From: an uncultured Candidatus Poseidoniales archaeon
Lineage (GTDB): Archaea > Thermoplasmatota > Poseidoniia > Poseidoniales > Thalassarchaeaceae
Assembly: GCA_963990035.1 (NCBI GenBank)
Contig: CAXDMJ010000004.1
Span: forward strand, 879-64,878
Length of the DNA: 64,000 bases
Direction: 5' to 3'
Made by a program: the position numbers and the translations under genes. Each line of letters begins with the position of its first letter. Positions within the stretch are counted from its first letter, which is position 1. Shown here one piece after another: positions 1 to 64,000 of the stretch. Below the pieces are notes generated by a model that was not told where the DNA came from, made no database searches, and worked only from the letters and a program-made list of their open reading frames with translations.

Positions 1-271
1 CCCCTGATAAGTAAGATGCCACTAAATGATCAAATATCATATGGTCTGGTATTTCGTTACAATTTATCTTAACTTCTCTTTGTTTAACTAATGAAGAAGC
101 ATCGGCTATGACTCTCAATGTCCCCGAAGGACGCCATTCAATCCTTACTTCATCTCTCGCTTCTAAACCATGTTGAGTGACCCAACTCTTTGGAAGACTG
201 ACTATGTAAGTTGAACCACCGGTCAATTGTATCTTTCTGACTTCTGATTTCGCTCCGCTCTCAGAGTTCAT
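1..271 (-). CDS. Phosphate-uptake regulator, AbrB/SpoVT domain + PhoU family. Only the 5' part is present; the gene runs off the left edge.
   Basis: Not in the ORF track because it is open at the window edge. My minus-strand translation from the ATG at 271-269 reads MNSESGAKSEVRKIQLTGGSTYIVSLPKSWVTQHGLEARDEVRIEWRPSGTLRVIADASS... The motif LTGGSTYIVSLPKSW is the AbrB/SpoVT-type N-terminus seen in archaeal PhoU-type regulators. The gene is divergent to a PiT gene. Confidence 0.6.
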   Translation of the reverse strand, partial: MNSESGAKSEVRKIQLTGGSTYIVSLPKSWVTQHGLEARDEVRIEWRPSGTLRVIADASSLVKQREVKINCNEIPDHMIFDHLVASYLSG

Positions 272-293
272 GTTTATGCGAAGAGGACATTAG

Positions 294-380
294 ATATATA
301 ATTATATATAAGACTCAGTGCAACGTTTATAAAAAAACTATATAGATTCTATATTTCAAAATTGATATACTGAATATACT
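294..380. promoter_or_regulatory. Divergent promoter/operator region between the PhoU-like regulator and the PiT gene
   Basis: Perfect 16-bp palindrome ATATATAATTATATAT (294-309). A 15-bp palindrome ATATAGA-T-TCTATAT (340-354). Direct repeat ATATACT at 365-371 and 374-380, just upstream of the ATG at 393. No function is demonstrated; these could simply be TATA-like AT-rich sequence. Confidence 0.25.
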
Positions 381-392
381 TCGTATTAGCAT

Positions 393-2522
393 ATGGAACC
401 GATTATGACAGTTGTGTTAATGCTCGCCATTATTGTTTGTGCCTACATGGCATGGAATATTGGAGCCAATGATGTTGCTAACGCAATGGGGACTTCAGTA
501 GGGTCTCGTGCACTTACATTAAAGCAAGCTGTAGTAATAGCTGCTGTATTCGAATTTTGTGGAGCATTCTTTGCAGGAGATGCGGTGACTGACACGGTAA
601 GGAAAGGAATTCTAAATATTGATCTTGCAGATGAGAGCTTAGTTACGGACGCTTTTGCTAATGATTTAATGTTTGGATTTATAGCAGCAATGATGGCAGC
701 TGCAGTTTGGTTAACTATAGCAACACGTTTCGGCTTACCTGTTTCAACTACTCACTCAATAATCGGAGGGATTGTCGGAGTAGGATTAGTATTGGAAGTT
801 CAACATAACGCTTCATTAATTGATTGGGAAGTTGTTAGTAAAGTAGTCCTGTCATGGATTGCAAGCCCCTTAATGGGAGGAATTCTCGCATTCATAACCT
901 TCTTCATAGTACGTATGACCATATTAGAAGCAGATGACCCTATTGCGAGATCGCGGTGGTTGGCACCTATACTAGCATTACCTACATTTTTCACATTAGG
1001 CCTTGCATTGCAGTTTAAGGCACTCAAAGGATTCATTGCTAAAGCAGAATCAAATGGATGGATTGAAGATAAGTATGATTGGTTGCCTGTGAAAGAAAAT
1101 GGCGTATTCAATCCAATGGCAGATAATGCATGGTTTCCAATTAATTCATTAATTGTCGCATTTATCATTGGGAGTATTGCATCATTAATACTGGCAATAG
1201 TATTAAGAAACTATGAATTTAAAAAACAGGGAGAGGGATTTCAAGGTGTTGAGAAAATATTTGTTTGGTTACAAATAATTACAGCAGCTTATGTCGCGTT
1301 CGCTCACGGAGCTAATGATAGGTCGAATGCAATCGGCCCTATGGCAGCTGTATATGACATTCTGACTAATGGAGGGGACTTAGCTGCGAAAGTAGATGTT
1401 CCCCTTTGGCTAGTCCTTCTAGGATCAGCAGGTATTGCAATCGGTGTTATGACATGGGGTTGGAGAGTCATGGAAACAATTGGGACAAAAATTACAGACA
1501 TCACACCGACTAGAGGGTTTGCAGCAGAATTTGGTGCGGCAACTACTATCCTTCTGTTCTCAATGCCTTTCTTAGCAGTACCAGTCTCAACTACTCATAC
1601 ATTAGTTGGTGCAGTAGTAGGAGTTGGTTTAGCAGGTGGTGCGAAGAATGTAGACTTCAGAGTATTCGGGAAGATTGCTGCATCTTGGGTAGCAAGTCTC
1701 CCAGCAGCAGGATTTGGTGCAGTGACACTTTATGTTGCGATGGGTTCAGACCCCATCAAATTGATAGTAGTTTTACCGATATCTTTCTTAATAGTTGGGT
1801 ATATTATTTGGAAAACAAATGGAGAAGAAATATTCGTAGAAGATGCCTTAGCAGATGCTAGTGGTAGTAGTGGAAAATATGACCCTACAGTTTTCGAATT
1901 GTTCCATACCCATGCAGTAGCTGTAGAAGATACCGTTAACCACATGCTATCTGCAGTCAAGAAATCTACAAATGGGGAAAGTGCGGAAAAAGAAATTAAG
2001 GCAACTATTGAAGCAGAATTAAAAGCAGATGAGATTAAAAATTCACTCCGAGAAAAAGTAAGTAGTAAAGGATGGAAATTACTGATAGATAGTGATGAAT
2101 TTTTATATATGCTTGGAAGACAAGATAGAATTGCAGATTATGCACAGAATGTAGCAGAACAATTATCTTTTAGACCACTATATGATAATCGACAAGCTAG
2201 AGAGATGGTAGTTGAAATGGCAGAAGCAGTACAAAAAACTGCAGCGATCTATGAAGATACAGTATTGCATCTACGAGATTTGACTCTTTCAGGATATACG
2301 AAGAAAGGTAGAACCGAGTTAAGGGACCTAATCTATGAAGTAAATCTTGCAGAGCATAAAGCAGACTTAGTTGAAAGTCGAGCTGCGGGATTTGTATTCA
2401 GAGAAGGTACTGATGACCCATTAGCAGCTGTGCACATGTATAGAGTACTACAGAGACTTGATGATGTTGCAAATGCGTGTGAAGATGCTGCAAATGCATT
2501 CTTGCCAATAGTCTACAATTAA
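393..2522 (+). CDS. pit: PiT-family inorganic phosphate transporter fused to a C-terminal DUF47 (PhoU-like) cytosolic domain
   Basis: Two PHO4 signatures, GANDVANAMGTSVGS and GANDRSNAIGPMAAV, with many TM segments. The last ~230 aa (about 1830-2519) are soluble and helical, with DUF47-like features (..EAELKADEIKNSLREKV.., ..LGRQDRIADYAQNVAEQL.., ..NLAEHKADLVES.., ..LDDVANACEDAAN..). Confidence 0.8.
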   Translation: MEPIMTVVLMLAIIVCAYMAWNIGANDVANAMGTSVGSRALTLKQAVVIAAVFEFCGAFFAGDAVTDTVRKGILNIDLADESLVTDAFANDLMFGFIAAMMAAAVWLTIATRFGLPVSTTHSIIGGIVGVGLVLEVQHNASLIDWEVVSKVVLSWIASPLMGGILAFITFFIVRMTILEADDPIARSRWLAPILALPTFFTLGLALQFKALKGFIAKAESNGWIEDKYDWLPVKENGVFNPMADNAWFPINSLIVAFIIGSIASLILAIVLRNYEFKKQGEGFQGVEKIFVWLQIITAAYVAFAHGANDRSNAIGPMAAVYDILTNGGDLAAKVDVPLWLVLLGSAGIAIGVMTWGWRVMETIGTKITDITPTRGFAAEFGAATTILLFSMPFLAVPVSTTHTLVGAVVGVGLAGGAKNVDFRVFGKIAASWVASLPAAGFGAVTLYVAMGSDPIKLIVVLPISFLIVGYIIWKTNGEEIFVEDALADASGSSGKYDPTVFELFHTHAVAVEDTVNHMLSAVKKSTNGESAEKEIKATIEAELKADEIKNSLREKVSSKGWKLLIDSDEFLYMLGRQDRIADYAQNVAEQLSFRPLYDNRQAREMVVEMAEAVQKTAAIYEDTVLHLRDLTLSGYTKKGRTELRDLIYEVNLAEHKADLVESRAAGFVFREGTDDPLAAVHMYRVLQRLDDVANACEDAANAFLPIVYN

Positions 2523-3313
2523 TTGGACCAACCGACTTCTTCTATGAGGTTCTCCGCACCCTTGGATTCTATCATTGCTAAAGTTGGTTCATAGACTTTC
2601 CATGCAAGATATCCAACTAGCATACCAGAAAATAAGTCAAACATATAATGCTGCTTTGTGGTGAGTATACTAATGCATAGCAGTACCCATTCAACCCATA
2701 AAATAACTAAGAAATAATTAGACCATTGTGTTTCAGAATAATTATTCCTAAGCCAATGAGTCATTAATCTAGCAAGACAATATGAATGAACAATATGCAG
2801 ACTTGGCCATGCGTTCCAAGGTTTATCTGATGTATGTATAAACTTGAAAAGAAGTGTTTCAATGCCATTCATAGAGTCCCAATCTATGACATCTCTCATC
2901 CCTGAATCTATTTCAGCAGGGAATAAAAGAAAAAAGATTACACAAAAAAGAGTCGCAAGTATTAGCATCTGCATAGCAGAGATTAGTTCCAATCGACCTT
3001 TGTCATTCCTTGGTGCCAAAAACAAAGTAAGGGGGTAAAAAAGATACAATGCAGCATACGGAATAATCATCCAATTAATTACTGGTATTGAACTATCATA
3101 GGAGTTCTCAGGAAATACCGCGAAGGCATCCTCGAGATAAAAACTTGCATAATTATTTGAACCAAAATAAGGTACAGCAATAAAAATTATGCCGAATAAG
3201 AATACTTCAAAAGGAAATAATCGACCACTAAACATTTCACGTCTATTCCAAGTATTACCCCAAAATCTTTTCCAAGGATACGTTAATTTAGATAACTTCG
3301 ACATATCAACCAT
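2519..3313 (-). CDS. PAP2-superfamily integral membrane protein (PAP2_3/AUR1-like phosphatase or phosphotransferase)
   Basis: Polytopic membrane protein. Motifs WPSLHIVHS and TTKQHYMFDLFSG resemble the PSxH and HYxxD motifs of the PAP2_3 / sphingolipid-synthase-like branch. Confidence 0.45.
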   Translation of the reverse strand: MVDMSKLSKLTYPWKRFWGNTWNRREMFSGRLFPFEVFLFGIIFIAVPYFGSNNYASFYLEDAFAVFPENSYDSSIPVINWMIIPYAALYLFYPLTLFLAPRNDKGRLELISAMQMLILATLFCVIFFLLFPAEIDSGMRDVIDWDSMNGIETLLFKFIHTSDKPWNAWPSLHIVHSYCLARLMTHWLRNNYSETQWSNYFLVILWVEWVLLCISILTTKQHYMFDLFSGMLVGYLAWKVYEPTLAMIESKGAENLIEEVGWSN

Positions 3314-3361
3314 AAGTATTCCAGAAAATACACTATATTTGATGTTAATTGATTATTTTTG

Positions 3362-3973
3362 TTAAATATTACTTTCTAAATATACTATGCGGTCAGCCAT
3401 TTGATTAGCAATGATTGGATCATGAGTTACATAGATTGCAGGAATTGATAAAGATTTAATCATTTTTCTAACTTCTAATGATAATGATTCTTTGATGCCT
3501 GCATCGAGACTAGATAATGGTTCATCTAATAATATCATTTTAGGTTCTGCAATTAAAGACCGTGCTAAAGCAACTCTTTGTGATTCACCACCAGAAAGAT
3601 GTTGTATCTTACGTGGTCCAAAATTTTTCAACCCTACTAACTCAAGAATTTCAGATATACGAGTAATTGAAGAATTAGGCGGAAGACCGAATTTTAAATT
3701 ATCATGAACATTAAGATGGGGGAATAATGCAAGGTTTTGAAAAACCATCCCAATACCTCTCTTTTCAGGAGGAATTTCTTCTAAGTCTATACCATTAAAA
3801 AAAACTTTTCCAGAATCAGAATTTTCCAAACCACAGATGATTCTCAAAAGAGTTGATTTACCGGAGCCAGATGGTCCTAGTAGAGCTACTATCTCATCAC
3901 TACCTACTTCTAAATTAAAATTAGATAGAACTTCATTTTCATAAGATTTAGATATACTTTCACAAACGAGCAT
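3362..3973 (-). CDS. thiQ: ABC transporter ATP-binding protein, short ThiQ-like form
   Basis: Walker A GPSGSGKST, signature LSGGESQRVALAR, Walker B ILLDEPLS. No C-terminal regulatory domain, as in ThiQ. The ATG at 3973-3971 overlaps the upstream permease stop by 1 nt (TGATG). The track ORF starts 3 nt earlier at a TTG. Confidence 0.75.
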   Translation of the reverse strand: MLVCESISKSYENEVLSNFNLEVGSDEIVALLGPSGSGKSTLLRIICGLENSDSGKVFFNGIDLEEIPPEKRGIGMVFQNLALFPHLNVHDNLKFGLPPNSSITRISEILELVGLKNFGPRKIQHLSGGESQRVALARSLIAEPKMILLDEPLSSLDAGIKESLSLEVRKMIKSLSIPAIYVTHDPIIANQMADRIVYLESNI

Positions 3974-5631
3974 CAAAACTCACCTCCACTACCTATTGGT
4001 CGGAATCGCTCAACACTCATGAATAAAACTAATGTAATCAATAATAGAATAGTTCCAGCAGCATTGGCAGCAGGTCTCAGAATAGGATCATATCCTGGAC
4101 GACTTAGTAAATCTCCAATCATGACGGGAAGTGTAGTAAATTCAGTGAATCTCAAAACAACCCAAGAAGCGCCGAATTCACCTAGAGATATTGCAAAAAC
4201 AAGACTTGATGCAACTATCAAAGAAGGAGTTAATAATGATAATCTAATAAATATTAGACGTTTGAAATAGTTCGCACCTAGTAATGCTGCTGCCTCCTCA
4301 AGATTAGGATTGAGATTCCTCATGGCGGGTAAAAGGACTCTGACTACGAATGGAGTTGTTAACATTAAATGGCCATAAAGGGGAATCCACCAACTACGAG
4401 CTAACTCAGGATCTGTCCTTATTAGACCTAATAATACACCAAGACCTACCATAACTGCAGACAATGCTAGAGGCATCATAACTAGAACATCCAAAGCCAA
4501 CGCTAATCTGGGATTCTTTTTTTCTAAGTTGTATATACTATCTGAAAGAAAATAACCAATAGGAAGAGACAATAATATAGTCATAAATGCATATCCTATA
4601 GATGAAAATAATGATTGAGAAACATCAGTAGGTGAATGACTACCCCCAAATGCAGATTTCCAACCTTGGAAAGAGAAAACCATCATATCATTTTCTCTTA
4701 TCATAAATGAAGAAGAAACTAATGCTAACATAGGAGAAATAATGAATACTAGCATTACTAACAAATAAATTCCTCGCATAGAATTGAATGACATAGGAAT
4801 ACGACCATCATTCAGAGTTGATAGATGATGACCTGATGATCGCGATTGTAACCATGATGAAAGCAATAAAGCAATAATTATTGTAATTAGTTGGATAGTC
4901 GAGGACGCTAAAACTATTTCAGAAGGAGCGCGACTTAGAGAAGGGACTGACAAACCAGCCCATTCTGCTTGGTTTGACATCACTACCTCTAAATTCCTTT
5001 GAGAGGGTGTAATGAATTTAACTAAAGCAAATGATGTAAAAGAAAATACAAACACTAGAGCGGCAGAAGCAGCAATATTAGGCCACATTAGAGGTAACCA
5101 GAATTTACTTAATCTGCCAATATTTGTATTTCCAGACGGCAATAATCTACATGCTTCTTCATATGATGAATCAATAGTTGAGAGAAGAGGTTCACAGAAT
5201 CTTATCACCAGAGCCAAATTAAACCAAGCGTGAGCGAATAATAATGAATAGAACCTAATTTCAGAGGAATGGTTATGCTCTAATATTATACTTATCCAAT
5301 CTAAAAGTGCGAGAAAACCCATGGCGACTAAAATAGATGGCATTACAAATGGCACAGTAAATATACTACGTAGAATATTATGATGTGGCCAATTATATCT
5401 CCCAAGATTCCAGGCGAGAGGTAGACCGATAATCAGAGTTAAAATTGTAGATAAAGATGCAACTAAAAATGTAAATGAAATTGAATCCTTCGTCTGGAAT
5501 TTATAATTAAAATCAGCAATAGTCTGAAGTATATTTCTTTCAGCTATAGATTCAAGTTGATTCCAAGCAAGTATTAGAGGAGCGATAACTAGAATCGCCC
5601 ACGATAATATAATTGCATAACGAATTTTCAT
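3973..5631 (-). CDS. thiP: ABC transporter permease with duplicated permease domain (ThiP/FbpB architecture)
   Basis: 552 aa, ~12 TM segments, apparently two tandem binding-protein-dependent permease modules. It sits in an operon with the SBP and ATPase, downstream of a TPP riboswitch. Confidence 0.7.
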   Translation of the reverse strand: MKIRYAIILSWAILVIAPLILAWNQLESIAERNILQTIADFNYKFQTKDSISFTFLVASLSTILTLIIGLPLAWNLGRYNWPHHNILRSIFTVPFVMPSILVAMGFLALLDWISIILEHNHSSEIRFYSLLFAHAWFNLALVIRFCEPLLSTIDSSYEEACRLLPSGNTNIGRLSKFWLPLMWPNIAASAALVFVFSFTSFALVKFITPSQRNLEVVMSNQAEWAGLSVPSLSRAPSEIVLASSTIQLITIIIALLLSSWLQSRSSGHHLSTLNDGRIPMSFNSMRGIYLLVMLVFIISPMLALVSSSFMIRENDMMVFSFQGWKSAFGGSHSPTDVSQSLFSSIGYAFMTILLSLPIGYFLSDSIYNLEKKNPRLALALDVLVMMPLALSAVMVGLGVLLGLIRTDPELARSWWIPLYGHLMLTTPFVVRVLLPAMRNLNPNLEEAAALLGANYFKRLIFIRLSLLTPSLIVASSLVFAISLGEFGASWVVLRFTEFTTLPVMIGDLLSRPGYDPILRPAANAAGTILLLITLVLFMSVERFRPIGSGGEF

Positions 5632-5640
5632 AAGACCGTC

Positions 5641-6726
5641 TCAAGCCATAGCTGTATCCCATTCATCGAGCCATATAGAAATATTATCATCTATGTCCAA
5701 AATATCGATATCACAATCAACTGGAACCAGAGAGTGCCAACGATATCCTGAATCTTCAATAATATCTCCTCCTTTTATGGCAGGATACATCCAGTTAATT
5801 GTTGACATTTGAGAATTGATTTCACTAGAAACTAGCCAATCAACAAAAATATTTGCAGATACGGATTTATCTGAACCTGATAGAAAAGAAATATACTCTA
5901 TCTGAGAAAATGATGCATTATCAATATCTAACGCTACAGATGTAGTCGAATTACCTCCGTAATAGGCTTCAACTCCTGGAGAATGGCAATAAGAAACTAC
6001 AGCATGTGCGTCTCCTATGAAGCCATCACCCCATTGTCCATATCCTCCAGAATAATGAGATTCATAGGCAGTAGTCCAACCATCAGTAATTAGAATGTTA
6101 TTTGCCCTCATAGATTGCCACCAATCTTTATGATCAGTTAAGTTATCTTCATCATTAGAAAAATAGTCAACGGTGGCTAAGAAAAAAGATCTACCGGTAC
6201 TACTTGTACGAGGGTTTTGAACTACTAATTTCCCATCCCAAGTTGAATCAGTAAAATCCCATAATGAAGTAGGAATAGTGATATTTCCACCATCCACATA
6301 AGTTGAATCATAATTAATACAGACGCTCGCTAAATCAAAAGGAATGGCTAAATCACCATCATAAGATGATAATGCGCGGGAAGAGAAAATTGAACGATCA
6401 GTATTCAATGGTTGGAATATATTAGCAGATAATGCTGTGCCGAGATAAGAATTATCTATCCCAATCGATAAATCAAAAAGGCCTGTATCTTTAGTTTGAA
6501 TAGCAGTAGAAAGGACACCACCTGAATTCCCTGCTCTAGTGATTTCTACATCAATACCTGTTTCATTAGTAAATTGGTCAAGAAGTTCTTGAGACATGCC
6601 AAATGCATCATAAGAAACAATACTTAATTTCTTATCATCATCATAAGAATTTTCGTCACCTAAACATCCTGTAAATATAGAACATATCATTATTAGGCAT
6701 ATTAGAAATACTTTATTTTTATACAT
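5641..6726 (-). CDS. thiB: Substrate-binding lipoprotein of the ABC importer (thiamine/TPP-binding ThiB-like, inferred from the riboswitch)
   Basis: N-terminal signal with lipobox-like ...CSIFTGC|LGDEN. Size (361 aa) and operon position fit an SBP. It lies immediately downstream of the TPP riboswitch. Confidence 0.65.
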   Translation of the reverse strand: MYKNKVFLICLIMICSIFTGCLGDENSYDDDKKLSIVSYDAFGMSQELLDQFTNETGIDVEITRAGNSGGVLSTAIQTKDTGLFDLSIGIDNSYLGTALSANIFQPLNTDRSIFSSRALSSYDGDLAIPFDLASVCINYDSTYVDGGNITIPTSLWDFTDSTWDGKLVVQNPRTSSTGRSFFLATVDYFSNDEDNLTDHKDWWQSMRANNILITDGWTTAYESHYSGGYGQWGDGFIGDAHAVVSYCHSPGVEAYYGGNSTTSVALDIDNASFSQIEYISFLSGSDKSVSANIFVDWLVSSEINSQMSTINWMYPAIKGGDIIEDSGYRWHSLVPVDCDIDILDIDDNISIWLDEWDTAMA

Positions 6727-6730
6727 TTTT

Positions 6731-6822
6731 TATTCCTCCGCTGGCATTACCCAGATCAGGTCTATGGGTCGTTACTTTCGTAACCTCTCAGCTAGAGCTC
6801 CCCAACTCCAAGGATGAGGAGA
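6731..6822 (-). promoter_or_regulatory. TPP (THI-box) riboswitch in the 5' leader of the thiB-like gene
   Basis: Minus-strand RNA: UCCUCAUCCUUGGAGUUGGGGAGCUCUAGCUGAGAGGUUACGAAAGUAACGACCCAUAGACCUGAUCUGGGUAAUGCCAGCGGAGGAAUAAAAAAUG. It contains the conserved GGGG...CUGAGA...ACCC and CCUGAUCUGG-UAAUGCCAGCG cores. The 3' GGAGGA doubles as a Shine-Dalgarno-like sequence 8 nt before the AUG and can pair with the 5' UCCUC (P1). Confidence 0.85.
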
Positions 6823-6842
6823 ATAGTATTCAACATTTCGGA

Positions 6843-8462
6843 TTATTCATCGGATTTCATGAAAGGATAATCCCATTCCTGTGGTATATCTAGAGTTCTC
6901 TTTACTGACCGAGGGCTAATCCATCGTAGTAAATTAAGAGGGCCACCGGCCTTATCATTAGTACCACTAGCTCTAGCGCCACCGAATGGCTGCTGGGCAA
7001 CAACTGCACCTGTTGGTTTATCATTAATGTAGAAATTTCCTGCTGTGAACCTAAGTGCTTTGAATGCTTTTTGAACATCAGACTCTTCATTGGCAAAAAT
7101 AGATCCTGTAAGTGCATAAGGAGATGATTTATCGCAAATTTCAAGAACCTCATCAAACTTATCATCATCATACACATAAACAGTCAATACTGGACCAAAA
7201 ATCTCATCAACCATAGTTTCAGAATGAGGGTCTTTAGTTACGATAATAGTTGGTTCAATAAACCAGCCAACTGAATTATCATAATTACCTCCAACAATAA
7301 TTTCACATGATTCATTAATCTTAGCCCTATCAATATATCCTGTGATCTTATCGAATGATCTGTCATCAATTACTGCAGTCATAAAATTAGTGAAATCTAT
7401 GGCATCACCCATCTTTATGTTTCTAATCTCGGTGCATAAATCCTCGGATATAATATCCCAGACTGACTTGGGAACGTAAGCACGACTTGCAGCAGAACAT
7501 TTCTGACCTTGATATTCGAATGAACCTCTAAGTAATGCTACTAGTAAACCCCTATGGTTACAATTAGGATGCGCAACAACAAAATCTTTACCACCTGTTT
7601 CACCTACAATTCGAGGATAAGAACGAAGATTTGGTAGAGCAAGACCAATTTCCTGCCATAGGCCTTGGAAAGTCGCAGTTGACCCTGTGAAGTGTAAACC
7701 AGCAAAATCAGGATTTGATAGAGCTACTTCTGTAATCTCAGCACCTGAACCTGGGAGGAAATTTATTACTCCGTCGGGTAATCCAGCTTCCATCATTAAC
7801 TGCATTAAAATATAATTTGAATAATATGAATTCCGACTTGGCTTCCAAATAGATGTACATCCTACTATCGCAGGTGCACTTGGAAGATTCGCAGCAATAC
7901 TAGTGAAATTAAATGGAGTAATCGAAAGAACAAAACCTTCCAATGGTCTTATCTCGGTAGAATTTATAACACCAGGAGGAGATACTAATGGCTGTAATTC
8001 ATCATGAAAACCACGTGCATAATGGCAGTTAAAACGCCAAAAATCAATCAACTCACATGCTGCATCAATCTCGGCTTGAAATACAGTCTTAGATTGATTG
8101 AGCATAGTTGAAGCATTGACTTTCATTCTCCAATCACCAGCTAATAGATCGGCGCATCTTTCAAAAATAGCGCATCTTTCTTCTAGACCAATCTCTATCC
8201 ATGATTCCTGAGCATCAACTGCAGATTTACAAGCAGCATCCATTTCTTCCTTACCTGCCAGATGAACTCTAGCGATAATATGATTATGTTTATGAGGAAT
8301 TACTTGGTTAACAGTATTATTAGTAAATACTTCTTTACCATTAATAATGCATGGTATTTCAAGTACCTGATTCATTTGTCTATCAAGCTCTATCTGAATA
8401 TCAATTCTCTCTTGACTACCTCGAGCATATGCTAGAATTGGTTCATTAACGGGATGTCCCAT
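6843..8462 (-). CDS. pruA: 1-pyrroline-5-carboxylate (L-glutamate gamma-semialdehyde) dehydrogenase, ALDH family
   Basis: 539 aa ALDH with FTGSTATFQ, catalytic Glu in GETGGKDF and Cys in GQKCSAASR. Length and motifs resemble the ALDH4/PruA class. Confidence 0.7.
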   Translation of the reverse strand: MGHPVNEPILAYARGSQERIDIQIELDRQMNQVLEIPCIINGKEVFTNNTVNQVIPHKHNHIIARVHLAGKEEMDAACKSAVDAQESWIEIGLEERCAIFERCADLLAGDWRMKVNASTMLNQSKTVFQAEIDAACELIDFWRFNCHYARGFHDELQPLVSPPGVINSTEIRPLEGFVLSITPFNFTSIAANLPSAPAIVGCTSIWKPSRNSYYSNYILMQLMMEAGLPDGVINFLPGSGAEITEVALSNPDFAGLHFTGSTATFQGLWQEIGLALPNLRSYPRIVGETGGKDFVVAHPNCNHRGLLVALLRGSFEYQGQKCSAASRAYVPKSVWDIISEDLCTEIRNIKMGDAIDFTNFMTAVIDDRSFDKITGYIDRAKINESCEIIVGGNYDNSVGWFIEPTIIVTKDPHSETMVDEIFGPVLTVYVYDDDKFDEVLEICDKSSPYALTGSIFANEESDVQKAFKALRFTAGNFYINDKPTGAVVAQQPFGGARASGTNDKAGGPLNLLRWISPRSVKRTLDIPQEWDYPFMKSDE

Positions 8463-8521
8463 GTTATGTCGCTATTAGATAATGCATTTCATCATTACTA
8501 ATAAGAAAACTGAAAGATTAC

Positions 8522-8809
8522 TCAACCCCATTCACTAGGGTCATCTTTCTTGGCCTTTTTCCATTCTTTATAGCATGACTTGCAAACAGTTACTCGTCTT
8601 GAGTTCCCGAGTAAACCATCTTCACCCCAAACATCTGCTGCTCTATCAAAAGCTAACTTACGACCACCTATTTTCTTATCAGCCCAATTCTCACAATCAG
8701 CTACATCGCAACGAATCTCACCAGAATACTCTTCTTTGACTTTGTTCGAAGGACCTTTTGCATCGGAAGCTACTTTCTGCTTCTTTTTAGCTCTGGATTT
8801 GAACCCCAT
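8522..8809 (-). CDS. Small basic 4-Cys (zinc-ribbon-like) protein, function unknown
   Basis: 95 aa with a Lys-rich N-terminus (KSRAKKKQK). Cysteine pairs CDVADC and CKSC, and a basic C-terminus (KEWKKAKKD). Compact spacing to the flanking genes on the same strand. Confidence 0.5.
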   Translation of the reverse strand: MGFKSRAKKKQKVASDAKGPSNKVKEEYSGEIRCDVADCENWADKKIGGRKLAFDRAADVWGEDGLLGNSRRVTVCKSCYKEWKKAKKDDPSEWG

Positions 8810-8833
8810 GGACCCTCGGAAATGACCTTTGAA

Positions 8834-10180
8834 TTAGAACGTTACCTCTTCAGAAGGTATATCGAATGGTCCACCGATCTTAGCGATTGAGGCTTTTCTA
8901 TCTGGTCCAACCCCTACACTTACAACAGGTATACCTGATAAAAATTCGATTCTTTCTACAATATGTCTGACCTTTTCGGGCATAGCTGAGTAACCAATAC
9001 CTTCTGAACGAGAACGATCTGCCATAGATATCCATTCTTCATCGGAGAGAGCAGGGAAGCCATCGTGAGACTCATAAATCGGTTTACATCTAGCAACTTC
9101 ATCAGAAGTCGTTGGGAAATATTTGATTACTTTACCATCAAAGTCATACCCTATACAAATTTTAATTTCATCAAGACCACCTAGAACATCTAATTTAGTT
9201 ACTACTAAACCAGTATAGCCATTAAATCGATGAGCATCGCGTAAAGCAACCATATCTAACCACCCTGTTCGGCGGGGCCTTCCAGTAGTAGTTCCATATT
9301 CGTGGCCAATAGTAGCCATATGTTGCCCTGGACCATCCTCTAGAGGTAATTCAGATGGAAAGGGACCATTCCCTACCCTAGTAGTGTATGCTTTTGTAAT
9401 TCCAAAGCATTGTTCAACATGCCCTGGATGAATCCCGGCACCATGTGTAGCATTCGCACGACTGGTCACTGATGAGGTGACAAATGGATAAGTACCTTGA
9501 TCGATATCTAACATAGCACCTTGAGCACCTTCAAGTAAAATTTGTTCACCATTCTGTAATGCAGAATCAATCATTAGTCCAGTAGGTCTGATAGTATTTG
9601 GATACCTATCTAAAATCCATTGTAAATCTGACTTAAGTGATTCAGGAGAGATTACCTCAGAAACACCTACTGCATCTAGTTGTTTATTCATCCTTGTAGT
9701 AATAGTGGATATCTTATCTGTATCCGAGATTACACCCTGAATATCACAAAAACGGATGCCAACTCTTTCAATACGATCTCTATAAGCCGGGCCTATACCT
9801 CTACCTGTAGTTCCTACAATTTTATCAGCTGAGTCATATAATCTATGAAATGGCAAAATTACTGATGCTCGCTCACTAATGAATAACCTATTGCCCTCAG
9901 GTCTTTCTTCAGTTAATGAAAACCACCTTTCTAATTCTTCTTCAAGAACCCATGGATCAATCACCATTCCATCTCCAAGAACCAAATTACAATCCATAGA
10001 TGTGACACCAGAAGGAATCTGATGTAACTTTAGAGTTGTGTCACCTAGAACAATAGTATGACCTGCATTATTCCCTCCCTGGAAACGAACTGCCCACGTC
10101 GAATTCGGGGCTAATTGGTCAATCGCCTTACCTTTTCCTTCATCGCCCCACTGGGCTCCTAATACAATATTCGCTGGCAC
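8834..10180 (-). CDS. purA: Adenylosuccinate synthetase
   Basis: GAQWGDEGKGK, GGNNAGHT, TTGRGIGPAY, TTGRPRRTGW. The track ORF runs to a TTG at 10246. I prefer the GTG at 10180 (..GGAGCGTTTGGTG..), which gives the usual short N-terminus (M)PANIVLGAQWGDEGKGK. The start is uncertain. Confidence 0.85.
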   Translation of the reverse strand: MPANIVLGAQWGDEGKGKAIDQLAPNSTWAVRFQGGNNAGHTIVLGDTTLKLHQIPSGVTSMDCNLVLGDGMVIDPWVLEEELERWFSLTEERPEGNRLFISERASVILPFHRLYDSADKIVGTTGRGIGPAYRDRIERVGIRFCDIQGVISDTDKISTITTRMNKQLDAVGVSEVISPESLKSDLQWILDRYPNTIRPTGLMIDSALQNGEQILLEGAQGAMLDIDQGTYPFVTSSVTSRANATHGAGIHPGHVEQCFGITKAYTTRVGNGPFPSELPLEDGPGQHMATIGHEYGTTTGRPRRTGWLDMVALRDAHRFNGYTGLVVTKLDVLGGLDEIKICIGYDFDGKVIKYFPTTSDEVARCKPIYESHDGFPALSDEEWISMADRSRSEGIGYSAMPEKVRHIVERIEFLSGIPVVSVGVGPDRKASIAKIGGPFDIPSEEVTF

Positions 10181-10305
10181 CAAACGCTCCGGCTGAGCCG
10201 AAGGCGAATGAATAGTTCGGTCCGGATATCTAAGATATAGTAGCAATATTTGGAGGGTTTTACTATCAAAGCGATTATCAAGGGTAGGCAGTTCGGCGTG
10301 ACTAT

Positions 10306-10461
10306 ATGGCTCAGCGTCACAGTGTAGCAGAGGCTCGTCTTCTCAAGAAGTGGATATGCATGAAGTGCTCCGCGACACACCGTGGTTCAAAACCTCGTTG
10401 TTGCCGAAAATGTAAGTATATTAATCTAAGACCTAAGGCAACAGAACGCCGAAGTACTTAA
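10306..10461 (+). CDS. rpl40e: Ribosomal protein eL40 (L40e)
   Basis: Below the ORF-track size cutoff. My translation: [51 protein letters not shown]. It matches the archaeal L40e pattern K-x-ICxKC...(K/R)CRKC...NLRPK. Confidence 0.85.
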
Positions 10462-10577
10462 TTTGAATTTAGTATATTAATCAAATTAGTGGTTAATTAT
10501 TATGAATGTTCAATTTTTAATTATTTATCAAATTTAAATTTGATTCGAATAATTTAAACACAACTCTGTTTAGATAA

Positions 10578-10853
10578 TCAGCTACGCCGAACTTCTGACA
10601 ACATAGTCTCCAAGGCCGTTTGAATCTGTAAGCACAAAGGTCCGAAATGAAGAGGTAAATTAGCATCGTTAAATATATCATCAAGAGCCGAAGCAGTCAT
10701 TCCAAGCCTCAAATCCATCTCCTTATCTTTATTCAAAAGCCATTTGTCAATTGATTGTTTTGCCAAAGAACGAATATTTCTAGGAACTTGAGAATCATCA
10801 AGTTGACCTAATACAGATGCAATCTGTTGGATGCGAGATTCAATGTCAGACAT
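10578..10853 (-). CDS. UPF0147-family small archaeal protein
   Basis: 91 aa. ..SQVPRNIRSLAKQ.. and ..NDANLPLH.. resemble the conserved VPRNIRR and NxPxH motifs of archaeal UPF0147 proteins, as I recall them. Confidence 0.55.
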   Translation of the reverse strand: MSDIESRIQQIASVLGQLDDSQVPRNIRSLAKQSIDKWLLNKDKEMDLRLGMTASALDDIFNDANLPLHFGPLCLQIQTALETMLSEVRRS

Positions 10854-10914
10854 ACTACCACTAAACCGTCGGCAAAAGCCATGTCCTTAAGCACATCCCT
10901 GATTCAAAGTTGAT

Positions 10915-11736
10915 TTAATCTGAAGAACTTGCTTCCCAAGTTGCCCACGGCATATCCGTATTTGCTACTCCAATACCGGGACCAGTAGCCCCAAGAGCAA
11001 TTAATCCAACAGAAAATTCAGGCGATATTAATGTTTTAATGCCCCATTCCATTGAACTTTCCATGGAGTCACCACTATTCCTTATTCTTTCAAATACACG
11101 ATTACTCAACAGAGCTCTTGTTATTGCTTCACCAATTCCAGTTGCAGCCACAGCAAGATCATCCTCGGCCCAAAAACCAGAACCAGGTAATGCGACATCA
11201 CCTACCCTACCTGGTGGGCGGAAACTACATCCCCCAGTACTAGTAGCAACTACAACCATCCCATCTATATCCCTAGCAATAACACCAACCGTATCCCCTG
11301 TTATTTCTGCATTTATATCTCCTATCTGACCTTCAGGAGACCTTCCTTCAACTTCTGCCTTCAGATATCCTTTCTGATCTGCCCATAACCTAGCACCAGC
11401 TGAAGTTAATCCATTAATTTCTTCATCGAGTAAATCTGCTGCAACTCGAATAGGATTTGGAGTATCTTCCATTGCTATGACAAAGCCTATTCGGCCGTCC
11501 CCTGTTTGAATAGAAGCATCAGTTAATACTGATCCATCAGTACGAATTATACTACCAGTACCTGCATTGAATACAGGGTCATCTTCTAGGATCACACACG
11601 CCTCTATAGCGGCCTCCAGAGCACTTCCTCCCGAAGTAAGAATATCTGCTGCTTTTTGTACGGCTATCTCTAAATTTTTCTGACGTACCGGTCCAGGACC
11701 AGCACCACCGTGAGCAACTACTGCTGGAATTGTCAT
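10915..11736 (-). CDS. Isoaspartyl peptidase / L-asparaginase (Ntn-hydrolase, asparaginase-2 family)
   Basis: VVAHGGAG, FNAGTGS, autoprocessing site GDTVGVIARD, GGCSFRPPGRVGD, ATGIGE. Confidence 0.8.
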   Translation of the reverse strand: MTIPAVVAHGGAGPGPVRQKNLEIAVQKAADILTSGGSALEAAIEACVILEDDPVFNAGTGSIIRTDGSVLTDASIQTGDGRIGFVIAMEDTPNPIRVAADLLDEEINGLTSAGARLWADQKGYLKAEVEGRSPEGQIGDINAEITGDTVGVIARDIDGMVVVATSTGGCSFRPPGRVGDVALPGSGFWAEDDLAVAATGIGEAITRALLSNRVFERIRNSGDSMESSMEWGIKTLISPEFSVGLIALGATGPGIGVANTDMPWATWEASSSD

Positions 11737-11747
11737 CTATATACCTA

Positions 11748-13097
11748 CTAATCTGTTAATCTATTTCCTTGAGAATCTGTACTGAATTTAATTTTTAATT
11801 GGAGCAATACTGCCAATACAAAGACGAACCCTGCCACCCTAAAGCAAGTATGGTAAGTCCATAAACCAATTCCTTCAACAGTTAATGACCAGATATATGC
11901 TGCAAGAAGTGGCCCTATTATCCTGGCTAAAGCCCCATATCCTTCTTGAGCTCCCATTACAGAACCTAATTCATACCCTGAATTATTAGTTTCAAAGGTC
12001 AATAATGATGATTGAGTCGGAGAGAATAGTGCATTTCCAATCGCTAATGCTGCTGAACTAACAAATACTAACCAACTGACCTCAGATGGGACATAGGGTA
12101 AACTAGCAATACCTAAACCAGATAAAATAGTACCAAAAATCATTAATCCCTTCATACTAAATCTATCAGTTAATTTACCAATTAAACCACCCTGGACTAT
12201 GACGCCTAACAAACCAATAAAAGCAAAAACCCATCCATTTTGCATCTCGTTGAAACCTAAACCTCCATTTTCAGTATCCATTGCTGTAAATAAGATAAAT
12301 GTTCCATGCATCATACTAAATCCAATCATGAAAAGAAAATTTGACAAAATCAAAGTAGATATGTTAGGTAATTTCATGATTTTGATAATGTTTGCAAACA
12401 TACCGCCTATTTCCCTAAGCGGATTACCATTAGTAATTGTACGCGATTCAGGAGGTAGACTTTCGGGCAATCTAGTTATTGCCAATGAAAGAGAAATTAA
12501 TGAAAGAAGACTTGAGAACATACATGGTAATAGATATGGGTGATTAATCCAAAAAGAGGTTGCAAATATCCCTCCAAAACTTGATGACGGGTCAGATAAT
12601 ATCCCACCAATAAAAGGACCAATCATAAAACCAAGGCCAAAAGCTGCTCCAATCATACCCATCCTTCGAGATATCATCCCGGGGTCACTAATATCACCAA
12701 TATATGCTCTAGCAACAGCAATATTCCCATTACCAGCTCCTGCTAGGAATCGAGCTATTAATGCCATAGATATGCTTTCGGAGAGACCGAACACTATGAA
12801 AAATATTGAATTTGAAATTAATCCGAGAATTATTATCGGTCGTCGTCCATATATGTCGCTTAAAGAACCAAGAATAGGAGTGAAAATGAATTGAGCAAGT
12901 GAGTAACAGGATATCACTACGCCTACCCACAAATCTCTTTTCCCAACATCTAAAATTCCTTCTGCGGAAGCAAGATCTTGGATAAAATAAGTAAGGAATG
13001 GAATTACTATTGTGAATCCTAGCATATCAATTAGAACTACAAGAAATAAAATCCCCATAGGAGATGACTCGCTCTGCTTGGCTACCATAACATGCAC
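11748..13097 (-). CDS. MFS transporter
   Basis: About 12 TM segments. MFS loop motif GSLSDIYGRRPII between TM2 and TM3. Confidence 0.75.
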   Translation of the reverse strand: MHVMVAKQSESSPMGILFLVVLIDMLGFTIVIPFLTYFIQDLASAEGILDVGKRDLWVGVVISCYSLAQFIFTPILGSLSDIYGRRPIIILGLISNSIFFIVFGLSESISMALIARFLAGAGNGNIAVARAYIGDISDPGMISRRMGMIGAAFGLGFMIGPFIGGILSDPSSSFGGIFATSFWINHPYLLPCMFSSLLSLISLSLAITRLPESLPPESRTITNGNPLREIGGMFANIIKIMKLPNISTLILSNFLFMIGFSMMHGTFILFTAMDTENGGLGFNEMQNGWVFAFIGLLGVIVQGGLIGKLTDRFSMKGLMIFGTILSGLGIASLPYVPSEVSWLVFVSSAALAIGNALFSPTQSSLLTFETNNSGYELGSVMGAQEGYGALARIIGPLLAAYIWSLTVEGIGLWTYHTCFRVAGFVFVLAVLLQLKIKFSTDSQGNRLTD

Positions 13098-13131
13098 CGT
13101 GTAGATAGAATACTTAGTATTGAGTCTCTAA

Positions 13132-15180
13132 TTATGCAGATGGTTGTGTATCTGCATTATTAGATATAGTATCAATTACTAATGCTAGCCTCTCAACTAG
13201 AGATACCTTTTGCTCAGAGGCAACAAGTGCATGCTTTAGCACCTCATCGAGAGAATCTACAGGAATTACTGTCACCATTGATTCATATTTTTCATCGATT
13301 AGAACATCTTGCATATTAGAGCGAGGAATAATGATTGTTCCTATCCCAGATTTAGCCGCAGCTTCTATTTTAGCAGAGACACCACCAATTGGCAGAACCT
13401 CTCCTCTAATGGATAAAGAACCGGTCATCGCTAAATTTTGCTCAATAGGTACTCCTTCAAAAGCACTTATTATCGCAGTAGCCATAGTTATCGAAGCACT
13501 ATCGCCATCTACATTGTGAGTGCCTGGAAATTGGACATGTATGTCGAAATCTTTGATATCATTACCAGTCAGTTTTTTAACTACTGCACTAATATTTGTC
13601 ACTGATTCTTTCGCTAAATCTGAAAGTCCACCTGTAGCAATAACTTGCCCTGATCTACCATGTGCAGTTGTAACCATTGCTTCAACCGGTAAAACTACTC
13701 CTGAATAATCTGAAAGTCCGGAATCAGCGCCTAAAACTGCTAATCCATTAACTCTACCAATTCTTTCGCCTTTATTGACTATCATTGAATAATCTGCTTG
13801 TCTTTCCAGATATCTATCAGCAACTTGTTGCTCCAATGGCTTGGCAATTGCTCTTGCTCTAATCACATGCTCAGCAGTGGTTATTTCAGCATTATCTTCA
13901 ACAGCTAAGTCTCCAGCTATTCTTACTAAACCGCCTAATTCACGAAGCCTAAGAGATAATTTTCCTCTTCGGCCACTACGTCTTTGAGCTTCTTTCAAAA
14001 TTAATCCAATTGACTCTAAATCAAAGTGAGGGATGGGTTGACCCGAAGTTTTCTTTCTCTCATTCATAACTTCTTGCGATATAAATCGGATTAATCGGCG
14101 ACGGTTACGTTCAGTATCAGGCATATCGGTGTTAACATATACTTCATACCCATAACCTCTGATTCTACTTCTCAGAGCAGGATGCATGTTTTGCATACTA
14201 TCTAGATTACCAGCAGCAATTAATATGAAATCTGTTGGGACTGGTTCAGATTTTGTAAGAGCACCGGAGGAACGTTCAGAACGACCGGAAATTGAAAGTG
14301 CTTTTTCTTGCATTGCAACCAACAATGCTTGTTGCTCCTCCATTCTAAGCATCCTAATTTCATCAATGTAGAGAACACCCTTGTTTGCTCTATGGACAGC
14401 ACCAGGCTCAACTCTTTCATGAGCAGGGGTTGCTAGATCTGCACCAGATTGGAAAGGGTCATGCCTTACATCACCCAATAGGGCTCCAGCCAAAGTCCCA
14501 GTTGCATCGATAAATGGAGGTTCTTCATTACGTTCATGCTTAACAAGTAGTTTAGGGATATTACCTTCGTCACCAGCAGTGAGTCTACCTCTAAGAAAGA
14601 AATAACCAAAAATAAGTAGAAATGAACCAAAAATTAAGGTTAGTATTTCCCCACTGGAAAGTGTTGCTAGGACTAGAGCTGCACCAACAATTAGTACAAT
14701 AAATAATAGAGTTCGATTTGTCCTTTCTCTCTGTTGTCTAATCAATGCTTTGCGCTCAGAAATAATTCTTGAGCCACGACCTGCTGGCACAGTCCTTACC
14801 TTTGGTTCGTTCTCATCGTCTTGATTACGATAAACAAGAATATCTTCTAACTGTTCTTTAGGAAGAAATTCAGTCATTGAGCGTGCAAGCATAGATTTCC
14901 CTGTACCGGGTTCACCGACCATTATCACGTGCCTTCTTTGCTCAGCAGCCTTACGAACTACTATCGAAGCTGCTTCTTGCCCAATAACTTGATCAACAAG
15001 TTTTGTTGGTATTGGTACGTCAGCAGTGGATTTAATTTTAACTACTTTAATCCATTCTTCTACGGGTACCTTGCAAATTGGATCTTTATCCATTGCGACG
15101 CCAAATGCTGCGCCATCTTCCCAACTCTCAAGAGAGTTTTCTTCAACATCTAAATCTTGCTCATCGTCTAACAAGTGCAT
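13132..15180 (-). CDS. lonB: Archaeal membrane-bound Lon protease (LonB)
   Basis: Walker A GEPGTGKS, Walker B GVLYIDEI. Two TM helices are inserted in the AAA+ module (LLFIVLIVGAALVLATL.., ..LIFGSFLLIFGYFFL). The C-terminal protease domain has the catalytic Ser in GDSASITMATA. Confidence 0.9.
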   Translation of the reverse strand: MHLLDDEQDLDVEENSLESWEDGAAFGVAMDKDPICKVPVEEWIKVVKIKSTADVPIPTKLVDQVIGQEAASIVVRKAAEQRRHVIMVGEPGTGKSMLARSMTEFLPKEQLEDILVYRNQDDENEPKVRTVPAGRGSRIISERKALIRQQRERTNRTLLFIVLIVGAALVLATLSSGEILTLIFGSFLLIFGYFFLRGRLTAGDEGNIPKLLVKHERNEEPPFIDATGTLAGALLGDVRHDPFQSGADLATPAHERVEPGAVHRANKGVLYIDEIRMLRMEEQQALLVAMQEKALSISGRSERSSGALTKSEPVPTDFILIAAGNLDSMQNMHPALRSRIRGYGYEVYVNTDMPDTERNRRRLIRFISQEVMNERKKTSGQPIPHFDLESIGLILKEAQRRSGRRGKLSLRLRELGGLVRIAGDLAVEDNAEITTAEHVIRARAIAKPLEQQVADRYLERQADYSMIVNKGERIGRVNGLAVLGADSGLSDYSGVVLPVEAMVTTAHGRSGQVIATGGLSDLAKESVTNISAVVKKLTGNDIKDFDIHVQFPGTHNVDGDSASITMATAIISAFEGVPIEQNLAMTGSLSIRGEVLPIGGVSAKIEAAAKSGIGTIIIPRSNMQDVLIDEKYESMVTVIPVDSLDEVLKHALVASEQKVSLVERLALVIDTISNNADTQPSA

Positions 15181-15246
15181 CCCTCGGGTTAGCCCTGTAA
15201 GTCTGACCTTCTTGAAGGTGCGTCATAGAAGCATTTGCAAAAAAAC

Positions 15247-18200
15247 TCAGTTAATACGTCGAAGATACTCTTCACCGTAGTAATGCCATTGTTCCATGGT
15301 CCAACCATCAGGCAAACCACCTGGAGGTAATGGGGCGACCATAGGAGGTGGTGGGGGAGAATTTTTAGAAGGCATTATGAGAGACTCATTCCCTTGATAA
15401 TGAGATTGAATAGAATTAGGGAAATCAGACACTTCAACTGGCGTATTTCTTCTTCTTATTACTACATTAACTAACAAAACAATGAATATAAGAGAAAAGA
15501 TACCTAATCCGAACAAGGAAACGACTTTCAAGTTATTAATCCCATTAGAATTAGCAGTATTCTCAATCGGTTCATCATCAATTACTATCACGGGTAAAGT
15601 CGCATAAACTTTGTACGTTTCATCAGTATATCGATCCATTCCATCATGATCTATAGCTCTAACTGTAAAAGTCATATAATCGCCACTTCCTAATCCTTCA
15701 CCACTAATATGGTTCACAATAAATGGACCTAATGTGTGGGAAATTCCAGAACTATGACAAATTCCAGTGACTGAATTACATATACTCCAAAATACACTAA
15801 TTTCAGATAATACTAATCCACCAACATTCTCAATAACTACTGAAGGATTAGTGTAATACTCAGTTGTATCAATAGATATGGTCAGATCTCCAAGTGAACC
15901 ATATTTCCATAGTAATGGTAGTTCATCAAATACATTTACCTGAATAATAGATGTTGATGATGCGCCATATCTATCTTCAGCAGTTATTGAAACGGTTTGG
16001 ATACCAGATTCTTGCCAAGACATAACTAGTACACCTGAAAGAGGATTCCATTGTGCTGCGCCTGAAACATCAGTGGTAACAACCGTCCAAATTTCATCGT
16101 CAGAATTATCTACATCAGTAATTCTTTCTAAAAGATTAAGATTTAAAACATCACCAGTTTGTAAGGTTATTTCTTCAATATCCTCTAAATTAATATCTGG
16201 AGCATCGTTTACATTTAAGATATGGAAAGTTACAATTGTATCTGAATATTTGACACCATCGCTCGCTCTAACAGTAATGTCTACTATTCCAAATAAATCA
16301 TCATCTAGAGATACTAAAGATAGTGAATGCCCATTCAGAGTTGCTTCAACAAGTGTTTCATCAGAAATCCCTAATAAAGATAGAGAAAGACCAGATACTG
16401 GAACTGGATTACCATTATTATCGGTATCAGAAAGGTAATCTGTGAAAGTAATGCTTCCATACCCACCCTCATCGAATGATTGAGTATTGATAGGTGACCA
16501 TCGAGGAGCTCCATTCTCTATTACGTTGAATAAAATAAGGCCAGAATTAATATCATCACCATCGTTAACATGGACATAAATTCCTTGAGGTAAAGGATTA
16601 CCATGACTGTCTCTTACAACTTGTGAGAATTTGACAATTATCTCGAGATTTAATGGGTCCCATGATATAAATTCTTCATCATCGCTAGTAATTTCAAGAA
16701 GTTGCAATGGAGTTTCAGCATCATTAATCAGGCCGATAATAGAAACGGATTCATCGGAATCCACCTTCACAGTAGGCATACCTGCATACTCATTATTACT
16801 ACTAGAATATATGATAGGAATGGCATTCTGGAGGAAAAATGCATCACTAGACTCAAGCCATTGACTACTCTGACCACCAGCATCTGTCCACATTACCCTG
16901 AGGTCATAAGGTCCTACTGCAGAATTTAATTCAGTATTAATGGAATATTGATACCTAGAGTTACCTCCATTACCAATAATTTCAGAACCATCTATCCAAG
17001 TATCATCCCACGAACCTGAACCGGATTCTGAATATTGTAAAGTGGGGTACATTGAATCCATTGTATCTACTAAATCATTAGCAATAGCACTTACTTCAAA
17101 TTGGATGATACTACCTCGATTTACATTTGGTGAAGAAACAGCAGTGGGCGTATTTGGAGTTGGAGGTAAATCATGCAATGCAGAGACATCAGCATAATTG
17201 TTACTTGCAATTCTATCGCCATCTAAATCACTCAATCTTGCACGGAATACTGAAGTTCCTGATGGTTGCATCTCCACTGAAGACGTATCGAAATTAACTG
17301 AGAAATCTTGAGTAGAACCTGGTGAAAGAGTGTTAATTGAGATTTCTCCTAAATATTGCTCTTCTAACCCATCTAAGTAGTAAATACTAATATCTCCTCC
17401 ATCTGAATATGAATCTACACCATTATTCTGAATAGTGGAGCTTAGAACAAGGTTATCTCCTTGAACAAAATCAGATGAACCCTCAATTATAAAATCTGAA
17501 ATGCCAATGTCAACTAATGGAGCCATGTCTAAATCAATTGCAGCATAGAAATTATTGTATGAGGTGTGTGGCCCATCCATTAGTGCTATAACTGGCCAAA
17601 AATTTTCATATTGAGTATTTCCATCAGCAGCACGAACTACACTTAGAGACTCATCCCAAGAAAGTTCAGAAGGAGTATTTGGGGTCAATACTATTTGCTC
17701 GAAAGCATTGTCATTCGTATTAAGTAACCAAGATCTCCAAACATGATGAGGTTTGTACCCATCATCATAATTTTCAGCTCCAGAGTGTTCAGTGACCGCT
17801 GCATATACATGAACAGATATTGAAGGAAGAGGCCCTAAATAAGTAACTGATAAGTCAGTTGTGACTGTCTCGCCAGATGAATCTAAAGAGGTTGAAAGTT
17901 CCATTGTAAAATCAGAAGATGATGGCGCCATGCAGCCCCCAGATGAATAATCACTATCATAGAAATTAGTACCTCCAGCACCAACTTTGTAACAAGAACC
18001 TGCTTGTTCATCAGCAAAAGAAAATGTAGGATAACCTGAAGATGCTGCCATGACATGATCTCTCCTTGTACCAGAACTTCCAATAGAGTCGGATGGCCAG
18101 CCTGTACCTGAACCTTCAAAGAAAGAAACATATGTGAAATCATCAGGATTAGAAGTTTTAAGATTATTAAGAGAAGGAGATGCACTACTCATGCAAGGAC

Positions 18201-18399
18201 CACACCAATGAGCACCTACATATTCACCAAAAACAGAGTGCCCCGGACTTGGTGCATAAAGTGGAGCAGCTTCCATCTCGAGTTCATCAAACTTGAAATC
18301 ATCTTCTTGAAAATCAACTAATCCAACTTGAGTCATCGTTAACATCAAAAATACTAGTGGCAAGGCGGACAGAGAAGATGACAACCTACTTCGTAGCAT
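15247..18399 (-). CDS. Giant surface protein 1: signal peptide, thioredoxin-like domain, Ig/cadherin-like repeats, C-terminal TM anchor, Pro-rich cytoplasmic tail
   Basis: Signal MLRSRLSSSLSALPLVFLMLTMT. HWCGPC at 18193-18207 followed by a GYPTF cis-Pro-loop-like motif. Cadherin-like NVNDAPDINL. TM VVSLFGLGIFSLIFIVLLVNVVI. Tail ..SPPPPPMVAPLPPGGLPDGWTMEQWHYYGEEYLRRIN. Confidence 0.7.
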   Translation of the reverse strand: MLRSRLSSSLSALPLVFLMLTMTQVGLVDFQEDDFKFDELEMEAAPLYAPSPGHSVFGEYVGAHWCGPCMSSASPSLNNLKTSNPDDFTYVSFFEGSGTGWPSDSIGSSGTRRDHVMAASSGYPTFSFADEQAGSCYKVGAGGTNFYDSDYSSGGCMAPSSSDFTMELSTSLDSSGETVTTDLSVTYLGPLPSISVHVYAAVTEHSGAENYDDGYKPHHVWRSWLLNTNDNAFEQIVLTPNTPSELSWDESLSVVRAADGNTQYENFWPVIALMDGPHTSYNNFYAAIDLDMAPLVDIGISDFIIEGSSDFVQGDNLVLSSTIQNNGVDSYSDGGDISIYYLDGLEEQYLGEISINTLSPGSTQDFSVNFDTSSVEMQPSGTSVFRARLSDLDGDRIASNNYADVSALHDLPPTPNTPTAVSSPNVNRGSIIQFEVSAIANDLVDTMDSMYPTLQYSESGSGSWDDTWIDGSEIIGNGGNSRYQYSINTELNSAVGPYDLRVMWTDAGGQSSQWLESSDAFFLQNAIPIIYSSSNNEYAGMPTVKVDSDESVSIIGLINDAETPLQLLEITSDDEEFISWDPLNLEIIVKFSQVVRDSHGNPLPQGIYVHVNDGDDINSGLILFNVIENGAPRWSPINTQSFDEGGYGSITFTDYLSDTDNNGNPVPVSGLSLSLLGISDETLVEATLNGHSLSLVSLDDDLFGIVDITVRASDGVKYSDTIVTFHILNVNDAPDINLEDIEEITLQTGDVLNLNLLERITDVDNSDDEIWTVVTTDVSGAAQWNPLSGVLVMSWQESGIQTVSITAEDRYGASSTSIIQVNVFDELPLLWKYGSLGDLTISIDTTEYYTNPSVVIENVGGLVLSEISVFWSICNSVTGICHSSGISHTLGPFIVNHISGEGLGSGDYMTFTVRAIDHDGMDRYTDETYKVYATLPVIVIDDEPIENTANSNGINNLKVVSLFGLGIFSLIFIVLLVNVVIRRRNTPVEVSDFPNSIQSHYQGNESLIMPSKNSPPPPPMVAPLPPGGLPDGWTMEQWHYYGEEYLRRIN

Positions 18400-18520
18400 T
18401 GTTTTATCCGTATCATAGTTTGGTATAACATTAACTATATATTGATACTATAAAATATCAATAATAAAATTGGTATTCTAATTGAATGACTTGAAACCAT
18501 AGAACCTACTCGAAGGAACA

Positions 18521-19333
18521 ATGGTTGATATCAGAGATTTAGAATGGGTCGCACTACGAGAGGATGACGGTCGAGCATATTTACTACAAAAAAAACCAGG
18601 TGAAATTAAGATTAAGGGACTAGGGAGATTTGACTCAGGAGAACTATTAGATGGTTTTTCTATTGGAGATCGAATCAAGGTAGGACAGAAATCTCTGACT
18701 ATAGTCAAAGCGGCCTTACCTGAAGCAAGACGTAATATGTTTAGACGAGCACAAACTATAGGAATAAAAGATTCAGGATTCCTACTTTCTTGGATGGGAA
18801 TTGGAGTTGGAAGTCGCGTATTAGAAGGTGGACATGGCTCTGCAGGACTTGCAATGCATATTGCCAATGTTTTAGGAAAAGATGGTACTTTAATTTCAGT
18901 AGAGATTCGCGATGAACATGCTCAAGTTGGTAAACAAAATATGGATAGATTAAAAGAGATATTACCAGAATTTCCAGATTGGCACTTACTTGTAGGGGAC
19001 CTTATAGAAGTTGAAGATAAAGTCAAAGAAATTTGTGATGATATAGATGCAGCTATAATTGACATGGCTGAACCTTGGACAGTCATTAAATCAATAATTC
19101 CAACTATTAGAATAGGTGGAAGAATTGCATGTTATTGTCCTACAACATCTCAACTAGAGAAATCTTGGAACGCTTGTGAAGATGCTGGACTAGAAATAGA
19201 ATGGGCGGGAGAAATGATAGAAAGAAAATGGAGTAAAGCAAGTAAAGGAGGCGTAAGACCTGGTAATCAACCAATGGGTCATACAGCATTTTTACTTATT
19301 GCTGCCAAAATTGCATCAGAGGAAGAAGAATAG
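18521..19333 (+). CDS. trmI: tRNA (adenine-N1)-methyltransferase, TrmI/GCD14 family
   Basis: SAM motif VLEGGHGSAGLAMHIA, ..GTLISVEIRDEHA.., IDMAEPW. The N-terminal small beta-domain is typical of TrmI. Confidence 0.7.
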   Translation: MVDIRDLEWVALREDDGRAYLLQKKPGEIKIKGLGRFDSGELLDGFSIGDRIKVGQKSLTIVKAALPEARRNMFRRAQTIGIKDSGFLLSWMGIGVGSRVLEGGHGSAGLAMHIANVLGKDGTLISVEIRDEHAQVGKQNMDRLKEILPEFPDWHLLVGDLIEVEDKVKEICDDIDAAIIDMAEPWTVIKSIIPTIRIGGRIACYCPTTSQLEKSWNACEDAGLEIEWAGEMIERKWSKASKGGVRPGNQPMGHTAFLLIAAKIASEEEE

Positions 19334-19368
19334 ATTTGATTCATAACCAAGTATTCATCCGCACAAAC

Positions 19369-20778
19369 ATGCGAGACAGTACCGAGTGGAAACCTACTTC
19401 TTATCGAACACATACAATTGGTCAAATTGTTAGTGATGGTTCAACACTGGTTGGAAGTGAAGTCAGTGTTGCAGGATATGCAGAAACAATACGCGGAAGA
19501 GGAGCGATTTGTTTCTTAATGTTAAGAGATGGAACAGGTCATATTCAAGCATTCTTGAAAAAAGATAACATGGAACCAGAAGTTTTTGATTTCATTCAAT
19601 CTTCAACTAGAGAATCAACTATCCAAGTTACCGGAGTAGTAGCACAAAAAAGACCACCTAAAGTAGCAGAAGGTGAACCATCACCACCTCCCGAGTATGA
19701 AGTAAATGTTACATCTGGACAAGTGCTTGCAAATGCAGCAGCCCCACTACCATTAGGTGTAATAGATGAGGTTAAAGTTGGACTCGACATAAGATTAGAC
19801 AACAGACATTTAGATCTACGAAGAGCGCATGTAAACGCTATGTTCCAATTAAGAAGCAAAGTACTACAATACGGACGTGAACTTCTAATTAAGGAAGGTT
19901 TCATGGAAATGAATAGTCCAAAAATTATTGCTAGTGCATCAGAGGGAGGGACGAATCTTTTTCCAATGATGTATTTCGATACACCAGCATTCCTTAGCCA
20001 ATCACCTCAATTATACAAACAATTAGCAGTCCTTGGAGGCCTAGAAAGAGTCTTTGAAATCGGGCCCGCATTTAGAGCAGAAAAACACGATACTTATCGA
20101 CATCTGAACGAATTTATATCATTCGATATAGAAGGAGCATGGATGGATGATGAAGATGTAATGTGCGTTCAAGAACGTATGATCCACTACATATGGTCAT
20201 CTGTTTCGGAAAATGATCAGAGTCTAATTGATACTATAAATAAATATAAACTCAGTCAAAATGAAGAAGAAATATCTGTCATAATTCCTGAAATCCCATT
20301 TCCAAGAATCCCATATTGCGATGCCATTGAAATTGTGAAATCAGGTGGTGGAGATATTGAATGGGGAGATGATATTGAAAGTCATCATTGTGATCTAATA
20401 GCAGAAAAATACCCTGGTTTCCACTTCTTACCTCGTTGGCCTATGGCAATGAAACCATTCTACATATACCATGATAAAGATGAAAAGTCTGCAACAGGAG
20501 GACAGTTGAGTCGTGGATTTGATCTTAATTATGGGCGTGATGAAATGACTAGTGGAGGACAAAGAGAACACAGGGTAGATATGCTTGAACAAAATCTTAG
20601 AGACATGGATCTAAACCCTGAAGACTTCACATTCTACACTGATGGTTTCCGTTATGGTGCTCCACCTCATGCAGGATGGGGACTCGGTGTTGCACGTTTA
20701 CTAATGGTATTAACCGGCGCAGGGAATGTTCGCGAAGTAGTTCTATTCCCTAGAGATAGAAGTAGAGTTACACCCTGA
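19369..20778 (+). CDS. aspS: Aspartyl-tRNA synthetase, archaeal/eukaryotic type
   Basis: Class II motifs FRAEKHDTYRHLNEF, GGQREH, GAPPHAGWGLGVARL. OB-fold N-terminus. The track ORF begins at a TTG at 19336; the ATG at 19369 (MRDSTEW..) is more likely. Confidence 0.9.
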   Translation: MRDSTEWKPTSYRTHTIGQIVSDGSTLVGSEVSVAGYAETIRGRGAICFLMLRDGTGHIQAFLKKDNMEPEVFDFIQSSTRESTIQVTGVVAQKRPPKVAEGEPSPPPEYEVNVTSGQVLANAAAPLPLGVIDEVKVGLDIRLDNRHLDLRRAHVNAMFQLRSKVLQYGRELLIKEGFMEMNSPKIIASASEGGTNLFPMMYFDTPAFLSQSPQLYKQLAVLGGLERVFEIGPAFRAEKHDTYRHLNEFISFDIEGAWMDDEDVMCVQERMIHYIWSSVSENDQSLIDTINKYKLSQNEEEISVIIPEIPFPRIPYCDAIEIVKSGGGDIEWGDDIESHHCDLIAEKYPGFHFLPRWPMAMKPFYIYHDKDEKSATGGQLSRGFDLNYGRDEMTSGGQREHRVDMLEQNLRDMDLNPEDFTFYTDGFRYGAPPHAGWGLGVARLLMVLTGAGNVREVVLFPRDRSRVTP

Positions 20779-20785
20779 TAATAAA

Positions 20786-20968
20786 GTGAGATATATGCTT
20801 CAACAATTAAAAATGTTTTATGACATTGTTAATGCGTCAGATGATGGGTTAGGACTTCCAATAAAAAATATCATTTCTAAACTAAAAAGAGTCATTATTG
20901 GAACATTAATAATATCTATGAGTATTGGGATAGGTTTAGGTTATGTCATATTTGTGATAATTCTTTGA
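20786..20968 (+). CDS. Possible small tail-anchored membrane protein (hypothetical)
   Basis: 60-codon ORF with a GTG start, or an ATG 9 nt in. One C-terminal TM segment (IIGTLIISMSIGIGLGYVIFVIIL). No recognisable family. It sits in a 246-bp gap. Confidence 0.25.
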   Translation: MRYMLQQLKMFYDIVNASDDGLGLPIKNIISKLKRVIIGTLIISMSIGIGLGYVIFVIIL

Positions 20969-21024
20969 TTGATTTCATAAATCACTTCACCGAAAAGAAC
21001 GGGTATCAGAAACCCCTGCGGTAA

Positions 21025-21771
21025 ATGAGATATATGAGCAAGCCGACCTTTGCATACTTACTTCTAAAAGAACATCCATACGGTAGAGAGATGCTCAAAC
21101 AACTAATTTCTGAGGGTTTTATCCCAGCTATTATTATCACAGAAGATTCAAAAATAGCAGATGAAGAAAGAGAGAAGTTCCTTAAAAGAATTGAAGGTAA
21201 TCCTATTGCCCCGGAAGTTCGAAAACAATTAGAGGAATTATCAAAAGAAGGAATAAATATTAAGAATATAGAAGTTTCAATTCATAATTCAGAACAGGTA
21301 ATGCCACATATTAAAGAGATAGATTTAGATCTCATTGTATTTGGAGGGACAAGAATAATCAGAGGAGAAATACTAGATTATCCTAAACACGGAGTAATCA
21401 ATAGTCATCCGGGACTACTGCCAGAATGTCGAGGTTCAGCATCTCCTGCATGGAGCGTATATCATGACATCCCCATAGGATCATCAACACATTTTTGTGA
21501 TAATGGAGTAGATACTGGACACTTATTATTAAAGAGAGAAGTTCCTGTTAAAAGAGGTATGAATTATGAAGATTTATGCTATGAAACTCTTGTTCTAGCT
21601 GGAATTCTTATGAAGGAAGCATTGATTGCTTATGAAGAAGGCAGATGGAATGAAATGCGTCATCCACAAGGAGAGAGTGACCACCCTACATTCCGTAATG
21701 CTCCTGATGAAATATTAGAAAAAGTCTATCAAATATTGTCTGATGAGACTTATGCACATTACGTAGATTGA
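21025..21771 (+). CDS. Formyltransferase-family protein (Fmt/PurN-like catalytic domain only)
   Basis: INSHPGLLPECRGSASPAW (Asn/His of the catalytic triad) and GVDTGHLL (Asp). 248 aa with an insertion after the first beta-alpha unit. Confidence 0.65.
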   Translation: MRYMSKPTFAYLLLKEHPYGREMLKQLISEGFIPAIIITEDSKIADEEREKFLKRIEGNPIAPEVRKQLEELSKEGINIKNIEVSIHNSEQVMPHIKEIDLDLIVFGGTRIIRGEILDYPKHGVINSHPGLLPECRGSASPAWSVYHDIPIGSSTHFCDNGVDTGHLLLKREVPVKRGMNYEDLCYETLVLAGILMKEALIAYEEGRWNEMRHPQGESDHPTFRNAPDEILEKVYQILSDETYAHYVD

Positions 21772-21780
21772 GGTTTTGAA

Positions 21781-22587
21781 ATGGAAAAATTACTAGATAC
21801 TGAATTCCCATATGCTGATAATATTCTGAAAGGAAAAACTGCACTTGTTTGTGGAGCATCTAAAGGAATTGGAAGAGCCACTGCTCTAATGCTGGCTCGT
21901 GCTGGTGCGCAAGTAATTATTTGTGCAAGATCGGATGAAGAATTAATGAAATTATCGAATGAAATGCATGGCGATAATCATATCATCTTAAATTTAGACT
22001 TGGAAAATATCTCTACTTTAGAAGTAGAGATTAATAATTTGATTAAAAAACAACCGATACATATCCTAGTAAACAATTCAGGTGGGCCACCAGGTGGGCC
22101 ACTACTATCGAATACAATTGATGATTTCGAAGGACCATTCAAGAGGCATTTGTATGCAGCTCATACAATTACACGTATCTTAACCCCAGTTATGGAAAAG
22201 GAAGGATATGGTAGGATAGTAAATATAATTTCTACATCCGTGAGAGAGCCAATTGACAATATAGGATTATCCAATACACTCAGAGGAGCTATGGGTTCAT
22301 GGTCAAAATCTTTATCACGTGAATTAAAACCATGCATCACCATAAATAATATACTCCCTGGTTTTACAGATACTGATAGATTGGGATCACTCGCAGAGTC
22401 AATCTCAACTAGAACTGGTGACTCAATTGAAGAAGTACAAAATAGATGGATGAACTCAGTCCCAATTGAAAGACTAATTGATCCATTCGAAACAGGGGCA
22501 GCAGTTACTTGGCTATGCCTACCCAGTAGTGGGGCAATAAGAGGCATTAGTTTAGCAGTAGATGGCGGAAGAATGCGTTCAATTTGA
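21781..22587 (+). CDS. SDR-family oxidoreductase (FabG-like) with non-canonical catalytic positions
   Basis: GASKGIGRATA (cofactor loop), NNSGG, PGFTDT. By-eye alignment places LSNTLRGA where YxxxK is expected, i.e. Tyr->Ser and Lys->Arg. Confidence 0.7.
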   Translation: MEKLLDTEFPYADNILKGKTALVCGASKGIGRATALMLARAGAQVIICARSDEELMKLSNEMHGDNHIILNLDLENISTLEVEINNLIKKQPIHILVNNSGGPPGGPLLSNTIDDFEGPFKRHLYAAHTITRILTPVMEKEGYGRIVNIISTSVREPIDNIGLSNTLRGAMGSWSKSLSRELKPCITINNILPGFTDTDRLGSLAESISTRTGDSIEEVQNRWMNSVPIERLIDPFETGAAVTWLCLPSSGAIRGISLAVDGGRMRSI

Positions 22588-22597
22588 GTGTGATATT

Positions 22598-23842
22598 ATG
22601 TTATTCGATATTTTCTTTTCAATCTCTCAAACACCAGATACATCAGGGCATAAACCATCAGAAAACCAAATGTTTTCAAATTTTTTGGACCAAGTGGAAT
22701 TAGCAGACGAGTTAGGATTTGGAATTGGTTGGGTCGCTCAAGCTCACTTATCAACTGAAGTACAAAAGAGAAACAGTAAACCAGTAGTTCCTCATTACCC
22801 AGGTGAGGTTGGGTTATGCACTGATTTTTTTCAAATTGCTCAGAAAATGTTTTCTAGAACCAAAAGGATGGAAGTAGGAAGTGCGGTATTATCAATTCTA
22901 GCATCAGGTGGACCAATTGCTATTGCTGAAAGAGTTGGATCATTCTTAGCACTGCACGGCATGGCTGAAGATGAATCGAGACGTTTACATATTGGATTTT
23001 CGGCTGGTCGGTTTGAATTTATGGCTAGACCATATGGAATTGTCCCTAGAAATCCAATTGAGGAAGAAGCATGGCCAGCACTAAGAGGGCAAATATTTGC
23101 AGAAGCATCAGAAATATTCCTAAGATTATTAAATGGTGAAGTAATTTCATCAGAAATGATTAGAGATACTATTCTTACAAGAGATAATTTCCGTTCAGAT
23201 TCAGACTGGAATAATGTACAAAAAGCTTCAAAGAAATATAATAAAACTGAGGAGTTACCCGATTCTATCGAAATACCTCATAGGTATGAGTTTGAAGAAA
23301 TAAAAACAATACCTCAAGAATGGAGAAGAGAATTGCTAAATTTAGTATTAGGCAGTCACGATCCTAAACTACAAATTGAAGTGAATAAATGGAGACCTGT
23401 TCAAGTGTTTAATCTTAGTATTACACCACCACATGTCATTGATGCAACCCATGAAAGAATGAAAGAGAATTATCATCCAGATGGAGGTGAATGGAATAGA
23501 GGTATGATGCCTCGTACGATAATGGTATTCGTGAATGATGAAGAGGGTTTGACTCCCGAAGAACAGAGTTTAGCTGCAAAGAAAGAAGCAAAAGCAGCAC
23601 TGTCCACATATTGGAGTGCTTTAGAGGGAACAATAGATCCGGCTAAAGTAGAAAGAGCAAGTGATAATGCAGTTATTGGAAATATCGATGAAGTAGCAGA
23701 ACAAATTATGAAAAGATTCCATTCTAGTGATAGGCTAATGTGTTGGTTTGACTTTTTCAATCATGATAGTGATAGAGTACAACGTGATATGACTGCGTTT
23801 ATGAAAAAAGTAGCACCACTTGTAAATGGGGTGATTGAATGA
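22598..23842 (+). CDS. Luciferase-like monooxygenase (LLM) family flavin/F420-dependent oxidoreductase
   Basis: LuxA-like N-terminus MLFDIFFSISQTPDTSG...FLDQVELADELGFGIGWVAQAHLS. About 415 aa. The track ORF starts at 22562 inside the upstream gene; the ATG at 22598 is preferred. Confidence 0.55.
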   Translation: MLFDIFFSISQTPDTSGHKPSENQMFSNFLDQVELADELGFGIGWVAQAHLSTEVQKRNSKPVVPHYPGEVGLCTDFFQIAQKMFSRTKRMEVGSAVLSILASGGPIAIAERVGSFLALHGMAEDESRRLHIGFSAGRFEFMARPYGIVPRNPIEEEAWPALRGQIFAEASEIFLRLLNGEVISSEMIRDTILTRDNFRSDSDWNNVQKASKKYNKTEELPDSIEIPHRYEFEEIKTIPQEWRRELLNLVLGSHDPKLQIEVNKWRPVQVFNLSITPPHVIDATHERMKENYHPDGGEWNRGMMPRTIMVFVNDEEGLTPEEQSLAAKKEAKAALSTYWSALEGTIDPAKVERASDNAVIGNIDEVAEQIMKRFHSSDRLMCWFDFFNHDSDRVQRDMTAFMKKVAPLVNGVIE

Positions 23843-25020
23843 GTGGGAAAAAAAATATCACACCTTCATCTGTATCACCAGGTAGACCGGGGTCAGCAGT
23901 ATTCCCTACAACTCCTTTAGGAGAAAAACATGAAGGAATTGCAACGGGTAGGGATGTTGAATGGGAACCACTAGTTGATTTTAGAAGAATGGACATATCT
24001 GAAAATACAATACATGGAGCAGTTGCTTGGGCACATGGAAATGAGATTATACATTCATTTGGAGGAAATGTCCTAGTATACGGCCGATCTATGATGAAAC
24101 CACTAATGATGAAAACCTTTACGAAAGTTTTGGAAGATGAATTAAATTGGGAACAAAAAGCAATTTCTTGTTCATCACATAATGGAGATACAGAGCATGT
24201 GGCTGCGGCACAGTCGATTTTAACAGAATCAGAATGGGGGTTAATGCAATGCCCTCTAGATGTTCCATTAATTCAATTTGGAAGGCAAGTTAGAAGGCCG
24301 AGAAGATGGTTTCATACCTGTTCAGGAGAACATGCGGCAATGTTGAAAGGATTGCGGAAGATGGGGATAAACAGGGCAGGATACACACTACCTAGCTCAC
24401 CCTGGTTCCCTCTTTTCTTAGATGTACTTAGAGAGTATATGGATAAACCAGATTGGAACCCTCAGAGAGTTGCAAAGGATGGTTGTGGGCTACCTACTGT
24501 ATCCAATACTGTCGATGAACTTGCAGTAATGTTTGCGGGACTTGCTACCAATAAAGATGAAGATTGGATATGGGAAGCAATGAATAAAAATCCTGATTTA
24601 ATAGGTGGTTTTAATCGTCTGGATTCTACATGCCTGAAAGCAGGGGAGGGAAAACTAATCGCTAAAGAAGGAGCAGATGGTTTACTTGGCCTATCAGTAG
24701 AACATCCAGATTGGCCAAAAGGTCTAGGAGTAGTAATAAAAATCGCACATGGATGGAATTCGCAAGCAACATGGTATGTAGCAAGAGCAGTTTTAGGAGT
24801 ACTAGGTATCGAATTGAGGAACCCTTACCCATTACATCGACAAAAAGCATTTATTGTCCCAGGAATAGTTCCTGAACAATATCAAAATGCTCTAGAAGAA
24901 GTTGTAACATGGGATGAATGGGACCCCGACCAGGATAGATTTAATTTAGACTGGAATGAATACTCAGCAGCTATGTCTCGTAAAGATCCATTTTCTAATG
25001 AAGGCGGTATGGAGGGATAA
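23839..25020 (+). CDS. Asparaginase-II family (PF06089-like) protein
   Basis: RSMMKPLMM, SCSSHNGDTEHV, HTCSGEHAAML and KDGCGLPT resemble the conserved blocks of the Rhizobium-type asparaginase II family. The start overlaps the upstream stop (ATGA). Confidence 0.55.
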   Translation: MSGKKNITPSSVSPGRPGSAVFPTTPLGEKHEGIATGRDVEWEPLVDFRRMDISENTIHGAVAWAHGNEIIHSFGGNVLVYGRSMMKPLMMKTFTKVLEDELNWEQKAISCSSHNGDTEHVAAAQSILTESEWGLMQCPLDVPLIQFGRQVRRPRRWFHTCSGEHAAMLKGLRKMGINRAGYTLPSSPWFPLFLDVLREYMDKPDWNPQRVAKDGCGLPTVSNTVDELAVMFAGLATNKDEDWIWEAMNKNPDLIGGFNRLDSTCLKAGEGKLIAKEGADGLLGLSVEHPDWPKGLGVVIKIAHGWNSQATWYVARAVLGVLGIELRNPYPLHRQKAFIVPGIVPEQYQNALEEVVTWDEWDPDQDRFNLDWNEYSAAMSRKDPFSNEGGMEG

Positions 25021-25021
25021 A

Positions 25022-26458
25022 GTGAAACTCCAGAATTATATTTCAGGCTTATTTGTAGAGCCAGATTCTGGAGAATGGATGGAAGACTATTCACCTGCTA
25101 CAGGAAAAGTTATTGGACATGTGCCAAAATCACAAAAAAGTGACATAGATAAAGCAGTTCAAGCAGCTAAAGATGCTTTACCATCATGGTCCTCTTTAAC
25201 ACATATTGAAAGATCAGAATGGTTAGATAAAATTGCAGACAATCTAGAATCAAAATATGAAGAAATTGCTCAGTTAGAAAGTAGAGATACAGGAAAGCCA
25301 ATAACATTAGCAAGAGAAGTCGACGCTTATCGATCAGTTAAGAATTTCAGATTCTTTTCAGAAACAATTAGAAATTTAAGTCCTGAAAACTTCGAAATGG
25401 AAGATGCAAATAACAGAGTAATCTTCAAACCAGTAGGTGTAGGGGCATTAATTACTCCATGGAATTTACCTCTTTACTTACTATCGTGGAAAGTTGCACC
25501 AGCAATCGGAATGGGTAATACAGTAGTTTGTAAGCCAAGTGAATTAACTCCAATGACTGCAGACTTATTGATGAAAGCGATTGATGAAGTTGGACTTCCA
25601 AAAGGAGTAATTAATCTCGTCCATGGTGATGGAATGGGTGCAGGTTCACCGTTAGTATCACACCAAGATGTTGATTTGGTATCATTTACCGGTGGGACTT
25701 CTACTGGATCTATCGTTGCACAATCGGCAGCAGCATCATTCAAGAAATTAAGTCTAGAATTAGGTGGGAAAAATGCGAGTATTATATTCGATGACTGTGA
25801 CTTAGATAAAACTATCAAAGGAGTTGTAAGGTCTGGATTTTTGAATCAAGGACAAGTTTGTCTTTGTGGTAGCAGAATACTTGTACAAGAAAATATCTAT
25901 GATGAATTCATTAAAAAATTCGTTAATGAAGTCGAAAATATGAAAATTGGTGACCCTTCGAATGAAGATACGAAATTAGGTGCATTAATCTCTCCTCAAC
26001 ATCTATTAAAAATTGAGGAATATATACAAATTGCTAAAGATGAGGGTGGAACTATTCTAACCGGAGGATATCCTTGTTTACCAAAAGAATTTGAAAAAGG
26101 AAATTGGATTTCGCCGACGGTAATAGTGGATTTAGAGGTTGATTCTAGATGCTCAATAGAAGAAATATTTGGACCTATAGTAACAATTCATAAATTTAGC
26201 AATGAAGAAGAGGCAATAAAAATTGCAAATAATACTAGATATGGTTTAGCTGGAAGTATATGGACTACAGATTTAGAAAAAGGAAATAGAGTTGCGGAAC
26301 AAATTCACACTGGTATGATATGGATTAACACCTGGCTACATAGAGATCTAAGAGTACCATTTGGAGGAGTTAAAGATTCAGGAGTTGGCCGAGAAGGAGG
26401 CAGATGGAGCCTAGGATTCTTCTCTGAAACAATGAATATATGCACTAAATATGACTAA
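25022..26458 (+). CDS. NAD(P)-dependent aldehyde dehydrogenase (hydroxymuconic/aminomuconic semialdehyde dehydrogenase-like, ALDH8-like)
   Basis: ELGGKNA (Glu), NQGQVCLCGSR (Cys), VKNFRFFSE, FGGVKDSGVGREGG. I prefer the GTG at 25022, preceded by GGAGG (..GGAGGGATAAAGTG..). The track ORF starts at 24956 inside the upstream gene. Confidence 0.8.
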   Translation: MKLQNYISGLFVEPDSGEWMEDYSPATGKVIGHVPKSQKSDIDKAVQAAKDALPSWSSLTHIERSEWLDKIADNLESKYEEIAQLESRDTGKPITLAREVDAYRSVKNFRFFSETIRNLSPENFEMEDANNRVIFKPVGVGALITPWNLPLYLLSWKVAPAIGMGNTVVCKPSELTPMTADLLMKAIDEVGLPKGVINLVHGDGMGAGSPLVSHQDVDLVSFTGGTSTGSIVAQSAAASFKKLSLELGGKNASIIFDDCDLDKTIKGVVRSGFLNQGQVCLCGSRILVQENIYDEFIKKFVNEVENMKIGDPSNEDTKLGALISPQHLLKIEEYIQIAKDEGGTILTGGYPCLPKEFEKGNWISPTVIVDLEVDSRCSIEEIFGPIVTIHKFSNEEEAIKIANNTRYGLAGSIWTTDLEKGNRVAEQIHTGMIWINTWLHRDLRVPFGGVKDSGVGREGGRWSLGFFSETMNICTKYD

Positions 26459-27816
26459 CGACGATTTCTTCGTCCTTTGCCTTTCTTATTCTTTCCAGAC
26501 TTAGAATCCCAATTCCTTCCTGGTTTATTAGACCAAGAACTTGTGTCTACGTCGGGGTAATTATTTTTTTCTAATTTCTTTCTTAAACCGCGAGGTAACT
26601 CTTGAATTGAGTTAACATCAAGTTTCACACCAATATCTTGCTCAAGTTGACGAATTCCTTCACCACCAGAACCTATTATCGATCCTATTGCGGCATCATC
26701 AACATAAATCGCAGCAGAGGAATCTGTCAAAAATTTAGCATGCTTAATAGAAATTCCTGTAAGTCGAGTAGCTTCTCTTTTGAGCTCTTCTGCAGCTAAA
26801 TTCCAAGCAGGACTACCTCCATCTTCCCCGTTACCACTGACAGGAACTACGGCTATCTCTGAACCGAAGGCAAACATCTCATGTGTCAAAACATTGGATG
26901 GAAACTCTCTGATTTCGATTACTGGGCGACTTAAGTCAGATTCCATTCCAGTAGGTGCTCTAACTACCATCTTCAATTCTAGAACTTGATTTATCTTCCC
27001 TTTTTCTATATGTATGACTGTATCTAATACTTGAGAAATCAGTCCTAATTCAACCTTGCCTACAAGCCTTTGAATTGCTTGGAGACCACTATTTGCATGA
27101 GTCACCCCTAGAAGGCCTACCCCCGCTAAACGTACATCCCCAAATATTTCAAAATCTCTTGTTCGACGGACTTCATCAAATATAACGAAATCAGGCCTTA
27201 ATAAAAATATAATTTCAGCAGTTTTTTCTAAATCTCCCTCTAAAGGAGCATACTGAGTTACTCTTTGAGGTACTTGTAAATCACGAGGTGACTCCATAGT
27301 TTTAACCATAAAGCCCATATCTGAATCAAGATATGAAGCAATAGCTTGTGCGAAGGTTGTTTTCCCAGAACCAGGTTTTCCTACTACAAATATTCCTCGA
27401 TGATGATTTGAAATCCTATTGATTAGTTCAGGATCTAATTCGTAATCAGAAAGTTTGAGATTTGCCACAGGTCTAACTACAGTTATTTCCCAAGCATCTG
27501 CAAATGGAGGCCATGCACAACTGACTCTTAAGTCACCTATTTGCATTACTTTACATCCTTCTCTCTCTATTTCTATAAAACAATCTGAGCGTGATGTATT
27601 TTGTTCAATTATTAATGACAAATCATCAGATAAATCCTCTAAAGATGGCTTGTCCCAAGGCTCTTTTTCTAGATCATTTAAAGTCAAAGATGAGATGTGT
27701 CCACTCTTAACTCTAGGTTTACATTCGGCTTTCAAAAAGATTGTAGATACAGTATCATCTAGTAGAAGAGACTCAAGTGTTTCTGGTAACGGAGGATGTT
27801 CACCAAATGATGCCAT
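26455..27816 (-). CDS. PilT/VirB11-like ATPase with C-terminal KH domain (archaeal PINA-like, no clear PIN domain)
   Basis: Walker A GKPGSGKTT, Walker B VIFDEVR, GVTHANS. KH-like IGSIIGSGGEGIRQLEQDIGVKLDV. Lys/Arg-rich tail. Confidence 0.6.
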   Translation of the reverse strand: MASFGEHPPLPETLESLLLDDTVSTIFLKAECKPRVKSGHISSLTLNDLEKEPWDKPSLEDLSDDLSLIIEQNTSRSDCFIEIEREGCKVMQIGDLRVSCAWPPFADAWEITVVRPVANLKLSDYELDPELINRISNHHRGIFVVGKPGSGKTTFAQAIASYLDSDMGFMVKTMESPRDLQVPQRVTQYAPLEGDLEKTAEIIFLLRPDFVIFDEVRRTRDFEIFGDVRLAGVGLLGVTHANSGLQAIQRLVGKVELGLISQVLDTVIHIEKGKINQVLELKMVVRAPTGMESDLSRPVIEIREFPSNVLTHEMFAFGSEIAVVPVSGNGEDGGSPAWNLAAEELKREATRLTGISIKHAKFLTDSSAAIYVDDAAIGSIIGSGGEGIRQLEQDIGVKLDVNSIQELPRGLRKKLEKNNYPDVDTSSWSNKPGRNWDSKSGKNKKGKGRRNRR

Positions 27817-27951
27817 GTGCCTAAGATAGGCTTCTTAGATTTCATGTTTGGCTTATTATTAGAGATAATGTATCAATTCATGAATAATGCATATGGATGA
27901 AGAGAAAAGCGGTAAGACTGAAAGTATTGATGTTTAGGGAAGCATGGTAAT

Positions 27952-28932
27952 ATGGTATCTGTTGGTATAATTGGCTTAGGAGCGTATGTCCCTCCTAATG
28001 AAATGAGCAATGAAGATTGGATGAAATATGTAGATACTAGCGATGAGTGGATTACTACAAAAACTGGTATGAAAAAAAGAAGAATTGCAGAATCAGACGT
28101 ATGTACATCAGATCTTGCTGTAGAAGCATGTAAAAAAGCCTTAGAAAATGCTGATTTACGCCCTGAAGATATTGACCTAATAATTCTGGCTACTTCTTCA
28201 CCGGATGTACCTCTTTCATCAACTGCTGGAATAATTCAACATAAATTAGGATGCGTAGAATGTGCTGCTTTTGATATAAATGCAGTTTGTGCAGGTTGGG
28301 TTCATGCACTAGATATAGGTGCAAGATTCGTAGGCACTGATGGGTATCAGAATGTACTAGTAGTAGGATCAGAGATATACTCACGGATACTTAATTGGAA
28401 TGATCGAGCTACATGTGTATTATTTGGAGATGGAGCTGGAGCTGCCGTACTATCAGAAGTGGAATCAGGCAAAGGAATTCTAGGAACTTGGCTAATGTCT
28501 GATGGATCAGGATCTTCAGTAATTGAGATTCCTGCAGGAGGTGTCAGAACACCATTTAATTCAGAGGAATTTCAAGAAGGACAGCAATATTTCCATATGG
28601 ATGGAAGGGCAGTGTGGGATTTCGCTATCGAAGCATTCCCCCAAGCAGTAAATAATGCACTTTTGAAAGTAGGAAAAGATATTCAAGATATTGATTTGAT
28701 AATACCTCATCAAGCAAATATAAACATAATTCAAACAGGTATGGAAAAACTAGGCTTAGATATGGATAAAACATTTACTAATTTACATAAGTATGGTAAT
28801 ACAGCAGGGGCAAGTGTACCAATTGCTATGTTCGAGGCGATGGAAAATGGACTAATCAAGGAAGGAGATTTAGTCGTAACCGCTGCATTCGGCGGAGGAC
28901 TATCTTGGGGAGCGAATGTAATTCAATTCTAA
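27952..28932 (+). CDS. fabH: 3-oxoacyl-ACP synthase III (KAS III) homologue
   Basis: Catalytic triad context: NAVCAGW (Cys), PHQANINI (His), GNTAGASVP (Asn). 326 aa. Confidence 0.8.
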   Translation: MVSVGIIGLGAYVPPNEMSNEDWMKYVDTSDEWITTKTGMKKRRIAESDVCTSDLAVEACKKALENADLRPEDIDLIILATSSPDVPLSSTAGIIQHKLGCVECAAFDINAVCAGWVHALDIGARFVGTDGYQNVLVVGSEIYSRILNWNDRATCVLFGDGAGAAVLSEVESGKGILGTWLMSDGSGSSVIEIPAGGVRTPFNSEEFQEGQQYFHMDGRAVWDFAIEAFPQAVNNALLKVGKDIQDIDLIIPHQANINIIQTGMEKLGLDMDKTFTNLHKYGNTAGASVPIAMFEAMENGLIKEGDLVVTAAFGGGLSWGANVIQF

Positions 28933-31900
28933 GAAAAATTATGATATTGAATCCATCCACCAGTTGCCGCATCATGCCTAAGAATAGAACCATCTAAATT
29001 TTGGCACCAAACTTGCCCTGTTTCATCAGACCAAACTTTCTGCCCATATTCGTTGACAGGAGTCCCCTCTGGAGGAAGAATCACATCTGGTTTAGGTGGA
29101 GTAGGTAATTCACTGAGTAATGCATCGATATGTGATGTATCCCTTACTTCATCAACCTCATTATCTTCTTGAATCTCATCTTCAGATGAATCATTATTTA
29201 TCTCAGGGGTAACTGATTTCATACCTTCATGAGGATAATCTACTTCAATAACGGGTTTATTATCATCAGGAGATTCTATTTCCTCAGTTTTACCTCTTCG
29301 AAGAGTAATTACTCCTAAATAACCCAATACTACTAGTGCTATTATGCCACCTAAAGTCGCTAATACGAATTGAAGATTTGTTTGAAAGTACTTGAAGTTA
29401 GGATGAGAATCAGATTGGTCACCTTTTCCATCACCATCGGAATCCAGCCATTCAGTTATATCCTTAGGGAAAATATCTTCTGAATCAATATAACCGTCAT
29501 TATCAGAATCTGGTAACAAAGGATTTGTACCCATTTCATTTTCTTTACTATCAGACCATCCATCACCATCATCATCAGTATCTGCGTTATTCCCAATACC
29601 ATCGCCATCGGTATCAATCCATTCAGTCGCATCTAAAACATTCCAATCAACATTATCGGCGTAACCATCACCATCATCATCTGTATCTATCAGATTACAT
29701 TCAAAATCTGAATCAGTATCTAGAGGTATTGATTGTGAAATATTAGGGTCAGTTTCACATATTAATTCCATAGAATCTAACCAGCCATCGCCATCATCAT
29801 CTGTATCTATATTATCACCTAATCCATCTGAATCTGTATCAATTGATTCAGTAGAATCATTTGGAAAAGCATCATACTGATCAAGAACTAAATCACCATC
29901 ATCATCATTATCTTCTCCAATGTCTTGACAACCATCACCATCAATATCAGTAGAAGCATTACTTATCCATCCGATAAAACCGGGATTACAGTCATCGACA
30001 GAATCTAATCGGCCATCACCATCATCATCAATATCGTCAGCATCGATAATTCTATCACCATCTGAATCTAATAAACAATCATCAACTGAAGTTGCTCCTT
30101 CAATAATAGTAATATAATTAATCGGACAAGCCCAAAGGAATGAACTTCCTGGGGAATCAGTATAGAAATCAAATGGATTTAATTGCTGAAATAATTGAGC
30201 TTCATCTGAAACAAAATATCCAACATCTGCATCTAAGCATGATATTGCTCCTGGACTAGGTTGATATGTTCCAACAGAACAAGGTATCTGAGTTACAGAC
30301 ATTGTTGTATCAGTGAAATATCCCTCATCAGCAGATATACAAAATGTTTGCATTATATTTGGTTGATACATTCCTGCAGAGCATTCGACATATTCAGATT
30401 GACCAGGATTCAAAACAAAAGTCCCTTCTGGAGAATCAATACAGGACTCTGAACCCTCTGATGGCTGATAAGTTCCCTCTGAGCACATTCTTTGAGAAGA
30501 TGAACCCTCTGATTCAACAAAATGACCTGAATCCGCTAGGATACATGAATCTGAACTTGTTGAAGCAATTGAAGGATTATATGTTCCAATTAAACATGGA
30601 GTTTGTTGATTTGAAGCAATTGATGAAACATAGTACCCTTCGTCTGCTTCATAACAACCTGATTGAGCAGTTTGAGGTTGATAAGTTCCAATTTCACAAG
30701 GGTTTTGTATAAAAGACCCAATGATATGAACGAAGTATCCTGAATCTGCGTAAATACACGTAGCTTGTCCAGTATTTGGTTGATAAGTACCTAATTGACA
30801 TATTAATTGAGATGGAGAAGCAAGAACATCAACATAATGTCCTTCATCGGCATCTAAACAATCAAGATTGCTTGATGAACTAGAATTTGGATTATAAGTT
30901 CCAAAATCACAAGGGAAAGCAGAAGGTGAACCAAGAACATCAACAAAGTATCCTGGTTCGGCATCTAAGCAACTTGAACTAGATGGAGATGGTTGATATG
31001 TACCTAGAATACAAGGCACCTGAAATGAAGAACCATTAGTCGCAACAAAATGTCCTAAAGAGGCCTCAATACATCTAAATTGACCAGTATTTGGTTGATA
31101 ACTTCCTACGTCACAAGGTGTTTGAGAGATTGATTGAGGCAGAGATGAATAATTCCCTGGACTTGCGTCAATACAAGATACACGTCCGGAAAATGGTTGA
31201 TAATTACCAGGTGTACAAGGTATTTGACTTGTAGATGCTGGCATTGATACATAATTCCCAGGTGAGGAAAGGATACAAGAGATTTCAGCAGAACTCGGTT
31301 GGTATGATCCATTGGAACATGGAATTTGTTCAGGAGAACCAGCACTGGACGTATAATATCCAGGATTAGTATCAATGCAAGAGGTTTGAGCGGTCTGATT
31401 TTGATAAGTACCAGCCAAACAGGTTTGTTGACTAGTAGCTCCAGTAGAATCCACATAATGACCAAGAGATGCAGGAGTTTGTATGATAGAAGCAAAGGAA
31501 GAACTGTAGTAACCCAGAGATGTAGTCAAACAACTTGATTCGCCTGTTAAACCCTGATAAGTCCCTGGTGAACATGGAGTTTGCGTAGTTGCACCAGAAC
31601 TAGCAACAAAATAACCTTGAGATGCGCTAAAACAAGAGGAACTAACTTCATTAGGCTGATAACTACCAATCGAACATAATTCCTGATTCACCGATATTTC
31701 TGCATCGATACTATTCAATAAATCACCTAATAATAATGAATCAACAATATTGAAATAACTGAGATTCATATAATATAGGCCGGTAGAATTGACTCTTTCA
31801 ACAACAATATAGATGTTACGAGCAAATGAACTAGATGATGAATTTGTATTAACTGACTCGTTAGACCCTGAATTATTACTGTAATCGATAATACTCATAG

Positions 31901-33737
31901 ATGAATCATATAACGAAATATCAATTTCGGCAGATAATGATTCAACTTCTATAGATACACCATATGATTTATCGACATTAATTTTATAATAGTCATAAGT
32001 ATCAGATTGAGAACTAATACGAGCAGTATAACTTGCACTTGTAGAACTAAGGTTATTCGAATTAGTATTTGAATCTCCTGCATCACCACTTATACTTGAA
32101 ACAAAATTACCTGAATCAGACCTTATGCAGGAACTAGAACCAATATTGTTCTGATAATAACCTAATTGACATACTGATTGAGATGGAGAGGCGGGAGAAC
32201 TAACATAATGTCCAGAAGAGGCTTCATTGCAGTAGGATTTCCCTAATTGATGCTGATATTCACCTATTTGGCACTCTGACTGATATAATGATGAGAAAAT
32301 TGAGTAATGTCCTAGAGATGACTCATTACAACTAATTCGACCCCATGAACCAAGGTCACAGTTCATCCATCGGGCAGGATTATTTGGATAAGGATCATTT
32401 GGTGCAGGAACACCATCACCATCATCATCTCCTATCATATGAACATCTAATATATTGAATATACCATCACCATCCATATCTTGATCTGAAAAAGAAATAT
32501 CTATACCTTCAGTGAAATTCATTAATAGAGGTGAATTAATTGATTCCGTAGTATTATCAAATTCTCTATTTTGATTACCCCAGCAATAGACCAGATAAAT
32601 ATCAGATATCGAACAAGTTGAATCTGAACCGGAAGACACAGCAATCATATTCCCCGAGAAGTTTATTGAATTAGTATCAATATTCTGAGGGATGTTTGTA
32701 TTGGAACCTGAGCAACCACTACTAGGTATAACTGAGGAACATTCACCGTTTCCTATTTGCCCATATGTATTAAGTCCCCAACAACTGATAGAACCATTGT
32801 CTAAGATTGCACAAGTATGAGAATTAGTTCCATCAAGAGACACTGCAGATCTACCTGTAGGTAATGATAAAGAAATTGAACCATTTGTCAATACTCCGTT
32901 TGGAGATGAAATAGTATATGAATCTCCCCAACAACTAATACCACCAGTAGAAGATATTGCACACACACTAGATCCAGGAGTAGAAATTGAAACTACTCTC
33001 TCTCCAATGGAATGATTAACAATTACAGGAATATTACTATTACTTGTAGTTCCGTCGGCAAAGATTCCAAATGAATTATCGCCCCAGCAAGATACATCCC
33101 CCGTGTTGAGTAACACACAAGTAAAATCTGAACCTGCAGAGATAGATACTGCTGTTTTATTAAATCCAAGATCAACAGAAGTAGGTGAATTCAAATTCAA
33201 ATTCCCACCATTGCCCAACTGCCCTTTGTTATTCCTTCCCCAGCAAGAAACTGACCCATCATCAAGAATTGCACAAAAATGAGAATTACCCTGACTCAAT
33301 GCTGCAGGGATTTTCCCATTGAGATCAACATATCCACTAGATAATTGTTGATTACCTAAACCGAGTTGACCATAGTTATTCAAACCTGAACAATAAAGAC
33401 TATAATTTACTAAAAGAGAACATTGACCAGATATTGAGATTACTTCACCTTCGTTAAAAATAGGTGTACCGTTAACGAAAGATACCACAGTACCATTATC
33501 AAGAACCAAAGATGGAGAACCAGAATTTAGTTCAAATATTGAATCTGAAAAGACGTTAGATCTTTGAGAACCAGGGGAATTCATACCTGAAATATTCTTG
33601 CTAATTGATGAATAATCATCTTCCTCAGAAAGGTTAACCGGTTCAGAATTATCGACAAAATTAACAATTGGCACACATAAAAAGAGTAAACAAATAGTAA
33701 TTGCAAGATACTTTCGTGTCGATAGAATACCAGTCAT
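28929..33737 (-). CDS. Giant surface protein 2: RCC1-like beta-propeller, PPC-like domain, 16 Cys-rich ephrin-receptor-like (GCC2/GCC3-type) repeats, TSP3-like Ca-binding repeats, TM anchor, 123-aa cytoplasmic tail
   Basis: RCC1 blades (HFCAILDDGSVSCWGRNNKGQLGNGG, HTCAILDNGSISCWGLNTYGQIGNGE, and others). PPC-like DTYDYYKINVDKSYGVSIEV...IDISLYD. Repeats C-x2-G-x-YQP...C...G-(Y/F)-V. D-x-D-x-D-G repeats. TM FVLATLGGIIALVVLGYLGVITL. Confidence 0.75.
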   Translation of the reverse strand: MTGILSTRKYLAITICLLFLCVPIVNFVDNSEPVNLSEEDDYSSISKNISGMNSPGSQRSNVFSDSIFELNSGSPSLVLDNGTVVSFVNGTPIFNEGEVISISGQCSLLVNYSLYCSGLNNYGQLGLGNQQLSSGYVDLNGKIPAALSQGNSHFCAILDDGSVSCWGRNNKGQLGNGGNLNLNSPTSVDLGFNKTAVSISAGSDFTCVLLNTGDVSCWGDNSFGIFADGTTSNSNIPVIVNHSIGERVVSISTPGSSVCAISSTGGISCWGDSYTISSPNGVLTNGSISLSLPTGRSAVSLDGTNSHTCAILDNGSISCWGLNTYGQIGNGECSSVIPSSGCSGSNTNIPQNIDTNSINFSGNMIAVSSGSDSTCSISDIYLVYCWGNQNREFDNTTESINSPLLMNFTEGIDISFSDQDMDGDGIFNILDVHMIGDDDGDGVPAPNDPYPNNPARWMNCDLGSWGRISCNESSLGHYSIFSSLYQSECQIGEYQHQLGKSYCNEASSGHYVSSPASPSQSVCQLGYYQNNIGSSSCIRSDSGNFVSSISGDAGDSNTNSNNLSSTSASYTARISSQSDTYDYYKINVDKSYGVSIEVESLSAEIDISLYDSSMSIIDYSNNSGSNESVNTNSSSSSFARNIYIVVERVNSTGLYYMNLSYFNIVDSLLLGDLLNSIDAEISVNQELCSIGSYQPNEVSSSCFSASQGYFVASSGATTQTPCSPGTYQGLTGESSCLTTSLGYYSSSFASIIQTPASLGHYVDSTGATSQQTCLAGTYQNQTAQTSCIDTNPGYYTSSAGSPEQIPCSNGSYQPSSAEISCILSSPGNYVSMPASTSQIPCTPGNYQPFSGRVSCIDASPGNYSSLPQSISQTPCDVGSYQPNTGQFRCIEASLGHFVATNGSSFQVPCILGTYQPSPSSSSCLDAEPGYFVDVLGSPSAFPCDFGTYNPNSSSSSNLDCLDADEGHYVDVLASPSQLICQLGTYQPNTGQATCIYADSGYFVHIIGSFIQNPCEIGTYQPQTAQSGCYEADEGYYVSSIASNQQTPCLIGTYNPSIASTSSDSCILADSGHFVESEGSSSQRMCSEGTYQPSEGSESCIDSPEGTFVLNPGQSEYVECSAGMYQPNIMQTFCISADEGYFTDTTMSVTQIPCSVGTYQPSPGAISCLDADVGYFVSDEAQLFQQLNPFDFYTDSPGSSFLWACPINYITIIEGATSVDDCLLDSDGDRIIDADDIDDDGDGRLDSVDDCNPGFIGWISNASTDIDGDGCQDIGEDNDDDGDLVLDQYDAFPNDSTESIDTDSDGLGDNIDTDDDGDGWLDSMELICETDPNISQSIPLDTDSDFECNLIDTDDDGDGYADNVDWNVLDATEWIDTDGDGIGNNADTDDDGDGWSDSKENEMGTNPLLPDSDNDGYIDSEDIFPKDITEWLDSDGDGKGDQSDSHPNFKYFQTNLQFVLATLGGIIALVVLGYLGVITLRRGKTEEIESPDDNKPVIEVDYPHEGMKSVTPEINNDSSEDEIQEDNEVDEVRDTSHIDALLSELPTPPKPDVILPPEGTPVNEYGQKVWSDETGQVWCQNLDGSILRHDAATGGWIQYHNFS
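29403..30074 (-). repeat. Intragenic Asp-rich calcium-binding (thrombospondin type-3-like) repeats
   Basis: DSDGDRIIDADDIDDDGDGRLDSVDDC, DIDGDGCQD, DTDSDGLGDNIDTDDDGDGWLDS, DTDDDGDGYADNVD, DTDGDGIGNNADTDDDGDGWSDS, DSDNDGYIDSED, DSDGDGKGDQSD. Confidence 0.7.
30126..31676 (-). repeat. Intragenic tandem array of 14 Cys-rich units, period 34 aa / 102 nt. Two more units lie at about 32097-32360.
   Basis: Unit starts at residues 688, 722, 773, 807, 841, 875, 909, 943, 980, 1014, 1048, 1085, 1119 and 1153 (CSIGSYQP, CSPGTYQG, CLAGTYQN, CSNGSYQP, CTPGNYQP, CDVGSYQP, CILGTYQP and so on). Spacing is mostly exactly 34 aa. Confidence 0.8.
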
Positions 33738-33796
33738 ATATGCTTAGCGTCCATCTTGAGACTATCACTATTGCTCTAAATTGATATCTTATTGCA

Positions 33797-35602
33797 TCAG
33801 ATTGTTAATACTTTTTCAGCTAACAATGGGAGTTCAATATTAGCTATTTCAAAAGCAGATTCGACTGATTCAAAAGGAATATCAGATTTACGACTCGCTT
33901 TGGCACGAGAACTAATAATTCTCCAAGCGGCTTTTTTACCAATTCCGGGTATAGCCTCTAATTGTTGTTGAGATACAGAATTAATATCAAGTCCAGTTTC
34001 TACACCAGATATACTTCTCATTCCATGACCAGTAACTAAAATATCAGAACTATTTTCAAGTGGTATTTGATAAGGTACACCGACTAAGATAGGATAAGCA
34101 CCAATTTGTCGACCAAAAGTAATTCCAGATTTCCCATATATAGATAAATCTCTATGAATTGGATTCAAAACATGTTCAGGTCGACGAATTCGGTCACCAT
34201 GTGTTTCCCACCAAATATCATTTAAGATTAAACCAATAGGAAACATCTCTTCTAGCAAAGGTTTGTCTATTTCTTCACGAACTTTTTTCTTAAAAGAACG
34301 GAAATCAGGCTCTGAAATATCTTGAAAACCTTGACCTTCCACCTGCCTTATATTAATTCGCCTTAACCATAAACCTTCAGAACGTAAATCTTCTAATAAT
34401 CGAAGATTCATCGCATAACTGTTTTTATCCTCTCCATTTAATCCTGCTATGAAATTGAGACCAGGAAGAAGTTTTGGTAATCCCCTTTCACCCCTAACCC
34501 TACCATAATCATTTATGTGACGTATTGCAATTTTAAGTTGTTCAGAATCACAATTAAGCCAATTCATTTCATGGACTTTAGGATCTGCAGATTCTAAACC
34601 AAATGACAAAACTGCGCCGTCACTAAGAGTTTCTATCATGCACTTAGTTATTTCAGTAGATGGTTCAATATTTTCAGCAACTATCGAAGGATTGCCATTA
34701 TCTACATGTAATATTTCTAATCTTTCATCATCTCTAGCTCCATAAAGAACTTTAGAAATTGGTTCAGGATTTGGTACAGGGTATTCCAGTTCTCTAACTC
34801 CTTCTGCACGATATGTGTAGATATCTGTCGCACCCCCAATACGGATATTGCGTACTCCTGAATCTATAGCTCCAGAAATTTCTCTCAATATATCCTCTTC
34901 ACTGCGCCATAAAGGAACTCCTTTTTTGGGTTCAATACAAAATTTACATCCTCTTTTGAATCTTACACACCCCTGATATAGTTCGATTTCATAGGTTAAA
35001 GGCCCTGAACGACCATCTTCTGTCAATAAATCCGGATGATCAGTTACTGCCTTAGATATAGAACCATGATGAGCCCATAATGACCATTGTTCTTTTGTTC
35101 TTTTACTATGCTTCCAAGTCCCTGTAGATATAAAATCATTAAGAGAAGCATCAATATCATTGACTGCACAAAATAAATTGGAGCGTAAAGGAGTCCAACC
35201 AGAATAACGCCAATTTTTAATTGCCCAACCACCACATAATATTGGCTGTTCTTTCGGGAATACTGCTAGGATTTCATCTAACTCTTTCTGACTAATCGGT
35301 GTACCTCTTACATATTTCCCAGGAACAATAGAACCTGCAAGAACTATAGTACCTGATAAATTTGATAATTCTCGACGAAGGTGATCTCTATCGATTTTAT
35401 CTTTGATAAGATGCTTATACTTCAATCGCCATTGATCAATTGTCATATAGGTGTAAGGAATTCCTCGAGATTCTAATACTCCACAGATATATCTTATATG
35501 GAAACCAAGATAGTTTGGGACACCAAAGGCTGCAGGTTCATCTTCATAACCATCGATTACAAGCCACCCCTCCATATCAGTAGGGAGATTAGCATTAGCC
35601 AT
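33797..35602 (-). CDS. Fe-S/radical-SAM-like enzyme with C-terminal helix-hairpin-helix (COG1031-like)
   Basis: Cys cluster CVRFKRGCKFC (C-x6-C-x2-C, which is not the canonical CxxxCxxC). ..NFIAGLNGED.. resembles the radical-SAM GxPGE block. C-terminal HhH LEAIPGIGKKAAWRIISSR. Confidence 0.5.
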   Translation of the reverse strand: MANANLPTDMEGWLVIDGYEDEPAAFGVPNYLGFHIRYICGVLESRGIPYTYMTIDQWRLKYKHLIKDKIDRDHLRRELSNLSGTIVLAGSIVPGKYVRGTPISQKELDEILAVFPKEQPILCGGWAIKNWRYSGWTPLRSNLFCAVNDIDASLNDFISTGTWKHSKRTKEQWSLWAHHGSISKAVTDHPDLLTEDGRSGPLTYEIELYQGCVRFKRGCKFCIEPKKGVPLWRSEEDILREISGAIDSGVRNIRIGGATDIYTYRAEGVRELEYPVPNPEPISKVLYGARDDERLEILHVDNGNPSIVAENIEPSTEITKCMIETLSDGAVLSFGLESADPKVHEMNWLNCDSEQLKIAIRHINDYGRVRGERGLPKLLPGLNFIAGLNGEDKNSYAMNLRLLEDLRSEGLWLRRINIRQVEGQGFQDISEPDFRSFKKKVREEIDKPLLEEMFPIGLILNDIWWETHGDRIRRPEHVLNPIHRDLSIYGKSGITFGRQIGAYPILVGVPYQIPLENSSDILVTGHGMRSISGVETGLDINSVSQQQLEAIPGIGKKAAWRIISSRAKASRKSDIPFESVESAFEIANIELPLLAEKVLTI

Positions 35603-35613
35603 GAATAACTCGC

Positions 35614-36900
35614 TTATTTTCTATTTCGAGAACGCCTATCATTAGACCCACCACGAGATTCATTAGATTCTTGCACACTAAGTTTTCTACCATGAAATTC
35701 AGATCCATTCAATTCTTTCACTGCTTTTTGGCCATTTTTTAAACTTGAAAACTTAATGAAAGCAAAACCTCTAGATTTCCCTGTCTCACGATCTTTAGCG
35801 ATATGGACTTCTTTTAATTCCCCATAAGTAGAAAATAATTTTTCTAAATCGTCCTCATTAGCATCCCAAGATATACTGCCTACGAACAATTTAACTCCAG
35901 AGGATTCACCTGATTTAGCTCTAGCAGATTTCAGAACTTCGCGTTCAGCGGATAATTCTTCTTTACTTGCTTTACCATCGTTAACCTTGTTCATACAATC
36001 ACGACAACGTATTGGTTTCCCTGGAGTTGGTTTGAAAGGTACTTCTGTAGCAGTTGAACACATTGTACAGGTTGTTTTGTGCATCTCTCTACGTTGCCCA
36101 CCTGATCTATTACCACCTGATCTATTGCCATCTGATCTGCCACCACGCATTTTGGCAGCAGATGCAGGAATTTCATGATTAATACCTCTCCTAAAATCTG
36201 CTAAAGGTGAAAGGTAAGGCCGTGCACCATCATGACCTAACATCTTTTCAGCTTTCGGTGACCAACGTTCACCTCCACGGTTTAATGACTTAACATCAGA
36301 GCCTTCTGGAATTGTATATCCATGTCCAAAACCACTGGAAAGTGCTCGATAACCACTATAGTCGCATCTAGGACATGATACATTGAAATCGGGAACTAAA
36401 TTGCTTTTTTCTAATTCTTCCCCACATGCAGGACAAATTGCGAATAGGACTCCAAGTTCTGAATCATCACGAGTACTTGCCTTCAACATTGGTTCAAATT
36501 GAGTTATCTTTGCTCTAACTATATCTCTAGAGCGCATAGCATCGCCTGCTGAAGGTAGATATCTATCTACGAAATCTGTGACATATATGTCTGCAAATAG
36601 TTTCAATGCAGGAATACCTCTTTCTCCACCCTTTTTATCCTCAATATGAAGAATCCTAATTTCTGCAGTTTTAGCGTTAAGACGGTTGACTTGCCCTATC
36701 ACTACATCACCAATCTTTGGCATGTTAGCAGTTGAACCTCCTACCTCTACGGATATCACCCCACTATTTTCAACTAACTTACCCGAAAGTAATGCTAAAA
36801 AACCGGATTCCGTAGAAATAAGACCGTCACCAAGAGTTAATCCTTCATCAATTACAACAGATGTACCGGGTGTAACAAAGTCGCCTGCTGAAGCATTCAT
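35614..36900 (-). CDS. csl4: Exosome cap subunit Csl4 fused to a Gly/Arg-rich linker, a CxxC-x17-CxxC zinc module and an RRM domain
   Basis: Csl4-like GDFVTPG.., S1-like KIGDVVIGQVNRLNAKTAEIRIL, Zn ribbon CPAC-x16-CPRC. Then RGGRSDGNRSGGNRSGGQRR. CTMC-(17)-CRDC at 35995-36069. RRM at 35668-35895 with RNP-2 KLFVGSI and RNP-1 KSRGFAFIKF. The track ORF extends to 36948; the ATG at 36900 is preferred. Confidence 0.75.
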   Translation of the reverse strand: MNASAGDFVTPGTSVVIDEGLTLGDGLISTESGFLALLSGKLVENSGVISVEVGGSTANMPKIGDVVIGQVNRLNAKTAEIRILHIEDKKGGERGIPALKLFADIYVTDFVDRYLPSAGDAMRSRDIVRAKITQFEPMLKASTRDDSELGVLFAICPACGEELEKSNLVPDFNVSCPRCDYSGYRALSSGFGHGYTIPEGSDVKSLNRGGERWSPKAEKMLGHDGARPYLSPLADFRRGINHEIPASAAKMRGGRSDGNRSGGNRSGGQRREMHKTTCTMCSTATEVPFKPTPGKPIRCRDCMNKVNDGKASKEELSAEREVLKSARAKSGESSGVKLFVGSISWDANEDDLEKLFSTYGELKEVHIAKDRETGKSRGFAFIKFSSLKNGQKAVKELNGSEFHGRKLSVQESNESRGGSNDRRSRNRK

Positions 36901-36956
36901 TGGCTCGGCGACTAGACAATCACGTATGAAGAAAACGGATGTTAACAATCAATGCT

Positions 36957-37568
36957 CTAGTTAGGAGATAAACGCCAAAATCCAACTTTTGTCTTATCTC
37001 TATGCCGTTTATGATGAGAGTATGTTGCAGGTAAAGCAAATTCTGCCTCCCCATATTTTTCCACATCCCAGCCTTTAGATTCAAAAAACGGACGTATGTG
37101 CGTAGCTTCAGAACTATGTAGTAAATGTGCTATTGAACCATTGTCTAAAATCATATTCAGAAAAGGTCGATCTGCTTTCTCTTTCTGGCGCCCCCAAGGA
37201 GGATTGCAAATTATTAGATCTACTTTATCGATAGATATACCTGAGCCGATGTGTTCATTTACTATTTGACTAGTTTCTTGAATACCATGAGTAATTAGAT
37301 TATTTTTCAAAACAGTGCATGCTTCAATATCAGTTTCTACAAAAATTACTTCCCTAGCGCCTAATTTTAATGCTGCTATACCCAATATCCCATTACCAGC
37401 ACCTAAGTCTCCAACTGAAGTATCACTATCTATATCTCCGAAAGAAGCAATGTCAAAAAGTAATCTGGATGCCAAGTCACCATCAGTAGAATATTGTTCT
37501 AAATCAACATCATTACAAGGATGAGGCTCTAAATTAGAGAGAATCATAGCAAGACGACGGATTCTCAT
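36957..37568 (-). CDS. SAM-dependent methyltransferase, METTL5/HemK-like (N6-adenine/RNA methylase type)
   Basis: Motif I DLGAGNGILGIAA and motif IV ICNPPWG. Its position next to csl4 matches the conserved archaeal neighbourhood. Confidence 0.7.
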   Translation of the reverse strand: MRIRRLAMILSNLEPHPCNDVDLEQYSTDGDLASRLLFDIASFGDIDSDTSVGDLGAGNGILGIAALKLGAREVIFVETDIEACTVLKNNLITHGIQETSQIVNEHIGSGISIDKVDLIICNPPWGRQKEKADRPFLNMILDNGSIAHLLHSSEATHIRPFFESKGWDVEKYGEAEFALPATYSHHKRHRDKTKVGFWRLSPN

Positions 37569-37603
37569 AACTCTTGGGAACCGAGTGTACGTTTCAATGA
37601 ATT

Positions 37604-38737
37604 CTAATTATTACTTGGGAAAGTCATATCTAAAATTGTATTTGAATCATGTAATATTCCATCAGCAAGAAGTAATTCAGCCAGAAGTACTCCGTAACCA
37701 GCCGCTCCTCGGATAGTATTATCTGAAACTACTTTAAATCTCAACTTTTTACCAGTTACTTCTATCTCTCCTACTGATACTGCCATAGCAGCACAGAGAT
37801 CTTGGTCTGGTTCCCTAGATTCTGAGCCAGCCCACCTGTGTTCGTCAACATCTAATTTACCATCAATAAAATTAATAATTTTAGTTGAAGATGGGAGTCT
37901 TAAATCATGTGAACTAGAGGAATAGTTTTGCCATATTTCAATTATTTCATGTGCACTGATCTCATCCTTAAAATCTATCTCAATTACTGCTAAATGCCCA
38001 TAATCACGATTTACACGTGAACATAAAACTTTGATATCAAGATTAGGCTCCTGGAATCCCCCCTCATTGTTTCTATCTAAAATCCTATTTAGTTCCCTAA
38101 TAATACTCTCCGATTCACCCGGAATTACTGATTTTATTGGCATACCCAAACGACCTTTTGAAAGCATGCCTCGACCACCACCAGAAAGAGACTGTTCAGT
38201 CACTATGTTAACTGATGAAAAATCGAAATTATCCATTAGTGGAGATAATGTTAGAGCTATCGGAACTACCATGCAATTACTACATGAAATTAAAAAGCCA
38301 TCTCCAAGTTCTTGAGAGTTCAAGAGAGTTAGATCATTTGGGTTGACATCAGGGATAACTAGCGGAATATCATCATCCATTCTATTAATTAATGCGTGAC
38401 TAATTACAACAAATCCTTCTCTAACTAACTCTTTTTCAACTCTAAGAGCAATTTCATCAGGGATTGCTGAAAATATAATTTGAACATTTTCATTTTTTAG
38501 TTCATTTATTAGTTGGTCTAAATCATCAAGTCCCTTCACGGTAATATCAGGTAATTCAGGCTTATCTTCATCTAGAGACCACGGTAATTCACTAATTTTC
38601 AAACCAACTGTAGAAGCAGATCCAATTACAGATACTGGAACTAACCAATTATGATTAATCATTCTTTGAAGATAACGCTGTGCTACAAGACCTCTTGAAC
38701 CAAGGATCGCACAATTCATCCTCCCCAGTTCTGACAT
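37604..38737 (-). CDS. asd: Aspartate-semialdehyde dehydrogenase (archaeal type)
   Basis: N-terminal ILGSRGLVAQRY (Rossmann). Active-site Cys context ISCSNCMVVPIALTLSPL, SLSGGG, and GAAGYGVLLAELL near the C-terminus. Confidence 0.65.
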   Translation of the reverse strand: MSELGRMNCAILGSRGLVAQRYLQRMINHNWLVPVSVIGSASTVGLKISELPWSLDEDKPELPDITVKGLDDLDQLINELKNENVQIIFSAIPDEIALRVEKELVREGFVVISHALINRMDDDIPLVIPDVNPNDLTLLNSQELGDGFLISCSNCMVVPIALTLSPLMDNFDFSSVNIVTEQSLSGGGRGMLSKGRLGMPIKSVIPGESESIIRELNRILDRNNEGGFQEPNLDIKVLCSRVNRDYGHLAVIEIDFKDEISAHEIIEIWQNYSSSSHDLRLPSSTKIINFIDGKLDVDEHRWAGSESREPDQDLCAAMAVSVGEIEVTGKKLRFKVVSDNTIRGAAGYGVLLAELLLADGILHDSNTILDMTFPSNN

Positions 38738-38841
38738 AGTAGTCGCATGAATACAAAGTACCTAAGACCAACTGTTTATTGATTAATAAAAAAGTACAAA
38801 ATTACAACTAGTTCAAATACTGTCAATTCCTATCTTTAATT

Positions 38842-40047
38842 ATGGACATCACCGGACTAGTGTATGTAGCAATAGGTCTGGCATTAGGAGGAGCCCTGGG
38901 TTGGTTACTTGCTAAGCAAAAATTGAGTGGGCAAATTATACGTTCAGAAGAAAGACTATCAGCATCTATAGCTGGAAAAAATACCATGAAAGCTGAATTT
39001 CAGTCGATGGCTCTAGAAGTCGCAAAGGATAGCAATGCAGCATTTCTTGACTTAGCTGAACAACGCCTTGGTAAAGTACAAGCTGAAACAGAAAAAGATA
39101 TTCTAGCTAGAAAGAAGGAAGTGAATGATCTAGTCGCACCTCTTAAGGAGCAATTAGAGAAATTATCAAAGTCAAATTCAGATCTAGAGAAAGTAAGAAT
39201 AGGAGCATATGAAGGAATTAAAAGGCACTTAGATAGTCTTGATGAAAATACACGCTCACTAGGACTTAGAGCTGATAATTTGACAGAAGCACTTACCGGT
39301 TCCGCACAGTCTAGAGGGAATTGGGGTGAAGTAAAACTACGCAGATTATTAGAAATTGCTGGTATGACAGAACATGTAGACTTCTTTGAACAAGAAACCG
39401 TAGATGGTGGCAGACCAGATTTCGTAATTCGTTTACCAAATTCAGGAGCAATCCCTGTGGATTCTAAGGCAATAGGGAAGAAGTTTTTTGAAGCTATACA
39501 AAACTCATCAGAAGAAGAAAAATCTGATCTAATTTTAGCTCATGCAGCAGGAATGAGAGAAACTGCAAAGAAATTAGCGTCTAAATCATACCAAGAAAAG
39601 TTAGAAGGAGACATTGATTATGTAGTTATGTGGGTGCCGAGTGAGGCACTATTAGCAGCAGCTTTCGCAGCAGATCCTGAATTACATGAATATGCACTAT
39701 CCAATTCAGTACTAATTGCGACTCCAGTAACGATGCTAGCATTATTAAGAACTGTAGCAATTTATTGGCAACAACAAGCATTAGCAGATGGTGCCAAAGA
39801 AATATATGATGTAAGTAAAGAAATGTATAAAAGAACTGAAGTATTTATGAATCATGTTATGAAAATTGGTAGTAATTTAGATAAAGCAGGCAAGGCATAT
39901 AATGCAGCAATGTCCTCATATGAAACGAGGATTTTACCGCAAGGGAGGAAATTAGAAAATTTACAAGTCAGTGACACACTTCTGAGTTCTCTACCAGAAC
40001 CTCAAGAACTGGCAAATATTTCTGATTATGATTCTGAAAACTATTAA
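38842..40047 (+). CDS. rmuC: DNA recombination protein RmuC
   Basis: N-terminal TM segment, long coiled-coil, nuclease-like core GGRPDFVIRLPNSGAIPVDSKA, and MWVPSEA. Confidence 0.75.
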   Translation: MDITGLVYVAIGLALGGALGWLLAKQKLSGQIIRSEERLSASIAGKNTMKAEFQSMALEVAKDSNAAFLDLAEQRLGKVQAETEKDILARKKEVNDLVAPLKEQLEKLSKSNSDLEKVRIGAYEGIKRHLDSLDENTRSLGLRADNLTEALTGSAQSRGNWGEVKLRRLLEIAGMTEHVDFFEQETVDGGRPDFVIRLPNSGAIPVDSKAIGKKFFEAIQNSSEEEKSDLILAHAAGMRETAKKLASKSYQEKLEGDIDYVVMWVPSEALLAAAFAADPELHEYALSNSVLIATPVTMLALLRTVAIYWQQQALADGAKEIYDVSKEMYKRTEVFMNHVMKIGSNLDKAGKAYNAAMSSYETRILPQGRKLENLQVSDTLLSSLPEPQELANISDYDSENY

Positions 40048-40653
40048 TTGTTAAGCCTTACAAGCAAGTATATGATGAATTGGCAGACTGGGAGGTACCA
40101 TCCGGTAGTGAATCTTCCAAAAGAATATGAAGTTAGAGATTTTACCAAGGGAGTATATATCCCTTCAGAATTTGAATATGATATTGGAAGATACGATGAA
40201 CTAAGACCTGGAATGTATAATACTGATCTGTTTACTGATAGTAGATTCTTACATATTGGAATAGACATAGGAGCACCAGTTGGAACACCTTGTATGGCAT
40301 TTGATGACGGAGAAATCTCACATTTTGGCTATAATCCTGCAGATGGAGATTATGGAAATGTTGTAATTACAAAACATTTGGTTGGAGATGAGCCTATATG
40401 GGCATTATATGGTCACTTAAGTGCAGAATCAATTGTGAATAAAAAAGTAGGTCAAAAAATATCTCGAGGAGAAATAATCTGTTGGATGGGTAATGAAAAG
40501 GAGAATGGAGGTTGGGAACCACATTTACACTTCCAGCTTTCTATAATTGAGCCTCAAACTCATGATATGCCTGGAGTAGTAAATCCAAAAGATAGAGATC
40601 AAGCATTACTAAACTATCCCGACCCAAGACTAGTTCTAGGGCCAATTTACTGA
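40048..40653 (+). CDS. M23 (LytM)-type metallopeptidase-domain protein, no signal peptide
   Basis: Zinc-ligand motifs LHIGIDIGAPVGTP (HxxxD) and PHLHFQL (HxH), plus YGHLS. The track start is a TTG directly after the rmuC stop; an alternative ATG lies at 40072. Confidence 0.6.
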   Translation: MLSLTSKYMMNWQTGRYHPVVNLPKEYEVRDFTKGVYIPSEFEYDIGRYDELRPGMYNTDLFTDSRFLHIGIDIGAPVGTPCMAFDDGEISHFGYNPADGDYGNVVITKHLVGDEPIWALYGHLSAESIVNKKVGQKISRGEIICWMGNEKENGGWEPHLHFQLSIIEPQTHDMPGVVNPKDRDQALLNYPDPRLVLGPIY

Positions 40654-41690
40654 ATCGTAGAAAGATAATTCTTCAGTGAATCAATAGAGCCCATTTCAGA
40701 AGGGTCTACTCCTTGTAATAATGCCAATGCAATACTTATCCAATCTGAAATATTAGATGCATAAAGTAATCTTTCAAGTAAACTTTCACCCTCACAATCA
40801 ATTATCCAAGAGTGATCATTTTCAATGTTTTCTAACATCCAATTCATCCTAGAACGAATCCTTGGATGAATATCATTACATGAAAAATAAATTAGAGAAT
40901 GTTTGTTGCTATTAGCTGTTGCCCAAGCAACTATTTCATTATGATTCATTTCAGGTAATTCGGTAGGACGAGCGAATATATCTGAGTTTTCATTTAATTG
41001 GTTGGCAAAACGGCGACCTGCTGAACTAAGAATAGTGGGTGTAATAATACCAATCTGTTTACCTAACATAGATTCTGCCACAGAAATAACTAGTCCATTC
41101 CCACCACATACGTCAGAATCAATCGATACAGACTTTAAGCGCATAATCATAGAAGATAACTCTTCAACACTAGGTTTTTTTAAGATTCCGAGAGCCCAGG
41201 ATATTGCTAATTGAGTTCCAAATAAATGACCAAAGGCTGAGCGAGGCATTTGACCACCTGGAATTTTTAAATGAAGACATTCGGAATTTTCTGAAAGTAT
41301 TTCTTCTAATTCACCACCTGATGAAATACCAATTACTGTACCTCCTGATTCTAAAGCCTCATTCACCCCATCAAGAGTCTCTTCAGTATTTCCTGAATAA
41401 GAAGTTGCAAGTATTAGCCAATCAGGACCCCACCATGAAGGTAAACCATAATCTCGCCAAACTACGAATGGAATGCCTCCTGAATGATCTGCAAGTGTAG
41501 AGAGATACATTCCTCCTGCACCAGAACCCCCCATCCCTAAACAAACGATTCCAGTCCAATCAACATCTTTTGGGATATCTAATTCTACATTTACTGCTTT
41601 TTCAAAATCATCAATAAAACGACGAGTATAGCCCGCCATGTCACGAGAATCAAATTTCTCGAGAAGAGATTCCATATCTTCAGATCTCAT
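40647..41690 (-). CDS. Bifunctional phosphoglucose/phosphomannose isomerase (SIS domain)
   Basis: GMGGSGAGG and SYSGNTEET. I prefer the ATG at 41690, which overlaps the NMD3 stop as ATGA. The track ORF extends to 41729. Confidence 0.7.
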   Translation of the reverse strand: MRSEDMESLLEKFDSRDMAGYTRRFIDDFEKAVNVELDIPKDVDWTGIVCLGMGGSGAGGMYLSTLADHSGGIPFVVWRDYGLPSWWGPDWLILATSYSGNTEETLDGVNEALESGGTVIGISSGGELEEILSENSECLHLKIPGGQMPRSAFGHLFGTQLAISWALGILKKPSVEELSSMIMRLKSVSIDSDVCGGNGLVISVAESMLGKQIGIITPTILSSAGRRFANQLNENSDIFARPTELPEMNHNEIVAWATANSNKHSLIYFSCNDIHPRIRSRMNWMLENIENDHSWIIDCEGESLLERLLYASNISDWISIALALLQGVDPSEMGSIDSLKNYLSTIQ

Positions 41691-42769
41691 ACTTCCATCT
41701 CCTGAGTGAAACCCGGTAATGCCATCCATCTATCATCTATGAAAGCTATTCGTAACTTCGTTGACTTAATATTATCGTCGTAGGGTAAAGCAACTGTCGC
41801 CATAGTGTAATCATGAGGAGTCATCACTTCAGCAGCAGAACTATCTCGATTCATAATGTCTACAATATGTTGTTCAGATAAAGGACAAATTATTCTAGCT
41901 TTTTCCATATCTCTCCAAGATGCACCTGAACGTTGGAAAAATTTCATACGACGTATGATAGGGCCATCTTTCTGCCATGAATCAATAAGCCATAAATGAT
42001 TATTCAGCTTAACAACATCTCCAACGGCATATGCAGGTTTACGATAACTTACTGTAAGTCTTGTGATTTCAATTCCGTCTCTCATCCCTACAACTGTAGA
42101 TGTTTCTTTAATCGTTCCGCCGAATGTTTTAGTTAAAATTCGTCCCCAGGATCTAGCCATTGATTTAGAACCAAGTTGAAGATCCCAGCCTCCAGTAACA
42201 ATTCCTTCCTGAGTTATGAAAAACATTGGATCTGCTTCCATACCTCCAAGCATTTCATCAAGAGTCCCCCGTAATTCTCTAAGCTCACTTTCAGATAATT
42301 TACGGCCTGCTGAACGAAGTTGGACAATTGCCTCGAAATAAGCTCCATCTTTTCTTGTACAAGGAGTACAAATCGCATTACTAGTTTGTATTAAAATCTC
42401 AAAGCTATTAGCGAAAAGGAAATTATCTATATTCCCTGATACATCTAAATGCACCCTATTTGTCCTATCATCTATCACTTGGAGTTCAAATTCAACATTG
42501 ACATCCTCTGCTCTCGCATCAACTTCAAGATTGTCTTTAATTCGTAAGTCAGCTAATGGTTCATGGTCCATCTTAGACCAACGGCCACGAATTTCGAAGG
42601 ATTCGCATTTTGGACAACGAAATTGTTGAATTGTTTTTGGAATTTTAGATAATGTGACGCGTTTACGAAAACAGACTTCACAAAGTCGATTTGATGAAAG
42701 TATTGTAGTATCTCCACAAACAATACAAAATGCTTCGTTAGACATAACTCTCATCCTTCGCGGAAGCAC
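41687..42769 (-). CDS. NMD3-family protein (archaeal homologue of the 60S export/biogenesis adaptor)
   Basis: N-terminal Cys clusters CIVCG...CEVCF...CPKCESF...GRW, followed by an NMD3-like body. 360 aa. Confidence 0.65.
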   Translation of the reverse strand: MLPRRMRVMSNEAFCIVCGDTTILSSNRLCEVCFRKRVTLSKIPKTIQQFRCPKCESFEIRGRWSKMDHEPLADLRIKDNLEVDARAEDVNVEFELQVIDDRTNRVHLDVSGNIDNFLFANSFEILIQTSNAICTPCTRKDGAYFEAIVQLRSAGRKLSESELRELRGTLDEMLGGMEADPMFFITQEGIVTGGWDLQLGSKSMARSWGRILTKTFGGTIKETSTVVGMRDGIEITRLTVSYRKPAYAVGDVVKLNNHLWLIDSWQKDGPIIRRMKFFQRSGASWRDMEKARIICPLSEQHIVDIMNRDSSAAEVMTPHDYTMATVALPYDDNIKSTKLRIAFIDDRWMALPGFTQEMEV

Positions 42770-42800
42770 CCTGCATTAGAATCATTCGTGAGTGTTTAAA

Positions 42801-42956
42801 CTAATCTTCTTTAGAAATAGTACTCTTTATTTTTAATTCGGCTTCTTTAATTCTAACTTTAATATCATTTAATTTCCGTCCTAAAAAAATAATATAATAA
42901 GACAATATAGCACCTAAAATTGAATAAGTTACTAGGTATGAAGTGAAGCCATTCAA
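42801..42956 (-). CDS. Candidate CcmD-like small membrane protein
   Basis: Below the track cutoff. A TTG start overlaps the ccmC stop (CATTGAATGG). Translation: (L/M)NGFTSYLVTYSILGAILSYYIIFLGRKLNDIKVRIKEAELKIKSTISKED*. One TM segment then a charged helix, matching CcmD architecture and position. No sequence-level proof. Confidence 0.35.
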   Translation of the reverse strand: MNGFTSYLVTYSILGAILSYYIIFLGRKLNDIKVRIKEAELKIKSTISKED

Positions 42957-43738
42957 TGTACCACTTCCTTATCAATAGATATAAGTAAATTATTTAATTT
43001 ATTTTCAAGTTTATACGATAAGAAGGTAAGAATCGAAAGCCCAATCATTAGTATCCAAAATGAAAATATACCAAGGATTAGAACTTGTAACATCTTTGGA
43101 TCTAAACCTGTTTCATCCGATTGAGCGATAATAACTGATGGATGTCTCTTTTGATAAACTGTAGTGGCAATCGCAGTGATTGGGACTAATGCAAAACCAA
43201 ATAAACCAATTGTAGAAAGTGTATCTCTAGTATCCATACCATCTGGTTGAGATCTTCGAGAAAGTACAATGAAAAGTGCTACAGCAGTAAGTAATCCGAA
43301 TGTATTCAGCCTTAAATCACCCCAATCCCAAGGGACACCCCATTCAGCAGAACCCCATATAGGTCCTGAGATTATAACACCAAGGCCAAAAAGTAAACCT
43401 AAATCTGAACCAGTGCAAAATAAATTCCAGCCCCATTCTTTTCTTCGTAAAAACCAACTAATAGCTCCGATAAATAATAAACAAAATGCAAGGAAAGAAG
43501 TCCAGGCAAAAGGAACATGCCAGAATAAAATACGGTATGCTTCAGGTGATCTAAATGGGGGTGATTGAACCAAAGGAGCGTAGGTATAACCCAATACTGC
43601 GGTCAATAAAACACCCGCTGCACCTATACAAGTTAGGACCCAACCAGTATATCTCATTGAGACCACAAACCTGCGAAAGCATACTCTATGATGAATGCTC
43701 GTTTTCAGGAATCCGGAAGATATACCGATATTGCCCAA
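42953..43738 (-). CDS. ccmC: Heme exporter / heme lyase component CcmC
   Basis: WWD-type motif WGSAEWGVPWDWGDLRLNT. Conserved His contexts FWHVPFAW and YQKRHPS. About 6 TM segments. The start may be the downstream ATG at 43657 (MRYTGW..). Confidence 0.75.
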   Translation of the reverse strand: MGNIGISSGFLKTSIHHRVCFRRFVVSMRYTGWVLTCIGAAGVLLTAVLGYTYAPLVQSPPFRSPEAYRILFWHVPFAWTSFLAFCLLFIGAISWFLRRKEWGWNLFCTGSDLGLLFGLGVIISGPIWGSAEWGVPWDWGDLRLNTFGLLTAVALFIVLSRRSQPDGMDTRDTLSTIGLFGFALVPITAIATTVYQKRHPSVIIAQSDETGLDPKMLQVLILGIFSFWILMIGLSILTFLSYKLENKLNNLLISIDKEVVH

Positions 43739-45141
43739 ACTAGAATACTCACAGCAAATGACAAAAATACCATAAATAAAGGCTCATCTATTGAAAATCC
43801 GAAACTCATTCCATTAACAAACACCATAACTAAAGCATCAACTAATTCAAGAAATGGCCATACTAAAATCAATAATAATAAAGAGACTATTGAGGCACCT
43901 GATCTTCTTAAATCAGAAACTAGTAAATGCAATGCAGATGAAGCGATAGCTACACCCAACATAACTAAACTAGCAAGAAATAAGATTTGTAATACTTCAG
44001 AATTATTTACAGTATCTATATTATCACTAAGAACTAACCAAGAAATAAAAATTAAAGGTAAAGGAAGTATGATTGATGAGCCTATTATAGATGATACAGG
44101 ACGAAATTTAGGTCCGATTACTGCTGCCCACCATCTACCACAATCTTCTTCAGCATACCTCGAAATTAAGGCAGGAGGAATCACTACAGAGATAAATGAA
44201 GGTAATAGTATCATTGCTGCTAAAAAATCAAGTCCAGCAACTAATATTTCATCTTCAGAAATTAAAGTATGAATCATTAATAGTGCGAAAATTGCAGGGA
44301 TAAATCGATTTATTGTATCAATTGGATTTCTTTTTTCCATTTTATATGCCCAATTGAATAAACTTGAAACCTTACTTATTTTAGCTTCGTTAACAGGTGG
44401 AATTAATTCAAAATCAGATTGAGATTGGACTTGTAACTCTTCTGAAAAATTATTCATTTTATCAAATCTAATGACTCGATCTGCGGCTAATATTATTCTC
44501 GGGTCATGTGTAGCCAACATAATCCCATGACCTTTAGATGCAAGCGCCCTCAACCAATTAACAAGTAATAATCGTGCGGAATCATCCAATCCTTCTGATG
44601 GCTCATCGAGTAATACTGTACGGGGAGTATGAGACATCACTGCTGGAGCAAGCCCGGATAGAACTGCAAGACGTCTAGCAAGACCACCTGAAAGTTGAGA
44701 AATCCTATCCGAATTACGATGATCAAGACCCCACGTATCAAGTAATTTTGAAACCTGAATTTGATTAACATCACAACCAGAAACGGCTAGAGCAGTGTTT
44801 ATTCTCTCACCAACTGTCTCTTCACCTGACATTCCATTTTTTTGCAAGGTTAATCCCATAGGAGGAAGAGAATGTCTACGACCCTCTGAATCACGAATTA
44901 TTTTCATTTCTGACGCACCAAATCTCCAAGAAATACTACCTGAAGATATAGTATGCATTCCTGCACTCGATTCAAGTAGAGTCGTCTTACCACAACCATT
45001 AGGCCCAACTAATGCTACAACTTCTCCTTCTGATAAATGGAAGTCCATGTCAGATATAACAAGTCGGTTACCTCTATGGATGTCTAAGCCAGATATCTGG
45101 ATTAATGGCTGTGCATCCACATACATCCGAGTACGGTTCAT
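43705..45141 (-). CDS. Fused CcmA (ABC ATPase) and CcmB-like (membrane) heme exporter protein
   Basis: The N-terminal ~230 aa carry GPNGCGKTT, LSGGLARRLAV and LLDEPSEGLD. The C-terminal ~230 aa have about 6 TM segments. Located immediately upstream of ccmC. Confidence 0.6.
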   Translation of the reverse strand: MNRTRMYVDAQPLIQISGLDIHRGNRLVISDMDFHLSEGEVVALVGPNGCGKTTLLESSAGMHTISSGSISWRFGASEMKIIRDSEGRRHSLPPMGLTLQKNGMSGEETVGERINTALAVSGCDVNQIQVSKLLDTWGLDHRNSDRISQLSGGLARRLAVLSGLAPAVMSHTPRTVLLDEPSEGLDDSARLLLVNWLRALASKGHGIMLATHDPRIILAADRVIRFDKMNNFSEELQVQSQSDFELIPPVNEAKISKVSSLFNWAYKMEKRNPIDTINRFIPAIFALLMIHTLISEDEILVAGLDFLAAMILLPSFISVVIPPALISRYAEEDCGRWWAAVIGPKFRPVSSIIGSSIILPLPLIFISWLVLSDNIDTVNNSEVLQILFLASLVMLGVAIASSALHLLVSDLRRSGASIVSLLLLILVWPFLELVDALVMVFVNGMSFGFSIDEPLFMVFLSFAVSILVWAISVYLPDS

Positions 45142-45203
45142 CGTTTGAGTCGTTCGTCAGGGTATAGAAGGCGCTATTGCTATAATACGTCCGGATATGA
45201 TTT

Positions 45204-46244
45204 GTGTCCGTCACCTCCGACAATGATTTTTTCTGGTCGGAATTAGAAAATAGTGATTTGATATTTTTATCTATTTACATCATTGTAGCTTTGATACCTT
45301 TCATAAATTCATATAGACAAAAAACTAGTGTAGCTCTAGCAATGATTCTATCATTACTACTTGTAATGTTTGTTCGATTTAGTACTGATTTAGCAAATCT
45401 AGGATTTAACGAGATAGAGTTTTTTGCAATGATCCCAGTTATCTCTGACGAACCAGATCAAATATATCGATTTGTAACTGCAGCTTGGTTGCATGCAGAT
45501 TGGTTACACGTATTATCAAACATTTTAGTCATAGGATTAGTAGGTGTACCACTAGAACAAAGGTTAGGGAGTAAGAGATGGTTGTTAGTTTATTCACTAG
45601 GATTTTTTGGAGGAAATATTGCTTGGGTCATGACCCATCCAGAGTCATATAATCCTGCAATAGGGGCGAGTGGAGCAGCATTTGGATTACTTGGTGCATA
45701 TATGGCATGTTGGCCAAATGATGAGGTGGAGTTTCCATTATTATTCTTGATTAGGGCGTGGCCAATATGGATAATTGTATTTGTAAGATTAGGTTTAGAA
45801 GTTTATCAAATTTATTCAATTCAGGAAGGTACCTCTGGAGACACCAATATTGCACATATGGCACATATTGGAGGATTCATTCTAGCTTACCTATTAGCAA
45901 GAATTATCGCTAGAGGAGCACCCAGTTCATTGGAAGCAGAGGACTCAGGACCAACCGCTGCATCTCATAATGACTCAGTTAGAATAATTGCTAAGAAAAA
46001 CATGGGAGATTTAACTAATGACCCATGGGAATTAGCTAACAAACCACTCAAAGGAAATGCAGCTAGAATACTTACTCAACTTAAGTTACAAGGTGATGAA
46101 TTAGAAACAAGACAAGCATGGTTAGAAGAATTATCCGAACATACAATCTGTCCAATATGCAGTGGAGAAATAGAATTAAATGAAAATGAGAGTGTGTATC
46201 GACTTGTATGCACAATTAATGGTGAACACTTATTTTGGCCTTAA
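45204..46244 (+). CDS. Rhomboid-family intramembrane serine protease with a C-terminal Cys-containing cytosolic extension
   Basis: WLHADWLHVLSNILV (H-x4-H-x3-N), catalytic GASGAAFGLLGA, and His in AHMAHIGGF. C-terminal ..ICPICSGEIELNE.. Confidence 0.8.
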   Translation: MSVTSDNDFFWSELENSDLIFLSIYIIVALIPFINSYRQKTSVALAMILSLLLVMFVRFSTDLANLGFNEIEFFAMIPVISDEPDQIYRFVTAAWLHADWLHVLSNILVIGLVGVPLEQRLGSKRWLLVYSLGFFGGNIAWVMTHPESYNPAIGASGAAFGLLGAYMACWPNDEVEFPLLFLIRAWPIWIIVFVRLGLEVYQIYSIQEGTSGDTNIAHMAHIGGFILAYLLARIIARGAPSSLEAEDSGPTAASHNDSVRIIAKKNMGDLTNDPWELANKPLKGNAARILTQLKLQGDELETRQAWLEELSEHTICPICSGEIELNENESVYRLVCTINGEHLFWP

Positions 46245-46296
46245 TTCAACTATTATTGAATTGACTATCGGTTCAGATTATACCTCTACTTACACT

Positions 46297-46313
46297 GGCT
46301 CTCTAAGAGAGCC
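46297..46313 (+). other. GC-rich hairpin abutting the start codon of the S8 protease gene
   Basis: GGCTCTC-TAA-GAGAGCC gives a perfect 7-bp stem and 3-nt loop, ending 1 nt before the ATG at 46314. It lies 53 nt downstream of the rhomboid stop. Its role (terminator versus translational element) is unknown. Confidence 0.4.
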
Positions 46314-49300
46314 ATGACAGGAGCATCAAAAACAGTAGTTCCAATGTTAGTTGTAGCATTGATGCTAATACTAGATTTATCAGCTGGAGTTTCAGCTATG
46401 ATTCCAGAAGAAGACAACATTAACGATTTGGAAAACCATATTTCAGAAATTCCTGAATTGATGTGTCAAGGAGAAGTTTGTCCAGAAAAATTCCTTGGAG
46501 TAGGATTCCCTCCGTGGGATGCTAGAACTGCTGTAGAAAGTCCTTATTGGTGGGTTGATTTTTCAACCGATCAAGATTCTAATGGCATGGAAGATAGTTT
46601 ACAATATATGATTGATGGTCAAAAAGAATCTCATTCAGCAACGGCAATACTTGGCGATGATGGTAGAATGACTACTGCAATAATAGTGGGCTATTCATGG
46701 CACCCCGGAGAGACTGATTTGGAAAATTTAAAACAGATATTAATTGAACACGGATGGGAGGAAGATGGTTCCTGGTTTTTCCCAGTAGAGTACATTGATT
46801 CAGTAGTAATTGACCATGTCCCTGTAAGTTCATTAATTCAGATATGGCAATTAGATGGAGTGGTTATGATTGAAGAACAAGATAAGATTGTATCATACCT
46901 AAGTGTGGCTACTAGAGGTTCAAAAGTTAGAAATTCAGATGTTTATGATGAAACTTTAAGAGATTTTGGTTATGATGGATCTGGAGTGGTTATAGCTGTT
47001 TTAGATTCAGGAGTAGATAATGAACATTTTTCATTAGATGATTTTTCAGATGAAAATAATGATAACGAAAATCAGCCAGATGATTTAAGTGACCCGAAAT
47101 GGGTAGGTGGATGCGATGCCACCTCATGGAACTCACAAGAATGTAATGATGGAGAATTTGACCCAGATGATGGGAATGGACATGGAACTCATGTAGCAGG
47201 TATTGCATTAGGAACCGGAGATGAAAGAAGAGTAAACCAAGGATACGCTCCTGGATCTTACCTTGTAGATGTCAAAGTGATGACTGACTCAGGAGGGAGT
47301 GCAGGTGGAGATGAAGGACCTATAATCAAAGGACTACAATGGGTTCTTCAAAATGTCAATACTGATTGGGGGAATAATGACTCAAGTGAAGGAATCGATG
47401 TCATGACAATGTCATTTGGTAGTGGAAGTTCACCTGTTGGAGAAAATGATCAAGGAGATGATGGAAATAACTCTGCAGCGAGATTAGTTAATGATTGCGC
47501 GGAGGCAGGGATTGTCCCTATTGCCGCTATAGGTAATGATGGAACTAATCGAGTTACATCTGTAGGAGCAGCTGATGCGGCAATAACAGTGGGAGCAATT
47601 GATGACCAAAACACAATACAACGTAATGACGATGAAATTGCTGATTACTCAAACTCTGGACCAAGGGTAGATGATAATGATGAAAATAAATGGGATGAAT
47701 TGAAACCAGATGTTGTCGCACCAGGTTCAGGTATCACATCTGCACAACATGCTGCATCATCATCTACAATTCCTGGACAAGATTCTACTGGATTAGCAGA
47801 TGATGGATACGTATCAATGGATGGGACAAGTATGTCCACACCAGCAGTAGCCGGATTAGTTGCAGTTATTTTACAAATTGATGACGAACTCGAACCGCAA
47901 GAAGTTAAAGATCTTCTTCGTAATAATTCACAAGTAAAAGGTTCTCCATCGATGCCTTCAGTATCAGACATATGGAATGAGGATTATGGTTTTGGAATAA
48001 TTGATGGAAATCTAATCCTTCAGGCACTACTTGGAGATGACAATGGGGGGGGTGATGGTCCAGGTAACGATACAGGTGGCGGTGATCCACCAGTAGATGG
48101 AACTGGAAACTGGGCTGTAATTGAAAAACCTAGTGGACTATGGCTTATTGAAGGTCAAAGTTACAGCGTTCGTGGACATATTACGGAAGCGGGAGAAGAA
48201 AATGGAAGTACTGAAGAAGTCCAAGTTCGAGTCACTTACAAATATAGACCTACAGGGGGAGGTCCTCTTTCTACTGGAGTTTTAGTTGACTGGCATCAAG
48301 CATTTGGTACAGTAAATTGGACTACTAACTTTGATTTACCAAATTTTGAAGAAGAGGAAGATATTGACGCGGAAACTCTTCAGATAGAGGTGAAATCTAG
48401 GAATGAATTCGAGCAATGGAGTAATACTACTAAAAAAACACATAATATTGGTGAAATATCTCTAGAAGTTAATTCGCCAAGTAGTCAAGATATTGTAAGT
48501 GGTAATATTGAAATTAGTGGTTTATTAAAGACAGTAGAGGGGGCACAATTACAATGGAGATTAGGGACAGATGATTGGAAAAATAGGACTTACTATTCTG
48601 GAAGTGGGAATGAAGAAATAGAATGGTCAATGCCATGGGATACAAGAGATAATGATGATGGAATACAAAGATTTTCTGTCAGATTCGTAAGTGGAGCAGG
48701 GGTTGCTTCTGAAGAAATTCGTACCAGTATAGAGATTGATAATAACCCTCCCTCTCCTGATTTAATGTTTAGAACAGGGATATCAGTACAAGAATATGGT
48801 ATTCCAATAACTGAGACCTATGTCAATACATTTTTGGAAGCTAAAATACAAATTAGAAATATTGGAGATTTATCTGCAGATGAACTTTCAATATACCTAT
48901 TAGAAGATGGTTTCAGAAGAGATGAAATCATCATTCAGAGCATAGGTAGTGGAGATATCATAGAGATATCATTATCTTGGAATCCATCAACAGTTGGAGA
49001 TATACAATTAACTATCTCACTGGACCCACTCGATGAAATACAGGAGAATAATGAATCTGATAATGATATTTCAATTATTTTCCCGGTTTTACAGAGACCT
49101 CAGGGGGTAGATTTGGCATTCAGAGATGGCGCTGTTAAGACTGAACCATCAATACCTAGACCTAACGAACAATTCCTAATAACAGGAAGAATTGACAACT
49201 TAGGATCTAGTAATGCAATGAATGTAGGCGCTACACTTTGGTTTAAGAATGAACTTGGATGGATGGAAATTACCTCGACGACTATTTCACTTGTTGTTGG

Positions 49301-51098
49301 TCAAGGAGCGAGTTTAGTTTCATTCGCACATATTTCTAATGAGGTAGGTCCAATAGAAATGAAGATAACAATACAAGGAGATACTTTGAGTGACTTAGAC
49401 TGGAGTAATAATGAAATAATTACAACCATATTAGTTGATCAATCATCACTTACAGGTGCTAGGAAAATCTCTTTTAGTTATGGTGAAGAACCGGTGAAGA
49501 TTTTAGATCTAAATGGTGAAGGATTAGTCATCACTAGTAAAGATGGAGGATTATCATTATATCGTTTAAATTCTAATCTCGCATTAATTCCTTGCTCAAA
49601 TTCGCTTGAAGTAAAATGGTCAGGAGATTTCACATCATGGAGCACTGGAGACGGATATGCCCATATTGCTTGGACTAGAAGATATATAGATAATCAAGGT
49701 TATTTCCAACAAACATTGAGCTATTCAAGAATAGATGCTTCATGCGAAATGACACCTATACAGGACTTAATGCAACCTATATCATTATCAGATGGTAAAT
49801 ACTATGGCATAGACATAGACGTACAAGGAACTGAAGTAATAATAGGGGGTTATCATAGAGATATATCGACTGGAGGAACATATGATGATTTAACAAATGT
49901 TTTCTTACTAACTTCAGATTTCCCTACATCATCCTCCGATTGGACATTTACTCCAAATATCATTGCCGATATTGAAATTAACATGAATGAAGCAGACCCG
50001 GTAGTTGTTGAATTTGGAGAGGAACATACACATGTCCTATATCAATCGAATAGAGATGACATTACTGGGGATGAAAGACTAGGTTTATGGTATTCCCATG
50101 GCTCTAGTAAGCAATCATCTTGGGCATATAAAAAATCAATAGGAGACGAGGCAGGGATGCACCAGATGTCTGTAAAAACAATAGATGAAAAAGATAATAT
50201 TTTCATAGTTTGGAAGGAAGGAATTAATTCAGAATCAAAGTTAATTGCTATGATTACTGATTCGACTTTGACTCCTAAAGATAATCTCAGTATAGAAGTA
50301 AATGCGAAAGGATTAGGGAACATACAAATGACCGAAACTCATCTAGGTATACAGATATTCTATGACTTTGTAGGACCTACTGGAACACAAATACAATATG
50401 GAATGATGAGTCCTACAGAAGATAAACAATGGATCGGACTCTCAGACAGAATAACTTCAGGAAAAAATCATCTTTCATCAACAGATAGAAGTCCATTAAG
50501 TGACCAAACTCTTCTAATGACTTGGAATGAATTATCTGGTTGGGAGATTAGAGCATTAATTGACGACAGTGACCCCGATAAGGGTGAATTGAATTTACTA
50601 GATGGATTCAGAATATATTTAGGACTTGATGAACAAAACTTTGGAATTTTAATGTCAGGTATTGCGATAACTGTACTACTTCTTTGCCTACTAGTTCTAA
50701 CTACAATGTCATTTAATGCAGTCAAATGGGTAGGAAGAAAAAGAAGAAAAGTAGCATATGGGAATATTATTTTGGAAGAAAATGTAGTGGATATAGTTGA
50801 ACCAACTGATATTGAAATAAAATCATCTGAAATCGAACTAATCGATAGCGACCAAAATGACGGAGCAATTTCTAGAAAAGAAAGAAGAAATGAAAGGCAA
50901 ATCGAAGAATTAGCAACAGATGAAAATAGAGTAAATACACCAGTACTTAGTATGCCACCACCAATAATTAATGGAATGGCTGAATCACAACAAATTAATC
51001 GTCCAGTTGTTTGCCCAGATTGTTCGTCTAGATTTGAAATATCTGTAGATTTAAAAATGATTAAATGTCCTATTTGTAACATTAGAATAGACCTATAG
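46314..51098 (+). CDS. Giant surface protein 3: subtilisin-like (S8) serine protease, Ig/CARDB-like domains, TM anchor, cytoplasmic tail ending in a zinc ribbon
   Basis: Signal VVPMLVVALMLILDLSAGVSA. Catalytic D231 (VIAVLDSGVD), H290 (GHGTHVAGIA) and S506 (DGTSMSTPAVAG). CARDB-like NIGDLSADELSIYL and NLGSSNAMNVGATLWF. TM GIAITVLLLCLLVLTTM. Tail ends CPDC-x14-CPIC. Confidence 0.8.
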   Translation: MTGASKTVVPMLVVALMLILDLSAGVSAMIPEEDNINDLENHISEIPELMCQGEVCPEKFLGVGFPPWDARTAVESPYWWVDFSTDQDSNGMEDSLQYMIDGQKESHSATAILGDDGRMTTAIIVGYSWHPGETDLENLKQILIEHGWEEDGSWFFPVEYIDSVVIDHVPVSSLIQIWQLDGVVMIEEQDKIVSYLSVATRGSKVRNSDVYDETLRDFGYDGSGVVIAVLDSGVDNEHFSLDDFSDENNDNENQPDDLSDPKWVGGCDATSWNSQECNDGEFDPDDGNGHGTHVAGIALGTGDERRVNQGYAPGSYLVDVKVMTDSGGSAGGDEGPIIKGLQWVLQNVNTDWGNNDSSEGIDVMTMSFGSGSSPVGENDQGDDGNNSAARLVNDCAEAGIVPIAAIGNDGTNRVTSVGAADAAITVGAIDDQNTIQRNDDEIADYSNSGPRVDDNDENKWDELKPDVVAPGSGITSAQHAASSSTIPGQDSTGLADDGYVSMDGTSMSTPAVAGLVAVILQIDDELEPQEVKDLLRNNSQVKGSPSMPSVSDIWNEDYGFGIIDGNLILQALLGDDNGGGDGPGNDTGGGDPPVDGTGNWAVIEKPSGLWLIEGQSYSVRGHITEAGEENGSTEEVQVRVTYKYRPTGGGPLSTGVLVDWHQAFGTVNWTTNFDLPNFEEEEDIDAETLQIEVKSRNEFEQWSNTTKKTHNIGEISLEVNSPSSQDIVSGNIEISGLLKTVEGAQLQWRLGTDDWKNRTYYSGSGNEEIEWSMPWDTRDNDDGIQRFSVRFVSGAGVASEEIRTSIEIDNNPPSPDLMFRTGISVQEYGIPITETYVNTFLEAKIQIRNIGDLSADELSIYLLEDGFRRDEIIIQSIGSGDIIEISLSWNPSTVGDIQLTISLDPLDEIQENNESDNDISIIFPVLQRPQGVDLAFRDGAVKTEPSIPRPNEQFLITGRIDNLGSSNAMNVGATLWFKNELGWMEITSTTISLVVGQGASLVSFAHISNEVGPIEMKITIQGDTLSDLDWSNNEIITTILVDQSSLTGARKISFSYGEEPVKILDLNGEGLVITSKDGGLSLYRLNSNLALIPCSNSLEVKWSGDFTSWSTGDGYAHIAWTRRYIDNQGYFQQTLSYSRIDASCEMTPIQDLMQPISLSDGKYYGIDIDVQGTEVIIGGYHRDISTGGTYDDLTNVFLLTSDFPTSSSDWTFTPNIIADIEINMNEADPVVVEFGEEHTHVLYQSNRDDITGDERLGLWYSHGSSKQSSWAYKKSIGDEAGMHQMSVKTIDEKDNIFIVWKEGINSESKLIAMITDSTLTPKDNLSIEVNAKGLGNIQMTETHLGIQIFYDFVGPTGTQIQYGMMSPTEDKQWIGLSDRITSGKNHLSSTDRSPLSDQTLLMTWNELSGWEIRALIDDSDPDKGELNLLDGFRIYLGLDEQNFGILMSGIAITVLLLCLLVLTTMSFNAVKWVGRKRRKVAYGNIILEENVVDIVEPTDIEIKSSEIELIDSDQNDGAISRKERRNERQIEELATDENRVNTPVLSMPPPIINGMAESQQINRPVVCPDCSSRFEISVDLKMIKCPICNIRIDL

Positions 51099-51107
51099 GT
51101 GTCAACT

Positions 51108-51740
51108 ATGCGAGTATTGCTTGCATCCGCATCTAAACGAAGACTTGTATGCCTACAGGATATATTAGATAACCAAGAACTTATGGCTCAACCATTATAT
51201 TCAGATGAAAAAGATATAATTAATGGTAAGAGTGTTGAAAAACAAGTAGAAGAAATATGCTTATCAAAAGCAGAGGCGGCGGCAATAGAATGGAGTATAA
51301 TCAAAGAAACAAGAGAAAAATTACCAGATATAATTATTGTTTCAGATACTATTGTTGAGGACCCAGATAATTATTTGATCCCTATGGGTCAGCCTAAGAA
51401 TAAAAACCAAGCAACAAATATGTTGTTAAGATTATCGGGGAAAAAACATAGAGTTTGGTCGTCTACAGCTATATTGATAAGGAAAAAAAAAACATATGAA
51501 CCATTACATGGAGAATGGAGATATAAAATATGGACGGATCATGCAGTTGTTGAGTTTAAGACACTAATAGATGACGATATAATCTCGTTAATTGAAAGTA
51601 ACTCTTGGGAAGGAAAAGCAGGAGGATATGATCTAGCAGGGTCCGCTAGTGAATATACCGAATTAAATCAAGGGGATGAATTAACAGTATTGGGATTTTC
51701 GTGTAGAGCAATAAAAGAACTTAAGGAAATTCTTCTCTAG
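51108..51740 (+). CDS. maf: Maf-like nucleoside-triphosphate pyrophosphatase
   Basis: VLLASASKRR, VSDTIV, KAGGYDLAG. The track start is a GTG at 51099, directly after the protease stop; an ATG lies at 51108. Confidence 0.7.
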   Translation: MRVLLASASKRRLVCLQDILDNQELMAQPLYSDEKDIINGKSVEKQVEEICLSKAEAAAIEWSIIKETREKLPDIIIVSDTIVEDPDNYLIPMGQPKNKNQATNMLLRLSGKKHRVWSSTAILIRKKKTYEPLHGEWRYKIWTDHAVVEFKTLIDDDIISLIESNSWEGKAGGYDLAGSASEYTELNQGDELTVLGFSCRAIKELKEILL

Positions 51741-52234
51741 ACAAAAACTACGCCGCCGAATTTAAGTACAAACTCTTTTTGAATTTCATCGAACCATTCC
51801 AACATAGTAACTGAAAAACGAATCGAAATAATTTCATCATCCATTAGTAAATCGTCTTGAATTCCTTTGAGAGTACCTGGAGCCGCACCACAAGATACAC
51901 AAGCACCATCTAAATCAATCACTAAGGATAAGGCTTTGTCACCAGTATAGGTTTCTTCGATTTCAGCGGAACTAATAATTAATCCACCACCGTGACCATC
52001 AAGAGCGGCTCTAACAGCCCCTAATCTAGACATTAATGCAGGAATTAATTCAGAATCATCTGATTCAAATAATTCAATTAGAGAAAGTTTACTAAGACGT
52101 CGTAATTCTTTGGGGTCATGATTCTCTGCAATTCTCCTAGCAGACTCTGCTTTCATTACCTCTTCAATTTGATCTCTATATGATTCAGATAGAGTTTTTT
52201 TGACAGGTAACTTATCCTCCGGAGATTCACTCAT
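51737..52234 (-). CDS. NifU C-terminal-domain (Nfu-like) Fe-S cluster protein
   Basis: ..LDGHGGGLII.. and LDGACVSCGAAPGTLKGIQDDL (the CxxC of the NifU_C domain). Divergent to sufCBD. Confidence 0.6.
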   Translation of the reverse strand: MSESPEDKLPVKKTLSESYRDQIEEVMKAESARRIAENHDPKELRRLSKLSLIELFESDDSELIPALMSRLGAVRAALDGHGGGLIISSAEIEETYTGDKALSLVIDLDGACVSCGAAPGTLKGIQDDLLMDDEIISIRFSVTMLEWFDEIQKEFVLKFGGVVFV

Positions 52235-52360
52235 CGAGTTAGCCGAAGAGGTTTTTCCACTTTAGGATGACCAATTAAAGATTTATCTACTAAATTATTT
52301 GAACATGGAAATATGCATCGGTTGAAAAGGGAGAACATACACGAAAGGTTAGGAAATAGC

Positions 52361-53125
52361 ATGTCTAATGAACCAAACTTACTAAAAATCCAAGATCTTT
52401 ATGCTGGGATTGAAGAAACCTCTATTCTTAAAGGTATTAATTTGAGTATTAAACCTGGAGAAATTCATGCAATAATGGGTAGGAATGGCAGTGGCAAAAC
52501 TACTACGGCAAATATAATAATGGGTCACCCAGATTATGAGGTAGAAAGTGGTATTGTAGAGCTTAATGGAGAAAATTTACTAGAGATGGAAGTCTTTGAA
52601 AGAGCGAGAAAAGGTGTTTTCCTATCATTTCAGTACCCACAATCAGTACCTGGTTTACAAGTTGGAAATTTTCTTCGTAAGTCAGTAGCAGCAATTCTAG
52701 GAGATGATGCGGCTAAGGGTCCCGTATTCAGAAAAAAACTCAAAGATAGTATGAAAGAATTAGATATACCATCCTCTTTCCTTGGAAGATATGTCAATGA
52801 TGGATTCAGTGGTGGAGAAAAGAAAAGATTTGAGATTTTACAATTAATGTTAATAAAACCTAAATTAGCTATTTTAGATGAAACTGATTCTGGATTGGAT
52901 ATAGATGGTATTAGAACCGTCGCAAAGGGAATTAATGCTGCAATTAGAGGAACTGATTCGGGTGCATTAATCATCACACACTATTCAAGAATACTAGAAC
53001 ATGTTCAACCAGATAAAATCCATGTATTAATTGCTGGTAAAATTGTTAAAACCGGAGGACCAGAATTGGCTCTTGAACTTGAAGAAAAAGGTTATGACTG
53101 GTTAGAGACTGACAAAAATGAATGA
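52361..53125 (+). CDS. sufC: Fe-S cluster assembly ATPase SufC
   Basis: [33 protein letters not shown] prefer the ATG at 52361 ([13 protein letters not shown]); the track ORF starts at 52313. Confidence 0.85.
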
Positions 53126-54549
53126 AGGAGATGAAAATAATGACAACAAGTGAAGCACGTGATGTAGTTGGCGATTATAGCGCTGGCTGGCATGACCCTG
53201 AAAAACCAACTATTCGCTTTGACGCTGGACTTTCTGAGAAAGTAGTTAGAGATATATCAGAGTTAAAAAATGAACCTGAATGGATGACTGAAATGAGAGT
53301 AAAAGCATTCAAACATTTTGATGAAAGACCTATGCCTACATGGGGTAATATGTCAATGCTCAACGATATAGATTTTGATAAAATTTGTTACTATCTTCGT
53401 TCATCAGAGGCTACTGAAAATGACTGGGATGATGTCCCAGAAGATATTAGGAATACATTCGATAAATTAGGTATACCTGATGCTGAACAAAAGTGGCTCA
53501 GTGGAGTAACTGCTCAATATGATTCAGAAGCAGTATATCATTCAATTAGAGAAGATTTGCAAAAACAAGGAGTTATCTTCCTAGATATGGATACTGGCTT
53601 GAGAGAACACGAAGATCTTGTAAAGAAATGGTTCGGTAGTGTTGTCCCATTTTCGGATAATAAGTTTAGTGCTCTAAATACGGCAGTTTGGTCAGGTGGT
53701 TCTTTTATCTATGTGCCAAAAGGAGTCCATGTTGAGTTACCAGTTCAAGCATATTTTAGAATAAATGCAAATAATATGGGCCAGTTTGAAAGGACTTTGA
53801 TAATTGCTGATGAAGGAAGTAGTATACACTATGTAGAAGGTTGCACAGCTCCTACATTTTCATCTGATTCTTTACACTCAGCAGTTGTAGAACTTATTGC
53901 ACTACCAGGTGCACACATCAGATATAGTACGGTACAAAACTGGAGTGCTAATGTTTACAATCTTGTAACTAAGAGAGGTATTGCTCATGAGAACTCGAAG
54001 ATAGAATGGGTTGATGGAAACATAGGTAGTAAATTAACAATGAAATATCCATCAGTCATTCTAAAGGGAGAAGGAGCACATGCAGAAGTCATCTCAGTTG
54101 CATATTCTGGCGCTGGACAGCATCAGGATGCTGGTGCTAAAATACACCATCTCGCAAGTAATACCACGAGTAAAATATTATCTAAATCAATAAGTAAAGA
54201 TGGAGGAAGAGGTTCTTACAGAGGTTTAGTTACAGTGTCACCTAAGGCTGAAAATTGTAAATTAAATGTTGTATGTGATGCACTTATTCTAGATGAGAAA
54301 AGTAGAAGCGACACATACCCTACAATGGAAGTTGCAAATCCAACTGCTCGGTGTGAACACGAAGCAAGTGTTTCAAAAGTAAGCGATAATCAGTTATTCT
54401 ATCTTATGAGTCGAGGACACTCAGAAGAAGAATCTCTCGCTTTAATTGTAAATGGATTCTTTGAACCATTTACAAGAGAACTTCCTATGGAATATGCTGT
54501 TGAATTAAATCAATTAATGGCATTGGAAATGGAAGGAAGCATCGGTTAA
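53122..54549 (+). CDS. sufB: Fe-S cluster assembly scaffold SufB
   Basis: 475 aa. SufB-type blocks ..[23 protein letters not shown].., ..[19 protein letters not shown].. and ..[19 protein letters not shown]... ATGA overlap with sufC; an alternative ATG lies at 53140 after AAGGAG. Confidence 0.85.
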
Positions 54550-54564
54550 ATAGGGGTTTGAAAA

Positions 54565-55671
54565 ATGAATTCTGGCCAAACATACCTATCTCTCGATGAG
54601 CCAAAGAATTCAAACCATCTATGGAGATATTCACCTTGGAAAAAGGTTCATCCAACAGGTAATATTAAAGAAATACCATTGGATTTTTCAATACCAGAAG
54701 TAAGTCTATGTTTACTTGATGGAAGCGATATATCTGAAAATTTTTCAATAGTTATGGAAGATATTGTCACGAGAAAAAATACATACAGTGACCCTGTATC
54801 AATGAACTTCATAGATGCTGTTTCGAATAATTCTAAGTTCACATTGAAAGTCAAAAATAATACAATTCTCAATCAACCGGCAATACTTAAGATTAATACA
54901 GGAGATTCTAGATCTGCAATGAATTTGACTGTAGAAATAGGAAGACACTGTGAATTTGAATTAGTAACACAAATAATAGGTGAAGCACCATGGTTTGGTT
55001 TATTACGTAACATCGAAATTGGTGAGGGTTCTATAATTAATGACATTTTAGTAGGACAAATGAATTCAGGAATATTTGTGAGAGTAGATGCAACGAATAT
55101 TGGTAGAGATGCGCAAGTTAAAGCAGGAAGCATTAGCTCTGGTTCTAAAAGAACTAAAGCTGATTTAAGATATATGATGGATGAAAATGGTGGTAACTTA
55201 AGAGTATTAGGTTCGATATTATCAGCTGATAAAATGCATATTGACCACCATATAGAGATACACCACGAAGCTCCCAATACGTTTAGTAGATTAGATTGGC
55301 ATTCTGCTTGTGGAGGTAATAGCAGAACAATAGGGACTGGAATGCTAAGAGTTGCAGATGGAGCAAAAGGCGCGGATGCTGGACAAATATTCCATAACTT
55401 ATTACTTTCAGAGAAAGCTGAAGCAGATAGTATACCGGAATTGGAAGTTAGTGAACATGACGTAGTAGGATGTGGACATGGAACTGCTAACGGACCAGTA
55501 GACGAAGAACAATTATTTTATTTAGAAGCCAGAGGATACAGCCCAGACGAGGCTAAAGATGCATTAATTGCTGCATTCCTAAATTCAACACTTACTGAAA
55601 TGGGTAGTGAGACATTACATCAGTGGCTAGCTAGCAACCTACAAGATGAACTAAAGTCATTAACAACATAA
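54565..55671 (+). CDS. sufD: Fe-S cluster assembly protein SufD
   Basis: SufB/D beta-helix C-terminal blocks ..PELEVSEHDVVGCGHGTANGPVDEEQLFYLEARG... Position after sufB. Confidence 0.7.
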   Translation: MNSGQTYLSLDEPKNSNHLWRYSPWKKVHPTGNIKEIPLDFSIPEVSLCLLDGSDISENFSIVMEDIVTRKNTYSDPVSMNFIDAVSNNSKFTLKVKNNTILNQPAILKINTGDSRSAMNLTVEIGRHCEFELVTQIIGEAPWFGLLRNIEIGEGSIINDILVGQMNSGIFVRVDATNIGRDAQVKAGSISSGSKRTKADLRYMMDENGGNLRVLGSILSADKMHIDHHIEIHHEAPNTFSRLDWHSACGGNSRTIGTGMLRVADGAKGADAGQIFHNLLLSEKAEADSIPELEVSEHDVVGCGHGTANGPVDEEQLFYLEARGYSPDEAKDALIAAFLNSTLTEMGSETLHQWLASNLQDELKSLTT

Positions 55672-55707
55672 GAAACAGATTTAGTACCGCTTCACCATAG
55701 CAGGTAC

Positions 55708-55848
55708 ATGGATTATGACCACTGCGAGCAGATTTTTTGCAGTTGTGGATTTAGAGGATCAGCAATACCTGTAAGACAACATATGGAATGCCCCACTTGT
55801 AGAAGAGTAGTAGAGGCATGTTGTGAAGGAGTCCCTAATTATTCATAA
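55708..55848 (+). CDS. Candidate small Cys-rich protein (46 aa) downstream of sufD
   Basis: Below the track cutoff. Translation: MDYDHCEQIFCSCGFRGSAIPVRQHMECPTCRRVVEACCEGVPNYS*. Seven Cys including CPTC. It fills most of the sufD-DUF2085 gap. No family recognised. Confidence 0.35.
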   Translation: MDYDHCEQIFCSCGFRGSAIPVRQHMECPTCRRVVEACCEGVPNYS

Positions 55849-55874
55849 ATTGAGAAAATAGTTGGAGGAATAAC

Positions 55875-56621
55875 ATGTTAGCCAATGGAAGAAATGAACG
55901 ATTAAGTGAGAAAAAGATTGGATTGATTATAGCATCTATAACTGGAGGATATCTCCTATTTCTTTTCATTACCCCTCTAATTTTAGCACCAGGTTCTGTT
56001 CCTGATTTATCAGGACGAGCGAATAGAATTGATTATGCAACAGAAGATGGGTGGGGGTCTTGGGGCAATACTAATAATGCAGAAGAACTGAATTGGGAAA
56101 TTCAAGAAGACATTGGTTTGTTTAGCTGGATGGATTTAAATCCAATTGCACTATTTGTTTATGGTTTTGGTGACTTGAATTGTCATCAAAAATATGAGCG
56201 TTCGTGGGAGATTAATGGAAATCAATTAGCAGTTTGTGTAAGAGATGTAGGATTATTTATTGGATTAGCAGTTGGAGCTTTATTGTGGAGACAAAGAGGA
56301 TTAAATCGATGGACACAAAGGGACTCTTTTTTGTCAGTATTTAGTGATGAGAGAATTGAATTTTTATATGAAAAAGATAGGAGAATGTTAGCTATGTTAA
56401 TTATACTTTCAATAGGTGCTATTCCGATAGGAATAGATGGTTTCAGGCAACTATTATTCCCATATGAATCTACAAATAGTATCAGGTTAATCACTGGTAT
56501 GGCTGCAGGTTTTGTTCTTTCTTGGTGGTTTTGTGCAGCAATCAGTTCCAAACCTAACAATTTCGAAGATGCCGGTTCAGTGATACTTCCTGCAAATGCT
56601 AAATTAGCTATCAAAGATTAA
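55875..56621 (+). CDS. DUF2085-family membrane protein
   Basis: CHQKYERSWEINGNQLAVCVRDVGLF matches the CHQ..RS...G.....C.R..G pattern of DUF2085. Several TM segments. Confidence 0.55.
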   Translation: MLANGRNERLSEKKIGLIIASITGGYLLFLFITPLILAPGSVPDLSGRANRIDYATEDGWGSWGNTNNAEELNWEIQEDIGLFSWMDLNPIALFVYGFGDLNCHQKYERSWEINGNQLAVCVRDVGLFIGLAVGALLWRQRGLNRWTQRDSFLSVFSDERIEFLYEKDRRMLAMLIILSIGAIPIGIDGFRQLLFPYESTNSIRLITGMAAGFVLSWWFCAAISSKPNNFEDAGSVILPANAKLAIKD

Positions 56622-57970
56622 TTATTCCCTTGCCACCAATCAATTAGACTAGAAGCATTGTTTGGCAAGTCTATTTCAGGAATCCCTGAACCTAAAATTT
56701 TAATTCGCTGTAAACAATTTTCAATAGCCATAGTATTTTTGTTAGAACGAATAATTTGACCTAAACAATACCTAAGATGGGTCTTGGGATTTTCTTTAAT
56801 CCATTTTTGAATTATAGACCTTAAAGGCCATATTGCCAGTACAAGGTATCCGAATGGAAGGTGTTTTTCCTTCATTTGATTCCTAGCTGTATCACGACCT
56901 ATTAATGACCTATGTTGATGTAACCAATCTAAATCATCATTCAAATATCTAATCACTTTATGAGAATGACTTTCAGAAACTGACCTTACAGGACCTTGTG
57001 CTGAACGTAATTCACCAACATCTGCATTCGACATAATAGATAGAGTACCCACAATTGAGGTAATTGAATGGGCAAGAACACTTTTTGGGATATAAGGCCT
57101 GATATTATCTTGAGATTCTGACAATGACTTCTCATGATTTAATTGAGCATTTTTTAGTATTTTCCACGGTTTCTGACCACTTAACCATTCATCACGGTTG
57201 GAATTCGGCTCGACACCTAACCCAACTAGGGTAGTTTGACCCTTACTTTTTATCAAAAGTTTCCTAATGAGATTTTGTTCAACAACCTCGGTTTGAACAT
57301 TTATTGGATTAGGATGAGAATGTATGAATCTCCTAACTCTTAGCCTTAATTCTGCCTTGAATTCTTCTTCACTCCCTTCATTCAGAATAGGGCCTATAAT
57401 TGCCCCCATATCAAAAGGTATTGGCATTTCTAATTCTCCAGAAAGAAGACGATGATATCCGGATCTAATCTCTTTTTGGAGTAAACTGGTTTCAAAGTAT
57501 TCTTCTTTTTCTGAGTGAATTCGTAAAGTCCCTGTCCTTATTCTGTTTAGAGCTAACTCAGGATCGCAATCAACCCATATGCATAGGTCAGGAACTAGAG
57601 CAGCTGAATTCATGTGTGAGACTTTATCGATTCCTAAGCCACCTACTATTCCTTGGTACACTAGAGATGAATGGATATTTCTTTCACTTACTACTACTTT
57701 TCCTTCTTCTAAGCGAGGTAGTATCCAACCATGTGAATGATCAACACGATCTGCTGCAAATAGACCAGCTTCCCCTTCAGGAGTCATAGTTTTTGTTCGT
57801 ACAGAATTAATAGCCAACCTTCCAAGAGGATGGTCCCTCCTAGGTTCTCCTGTAATTTCAACTGAAGAAAAAGTAAATTCTTTCTCTAGAACCTGAGCAA
57901 TTACTTTTGTCGCAAGGCCTTTGCCACTTCCGTCACCACCTTCAACTGTTATTAGGTACATACGAATCAT
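56618..57970 (-). CDS. tmk: Thymidylate kinase fused to a ~250-aa C-terminal domain of unknown function
   Basis: N-terminal ITVEGGDGSGKG (P-loop), GEPRRDHPLG, AADRVDH. Residues ~215-450 have no motif I recognise. The start overlaps the upstream stop by 1 nt (TAATG). Confidence 0.6.
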   Translation of the reverse strand: MIRMYLITVEGGDGSGKGLATKVIAQVLEKEFTFSSVEITGEPRRDHPLGRLAINSVRTKTMTPEGEAGLFAADRVDHSHGWILPRLEEGKVVVSERNIHSSLVYQGIVGGLGIDKVSHMNSAALVPDLCIWVDCDPELALNRIRTGTLRIHSEKEEYFETSLLQKEIRSGYHRLLSGELEMPIPFDMGAIIGPILNEGSEEEFKAELRLRVRRFIHSHPNPINVQTEVVEQNLIRKLLIKSKGQTTLVGLGVEPNSNRDEWLSGQKPWKILKNAQLNHEKSLSESQDNIRPYIPKSVLAHSITSIVGTLSIMSNADVGELRSAQGPVRSVSESHSHKVIRYLNDDLDWLHQHRSLIGRDTARNQMKEKHLPFGYLVLAIWPLRSIIQKWIKENPKTHLRYCLGQIIRSNKNTMAIENCLQRIKILGSGIPEIDLPNNASSLIDWWQGNN

Positions 57971-58710
57971 TAATCCTCTGAGGAATAGTAATCAGTAAAT
58001 TGATCTCTAGTCAAGTACATTAAACCTAATCCTAGAAGGATTAGCAGAGGTCCGATGAAAATCATACCTCTACTAAATAAACCAAAGAAAGTTAACCACC
58101 ATGACCTTCTATATTTATTACCATTGTAAGCTTCTAAACCACCTACAACCCCAGATAAACCTGCAATTAGAGTTACTACTGCTACGAAAAATCCTACAAA
58201 TGCTGATTCTGCCAGATAACTTGTCCCCCTCATATCTAAAATCTCGATTAATCCATCACCCGGAGTTAAAGTAACAGTTATTTGAGCGTGATCCCCAGGT
58301 ATAAGTAAAATTTCAACTGTTTTATTATCTGGGTGCTGAACATAAAGAATGGATGATTGCCGAGGTACGTCATTAATCGAAAATCTACCACCAGAATCAG
58401 TAATATCACTACTAATTAGAGTTCGATCTTCATTAAGTAACTCTACTAATACTCCTTCAATGGGATCTCCACCTGTATTATTCTCAAGTGAAGATATAAT
58501 CAAACCATTAACATCATCTGATGATTGTTCGTTATCAATTTGACCCATTATATCAGCAGGATCTGCAGCCATTAACAGCACTCCTAACATCGCACCTAAA
58601 GCACTACCAGCAATGATTAGTATGGCACCTGCGACACGAGTTGCGGGGTCAATAGACAAGTCATACAACCATAATTCAAAACCTGAACTAGTATTGTTTT
58701 CATCAGTCAT
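57970..58710 (-). CDS. Membrane protein with a CarboxypepD_reg-like beta-sandwich ectodomain
   Basis: N-terminal TM, GGDPIEGVLVELLNEDRTLISSDITDSGGRFSINDV (carboxypeptidase-regulatory-like fold motif), and three C-terminal TM segments. Confidence 0.4.
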   Translation of the reverse strand: MTDENNTSSGFELWLYDLSIDPATRVAGAILIIAGSALGAMLGVLLMAADPADIMGQIDNEQSSDDVNGLIISSLENNTGGDPIEGVLVELLNEDRTLISSDITDSGGRFSINDVPRQSSILYVQHPDNKTVEILLIPGDHAQITVTLTPGDGLIEILDMRGTSYLAESAFVGFFVAVVTLIAGLSGVVGGLEAYNGNKYRRSWWLTFFGLFSRGMIFIGPLLILLGLGLMYLTRDQFTDYYSSED

Positions 58711-58713
58711 TAT

Positions 58714-59781
58714 TCATTCCTCATGCTCATTATCAGTTGTGGCAGATGGGGGGAACAGATGAGTTTGTCGCCTAAATAGTTTGAAAAATATCATTCCAAA
58801 TAGGGGCCATGAGAAAGGCATCACAAAAATCCCAACAATCGACAAAGCAAAGATTTCTAACAAAGAGAAACCATCTTTAGTACAACAATCATCTATTTCT
58901 TCAACAAGTATACAGTTATGAGAATAATTATCGAAATCAACTAAATAATAATTCGACCAATTCTTACCTGTGACCCAGAAAAGAGAACTTTCTAAATCAT
59001 AGGCGATACCATTTAGTTCGCGAGAATTATTATTTTCATACTCAGAACGAATCTCTGAAAAATCATATTCAACACAAACTTGACCCGTCAATTGGCTAAT
59101 ACCAATTATTCTATCTTCAAGCCATATATTAGCGTAAATAAGATCTGAATCAAATGGACATTCGAGCTCATTTAGGCGATTAATAGTTGAGCCATTATAT
59201 TTGATAATCAATGAAGATTCTGCTATAGAAAAATTATTTGAATACAAATTAGATAATTCGTAAGAACCATCTGAAAACCATAATTTATTATTATTGGTAT
59301 TACAAATACCCCAACCTTCTCCTTCAAAAGTGAAATTACCAATTAATTCTAAAGATGAATGATTATATATAAATCCAATATTTTCTTTCCAAGTCAGTTG
59401 AATTAATGACTGATTAACCATCGCTAATCCCTCTGCAAAATATTCATCTGGTAATGTGACCATTTCCTCTACTTCTCCACTAGAGAGGTTGACAATACGT
59501 AAACTAGATTCTCCATATAATCCAGTACTCTCATATAATTGGCCATCATAAATTAATAATCCTTGAGTAAATGCTGAAGAATCATGAGGGATTATCTCGA
59601 TGATTTTGGGGGAGATAATATTAATCTCATCATAATCAGAAGAGGTTAATGAGTCAGAAGAAACAAGGGCTGAAAATGATGAAAAAACTATGAGGAATAC
59701 CATGAGGAAAATGGATTTACGACATCCCCCCTGCTTAATCATGTACGAACGATGCTCCATCGATATTAAAATAGGTCTCAA
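58714..59781 (-). CDS. Glutaminyl-peptide cyclotransferase (beta-propeller plant/bacterial type), membrane-anchored
   Basis: PHDSSAFTQGLLIYDGQLYESTGLYGESSLRIVNLSSGEV and YFAEGLAMVNQSLIQLTWKE match the glutamine cyclotransferase family. N-terminal signal/anchor and C-terminal TM segments. The start may be the ATG at 59742. Confidence 0.7.
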   Translation of the reverse strand: MRPILISMEHRSYMIKQGGCRKSIFLMVFLIVFSSFSALVSSDSLTSSDYDEINIISPKIIEIIPHDSSAFTQGLLIYDGQLYESTGLYGESSLRIVNLSSGEVEEMVTLPDEYFAEGLAMVNQSLIQLTWKENIGFIYNHSSLELIGNFTFEGEGWGICNTNNNKLWFSDGSYELSNLYSNNFSIAESSLIIKYNGSTINRLNELECPFDSDLIYANIWLEDRIIGISQLTGQVCVEYDFSEIRSEYENNNSRELNGIAYDLESSLFWVTGKNWSNYYLVDFDNYSHNCILVEEIDDCCTKDGFSLLEIFALSIVGIFVMPFSWPLFGMIFFKLFRRQTHLFPPSATTDNEHEE

Positions 59782-59809
59782 ACGGGCATTAACTTGTAAT
59801 AAACAGGAT

Positions 59810-62800
59810 GTGACACGATTGTCTAAACTTAATCATAGAAACAACACTACTACTCCATTGTTTCTTGTTTCAGTAATGTTACTAGCTAGTATTTCTCCAA
59901 TCGCGCTAGCAAATTCTTCATCAAGTAATAATACCACTAATATATCAGCAGGTAATCTTGAAGACTACGACCCATTAACAGAAGGAAATAGGTATCTGTT
60001 CACTAATGATACAGCACCTATTTATTCTGCAACTAGTCATTTAAAGAAGCAATGGATAGAGGAAGGTTATCCAAACCTAGTACTCCCATTCTCTCAATCA
60101 TATTCGAACTTGAAGACATCTACACGTAATTGTACGAATGCATGGAGTCAAGGAGATACAGATACTGTTCCAACTGCTAGCGGTAGTATTGATGCGACCG
60201 TACAAAAAATTTCATCTAATGCTGCAATATTTGTAGAAAATGGAAAAATTCTATCTGCAACTACTCTTAATGACATTACATCAACCTTTGAGTCAACAAT
60301 TTATCCAACTGACACGACTTATTTTGGTTCAATGCCTGATGTCGATAATAATTGCCAACTAGAAATAATAATTTTAGGAATAGACGGAGCAGGAGCTACT
60401 GGAGGTTACTTTGCACCAGGAATCTCATCTCAAAGAGAATCAGTATTTATTGATGTAGACGATATGAGTTGGAGAAATACAATACTAGCACATGAACTCC
60501 AACATCTCCTCCATAACGCTAGAGACCCTTATGAAAATCTATGGATAGATGAAGGAGCAGCAGATATGGCCGCTTACCTCTGCTTTGGAGTAACCACCAC
60601 ACTCTCAGGCCATGCAAATGAGTGGTCACAAAATTCGAACATGAGTCTTAGATGGTGGAATCAAAGGATTGCTGACTATGGAGCAGGTTTCATGTTCTTG
60701 ATGTATTTGGCAGACAAGTTAGGAGGAGGAAGTGCAATATCAAGCCTGGTAGCAGATACAGCAACAGGTGGTGCTGGAATAGAAAATCTAGCTGCTAATC
60801 CACAGCCCGGTTCAATCTCAATAGGTACTACGATGAGCGAAATTTACGCAAATTTCAGCGCAGCAGTCACATTAGATAGTCAGCAAGGAGCATTTGGATT
60901 CTCTAATCTAGACCTGTCAGAAGCCTGTACTGCGGCCTTCATTTGTAAAGTGCAAAAATCCGGATATAATGATCAATGGGCGAATGATTGGAGCAGTGAT
61001 AGTGATGCAGTTGAAGGATGGGGTATGAGATCATACAAATTTTCACAAGGTTCAGGTGCACCATTAAATCTGATGGTTTCCCCTACACAGTTTGGGTTTG
61101 AAGGAATTGTAATGTCGAAGGAATCATCGACTGGAACATGGTCTATGAGTCAATTAAGAATTGACCCTGCAAGTGGAGCAGGAACTGGTCTTGTTTACGG
61201 ATTTGGAAATGAAACTGATGAGGTTTGGTTGATTACTTGGTATGAATCACTAGTAGATGACTGTGATTATAATTTTGCCAGTTGTGGAATTACCACTGGT
61301 TCTTATCCTGAAGCAGCAATTACAGTTCAAGCAGGATTAATTACAGACCCAGCAGAAGTAGAAATTTCTGCAATAGAAAATTTTGATAGAGATGGAGACA
61401 ACTTAGATGACAGTAGTAGGATTGACTTAGAAGTCACTTCAAACGCTTTCTTTGAGATACTAGAAGTTGAAGTAAATGCATACGTAAATAATACAGTTGT
61501 AGATACTTTAACTTTTGATATAACAGCAGGTAATAGCATTGCTACGGAAAAAAGTATCTGGTTTACGCCACCTGAAGGAGGAGATTGGACATATGGTGTG
61601 AAAATAACAGACGTCACAGGAATTGTCGTAGATCAAGCATTCGCTTTACCAGTTAATGTTGCTAATATGGAACCCGTGGCATCCGGTTCTATGGCTACAA
61701 ACATCACCCAGACATGGCTTCCAATTGCAATGTACGGCTCTGGTTATGACACATGGGGTTTCAGTCAAGTAAATGGAACATTTAGCCATAATGAAACTCC
61801 TATTGCTTATTTTTGGGATTTAGGAGATAATACATCTTCAGGTTTAAAAAACCCAGTTCATTCATATCTTTATTCTGGAATATACACAGTTGTACTCACT
61901 GTTAGAGACAAAGGAGGTTATTTCTCAGAACCACAAACTTGGACGATAATTGTAGATGATACGTCAGTTCCAGTTCCAGTAATCTCAGTTGATGGAATTG
62001 TACAAGATTCAGAACTAACACTGATGACTAATCAGAGAGTTCAATTTTCGGCATTAGCAAGTCAGGATAACGTACCAATAAATGAAATGACATTTACTTG
62101 GGATTGGGGAGATGGGCAGATTGAGCAAGGTAAAGGATTGGCTGAATTAGGCCATGCATGGGTTGATGGAAGTTCTGATGGTATAATTTATACACTAACT
62201 TTGACTATCGATGATGGAAACCAATTCATCGATTATTCGATATATATCAGAGTACTAAATCGCGTCCCTGAACAGATTTTCCAACAAAATTTACAAACGT
62301 TTACCTTAACCCCTCTTGAAATGCCTTTAGTATTTGAAGATCAAGATGGGTTCATAGTTGAATATCGTTGGATTTTTGAAGAAGGAGTTAATACTGATGG
62401 TTCTGGAATGACGCTCACATCTGATTTTACAATAACTGAATCAGTAGAGATGAATCCGATAGTTGGTTGGAAAGATCCTGGGATGAAGAATGTCACAATA
62501 GAAGTTACTGATGATGATGGGAATACATCTATTGCTAACTTACAAATTCTTGTAATTAATCAAAGACCTGTCGCAATTTTCTCTAGACCTAGCGATGGTG
62601 ATATTGATACAGAATATGTATTTGAAAGTTTGTCATTTGACCCTGATGGAGATAGTTCCTCTATGCAGATAATTTGGAATATTTCTGATTTCGAAGAACC
62701 TATTTACAATGTCACTTCAGTCTATCACACATTCACTAAACCAGGATTATATCGAATTAGTTTAATCGTAATTGATGACAAGGGCCAATCGTCTGCTGAG

Positions 62801-63943
62801 AAGTCATATACGATTAGAATAGAAAACCCTCTACCTATACCCAAATTAGAATTTAGGCAACCTAGTTTGAATGGAACTTCTCTGAACTATATTCCATCGG
62901 ATGAGGACAGTGCCACAACAATTACTTGGCAAGTGCCATTTACAGAAGATGGTGGGGCATTTATAGCTCCAAATATGCCATTACTGTTTGATGGTTCCAA
63001 TAGTTATGATTCAGACCCAATATTTGAGAATATGAATTCAAATAATATTGATGACCCTGAATGGAATGGAATCACAAGATGGATATGGGACTTTGGCGAT
63101 TCTTCACCACAGGTTGAAGGAGTAAGAGTATGGCATCAATATCAACTTCCAGGCATCTATGAGGTTACATTAACAGTCGTAGATGGCTTTGAAGCAGGAG
63201 AAACTAATTCGACAAGTATGTTAGTCTGTGTATCAAGATCCCCTGAAATTATAACTAACGACCCCACTGGTTTAGAATATGTAATAGTTGGAGATATTGT
63301 TAATTTAGAAGCTATTGTAATAGATATTGATATTATTGATGGGATAGAAGCTTGGATGGATACTGACATTAACGAAGACTCGGATGGAGATGGGAATTAT
63401 CAAAATGACCAAAATCGATATCTATCAATTCCAGCAACAATTGAATGGGATCTAAATATAGCCAAGGATGGATTAGATAATGATGGTAATACAATGAATG
63501 ACTTCGTATGGGGAGAACAAGTTTGGACATTGCCAGAATATCAACCGTTAATTATTCGATTACAAGTGTGTGATGGAGTAGATGTCTGTACAAGTAAACA
63601 ATTCGAGATAACAGTACTAGGTATAGAAGATGACGAGGGACCACTGTCAATCTCAGACTTAACATTGAAAGATCTTGTACCAGATGCAGGAAGTGCGGGC
63701 CTTTTGGCATTAGTTGCAGCGGTATTGCTTCTTGGATGGCTAATTATGAGGCAGAAAGACGAAGAAGAGTTAGACGCTTTAGGAAGAATGGAAACATATG
63801 ACGTTCAGGAAGTCGTAAAGGAGGGAGGATTGCAAGGAATGGACCAACATAACCCTCCACCACAACCAAAATACTTGACAATTGAAGAACGAAGAAGCAA
63901 AGAATCAGGGTACATCCGGCCTATTAGGACTAGAAGGAAATGA
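59810..63943 (+). CDS. Giant surface protein 4: HExxH zinc-metallopeptidase-like domain, at least four PKD-like domains, TM anchor, 64-aa cytoplasmic tail
   Basis: Signal LFLVSVMLLASISPIALA. ILAHELQHLLH...WIDEGAAD at 60491-60553 (M30/MA-clan-like; the family is uncertain). PKD motifs YFWDLGDNTSSG..HSYLYSGIYTVVLTVRDKGG, WDWGDGQ and WIWDFGDSSP..HQYQLPGIYEVTLTVVDG. TM LLALVAAVLLLGWLIM. The track ORF starts at 59690 inside the divergent gene; the GTG at 59810 is preferred but uncertain. Confidence 0.7.
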   Translation: MTRLSKLNHRNNTTTPLFLVSVMLLASISPIALANSSSSNNTTNISAGNLEDYDPLTEGNRYLFTNDTAPIYSATSHLKKQWIEEGYPNLVLPFSQSYSNLKTSTRNCTNAWSQGDTDTVPTASGSIDATVQKISSNAAIFVENGKILSATTLNDITSTFESTIYPTDTTYFGSMPDVDNNCQLEIIILGIDGAGATGGYFAPGISSQRESVFIDVDDMSWRNTILAHELQHLLHNARDPYENLWIDEGAADMAAYLCFGVTTTLSGHANEWSQNSNMSLRWWNQRIADYGAGFMFLMYLADKLGGGSAISSLVADTATGGAGIENLAANPQPGSISIGTTMSEIYANFSAAVTLDSQQGAFGFSNLDLSEACTAAFICKVQKSGYNDQWANDWSSDSDAVEGWGMRSYKFSQGSGAPLNLMVSPTQFGFEGIVMSKESSTGTWSMSQLRIDPASGAGTGLVYGFGNETDEVWLITWYESLVDDCDYNFASCGITTGSYPEAAITVQAGLITDPAEVEISAIENFDRDGDNLDDSSRIDLEVTSNAFFEILEVEVNAYVNNTVVDTLTFDITAGNSIATEKSIWFTPPEGGDWTYGVKITDVTGIVVDQAFALPVNVANMEPVASGSMATNITQTWLPIAMYGSGYDTWGFSQVNGTFSHNETPIAYFWDLGDNTSSGLKNPVHSYLYSGIYTVVLTVRDKGGYFSEPQTWTIIVDDTSVPVPVISVDGIVQDSELTLMTNQRVQFSALASQDNVPINEMTFTWDWGDGQIEQGKGLAELGHAWVDGSSDGIIYTLTLTIDDGNQFIDYSIYIRVLNRVPEQIFQQNLQTFTLTPLEMPLVFEDQDGFIVEYRWIFEEGVNTDGSGMTLTSDFTITESVEMNPIVGWKDPGMKNVTIEVTDDDGNTSIANLQILVINQRPVAIFSRPSDGDIDTEYVFESLSFDPDGDSSSMQIIWNISDFEEPIYNVTSVYHTFTKPGLYRISLIVIDDKGQSSAEKSYTIRIENPLPIPKLEFRQPSLNGTSLNYIPSDEDSATTITWQVPFTEDGGAFIAPNMPLLFDGSNSYDSDPIFENMNSNNIDDPEWNGITRWIWDFGDSSPQVEGVRVWHQYQLPGIYEVTLTVVDGFEAGETNSTSMLVCVSRSPEIITNDPTGLEYVIVGDIVNLEAIVIDIDIIDGIEAWMDTDINEDSDGDGNYQNDQNRYLSIPATIEWDLNIAKDGLDNDGNTMNDFVWGEQVWTLPEYQPLIIRLQVCDGVDVCTSKQFEITVLGIEDDEGPLSISDLTLKDLVPDAGSAGLLALVAAVLLLGWLIMRQKDEEELDALGRMETYDVQEVVKEGGLQGMDQHNPPPQPKYLTIEERRSKESGYIRPIRTRRK

Positions 63944-64000
63944 TTGACGTGCCTGTCGGAATAAAGTTAAAAGCAATTTTTCTAAACTTCTGCTTCCTAG

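What the first reader, a model, noticed from the sequence alone, without database searches (positions are those of the whole stretch)
28932..29300. Four giant type-I surface proteins share one cytoplasmic-tail blueprint: TM, acidic linker, polyproline patch, small terminal module
Seen directly: each of the four largest ORFs ends with a single TM helix followed by a 64-123 aa tail. The ORFs are 15247-18399, 28929-33737, 46314-51098 and 59810-63943.

Tail coordinates and sequences:
- 15250-15456: ..NSPPPPPMVAPLPPGGLPDGWTMEQWHYYGEEYLRRIN
- 28932-29300: ..acidic stretch..LPTPPKPDVILPPEGTPVNEYGQKVWSDETGQVWCQNLDGSILRHDAATGGWIQYHNFS
- 50751-51098: ..acidic stretch..LSMPPPIINGM...CPDCSSRFEISVDLKMIKCPIC
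- 63749-63943: ..QHNPPPQPKYLTIEERRSKESGYIRPIRTRRK

The ectodomains are unrelated: thioredoxin/cadherin-like, RCC1/ephrin-like/TSP3, S8 protease, and HExxH/PKD. The tails nevertheless follow the same order. Two of them end in Trp/Tyr-rich beta-hairpin-like motifs reminiscent of polyproline-binding WW/GYF modules. That resemblance is unverified.

Inference: the tails may form a common intracellular docking, sorting or outside-in signalling system for surface enzymes and adhesins. The Pro patches and aromatic modules could interact in trans.
Basis: partly seen in the sequence, partly recalled or inferred. Interest (0 to 1): 0.6.

Follow-up and report, generated by a model that had tools for sequence, protein, structure and literature searches.

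The report
Conserved cytoplasmic tails, archaeal surface proteins
Four giant surface proteins of a Marine Group II ocean archaeon end inside the cell in strongly conserved tails (floppy acidic tether, proline-rich stretch, small end-piece); the four end-pieces are unrelated, and only one is an undescribed tag shared by many surface proteins, which points to an unknown docking partner inside the cell.

Summary
All four ORFs have a signal peptide, a large ectodomain, one TM helix, a basic stop-transfer cluster and a 64-127 aa tail at the stated coordinates. The window comes from a Poseidoniales (Marine Group II) MAG.

- Charge bias and signal peptides place the tails in the cytoplasm.
- Proline patches are 4-10 times denser in tails than in ectodomains or soluble proteins, and exceed composition-matched shuffles.
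- Every tail is conserved in orthologues. Tails 1, 3 and 4 are conserved order-wide and tail 2 mostly family-wide.

The four tails are not one system, because the end-pieces are four different things:
1. A Pro segment plus an aromatic amphipathic helix, PPLPxxGLPxGWTMEQWxxYGxxW. It is found only in Poseidoniales, at 1-12 copies per genome, on unrelated ectodomains.
2. A four-stranded beta-meander most like a single PQQ-type propeller blade. It is not a WW or GYF domain.
3. A CxxC-x15-CxxC zinc ribbon.
4. A near-invariant linear motif, PPPQPKYL...ESGYIRPIRTRRK.

Only 5 of 18-24 long tails in this genome carry a Pro patch.

My best reading is that these are flexible tethers presenting docking handles to unknown cytoplasmic partners. 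No Pfam or NCBIfam model matches tails 1, 2 and 4, and I found no paper describing them.

The parts
15247..18399 (-). P0001, a 1050-aa type-I surface protein with weak cadherin-like/Big_9 hits. It carries GW tail tag copy 1 of 3 in this genome.
   Evidence: orthologue in G003 (L126) at 32% identity
15457..15531 (-). P0001 TM helix (residues 957-981), followed by the RRR stop-transfer cluster
   Evidence: hydropathy; charge bias
15358..15456 (-). P0001 tether (residues 982-1014). Sequence and length vary among orthologues.
   Evidence: tail length 70-167 aa in the GW set
15250..15354 (-). GW tail tag: PPPPMVAPLPPGGLPDGWTMEQWHYYGEEYLRRIN. It is a Pro segment plus a conserved amphipathic aromatic helix.
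   Evidence: alignments A3 and A4; 151/151 Poseidoniales genomes; 0 of 237 other Thermoplasmatota; AF2 helix at residues 35-49 with pLDDT about 80 over the last 30 aa
28929..33737 (-). P0002, a 1602-aa type-I surface protein with RCC1 propeller, Ephrin_rec_like repeats and TSP3 repeats
29301..29369 (-). P0002 TM helix (residues 1457-1479), followed by RRGK
29109..29300 (-). P0002 acidic tether (residues 1480-1543)
   Evidence: tail length 90-201 aa among orthologues; AF2 pLDDT 55 at its distal end
29070..29108 (-). P0002 Pro patch LPTPPKPDVILPP. The distal P (of 'LPP') is invariant in orthologues.
   Evidence: A2; Pro patch kept in 21/29 orthologues
28932..29054 (-). P0002 terminal beta-module NEYGQKVWSDETGQVWCQNLDGSILRHDAATGGWIQYHNFS, a four-stranded meander
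   Evidence: AF2 pLDDT about 90, strands 27-30, 36-39, 45-49 and 54-58; Foldseek best hits are propeller blades, none significant; PQQ-type propeller designs via profile search
46314..51098 (+). P0003, a 1594-aa type-I subtilase (Peptidase_S8 plus CARDB)
50640..50714 (+). P0003 TM helix (residues 1443-1467), followed by KWVGRKRRK
50769..50852 (+). P0003 conserved acidic block ILEENVVDIVEPTDIEI... (consensus VMLEEDVVDVIDExDI)
50937..50966 (+). P0003 Pro patch TPVLSMPPPI. Orthologues have LPPLP-type runs here.
   Evidence: 27/30 orthologues
51012..51077 (+). P0003 C-terminal zinc ribbon CPDC-x14-CPIC
   Evidence: sequence; conserved in about 1600-aa orthologues in 76/101 genomes; weak Pfam zinc-ribbon hits below cut-off
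59690..63943 (+). P0004, a 1417-aa type-I HExxH/PKD protein. The true start is probably downstream, near 59810.
63686..63748 (+). P0004 TM helix (residues 1333-1353)
63749..63940 (+). P0004 tail, 64 aa with fixed length. It contains GGLxGMDQH, NPPPQPKYL (63851-63877) and the basic end ESGYIRPIRTRRK (63902-63940).
   Evidence: 100/101 genomes, single copy, 44-93% identity over most or all of the tail; alignment

Best explanation
The four tails are real cytoplasmic extensions of membrane-anchored surface enzymes and adhesins of a Marine Group II archaeon.

They share a design, not an ancestry. Each has a basic stop-transfer cluster, then an acidic and mostly disordered tether. The tether length drifts freely in three of the four families. 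A proline-rich stiff segment follows, and then a small, strongly conserved terminal element.

The terminal elements are four different devices:
(1) The 'GW tag', PP[LIV]PxxGLPxGW[TS]M[ED]QWxxYGxx[WY][LIW]. It is a Pro segment leading into an amphipathic helix whose conserved face is Q/W-Y/G-W/L.
(2) A four-stranded Trp-bearing beta-meander resembling one propeller blade.
(3) A four-Cys zinc ribbon.
(4) A fixed-length linear motif with an invariant PPPQP(K/R)YL and an Arg-rich end.

What is shown: conservation, cytoplasmic orientation, Pro enrichment, and the modular spread of the GW tag over unrelated ectodomains.

What is inferred: each end-piece is a docking handle held on a flexible tether. 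Through it, cytoplasmic or membrane-associated partners bind, cluster, position or turn over the surface protein. Because the GW tag is shared by 1-12 proteins per genome, those proteins would address one common partner. The membrane-proximal Pro residues belong to the folded handles (used in cis). The more distant Pro/Glu runs act as spacers.
For: - Anatomy and coordinates.
- Orientation: signal peptides plus K+R of 2.1-3.0 after the TM against 0.5-1.4 before it, in 117 orthologues. A Zn-ribbon sits in tail 3.
- Conservation of the GW tag: 151/151 Poseidoniales genomes and 22/22 genera. It is absent from 8 genomes of the sister family in the class (probably Marine Group III) and about 229 other Thermoplasmatota.
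- Conservation of tail 2: 64/151 genomes.
- Conservation of tail 3: 76/101 genomes.
- Conservation of tail 4: 100/101 genomes at 44-93% identity. That is at least as conserved as the whole protein, which is 42% identical to its G003 orthologue.
- Modularity: 10 GW proteins in the complete genome G003 carry S8, PKD/CARDB, propeller, TSP3 or unknown ectodomains. They resemble each other only in the last 80-100 aa.
- Tether behaviour: tail lengths range 70-167, 90-201 and 125-165 aa, with PE-repeat expansions, against a fixed 64-65 aa for tail 4.
- Structure: AF2 gives pLDDT about 90 for the tail-2 meander and about 80 for the GW helix plus the preceding Pro segment. Upstream residues score about 50.
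- Pro enrichment. The Pro patch is kept in 28/29, 21/29, 27/30 and 29/29 orthologues.
- Precedent: bacterial GltJ uses a cytoplasmic ZnR-flexible linker-GYF region as a docking switch (PMC11135422).
Against: - No partner has been identified.
- No gene recurs next to GW-tagged genes of different families.
- The organism is uncultured, so topology and binding are untested.
- The AF2 model of the GW tag is only moderate (mean pLDDT 70), and I could not inspect its coordinates. Cis packing of the Pro segment is therefore inferred from confidence values alone.
- Most long tails in this genome (13-19 of 18-24) lack a Pro patch, so the 'design' is a frequent theme, not a rule.
- Self-association would explain the same data without any separate partner.
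Confidence: 0.6

Rival explanations
1. Self-association. The terminal elements are oligomerisation devices. Single blades from several chains would assemble into a propeller-like ring, and GW helices would pair through their conserved aromatic/Gly face. Surface proteins would then be clustered laterally from the inside without any separate partner.
For: The tail-2 module matches single PQQ-type blades, including designed proteins that assemble from repeated blades. The GW helix has a conserved i/i+3/i+4/i+7 face with an invariant Gly, typical of close helix packing. No candidate partner gene was found nearby.
Against: Individual blade matches are not significant on their own (per-stretch E of 60 or more; E of 0.23 or more). 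No multimer modelling was available. A lone blade can equally be a peptide-binding surface.
Confidence: 0.2
2. The Pro patches of some tails are ligands for WW/GYF-like aromatic modules of other tails. Surface proteins would be cross-linked in trans.
For: PPLP, a classic WW class II ligand motif, is nearly invariant in the GW tag. The terminal modules are Trp/Tyr-rich. Pro patches are enriched in tails.
Against: There is no WW or GYF homology in the tails or in 21 genomes. Tail 1 is helical and tail 2 is a four-stranded blade-like sheet. The conserved Pro residues are contiguous with the modules and predicted to be ordered with them. Pro runs further upstream vary in sequence and length, as spacers do.
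Confidence: 0.12
3. Turnover handles. The C-terminal elements are recognition tags for membrane-bound proteolysis or quality control, for example by the LonB encoded directly downstream of P0001. They would set the lifetime of surface proteins.
For: The P0001-LonB adjacency is conserved between the two main families. C-terminal tags on flexible tails are typical AAA+ protease substrates (general knowledge).
Against: The adjacency holds for one GW family only. The other GW genes have unrelated neighbours. Degrons rarely need a 30-aa, order-wide invariant aromatic motif.
Confidence: 0.06
4. No specific function. The tails are compositionally biased leftovers, and the shared order is a coincidence of low-complexity sequence.
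For: The linker parts are low-complexity and vary in length. Most long tails in the genome lack the full pattern.
Against: The terminal elements are near-invariant across an order. Enrichment exceeds composition-matched shuffles.
Confidence: 0.02

Closest known systems
Bacterial cytoplasmic ZnR-flexible linker-GYF modules on single-pass membrane proteins (Myxococcus GltJ; PMC11135422)
   Same: Small cytoplasmic modules, including a zinc ribbon, are joined by a flexible Pro-containing linker to a single TM helix. They serve as docking and switch sites for cytoplasmic partners.
   Different: In GltJ the region is N-terminal, and it pairs a ZnR with a true GYF domain. Here the modules are C-terminal, sit on type-I proteins with giant ectodomains, occur singly, and none is a GYF domain.
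Prokaryotic C-terminal sorting tags (PGF-CTERM/archaeosortase A, PEP-CTERM/exosortase, LPXTG/sortase, GlyGly-CTERM/rhombosortase)
   Same: A short, lineage-specific C-terminal signature is shared by many otherwise unrelated surface proteins of one proteome, as with the GW tag.
   Different: Those tags consist of a motif immediately before the TM helix plus a few basic residues, and the tag is removed. The GW tag lies 35-130 aa beyond the TM helix on the cytoplasmic side, with no signature before the helix. The same genome also has two ordinary PGF-CTERM-like ends.
WW domain (PF00397) and GYF domain (PF02213/PF14237)
   Same: They are small and Trp/Tyr-rich. LPxGW at the start of the GW tag mimics the first strand of a WW domain. 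The tail-2 module has W...W-x-P.
   Different: There are no HMM matches. The GW tag is helical. Tail 2 has four strands, a W-W spacing of 25 residues, and no WW domain among the 50 best Foldseek hits.
Single blade of PQQ-type beta-propellers (e.g. PDB 3hxj and the Cake/Scone designs derived from such repeats)
   Same: Shares the four-stranded antiparallel meander and the motif G-x-V-[WY]-x-x-N-P-D-G-[ST]...W.
   Different: There is only one blade, it is cytoplasmic, and it sits at the extreme C-terminus. The per-blade similarity is not statistically significant.
PP-fold and Trp-cage miniproteins (structural analogy only, from general knowledge)
   Same: A polyproline segment and a short aromatic amphipathic helix lie within about 30 residues.
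   Different: There is no homology. Packing of the Pro segment onto the helix is inferred from pLDDT only and was not seen in coordinates.
Cytoplasmic tails of eukaryotic type-I adhesion receptors (integrin beta, cadherin)
   Same: A giant ectodomain, a single TM helix and a short conserved tail with linear motifs that recruit intracellular adaptors.
   Different: There is no sequence relationship. No adaptor or cytoskeletal partner is known in these archaea.

Membership tests
WW domain (PF00397) | Match to the family HMM | tested here: not met
   No Pfam hit for tails 1 and 2 at E<=10. None among 26 tail-2 orthologues. No hit in six-frame scans of 21 genomes; that search's controls were prokaryotes and uninformative.
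WW domain (PF00397) | Three-stranded sheet with two Trp 20-22 residues apart and W-x-x-P | tested here: not met
   The AF2 model has four strands. The W29-W55 spacing is 25 residues, followed by W-x-P. No WW domain appears in the 50 best Foldseek PDB hits. The tail-1 module is a helix.
GYF / GYF_2 (PF02213, PF14237) | Match to the family HMM | tested here: not met
   PF14237 is absent from 21 related genomes, while the control rang weakly, below the family cut-off, in Caulobacter.
PQQ-like beta-propeller repeat | Blade-length repeat with the G-x-[LV]-[YW]-A-x-[ND]-x-x-[DT]G signature, arranged as 6-8 tandem blades | tested here: inconclusive
   The profile of tail 2 hits PQQ-type propellers with summed E of 1.7e-7 to 5.6e-6, but each stretch is insignificant. 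Foldseek best hits are blades with E of 0.23 or more. Only one blade is present, so the tandem-array feature is not met.
Zinc ribbon | Two CxxC knuckles 10-30 residues apart on two beta-hairpins | tested here: met
   CPDC-x14-CPIC is conserved in 30 orthologues. Pfam zinc-ribbon models match only weakly, at E of 0.02 or more and below cut-off. No structure was predicted.
PGF-CTERM / archaeosortase-type sorting signal | Signature motif directly before the last TM helix, followed by a short basic C-terminus | tested here: not met
   The tails are 64-127 aa long and there is no PGF-type motif before the TM. No NCBIfam CTERM model matches.
ZnR-linker-GYF switch module (GltJ type) | N-terminal cytoplasmic ZnR and GYF domains joined by a flexible linker | tested here: not met
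   Tail 3 has a linker plus a ZnR only, at the C-terminus, with no GYF. The description of the family comes from PMC11135422.
PP-fold / Trp-cage-like mini-fold | Polyproline-II segment packed against an aromatic helix | not testable with these tools
   AF2 gives pLDDT about 79 for VAPLPPGGLP and about 85 for the helix, but coordinates cannot be inspected. Foldseek returned nothing.

The most novel reading that the evidence does not exclude
Poseidoniales run a proteome-wide cytoplasmic 'tail code'. A handful of recurrent end-pieces on the tails of type-I surface proteins would couple much of the cell-surface proteome to an intracellular scaffold or sorting machine. The end-pieces are the GW tag, Trp-rich beta modules, zinc ribbons, the acidic-hydrophobic DTSF[IL]DD[IL]L ends and Gln/Tyr-rich repeats. 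This would be an adaptor-based inside-outside linkage of a kind so far known mainly from eukaryotic receptors.
Probability: 0.25. Interest if true: 0.8.

Novelty: new variant of a known kind. Interest (0 to 1): 0.58.

Why it matters
Marine Group II archaea are among the most abundant heterotrophs of the surface ocean and have never been cultured. [quoted passage not shown]

Long, order-wide conserved cytoplasmic tails on these proteins are unexpected in a prokaryote, where C-terminal anchors usually end after a few basic residues. One tag is shared by up to a dozen unrelated proteins per genome. Together these features imply an unknown intracellular partner that organises, retains or regulates the surface proteome.

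The GW tag is about 30 residues long, nearly invariant, and has no Pfam or NCBIfam model. That makes it a concrete bait for finding the partner and a marker for annotating the Poseidoniales surface proteome.

Tried and rejected
- Pfam and NCBIfam scans of the isolated tails and of 26 tail-2 orthologues found nothing except weak zinc-ribbon hits for tail 3.
- Foldseek against the PDB gave no significant hit for tail 2 and none at all for the GW tag.
- WW and GYF_2 family scans of 21 genomes gave no hit.
- The search for homologous proteins restricted to the tail-1 region returned almost only orthologues, all named 'hypothetical protein'. It did not widen the family.
- The global profile search gave 649 clusters, mostly C-terminal fragments. 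The two multi-stretch hits were unrelated repeats, one MBD-like and one SGLPHGF.
- The GW tag was not found in phage records or viral contigs.
- Neighbourhood comparison of 13 GW loci found no shared neighbour across families.
- A local HMM of the tail-2 module did not pick up the other Trp-rich beta-like tails of G003, so these are not demonstrably one family.
- N-glycosylation sequon density was tried as a topology proxy and was uninformative.
- Literature searches for MGII plus cytoplasmic tails found nothing relevant.
Full report
**Source and setting.** The window is contig C4:879-64878 of a 1.41-Mb, 87-contig MAG. Earlier notes on this genome and named database hits such as 'Candidatus Thalassarchaeum sp.' place it in Marine Group II (order Poseidoniales). 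Its family is probably Thalassarchaeaceae (MGIIb). GC content is about 37%.

**Observation.**
- Pfam finds RCC1, Ephrin_rec_like and TSP3 in P0002, Peptidase_S8 and CARDB in P0003, and PKD in P0004, which also has a HELQH motif. P0001 gives only weak cadherin-like or Big_9 hits.
- Each protein has an N-terminal hydrophobic signal, one strong C-terminal hydrophobic helix, a basic cluster and a tail.

**Refutation test 1: topology.**
- With an N-terminal signal peptide and a single further TM helix, the tail must be cytoplasmic unless the positive-inside rule is violated.
- In 117 orthologous tails, the 15 residues after the helix hold on average 2.1-3.0 K+R. The 15 residues before it hold 0.5-1.4.
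- Tail 3 ends in a four-Cys zinc ribbon, a typically intracellular device.
- Sequon density was uninformative.
- Conclusion: the orientation is N-out/C-in. This is predicted, not measured.

**Refutation test 2: proline patches versus composition.** A patch is defined as at least 3 Pro in 6 residues.
- In the own genome, tails of 40 aa or more have 3.2 patches per 1000 aa. Ectodomains have 0.77 and soluble proteins 0.89.
- Shuffling within tails gives 3.6±1.6 patches against 8 observed (p=0.0085).
- I rebuilt the complete single-contig relative G003 (51% GC) from fetched regions for an independent test. There the figures are 8.6 against 0.83 and 1.32, and 0 of 1000 shuffles reach the observed 48.
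- The enrichment is therefore real. The pattern is not universal: only 5 of 24 long tails in this genome have a patch (5 of 18 under stricter type-I criteria). Four of those five are the window's proteins.
- The clustering reflects conserved core synteny. The tail-2, tail-3 and tail-4 genes lie at the same relative spacing in other genera of the family (positions).

**Refutation test 3: conservation among orthologues.** All four tails are conserved.

*Tail 1.*
- A profile of the three copies in this genome hits 151 of 151 Poseidoniales genomes in 22 of 22 genera. Hits almost always lie at the C-terminal end of 800-1800-aa frames.
- It hits 0 of 8 genomes of the sister family in the class (probably MGIII) and 0 of about 229 other Thermoplasmatota.
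- Copy number is 1-8 (mostly 3-4) in the window's own family and 5-12 in the other main family.
- Consensus from 34 sequences: PP[LIV]PxxGLPxGW[TS]M[ED]QWxxYGxx[WY][LIW]xQ, with P, G, L, P, G, W, Q, W and G invariant.

*Tail 2.*
- The last 40 residues, NE[HY]GQxVWxDxxGxV[WY]xQNPDGSxLx[HF]xxxTGxWxP, are conserved in 1600-1800-aa orthologues across the family. Hits elsewhere in the order are weak.

*Tail 3.*
- Conserved in about 1600-aa subtilase orthologues in 76 of 101 genomes.
- The conserved parts are an acidic block (VMLEEDVVDVIDExDI), an RRERRxxR patch, a Pro-rich run and the ribbon LN[RK]PVxCPxCxxRFEVxxxLKxxxCP[IV]C.

*Tail 4.*
- Found in 100 of 101 genomes as a single copy, at 44-93% identity over most or all of its 64-65 residues.
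- GGLPGMDQHxPPPQP(K/R)YL and ESGY[IV]RP[IV]RTRR[RK] are almost invariant in the 30 family-level orthologues aligned.
- The whole protein is only 42% identical between this genome and G003. The tail is therefore at least as constrained as the catalytic ectodomain.

*Pro patch retention.* The patch is kept in 28/29, 21/29, 27/30 and 29/29 orthologues.

**What the end-pieces are.**
- *GW tag.* AlphaFold2 on 26-sequence alignments predicts an alpha-helix, MEQWHYYGEEYLRRI. The preceding VAPLPPGGLP segment is also fairly confident (pLDDT about 79-85), while the upstream tether is not (about 50). The conserved helix positions (Q22/W23, Y26/G27, W30/L31 in A4 numbering) fall on one face. This is how a packing or binding surface behaves.
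- *Tail-2 module.* It is predicted with pLDDT about 90 as a four-stranded antiparallel meander. The adjacent ILPPEGTP segment is again ordered.
- *Structural matches for tail 2.* Foldseek finds no significant PDB match. The best matches are single beta-propeller blades. A profile search of PDB sequences independently picks PQQ-type propellers and designs derived from them, through the shared G-x-V-[WY]-x-x-NPDG[ST] motif. Each blade match alone is insignificant.
- *WW and GYF.* Neither module matches these families. LPxGW does mimic the first strand of a WW domain, but the rest is a helix.
- *Tail 3.* It is an ordinary small zinc ribbon. At least eight other membrane proteins of this genome also end in one.
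- *Tail 4.* It is a linear motif with no detectable fold assignment.

**Modularity of the GW tag.**
- In G003, ten proteins of 377-1812 aa carry the tag. Their ectodomains include an S8 subtilase, PKD/CARDB, a beta-propeller, TSP3 repeats and several with no Pfam match.
- Between families, similarity is confined to the last 80-100 residues.
- The three copies in this genome each have an orthologue there.
- A profile search of 1.84 billion representative proteins finds only 649 clusters. The module is essentially always at the C-terminus. The only odd hits are unrelated repeats.
- The tag is absent from phage and viral collections.
- It has no Pfam or NCBIfam model, and its bearers are annotated 'hypothetical protein'.

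**Tether behaviour.**
- In tails 1-3 the region between the stop-transfer cluster and the end-piece varies from 70 to 200 aa among orthologues. It contains expandable PE/PEPEP or AP runs.
- This is the signature of an entropic or PPII spacer, not of a specific ligand.
- The prolines that are conserved are those contiguous with the end-pieces: PPLP..GLP in tail 1, one invariant P in tail 2, LPPLN in tail 3 and PPPQP in tail 4.

**Mechanism.**
- Best reading (confidence 0.6): the tails are flexible tethers that present small docking handles to cytoplasmic partners. The GW tag would address a common partner for 1-12 surface proteins.
- The closest experimentally understood analogue is the cytoplasmic ZnR-linker-GYF region of Myxococcus GltJ. 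It docks AglZ, MglA and MglB and acts as a switch. Its authors note that such modules are widespread on bacterial membrane proteins (PMC11135422).
- Self-association (clustering) is the main rival.
- A degron role linked to the adjacent, syntenically conserved LonB is a minor alternative.
- No partner gene could be found by neighbourhood analysis.

**Wider pattern.** The G000 and G003 censuses show other recurrent tail endings on giant type-I proteins:
- acidic-hydrophobic C-termini (…DTSF[IL]DD[IL]L);
- Gln/Tyr-rich repeats (GY[DP]ExTAxxYAxQYY);
- short Trp hairpin-like motifs (GWxWDxxxxxWxxDP);
- several divergent Trp-rich beta-like ends.

They suggest a broader 'tail code'. I could not show that the beta-like ends form one family.

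**Relation to earlier notes of this scan.** At least seven earlier follow-ups on other MGII genomes describe the same GW tag and reach similar conclusions. I treated them as leads. The distribution, modularity and non-WW status were re-derived here. New in this report:
- the blade-like assignment of the tail-2 module;
- the order-wide near-invariance of tail 4;
- the two-genome Pro-patch statistics;
- the finding that the four tails of this window are four distinct devices.

**Verdict.** It is not one system, and the modules are not WW or GYF domains. I could find no description of this in the literature. I rate it a new variant of a known kind, namely docking or sorting modules on the tails of single-pass membrane proteins.

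Noticed in passing
window 13132-15180 (-): An archaeal membrane-bound LonB protease lies directly downstream of P0001 on the same strand. The adjacency is conserved in the distant relative G003 (1563359-1565437 next to the P0001 orthologue). This may be an operon.
   Followed up: partly
window 45204-46244 (+): A rhomboid-like membrane protein (GASGA...H motifs) has a C-terminal Cys-rich end, ICPICSGEIELNENESVYRLVCTINGEH. It sits immediately upstream of the subtilase P0003, which also ends in a zinc ribbon.
   Followed up: no
G000 C47:7011-8822 and C31:12834-14366 (outside the window): Two proteins end in PGF-CTERM-like signals (…SVPGFPALFATIALLGAALIGRRRED and …SGLPGFGMISAITMIAFAAFARRE). The organism therefore seems to use archaeosortase-type anchoring alongside the long-tailed type-I anchors.
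   Followed up: no
G000 C2:23014-31605 (2863 aa) and G003 339926-348283 (2785 aa): Giant type-I proteins end in a shared acidic-hydrophobic C-terminus (…IDTSFIDDIL and …IDTSFLDDLL). Similar endings (…DLDDLDV, …LLDDFDL) occur on other tails, so this may be a second recurrent tail tag.
   Followed up: partly
G000 C8:40886-47353 (2155 aa); G003 592171-598851 and 979711-983271: These tails carry Gln/Tyr-rich repeats of the form GY[DP]ExTAxxYAxQYY. They recur in different giant proteins.
   Followed up: no
G000 C1:41651-45853 and C10:30407-31507: Two tails end in a short Trp motif, GWxWDxxxxxWxxDP (EGWIWDDESNDWIEDP and PGWLWDPIEKEWVADP). It may be a minimal Trp hairpin.
   Followed up: no
G003 1919927-1925215 (1762 aa): This tail holds two degenerate PEGW[TS] units (IPEGWTAEAYNEWL and MPEGWSGVQWNDF). 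It looks like a diverged double version of the GW tag.
   Followed up: no
loci L014, L023, L026 (GW-tail orthologues): Tether length changes through expansions of PEPEPE or PEPMPE repeats between close relatives. This indicates ongoing repeat slippage in the tails.
   Followed up: no
window 59690-59810: The longest frame of P0004 starts at an ATG that overlaps the end of the convergent gene 58714-59781 by 92 nt. It also puts about 50 residues before the signal peptide.
   Followed up: no
G000 C46:9570-9770: A second copy of the P0004 tail, 91% identical, lies on a 121-aa frame on another contig of the same MAG. It is probably strain-level redundancy in the assembly.
   Followed up: no
G003 1712772-1717651: The G003 orthologue of the subtilase P0003 is split into two overlapping frames of 929 and 743 aa. 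This could be a frameshift, a sequencing error or masked bases.
   Followed up: no

What the first reader, a model, noticed from the sequence alone, without database searches (positions are those of the whole stretch)
35614..36948. Exosome cap protein Csl4 fused in one ORF to an RGG-like linker, a CxxC-x17-CxxC zinc module and a canonical RRM
Seen directly: one uninterrupted reading frame contains five parts.
- a Csl4-type N-terminus, an S1-like segment and a Zn ribbon (CPACGEEL...CPRC)
- RGGRSDGNRSGGNRSGGQRR
- CTMC-STATEVPFKPTPGKPIR-CRDC, with exactly 17 residues between the Cys pairs
- an RRM with RNP-2 KLFVGSI and RNP-1 KSRGFAFIKF
- a basic RGGSNDRRSRNRK tail

Established: archaeal Csl4 normally ends at the Zn ribbon. 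RRM domains are abundant in eukaryotes but rare in archaea. csl4 is typically adjacent to a HemK/METTL5-like methylase gene in archaea, and that gene is present here at 36957-37568. This adjacency argues that the ORF is the genuine csl4 locus.

Inference: the exosome cap (or a free Csl4 paralogue) has acquired an hnRNP-like RNA-recruitment module. That would be a new way of targeting substrates to the archaeal RNA-decay machinery.
Basis: partly seen in the sequence, partly recalled or inferred. Interest (0 to 1): 0.7.

Follow-up and report, generated by a model that had tools for sequence, protein, structure and literature searches.

The report
Exosome cap Csl4 with built-in RNA-binding arm
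In this marine group II archaeon the Csl4 cap subunit of the RNA-degrading exosome carries a conserved extra half (zinc finger plus RRM RNA-binding domain), a lineage-wide variant that probably helps the machine catch its RNA substrates and has apparently not been described.

Summary
It lies on the minus strand, and the true gene is probably 35614-36900 (428 aa, ATG start). HMMs and an AlphaFold2/Foldseek model recover a complete Csl4 (N-terminal domain, S1, 4-Cys Zn ribbon). After it come an RGG linker, a CxxC-x17-CxxC treble-clef zinc finger, a canonical RRM and a basic tail.

It is not a chimera. More than 120 protein clusters from Poseidoniales (MGII) share the full architecture. Relatives 31-44% identical to it keep the Csl4 core and the METTL5-csl4-radical-SAM gene order, but swap the appended modules: RRM-RRM, zf-zf or a single RRM.

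Exosome core genes exist in this lineage. The psmA-SBDS-rrp4-rrp41-rrp42-L37ae operon lies on the same 2.07-Mb and 3.0-Mb contigs as two of the extended-Csl4 variants, and also in Thalassarchaeaceae.

Best reading: this is the orthologous exosome cap subunit with a tethered, basic RNA-capture arm acting in cis. Physical assembly on the ring and RNA binding are inferred, not shown. A second canonical csl4 in the same genome was not excluded.

No paper in the searchable library describes this. I class it as a new variant of a known kind, of moderate to high interest.

The parts
35614..36900 (-). csl4 gene with C-terminal extension (428 aa plus stop). The ORF can be extended mechanically to a TTG at 36948, but homologues start at the ATG at 36900.
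36736..36900 (-). Csl4 N-terminal domain (res 1-55; the ring-anchoring domain shared with Rrp4, VTPG motif conserved)
   Evidence: NCBIfam Csl4 full-length match; PF14382 ECR1_N in relatives; Foldseek to 2BA1_A; V9/P11/G12 nearly invariant
36451..36735 (-). S1/OB domain of Csl4 (res 56-150)
   Evidence: PF10447 EXOSC1 21.7 bits (cut-off 21.2); alignment to 2BA1; model pLDDT 86-94
36316..36450 (-). Csl4 C-terminal Zn ribbon (res 151-195; C156, C159, C176, C179)
   Evidence: Cys invariant or more than 90% conserved in 87 sequences; aligned to the Zn ribbon of 2BA1
36151..36315 (-). Conserved lineage-specific segment with no family match (res 196-250; LNRxGxRWSxxAExxLGHDGARPYLSPxADxRRGxxHEIP). 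Its first half is predicted to be ordered.
   Evidence: mean pairwise identity 0.74, equal to S1; W213 invariant and N207, G210, R212, E218 at least 90% conserved across all architecture variants; pLDDT about 80 for res 196-225; no Pfam/NCBIfam hit
36085..36150 (-). RGG-like disordered linker (res 251-272)
   Evidence: pLDDT below 50; sequence poorly conserved (0.43) but composition kept; pI 12
35986..36084 (-). CxxC-x17-CxxC treble-clef zinc finger (res 273-305)
   Evidence: TIGR04272 47.1 bits, PF23477 46.1 bits; most conserved part of the protein (0.79)
35896..35985 (-). Linker with a ~22-residue helix between zinc finger and RRM (res 306-335)
   Evidence: helix 313-334 in the model
35665..35895 (-). 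RRM domain (res 336-412; RNP-2 LFVGSI, RNP-1 RGFAFIKF)
   Evidence: PF00076 73.6 bits; Foldseek TM 0.9+ to CIRBP, HuR, RBM39 and bacterial PG1 RRMs
35617..35664 (-). Basic RGG/RR tail (res 413-428)
   Evidence: pI 11.8, pLDDT below 50
36957..37568 (-). Upstream co-oriented METTL5-family rRNA/RNA methyltransferase (NPPW motif). It is a conserved neighbour of csl4.
   Evidence: full-length match to PH1948 (1WY7, E 2.4e-26), human METTL5 (6H2U, 9e-13) and Ta1320; adjacency conserved
33797..35602 (-). Downstream co-oriented radical-SAM protein with a C-terminal helix-hairpin-helix (601 aa), 11 nt after csl4. It is a conserved neighbour in Poseidoniia.
   Evidence: Pfam Radical_SAM + HHH_3; the same position in L001 and L207/L208

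Best explanation
This is the orthologous csl4 gene of a Poseidoniales (marine group II) archaeon.

Its first 195 residues are a complete exosome cap subunit: a ring-anchoring N-terminal domain, a pore-lining S1 domain and a Zn ribbon. These should seat the protein on the Rrp41/Rrp42 hexamer that this lineage encodes.

From the peripheral Zn ribbon, a conserved ~55-residue segment leads into a disordered RGG linker. The linker carries a treble-clef zinc finger, a helix, an RRM and a basic tail. This 233-residue arm is strongly basic (net +15, pI 9.9), while the core and the neighbouring proteins are acidic.

The most likely mechanism is capture in cis. Up to three flexible arms per exosome bind single-stranded RNA through RGG, zinc finger and RRM. 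They raise its local concentration at the S1 pore, and so set affinity and substrate choice for phosphorolytic 3'-5' decay and/or A-rich tailing.

Shown here: domain identities, fold, conservation, orthologous gene order, modular swapping among relatives, and co-occurrence with rrp4/rrp41/rrp42.

Inferred: assembly on the ring, RNA binding by the arm, and the effect on substrate choice.
For: - Domain calls above curated cut-offs.
- End-to-end alignment with A. fulgidus Csl4.
- AF2 model with pLDDT 83-94 for the Csl4 core. Its best PDB match is archaeal Csl4 2BA1_A (E 2.3e-15, TMt 0.70), followed by human and yeast Csl4. The RRM matches at TM 0.9+.
- More than 120 clusters of full-length homologues, 58-100% identical, named Poseidoniales/Thalassarchaeum/Poseidoniia by their sources.
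- Every part except the RGG linker and the tail is under clear constraint. The no-family mid segment is as conserved as S1.
- Relatives at 31-44% identity keep the Csl4 core plus the mid-segment motif (N-x-x-G-x-R-W). They carry RRM-RRM, zf-zf-RGG or one RRM instead. The window's RRM is positionally orthologous to their second RRM.
- The METTL5-csl4-radical-SAM order is conserved across variants.
- psmA-SBDS-rrp4-rrp41-rrp42-L37ae operons lie on the same contigs as type-B (2,066,700 bp) and type-C (3,002,195 bp) extended csl4, and in Thalassarchaeaceae.
- The arm is basic and the core acidic.
- From the literature: Csl4 is already the docking site for accessory RNA-binding factors (DnaG, and the aRNase J/ASH-Ski2 network). 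See PMC7144898 and the citation of Hou et al. 2013 in PMC3914693.
Against: - No direct evidence that this protein binds the ring or RNA.
- The exosome core was shown on the same contig only for the RRM-RRM and zf-zf variants. For the window's variant it was shown only at family level, not in the window's own genome: the 64-kb window has no RNase PH gene.
- A second, canonical csl4 in the same genomes was not excluded. If one exists, this protein could be a free paralogue.
- The Csl4 score (97.2 bits) is only just above the equivalog cut-off (90), so the core is divergent.
- The function of the TIGR04272 zinc finger is unknown. Only Zn binding has been shown, in M. mazei small proteins (PMC12704099).
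Confidence: 0.68

Rival explanations
1. An exosome-independent RNA-binding protein. The Csl4-like S1/Zn-ribbon core has been recruited, together with RGG, zinc finger and RRM, into a free multivalent RNA chaperone or regulator. This could be a cold-shock/hnRNP-like protein, or a ribosome-biogenesis factor working with the neighbouring METTL5 methyltransferase and radical-SAM enzyme.
For: - JGI pipelines name homologues 'cold-inducible RNA-binding protein' or 'nucleolin'.
- The RRM is closest to CIRBP-type and bacterial single-RRM proteins.
- The conserved operon partners are RNA-modification-type enzymes, not exosome genes.
- The Csl4 core is divergent (97.2 vs cut-off 90).
- A second csl4 was not excluded.
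Against: - The N-terminal domain is retained with its conserved VTPG motif. From the exosome structures, which I recall rather than tested, its only known role is to anchor cap proteins on the RNase PH ring.
- The MTase-csl4 gene pair is the ancestral csl4 context also seen in Methanolobus.
- No canonical Csl4-length relative appeared among hits with E below 1e-30 in the exhaustive representative search. The short hits are fragments that include the mid segment or break off inside the Zn ribbon.
- The lineage keeps rrp4, rrp41 and rrp42.
Confidence: 0.17
2. The extension is mainly a protein-protein or assembly device rather than an RNA-capture arm. The conserved mid segment and the zinc finger would dock a partner (DnaG, a helicase, aCPSF/aRNase J, or the ribosome). 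Alternatively, the RGG regions would drive clustering or condensation of exosomes, for instance at the membrane.
For: - The most conserved appended pieces are the mid segment and the zinc finger, not the RRM.
- Type-B, C and D relatives share a conserved C-terminal peptide R-S-x-R-E-x-x-A-x-x-E-E-G that looks like a docking motif.
- One variant (P0129) has no RRM at all.
- Csl4 is the known docking subunit for DnaG (cited in PMC3914693).
Against: - RRM RNP-1 and RNP-2 aromatic positions are intact and conserved.
- The arm carries net charge +15.
- Every variant carries at least one module type typically used for nucleic-acid binding.
- No partner was identified.
Confidence: 0.12
3. Assembly, frameshift or gene-calling artefact that joins a csl4 gene to a separate RNA-binding protein gene.
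For: - Some NCBI MAG annotations list a separate 115-aa 'RNA-binding protein' equal to the last RRM plus tail of the RRM-RRM variant (P0286).
- Several short database entries are broken versions.
Against: - There is a single open frame in the window.
- There is an identical protein in an independent Logan assembly.
- More than 120 clusters keep the full-length frame, from NCBI, JGI, ENA, Tara and Logan, on contigs up to 337 kb and, for variants, 2-3 Mb.
- The junction regions are themselves conserved at the protein level.
Confidence: 0.01

Closest known systems
Canonical archaeal Csl4 (e.g. A. fulgidus AF_0206, PDB 2BA1/3M7N; NCBIfam PRK09521)
   Same: The same three-domain core (N-terminal domain, S1, 4-Cys Zn ribbon). 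It matches end to end by sequence (E 2.3e-13) and by fold (E 2.3e-15, TMt 0.70). The MTase-csl4 gene pair is the same as in Methanolobus. The genomes of the lineage encode rrp4/rrp41/rrp42.
   Different: Canonical proteins are 175-242 aa and stop at or shortly after the Zn ribbon. This one adds 233 residues: a conserved mid segment, RGG, a treble-clef zinc finger, a helix, an RRM and a basic tail. rpoL, the usual downstream neighbour, is replaced by a radical-SAM/HhH gene.
Eukaryotic exosome adaptors that combine RRM and zinc-knuckle modules (NEXT: RBM7 + ZCCHC8 + MTR4; TRAMP: Air1/2 + Trf4/5 + Mtr4). Recalled from general knowledge, not tested here.
   Same: The functional logic is the same: an RRM and/or small zinc modules, plus low-complexity basic regions, select RNAs and deliver them to the exosome cap.
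   Different: There is no homology beyond the generic RRM. Eukaryotic adaptors are separate proteins that act through a helicase. Here the modules are covalently fused to the cap subunit itself, and no helicase link is known. The zinc module is a CxxC-x17-CxxC treble clef, not a CCHC knuckle.
Archaeal DnaG as a Csl4-dependent RNA-binding accessory of the exosome (Hou et al. 2013, cited in PMC3914693; PMC7667871)
   Same: It provides extra RNA-binding capacity, attached to the cap through Csl4, that tunes substrate preference.
   Different: DnaG is a separate protein with unrelated folds. Here the added binding modules are in cis. Whether Poseidoniales DnaG still binds this Csl4 is unknown.
Single-RRM glycine/arginine-rich RNA-binding proteins (vertebrate CIRBP/hnRNP A18, plant GRPs, cyanobacterial Rbp, NCBIfam NF058537 'RNA-binding regulator')
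   Same: The RRM is 43% identical to CIRBP over 83 aligned columns of the Foldseek alignment (TM 0.93). It scores 84.7 bits against NF058537 (below that model's cut-off of 100). RGG-type flanks are present.
   Different: Those are small stand-alone proteins. Here the RRM is the last module of an exosome subunit.
CxxC-x17-CxxC (TIGR04272 / PF23477) small zinc proteins of Methanosarcina mazei (PMC12704099)
   Same: The same domain model is matched above its cut-off. Zn binding has been shown experimentally for members of that family.
   Different: Those are stand-alone small proteins of unknown function. Here the domain is embedded between an RGG linker and an RRM on Csl4, and is duplicated in variant P0129.

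Membership tests
Csl4 (exosome cap subunit) | Curated equivalog HMM matched over its full length, above the cut-off | tested here: met
   NF034126/PRK09521: 97.2 bits vs cut-off 90, model positions 1-178 of 180. The margin is narrow.
Csl4 (exosome cap subunit) | Three-domain fold: N-terminal domain + S1 + C-terminal Zn ribbon with four Cys | tested here: met
   AF2 model with pLDDT 83-94. Foldseek top hit 2BA1_A (E 2.3e-15, TMt 0.70), then human and yeast Csl4. C156/C159/C176/C179 conserved.
Csl4 (exosome cap subunit) | Genome also encodes the Rrp41/Rrp42 ring (and Rrp4) | tested here: inconclusive
   Met for relatives. The same contig carries extended csl4 and rrp4-rrp41-rrp42 for type B (2.07 Mb) and type C (3.0 Mb). 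Thalassarchaeaceae and Poseidoniaceae have the operon. Not shown for the window's own genome: none in the 64 kb.
Csl4 (exosome cap subunit) | It is the only csl4 homologue in the genome (an orthologue, not a paralogue) | tested here: inconclusive
   The ancestral MTase-csl4 context is conserved. No canonical-length close relative appeared among representative hits with E below 1e-30. Whole genomes could not be scanned.
Csl4 (exosome cap subunit) | Physical assembly on the Rrp41/Rrp42 hexamer | not testable with these tools
   Needs co-expression and pull-down, or multimer modelling.
RRM (PF00076) | HMM above gathering score, RNP-1/RNP-2 motifs, beta-alpha-beta-beta-alpha-beta fold | tested here: met
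   73.6 bits vs 20.7. RGFAFIKF and LFVGSI present. Model strands and helices in the expected order. TM 0.9+ to many solved RRMs.
RRM (PF00076) | Binds single-stranded RNA | not testable with these tools
   Inferred from intact RNP aromatic residues and basic flanks.
CxxC-x17-CxxC domain (TIGR04272 / PF23477 zf_Tbcl_2) | Two CxxC pairs 17 residues apart; HMM above cut-off | tested here: met
   47.1 bits vs 36, and 46.1 bits vs 27. The spacer was counted as 17. Cys invariant or nearly invariant.
CxxC-x17-CxxC domain (TIGR04272 / PF23477 zf_Tbcl_2) | Coordinates zinc | not testable with these tools
   Shown by ICP-MS for two M. mazei family members (PMC12704099), not for this protein.
METTL5-family methyltransferase (neighbour gene 36957-37568) | Full-length similarity to METTL5/PH1948/Ta1320, and an NPP[FWY] catalytic motif | tested here: met
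   1WY7 E 2.4e-26 (2-201 vs 4-201); 6H2U E 9e-13; 1NE2 E 1e-12. NPPW is present in the translation. No NCBIfam equivalog reached its cut-off.
Eukaryotic-type exosome adaptor complexes (NEXT/TRAMP) | Separate adaptor proteins acting through an Mtr4-type helicase | not tested
   This is an analogy of function only. No homology is claimed, and no helicase link was examined.

The most novel reading that the evidence does not exclude
Poseidoniia archaea (MGII and relatives) have turned the Csl4 cap subunit into a modular, evolvable substrate-selection device. A conserved anchor segment carries interchangeable RNA-binding cassettes (RRM-RRM, zf-RRM, zf-zf) that decide which RNAs enter the exosome. 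That would be a prokaryotic, in-cis counterpart of the eukaryotic adaptor principle (NEXT/TRAMP-like RRM and zinc modules). It arose independently in one of the most abundant archaeal groups of the surface ocean.
Probability: 0.45. Interest if true: 0.75.

Novelty: new variant of a known kind. Interest (0 to 1): 0.6.

Why it matters
How the archaeal exosome chooses its substrates is poorly understood. Known specificity comes from the Rrp4/Csl4 cap composition and from DnaG docked on Csl4.

A cap subunit with its own RRM and zinc-finger arm gives a concrete handle on targeting that can be tested biochemically. The arm is conserved across a whole class, and its modules differ between families.

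It also shows that the 'RRM/zinc module feeds the exosome' logic of eukaryotes can arise by simple domain accretion in archaea.

The organisms are uncultured but globally abundant, so recombinant reconstitution is the realistic route. The protein is also a useful annotation fix: public pipelines variously call it Csl4, 'CxxC-x17-CxxC domain protein', 'cold-inducible RNA-binding protein', 'nucleolin' or 'hypothetical'.

Tried and rejected
1. Chimera or frameshift: rejected.

2. Exosome core genes inside the window: none among about 45 ORFs scanned.

3. Literature. Nine searches combined Csl4/RRM/archaea, CxxC-x17-CxxC, Poseidoniales or Marine Group II or MGII with exosome/Rrp41, and RRM with MGII/Thermoplasmatota. 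None found a description of this fusion. Supplements of Rinke 2018 gave nothing. Supplementary Data 9 of PMC7414124, which would list exosome genes per clade, is truncated in the held copy. Only the indirect count from Supplementary Data 4 was usable: Rrp41 and Rrp42 in 46 of 49 clades.

4. The genome-contig scan with an Rrp41 alignment returned only the 80 hits most similar to P. abyssi, with no Poseidoniales. That outcome is uninformative about absence.

5. The detour that worked. A DNA pattern for the Rrp41 motif ALADAGxPM was run on metagenome contigs. Hits were clustered locally. The marine cluster was then named through homologues.

6. Origin of the zf-RRM cassette (bacterial or eukaryotic donor, or a stand-alone precursor): could not be addressed. 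Any query from this protein returns only the more than 120 MGII fusion clusters. The top 150 of the representative search is swamped by multi-RRM eukaryotic proteins.

7. The first AF2 run with a 20-sequence alignment gave a poor Csl4 core (pLDDT 59). It was superseded by the 87-sequence run.

8. The radical-SAM neighbour has no relative in the PDB by sequence.

9. The A. veneficus Csl4 look-up was not on record.

10. The Anantharaman 2002 paper is not held.
Full report
OBSERVATION. The ORF at 35614-36948 exists, but on the minus strand. The plus-strand reading is full of stops. The listed TTG start at 36948 is only the first possible start after an upstream stop. All close homologues begin at the residue encoded by the ATG at 36900 (M-x-A-x-x-G-D-F-V-T-P-G). 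I therefore take the gene as 35614-36900, 428 aa, with stop TAA.

- NCBIfam Csl4 equivalog PRK09521: 97.2 bits against a cut-off of 90, covering 178 of 180 model positions.
- TIGR04272 (CxxC-x17-CxxC): 47.1 bits against 36, equivalent to Pfam zf_Tbcl_2 at 46.1 bits against 27.
- RRM_1: 73.6 bits against 20.7.

The Csl4 part aligns with the solved A. fulgidus Csl4 from residue 3 to residue 177 of 179 (E 2.3e-13). So the first 195 residues are a whole Csl4, not a fragment.

STRUCTURE. A first AlphaFold2 run with 20 close homologues modelled the RRM and zinc finger well but the Csl4 core poorly (mean pLDDT 59). With an 87-sequence alignment that includes distant relatives (A4), the model reached mean pLDDT 77.7:
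- Csl4 core: 83-94.
- Residues 196-225: about 80.
- Residues 226-250: 55-60.
- RGG stretch 250-269 and the last 15 residues: below 50.
- Zinc finger: about 80.
- RRM: about 83.
- A ~22-residue helix (313-334) was also predicted.

Foldseek against the PDB put A. fulgidus Csl4 (2BA1_A) first (E 2.3e-15, TM 0.70 on the target). Yeast, human and C. thermophilum Csl4 followed. The RRM matched solved RRMs at TM 0.9 or above, for example CIRBP/hnRNP A18 at 43% identity and a bacterial RRM protein, 7JLY. The condition 'structure prediction fails to recover an RRM or a Csl4 fold' is therefore not met.

NOT A CHIMERA; A LINEAGE-WIDE ARCHITECTURE. A search of 5.8 billion protein clusters returned 322 significant hits. 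The best 120 are all 58-100% identical. All but a few evident fragments are full length (about 403-479 aa), and all carry RRM_1 plus zf_Tbcl_2. They come from NCBI, JGI, ENA, Tara and Logan, on contigs up to 337 kb. Their sources name them Candidatus Poseidoniales, Poseidoniia or Thalassarchaeum. One Logan entry is identical to the window protein.

Region-by-region conservation in a 20-sequence sample, as mean pairwise identity:
- zinc finger 0.79
- segment 196-250: 0.74
- S1 0.73
- Zn ribbon 0.72
- RRM 0.65
- N-terminal domain 0.51
- RGG 0.43

It is as constrained as the catalytically relevant core.

VARIANTS. The exhaustive representative search and alignment A2 revealed relatives at 31-44% identity. 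They keep the Csl4 core and the start of the mid segment, but carry different appended modules (Pfam):
- two RRMs plus a conserved C-terminal peptide R-S-x-R-E-x-x-A-x-x-E-E-G (P0123, P0124, P0127, P0128, P0130, P0132, P0135);
- two CxxC-x17-CxxC fingers plus RGG repeats and no RRM (P0129);
- one RRM (P0157).

Across all 87 sequences W213 is invariant, and N207, G210, R212 and E218 are at least 90% conserved.

Source names place the RRM-RRM type in Poseidoniales/Poseidoniaceae and in 'Thermoplasmatota archaeon' MAGs. The window's RRM is more similar to the second than to the first RRM of most RRM-RRM proteins, for example 51% vs 40% and 49% vs 36%. This suggests the C-terminal RRM is the older, shared module, and that the slot before it holds either an RRM or a zinc finger.

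GENE CONTEXT. In the window the order on the minus strand is asd (37604-38737), a 203-aa methyltransferase (36957-37568), csl4, then 11 nt later a 601-aa radical-SAM protein with a helix-hairpin-helix tail (33797-35602).

The methyltransferase matches PH1948 (1WY7) over its full length (E 2.4e-26), and also human METTL5 and Ta1320.

The MTase-csl4-radical-SAM order recurs next to the RRM-RRM variant (L001, L207, L208). asd...MTase...csl4 recurs next to the zf-zf variant (L002).

Outside the class, Methanolobus has dph2-MTase-csl4-rpoL, while one Thermoplasmata archaeon has csl4-rpoL-truD without the methylase. So the methylase adjacency is an old csl4 context but not a universal one. It supports orthology of this locus.

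Canonical Csl4 proteins recovered with the A. fulgidus sequence are 175-242 aa.

IS THERE AN EXOSOME TO CAP? The window holds no RNase PH-type gene, and the literature searches gave nothing specific for MGII. One indirect point: in PMC7414124, Supplementary Data 4, Rrp41 and Rrp42 were each found in 46 of 49 archaeal clades, a set that includes Poseidoniales and Pontarchaea. The known exosome-less groups are Halobacteria, Methanomicrobiales and Methanococci (PMC7144898).

For a direct test I did the following:
1. Verified a recalled S. solfataricus Rrp41 sequence against 2BR2_B; it was identical.
2. Built an Rrp41 alignment (A3).
3. Scanned species-representative genomes. The 80 loci kept were those closest to P. 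abyssi and included many Thermoplasmatota but no Poseidoniales, which says nothing about absence.
4. Searched metagenome contigs for the DNA pattern of the near-invariant Rrp41 motif ALADAGxPM.

Among 120 loci, a tight marine cluster stood out (a Tara scaffold, an ENA marine assembly and four further metagenome contigs, 91-95% identical to each other). Its nearest labelled relatives were Thermoplasmatota, at 57-59%.

One of these contigs, L158, carries psmA, SBDS, rrp4, rrp41, rrp42, L37ae and prefoldin beta in the classical superoperon order. Homologues of its Rrp41 are named by NCBI as Rrp41 of Candidatus Poseidoniaceae (82%), Poseidoniales (74%), Thalassarchaeaceae (73%) and Thermoplasmatota (87%).

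The decisive results are these:
- The Rrp41 P0424 lies at 2.31 Mb on ENA contig ERZ26167216:ctg495766 (3,002,195 bp). The same contig carries the zf-zf Csl4 P0129 at 0.60 Mb.
- The Rrp41 P0357 lies at 0.93 Mb on ERZ28548080:kelso_4__contig_13935 (2,066,700 bp). The same contig carries the RRM-RRM Csl4 P0324 at 0.62 Mb.
- The Thalassarchaeaceae Rrp41 sits in the same operon on 217-501-kb contigs.

The refutation condition 'the genome lacks all exosome core genes' is thus not met for the lineage. It remains unverified only for the individual genome the window came from.

A SECOND CSL4? I could not scan whole genomes. The representative search listed all 132 proteins with E below 1e-30. The only short Csl4-like entries (125-197 aa) are fragments: they contain the mid segment, break off inside the Zn ribbon, or end in frameshift noise. 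This argues against a close canonical paralogue but cannot exclude a distant one.

MECHANISM. In the solved archaeal and eukaryotic exosomes (recalled, not tested here), the N-terminal domains of Rrp4 and Csl4 anchor the cap on the RNase PH ring. The S1 domains line the entry pore, and the third domain sits at the periphery. Here all three are intact and conserved. The extension starts from the peripheral Zn ribbon with a segment predicted to be ordered (pLDDT about 80 to residue 225). It continues through a disordered RGG linker to a zinc finger, a helix, an RRM and a basic tail.

The arm has pI 9.85 and net charge +15. The Csl4 core has pI 4.87, and twelve neighbouring proteins have a median pI of 5.2.

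The simplest reading is a tethered single-stranded-RNA capture arm acting in cis, up to three per complex. It would raise affinity and bias substrate choice for phosphorolytic decay or tailing. Csl4 is already the subunit through which accessory RNA-binding factors join the archaeal exosome: DnaG, and the aRNase J/ASH-Ski2 network. So adding binding modules there fits the known biology.

The swapping of RRM and zinc-finger cassettes between families suggests that the arm, not the core, is what evolves. This is expected if it sets specificity.

I give this reading about 0.68. The rivals:
- Exosome-independent RNA chaperone or ribosome-biogenesis factor, linked to the METTL5 and radical-SAM neighbours: about 0.17.
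- Mainly a protein-docking or clustering device: about 0.12.
- Artefact: about 0.01.

COMPARISON AND NOVELTY. As a family member, the protein passes the Csl4, RRM and TIGR04272 tests applied here. Ring assembly, RNA binding and zinc binding are untested.

Functionally it resembles eukaryotic exosome adaptors built from RRMs and small zinc modules (NEXT, TRAMP), but only by analogy. There is no homology beyond the RRM, no helicase link, and the modules are fused to the cap itself.

The sequences are public, and automated pipelines have labelled them inconsistently. JGI even uses 'RNA recognition motif-containing protein/exosome complex RNA-binding protein Csl4'. None of the nine topic searches of the 8-million-paper library turned up a description.

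I therefore class it as a new variant of a known kind: an archaeal exosome cap subunit with lineage-specific, modular RNA-binding accretions. Interest is about 0.6. A specialist in archaeal RNA decay would find it notable and directly testable by reconstitution, but it extends rather than overturns the known system.

Noticed in passing
window 36151-36315 (-), res 196-250 of the protein: A 55-residue segment between the Csl4 Zn ribbon and the RGG linker matches no family, yet it is as conserved as the S1 domain. Its N-x-x-G-x-R-W core is shared by all architecture variants (W213 invariant in 87 sequences). It may be a docking element for the ring or for a partner.
   Followed up: partly
relatives P0123, P0124, P0127, P0128, P0129, P0130, P0132, P0135, P0157 (alignment A2, C-terminal columns): The RRM-RRM, zf-zf and single-RRM variants end in a conserved peptide R-S-x-R-E-x-x-A-x-x-E-E-G that the window's variant lacks. 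It looks like a short linear docking motif of unknown partner.
   Followed up: no
window 33797-35602 (-): A 601-aa radical-SAM protein with a C-terminal helix-hairpin-helix lies 11 nt downstream of csl4. It holds the same position next to the distant RRM-RRM variant (L001, L207). It has no PDB relative by sequence and no NCBIfam equivalog. METTL5-csl4-radical-SAM may be a functional RNA-processing operon.
   Followed up: partly
window 28929-33737 (-): A 1602-aa predicted surface protein. It has RCC1-like 'CWG.N..GQLG' repeats, many Cys-rich 'G.YQ' modules, thrombospondin-type-3-like D-x-D-x-D-G calcium repeats and a C-terminal membrane anchor. Other very large ORFs lie at 15247-18399 (no Pfam hit), 46314-51098 and 59690-63943.
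   Followed up: no
window 38842-40653, 51099-51740, 27952-28932, 40647-41729: A cluster of bacterial-type genes in an archaeal genome: RmuC, peptidase M23, Maf, FabH-type ketoacyl-ACP synthase III and bacterial-type PGI. This is consistent with the heavy bacterial gene import reported for MGII.
   Followed up: no
P0286 and relatives (NCBI HIA39672.1 etc.), cluster of P0127: NCBI MAG annotations list a separate 115-aa 'RNA-binding protein' that equals the second RRM plus tail of the RRM-RRM Csl4 variant, on contigs up to 75 kb. It is either a gene-calling or frameshift split, or a genuine stand-alone copy.
   Followed up: no
L212, L213, L218 (long-read ENA contigs): rrp42 or rrp4 is called as two ORFs in some 0.7-1.8-Mb 'pilon' contigs, while identical operons elsewhere are intact. 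These are probably residual long-read indel errors rather than pseudogenes.
   Followed up: no
window 26455-27816 (-): A 453-aa protein that combines a PilT/T2SSE-type ATPase domain with a KH domain. It is another RNA-linked protein close to the locus.
   Followed up: no
L158 4939-5214, L204 7856-8092, L203 6917-7156: A conserved 76-91-aa ORF with no Pfam hit lies between L37ae and prefoldin beta in the Poseidoniia exosome superoperon. This is the position where RpoP or Brix-type genes sit in other archaea (recalled, not checked).
   Followed up: no
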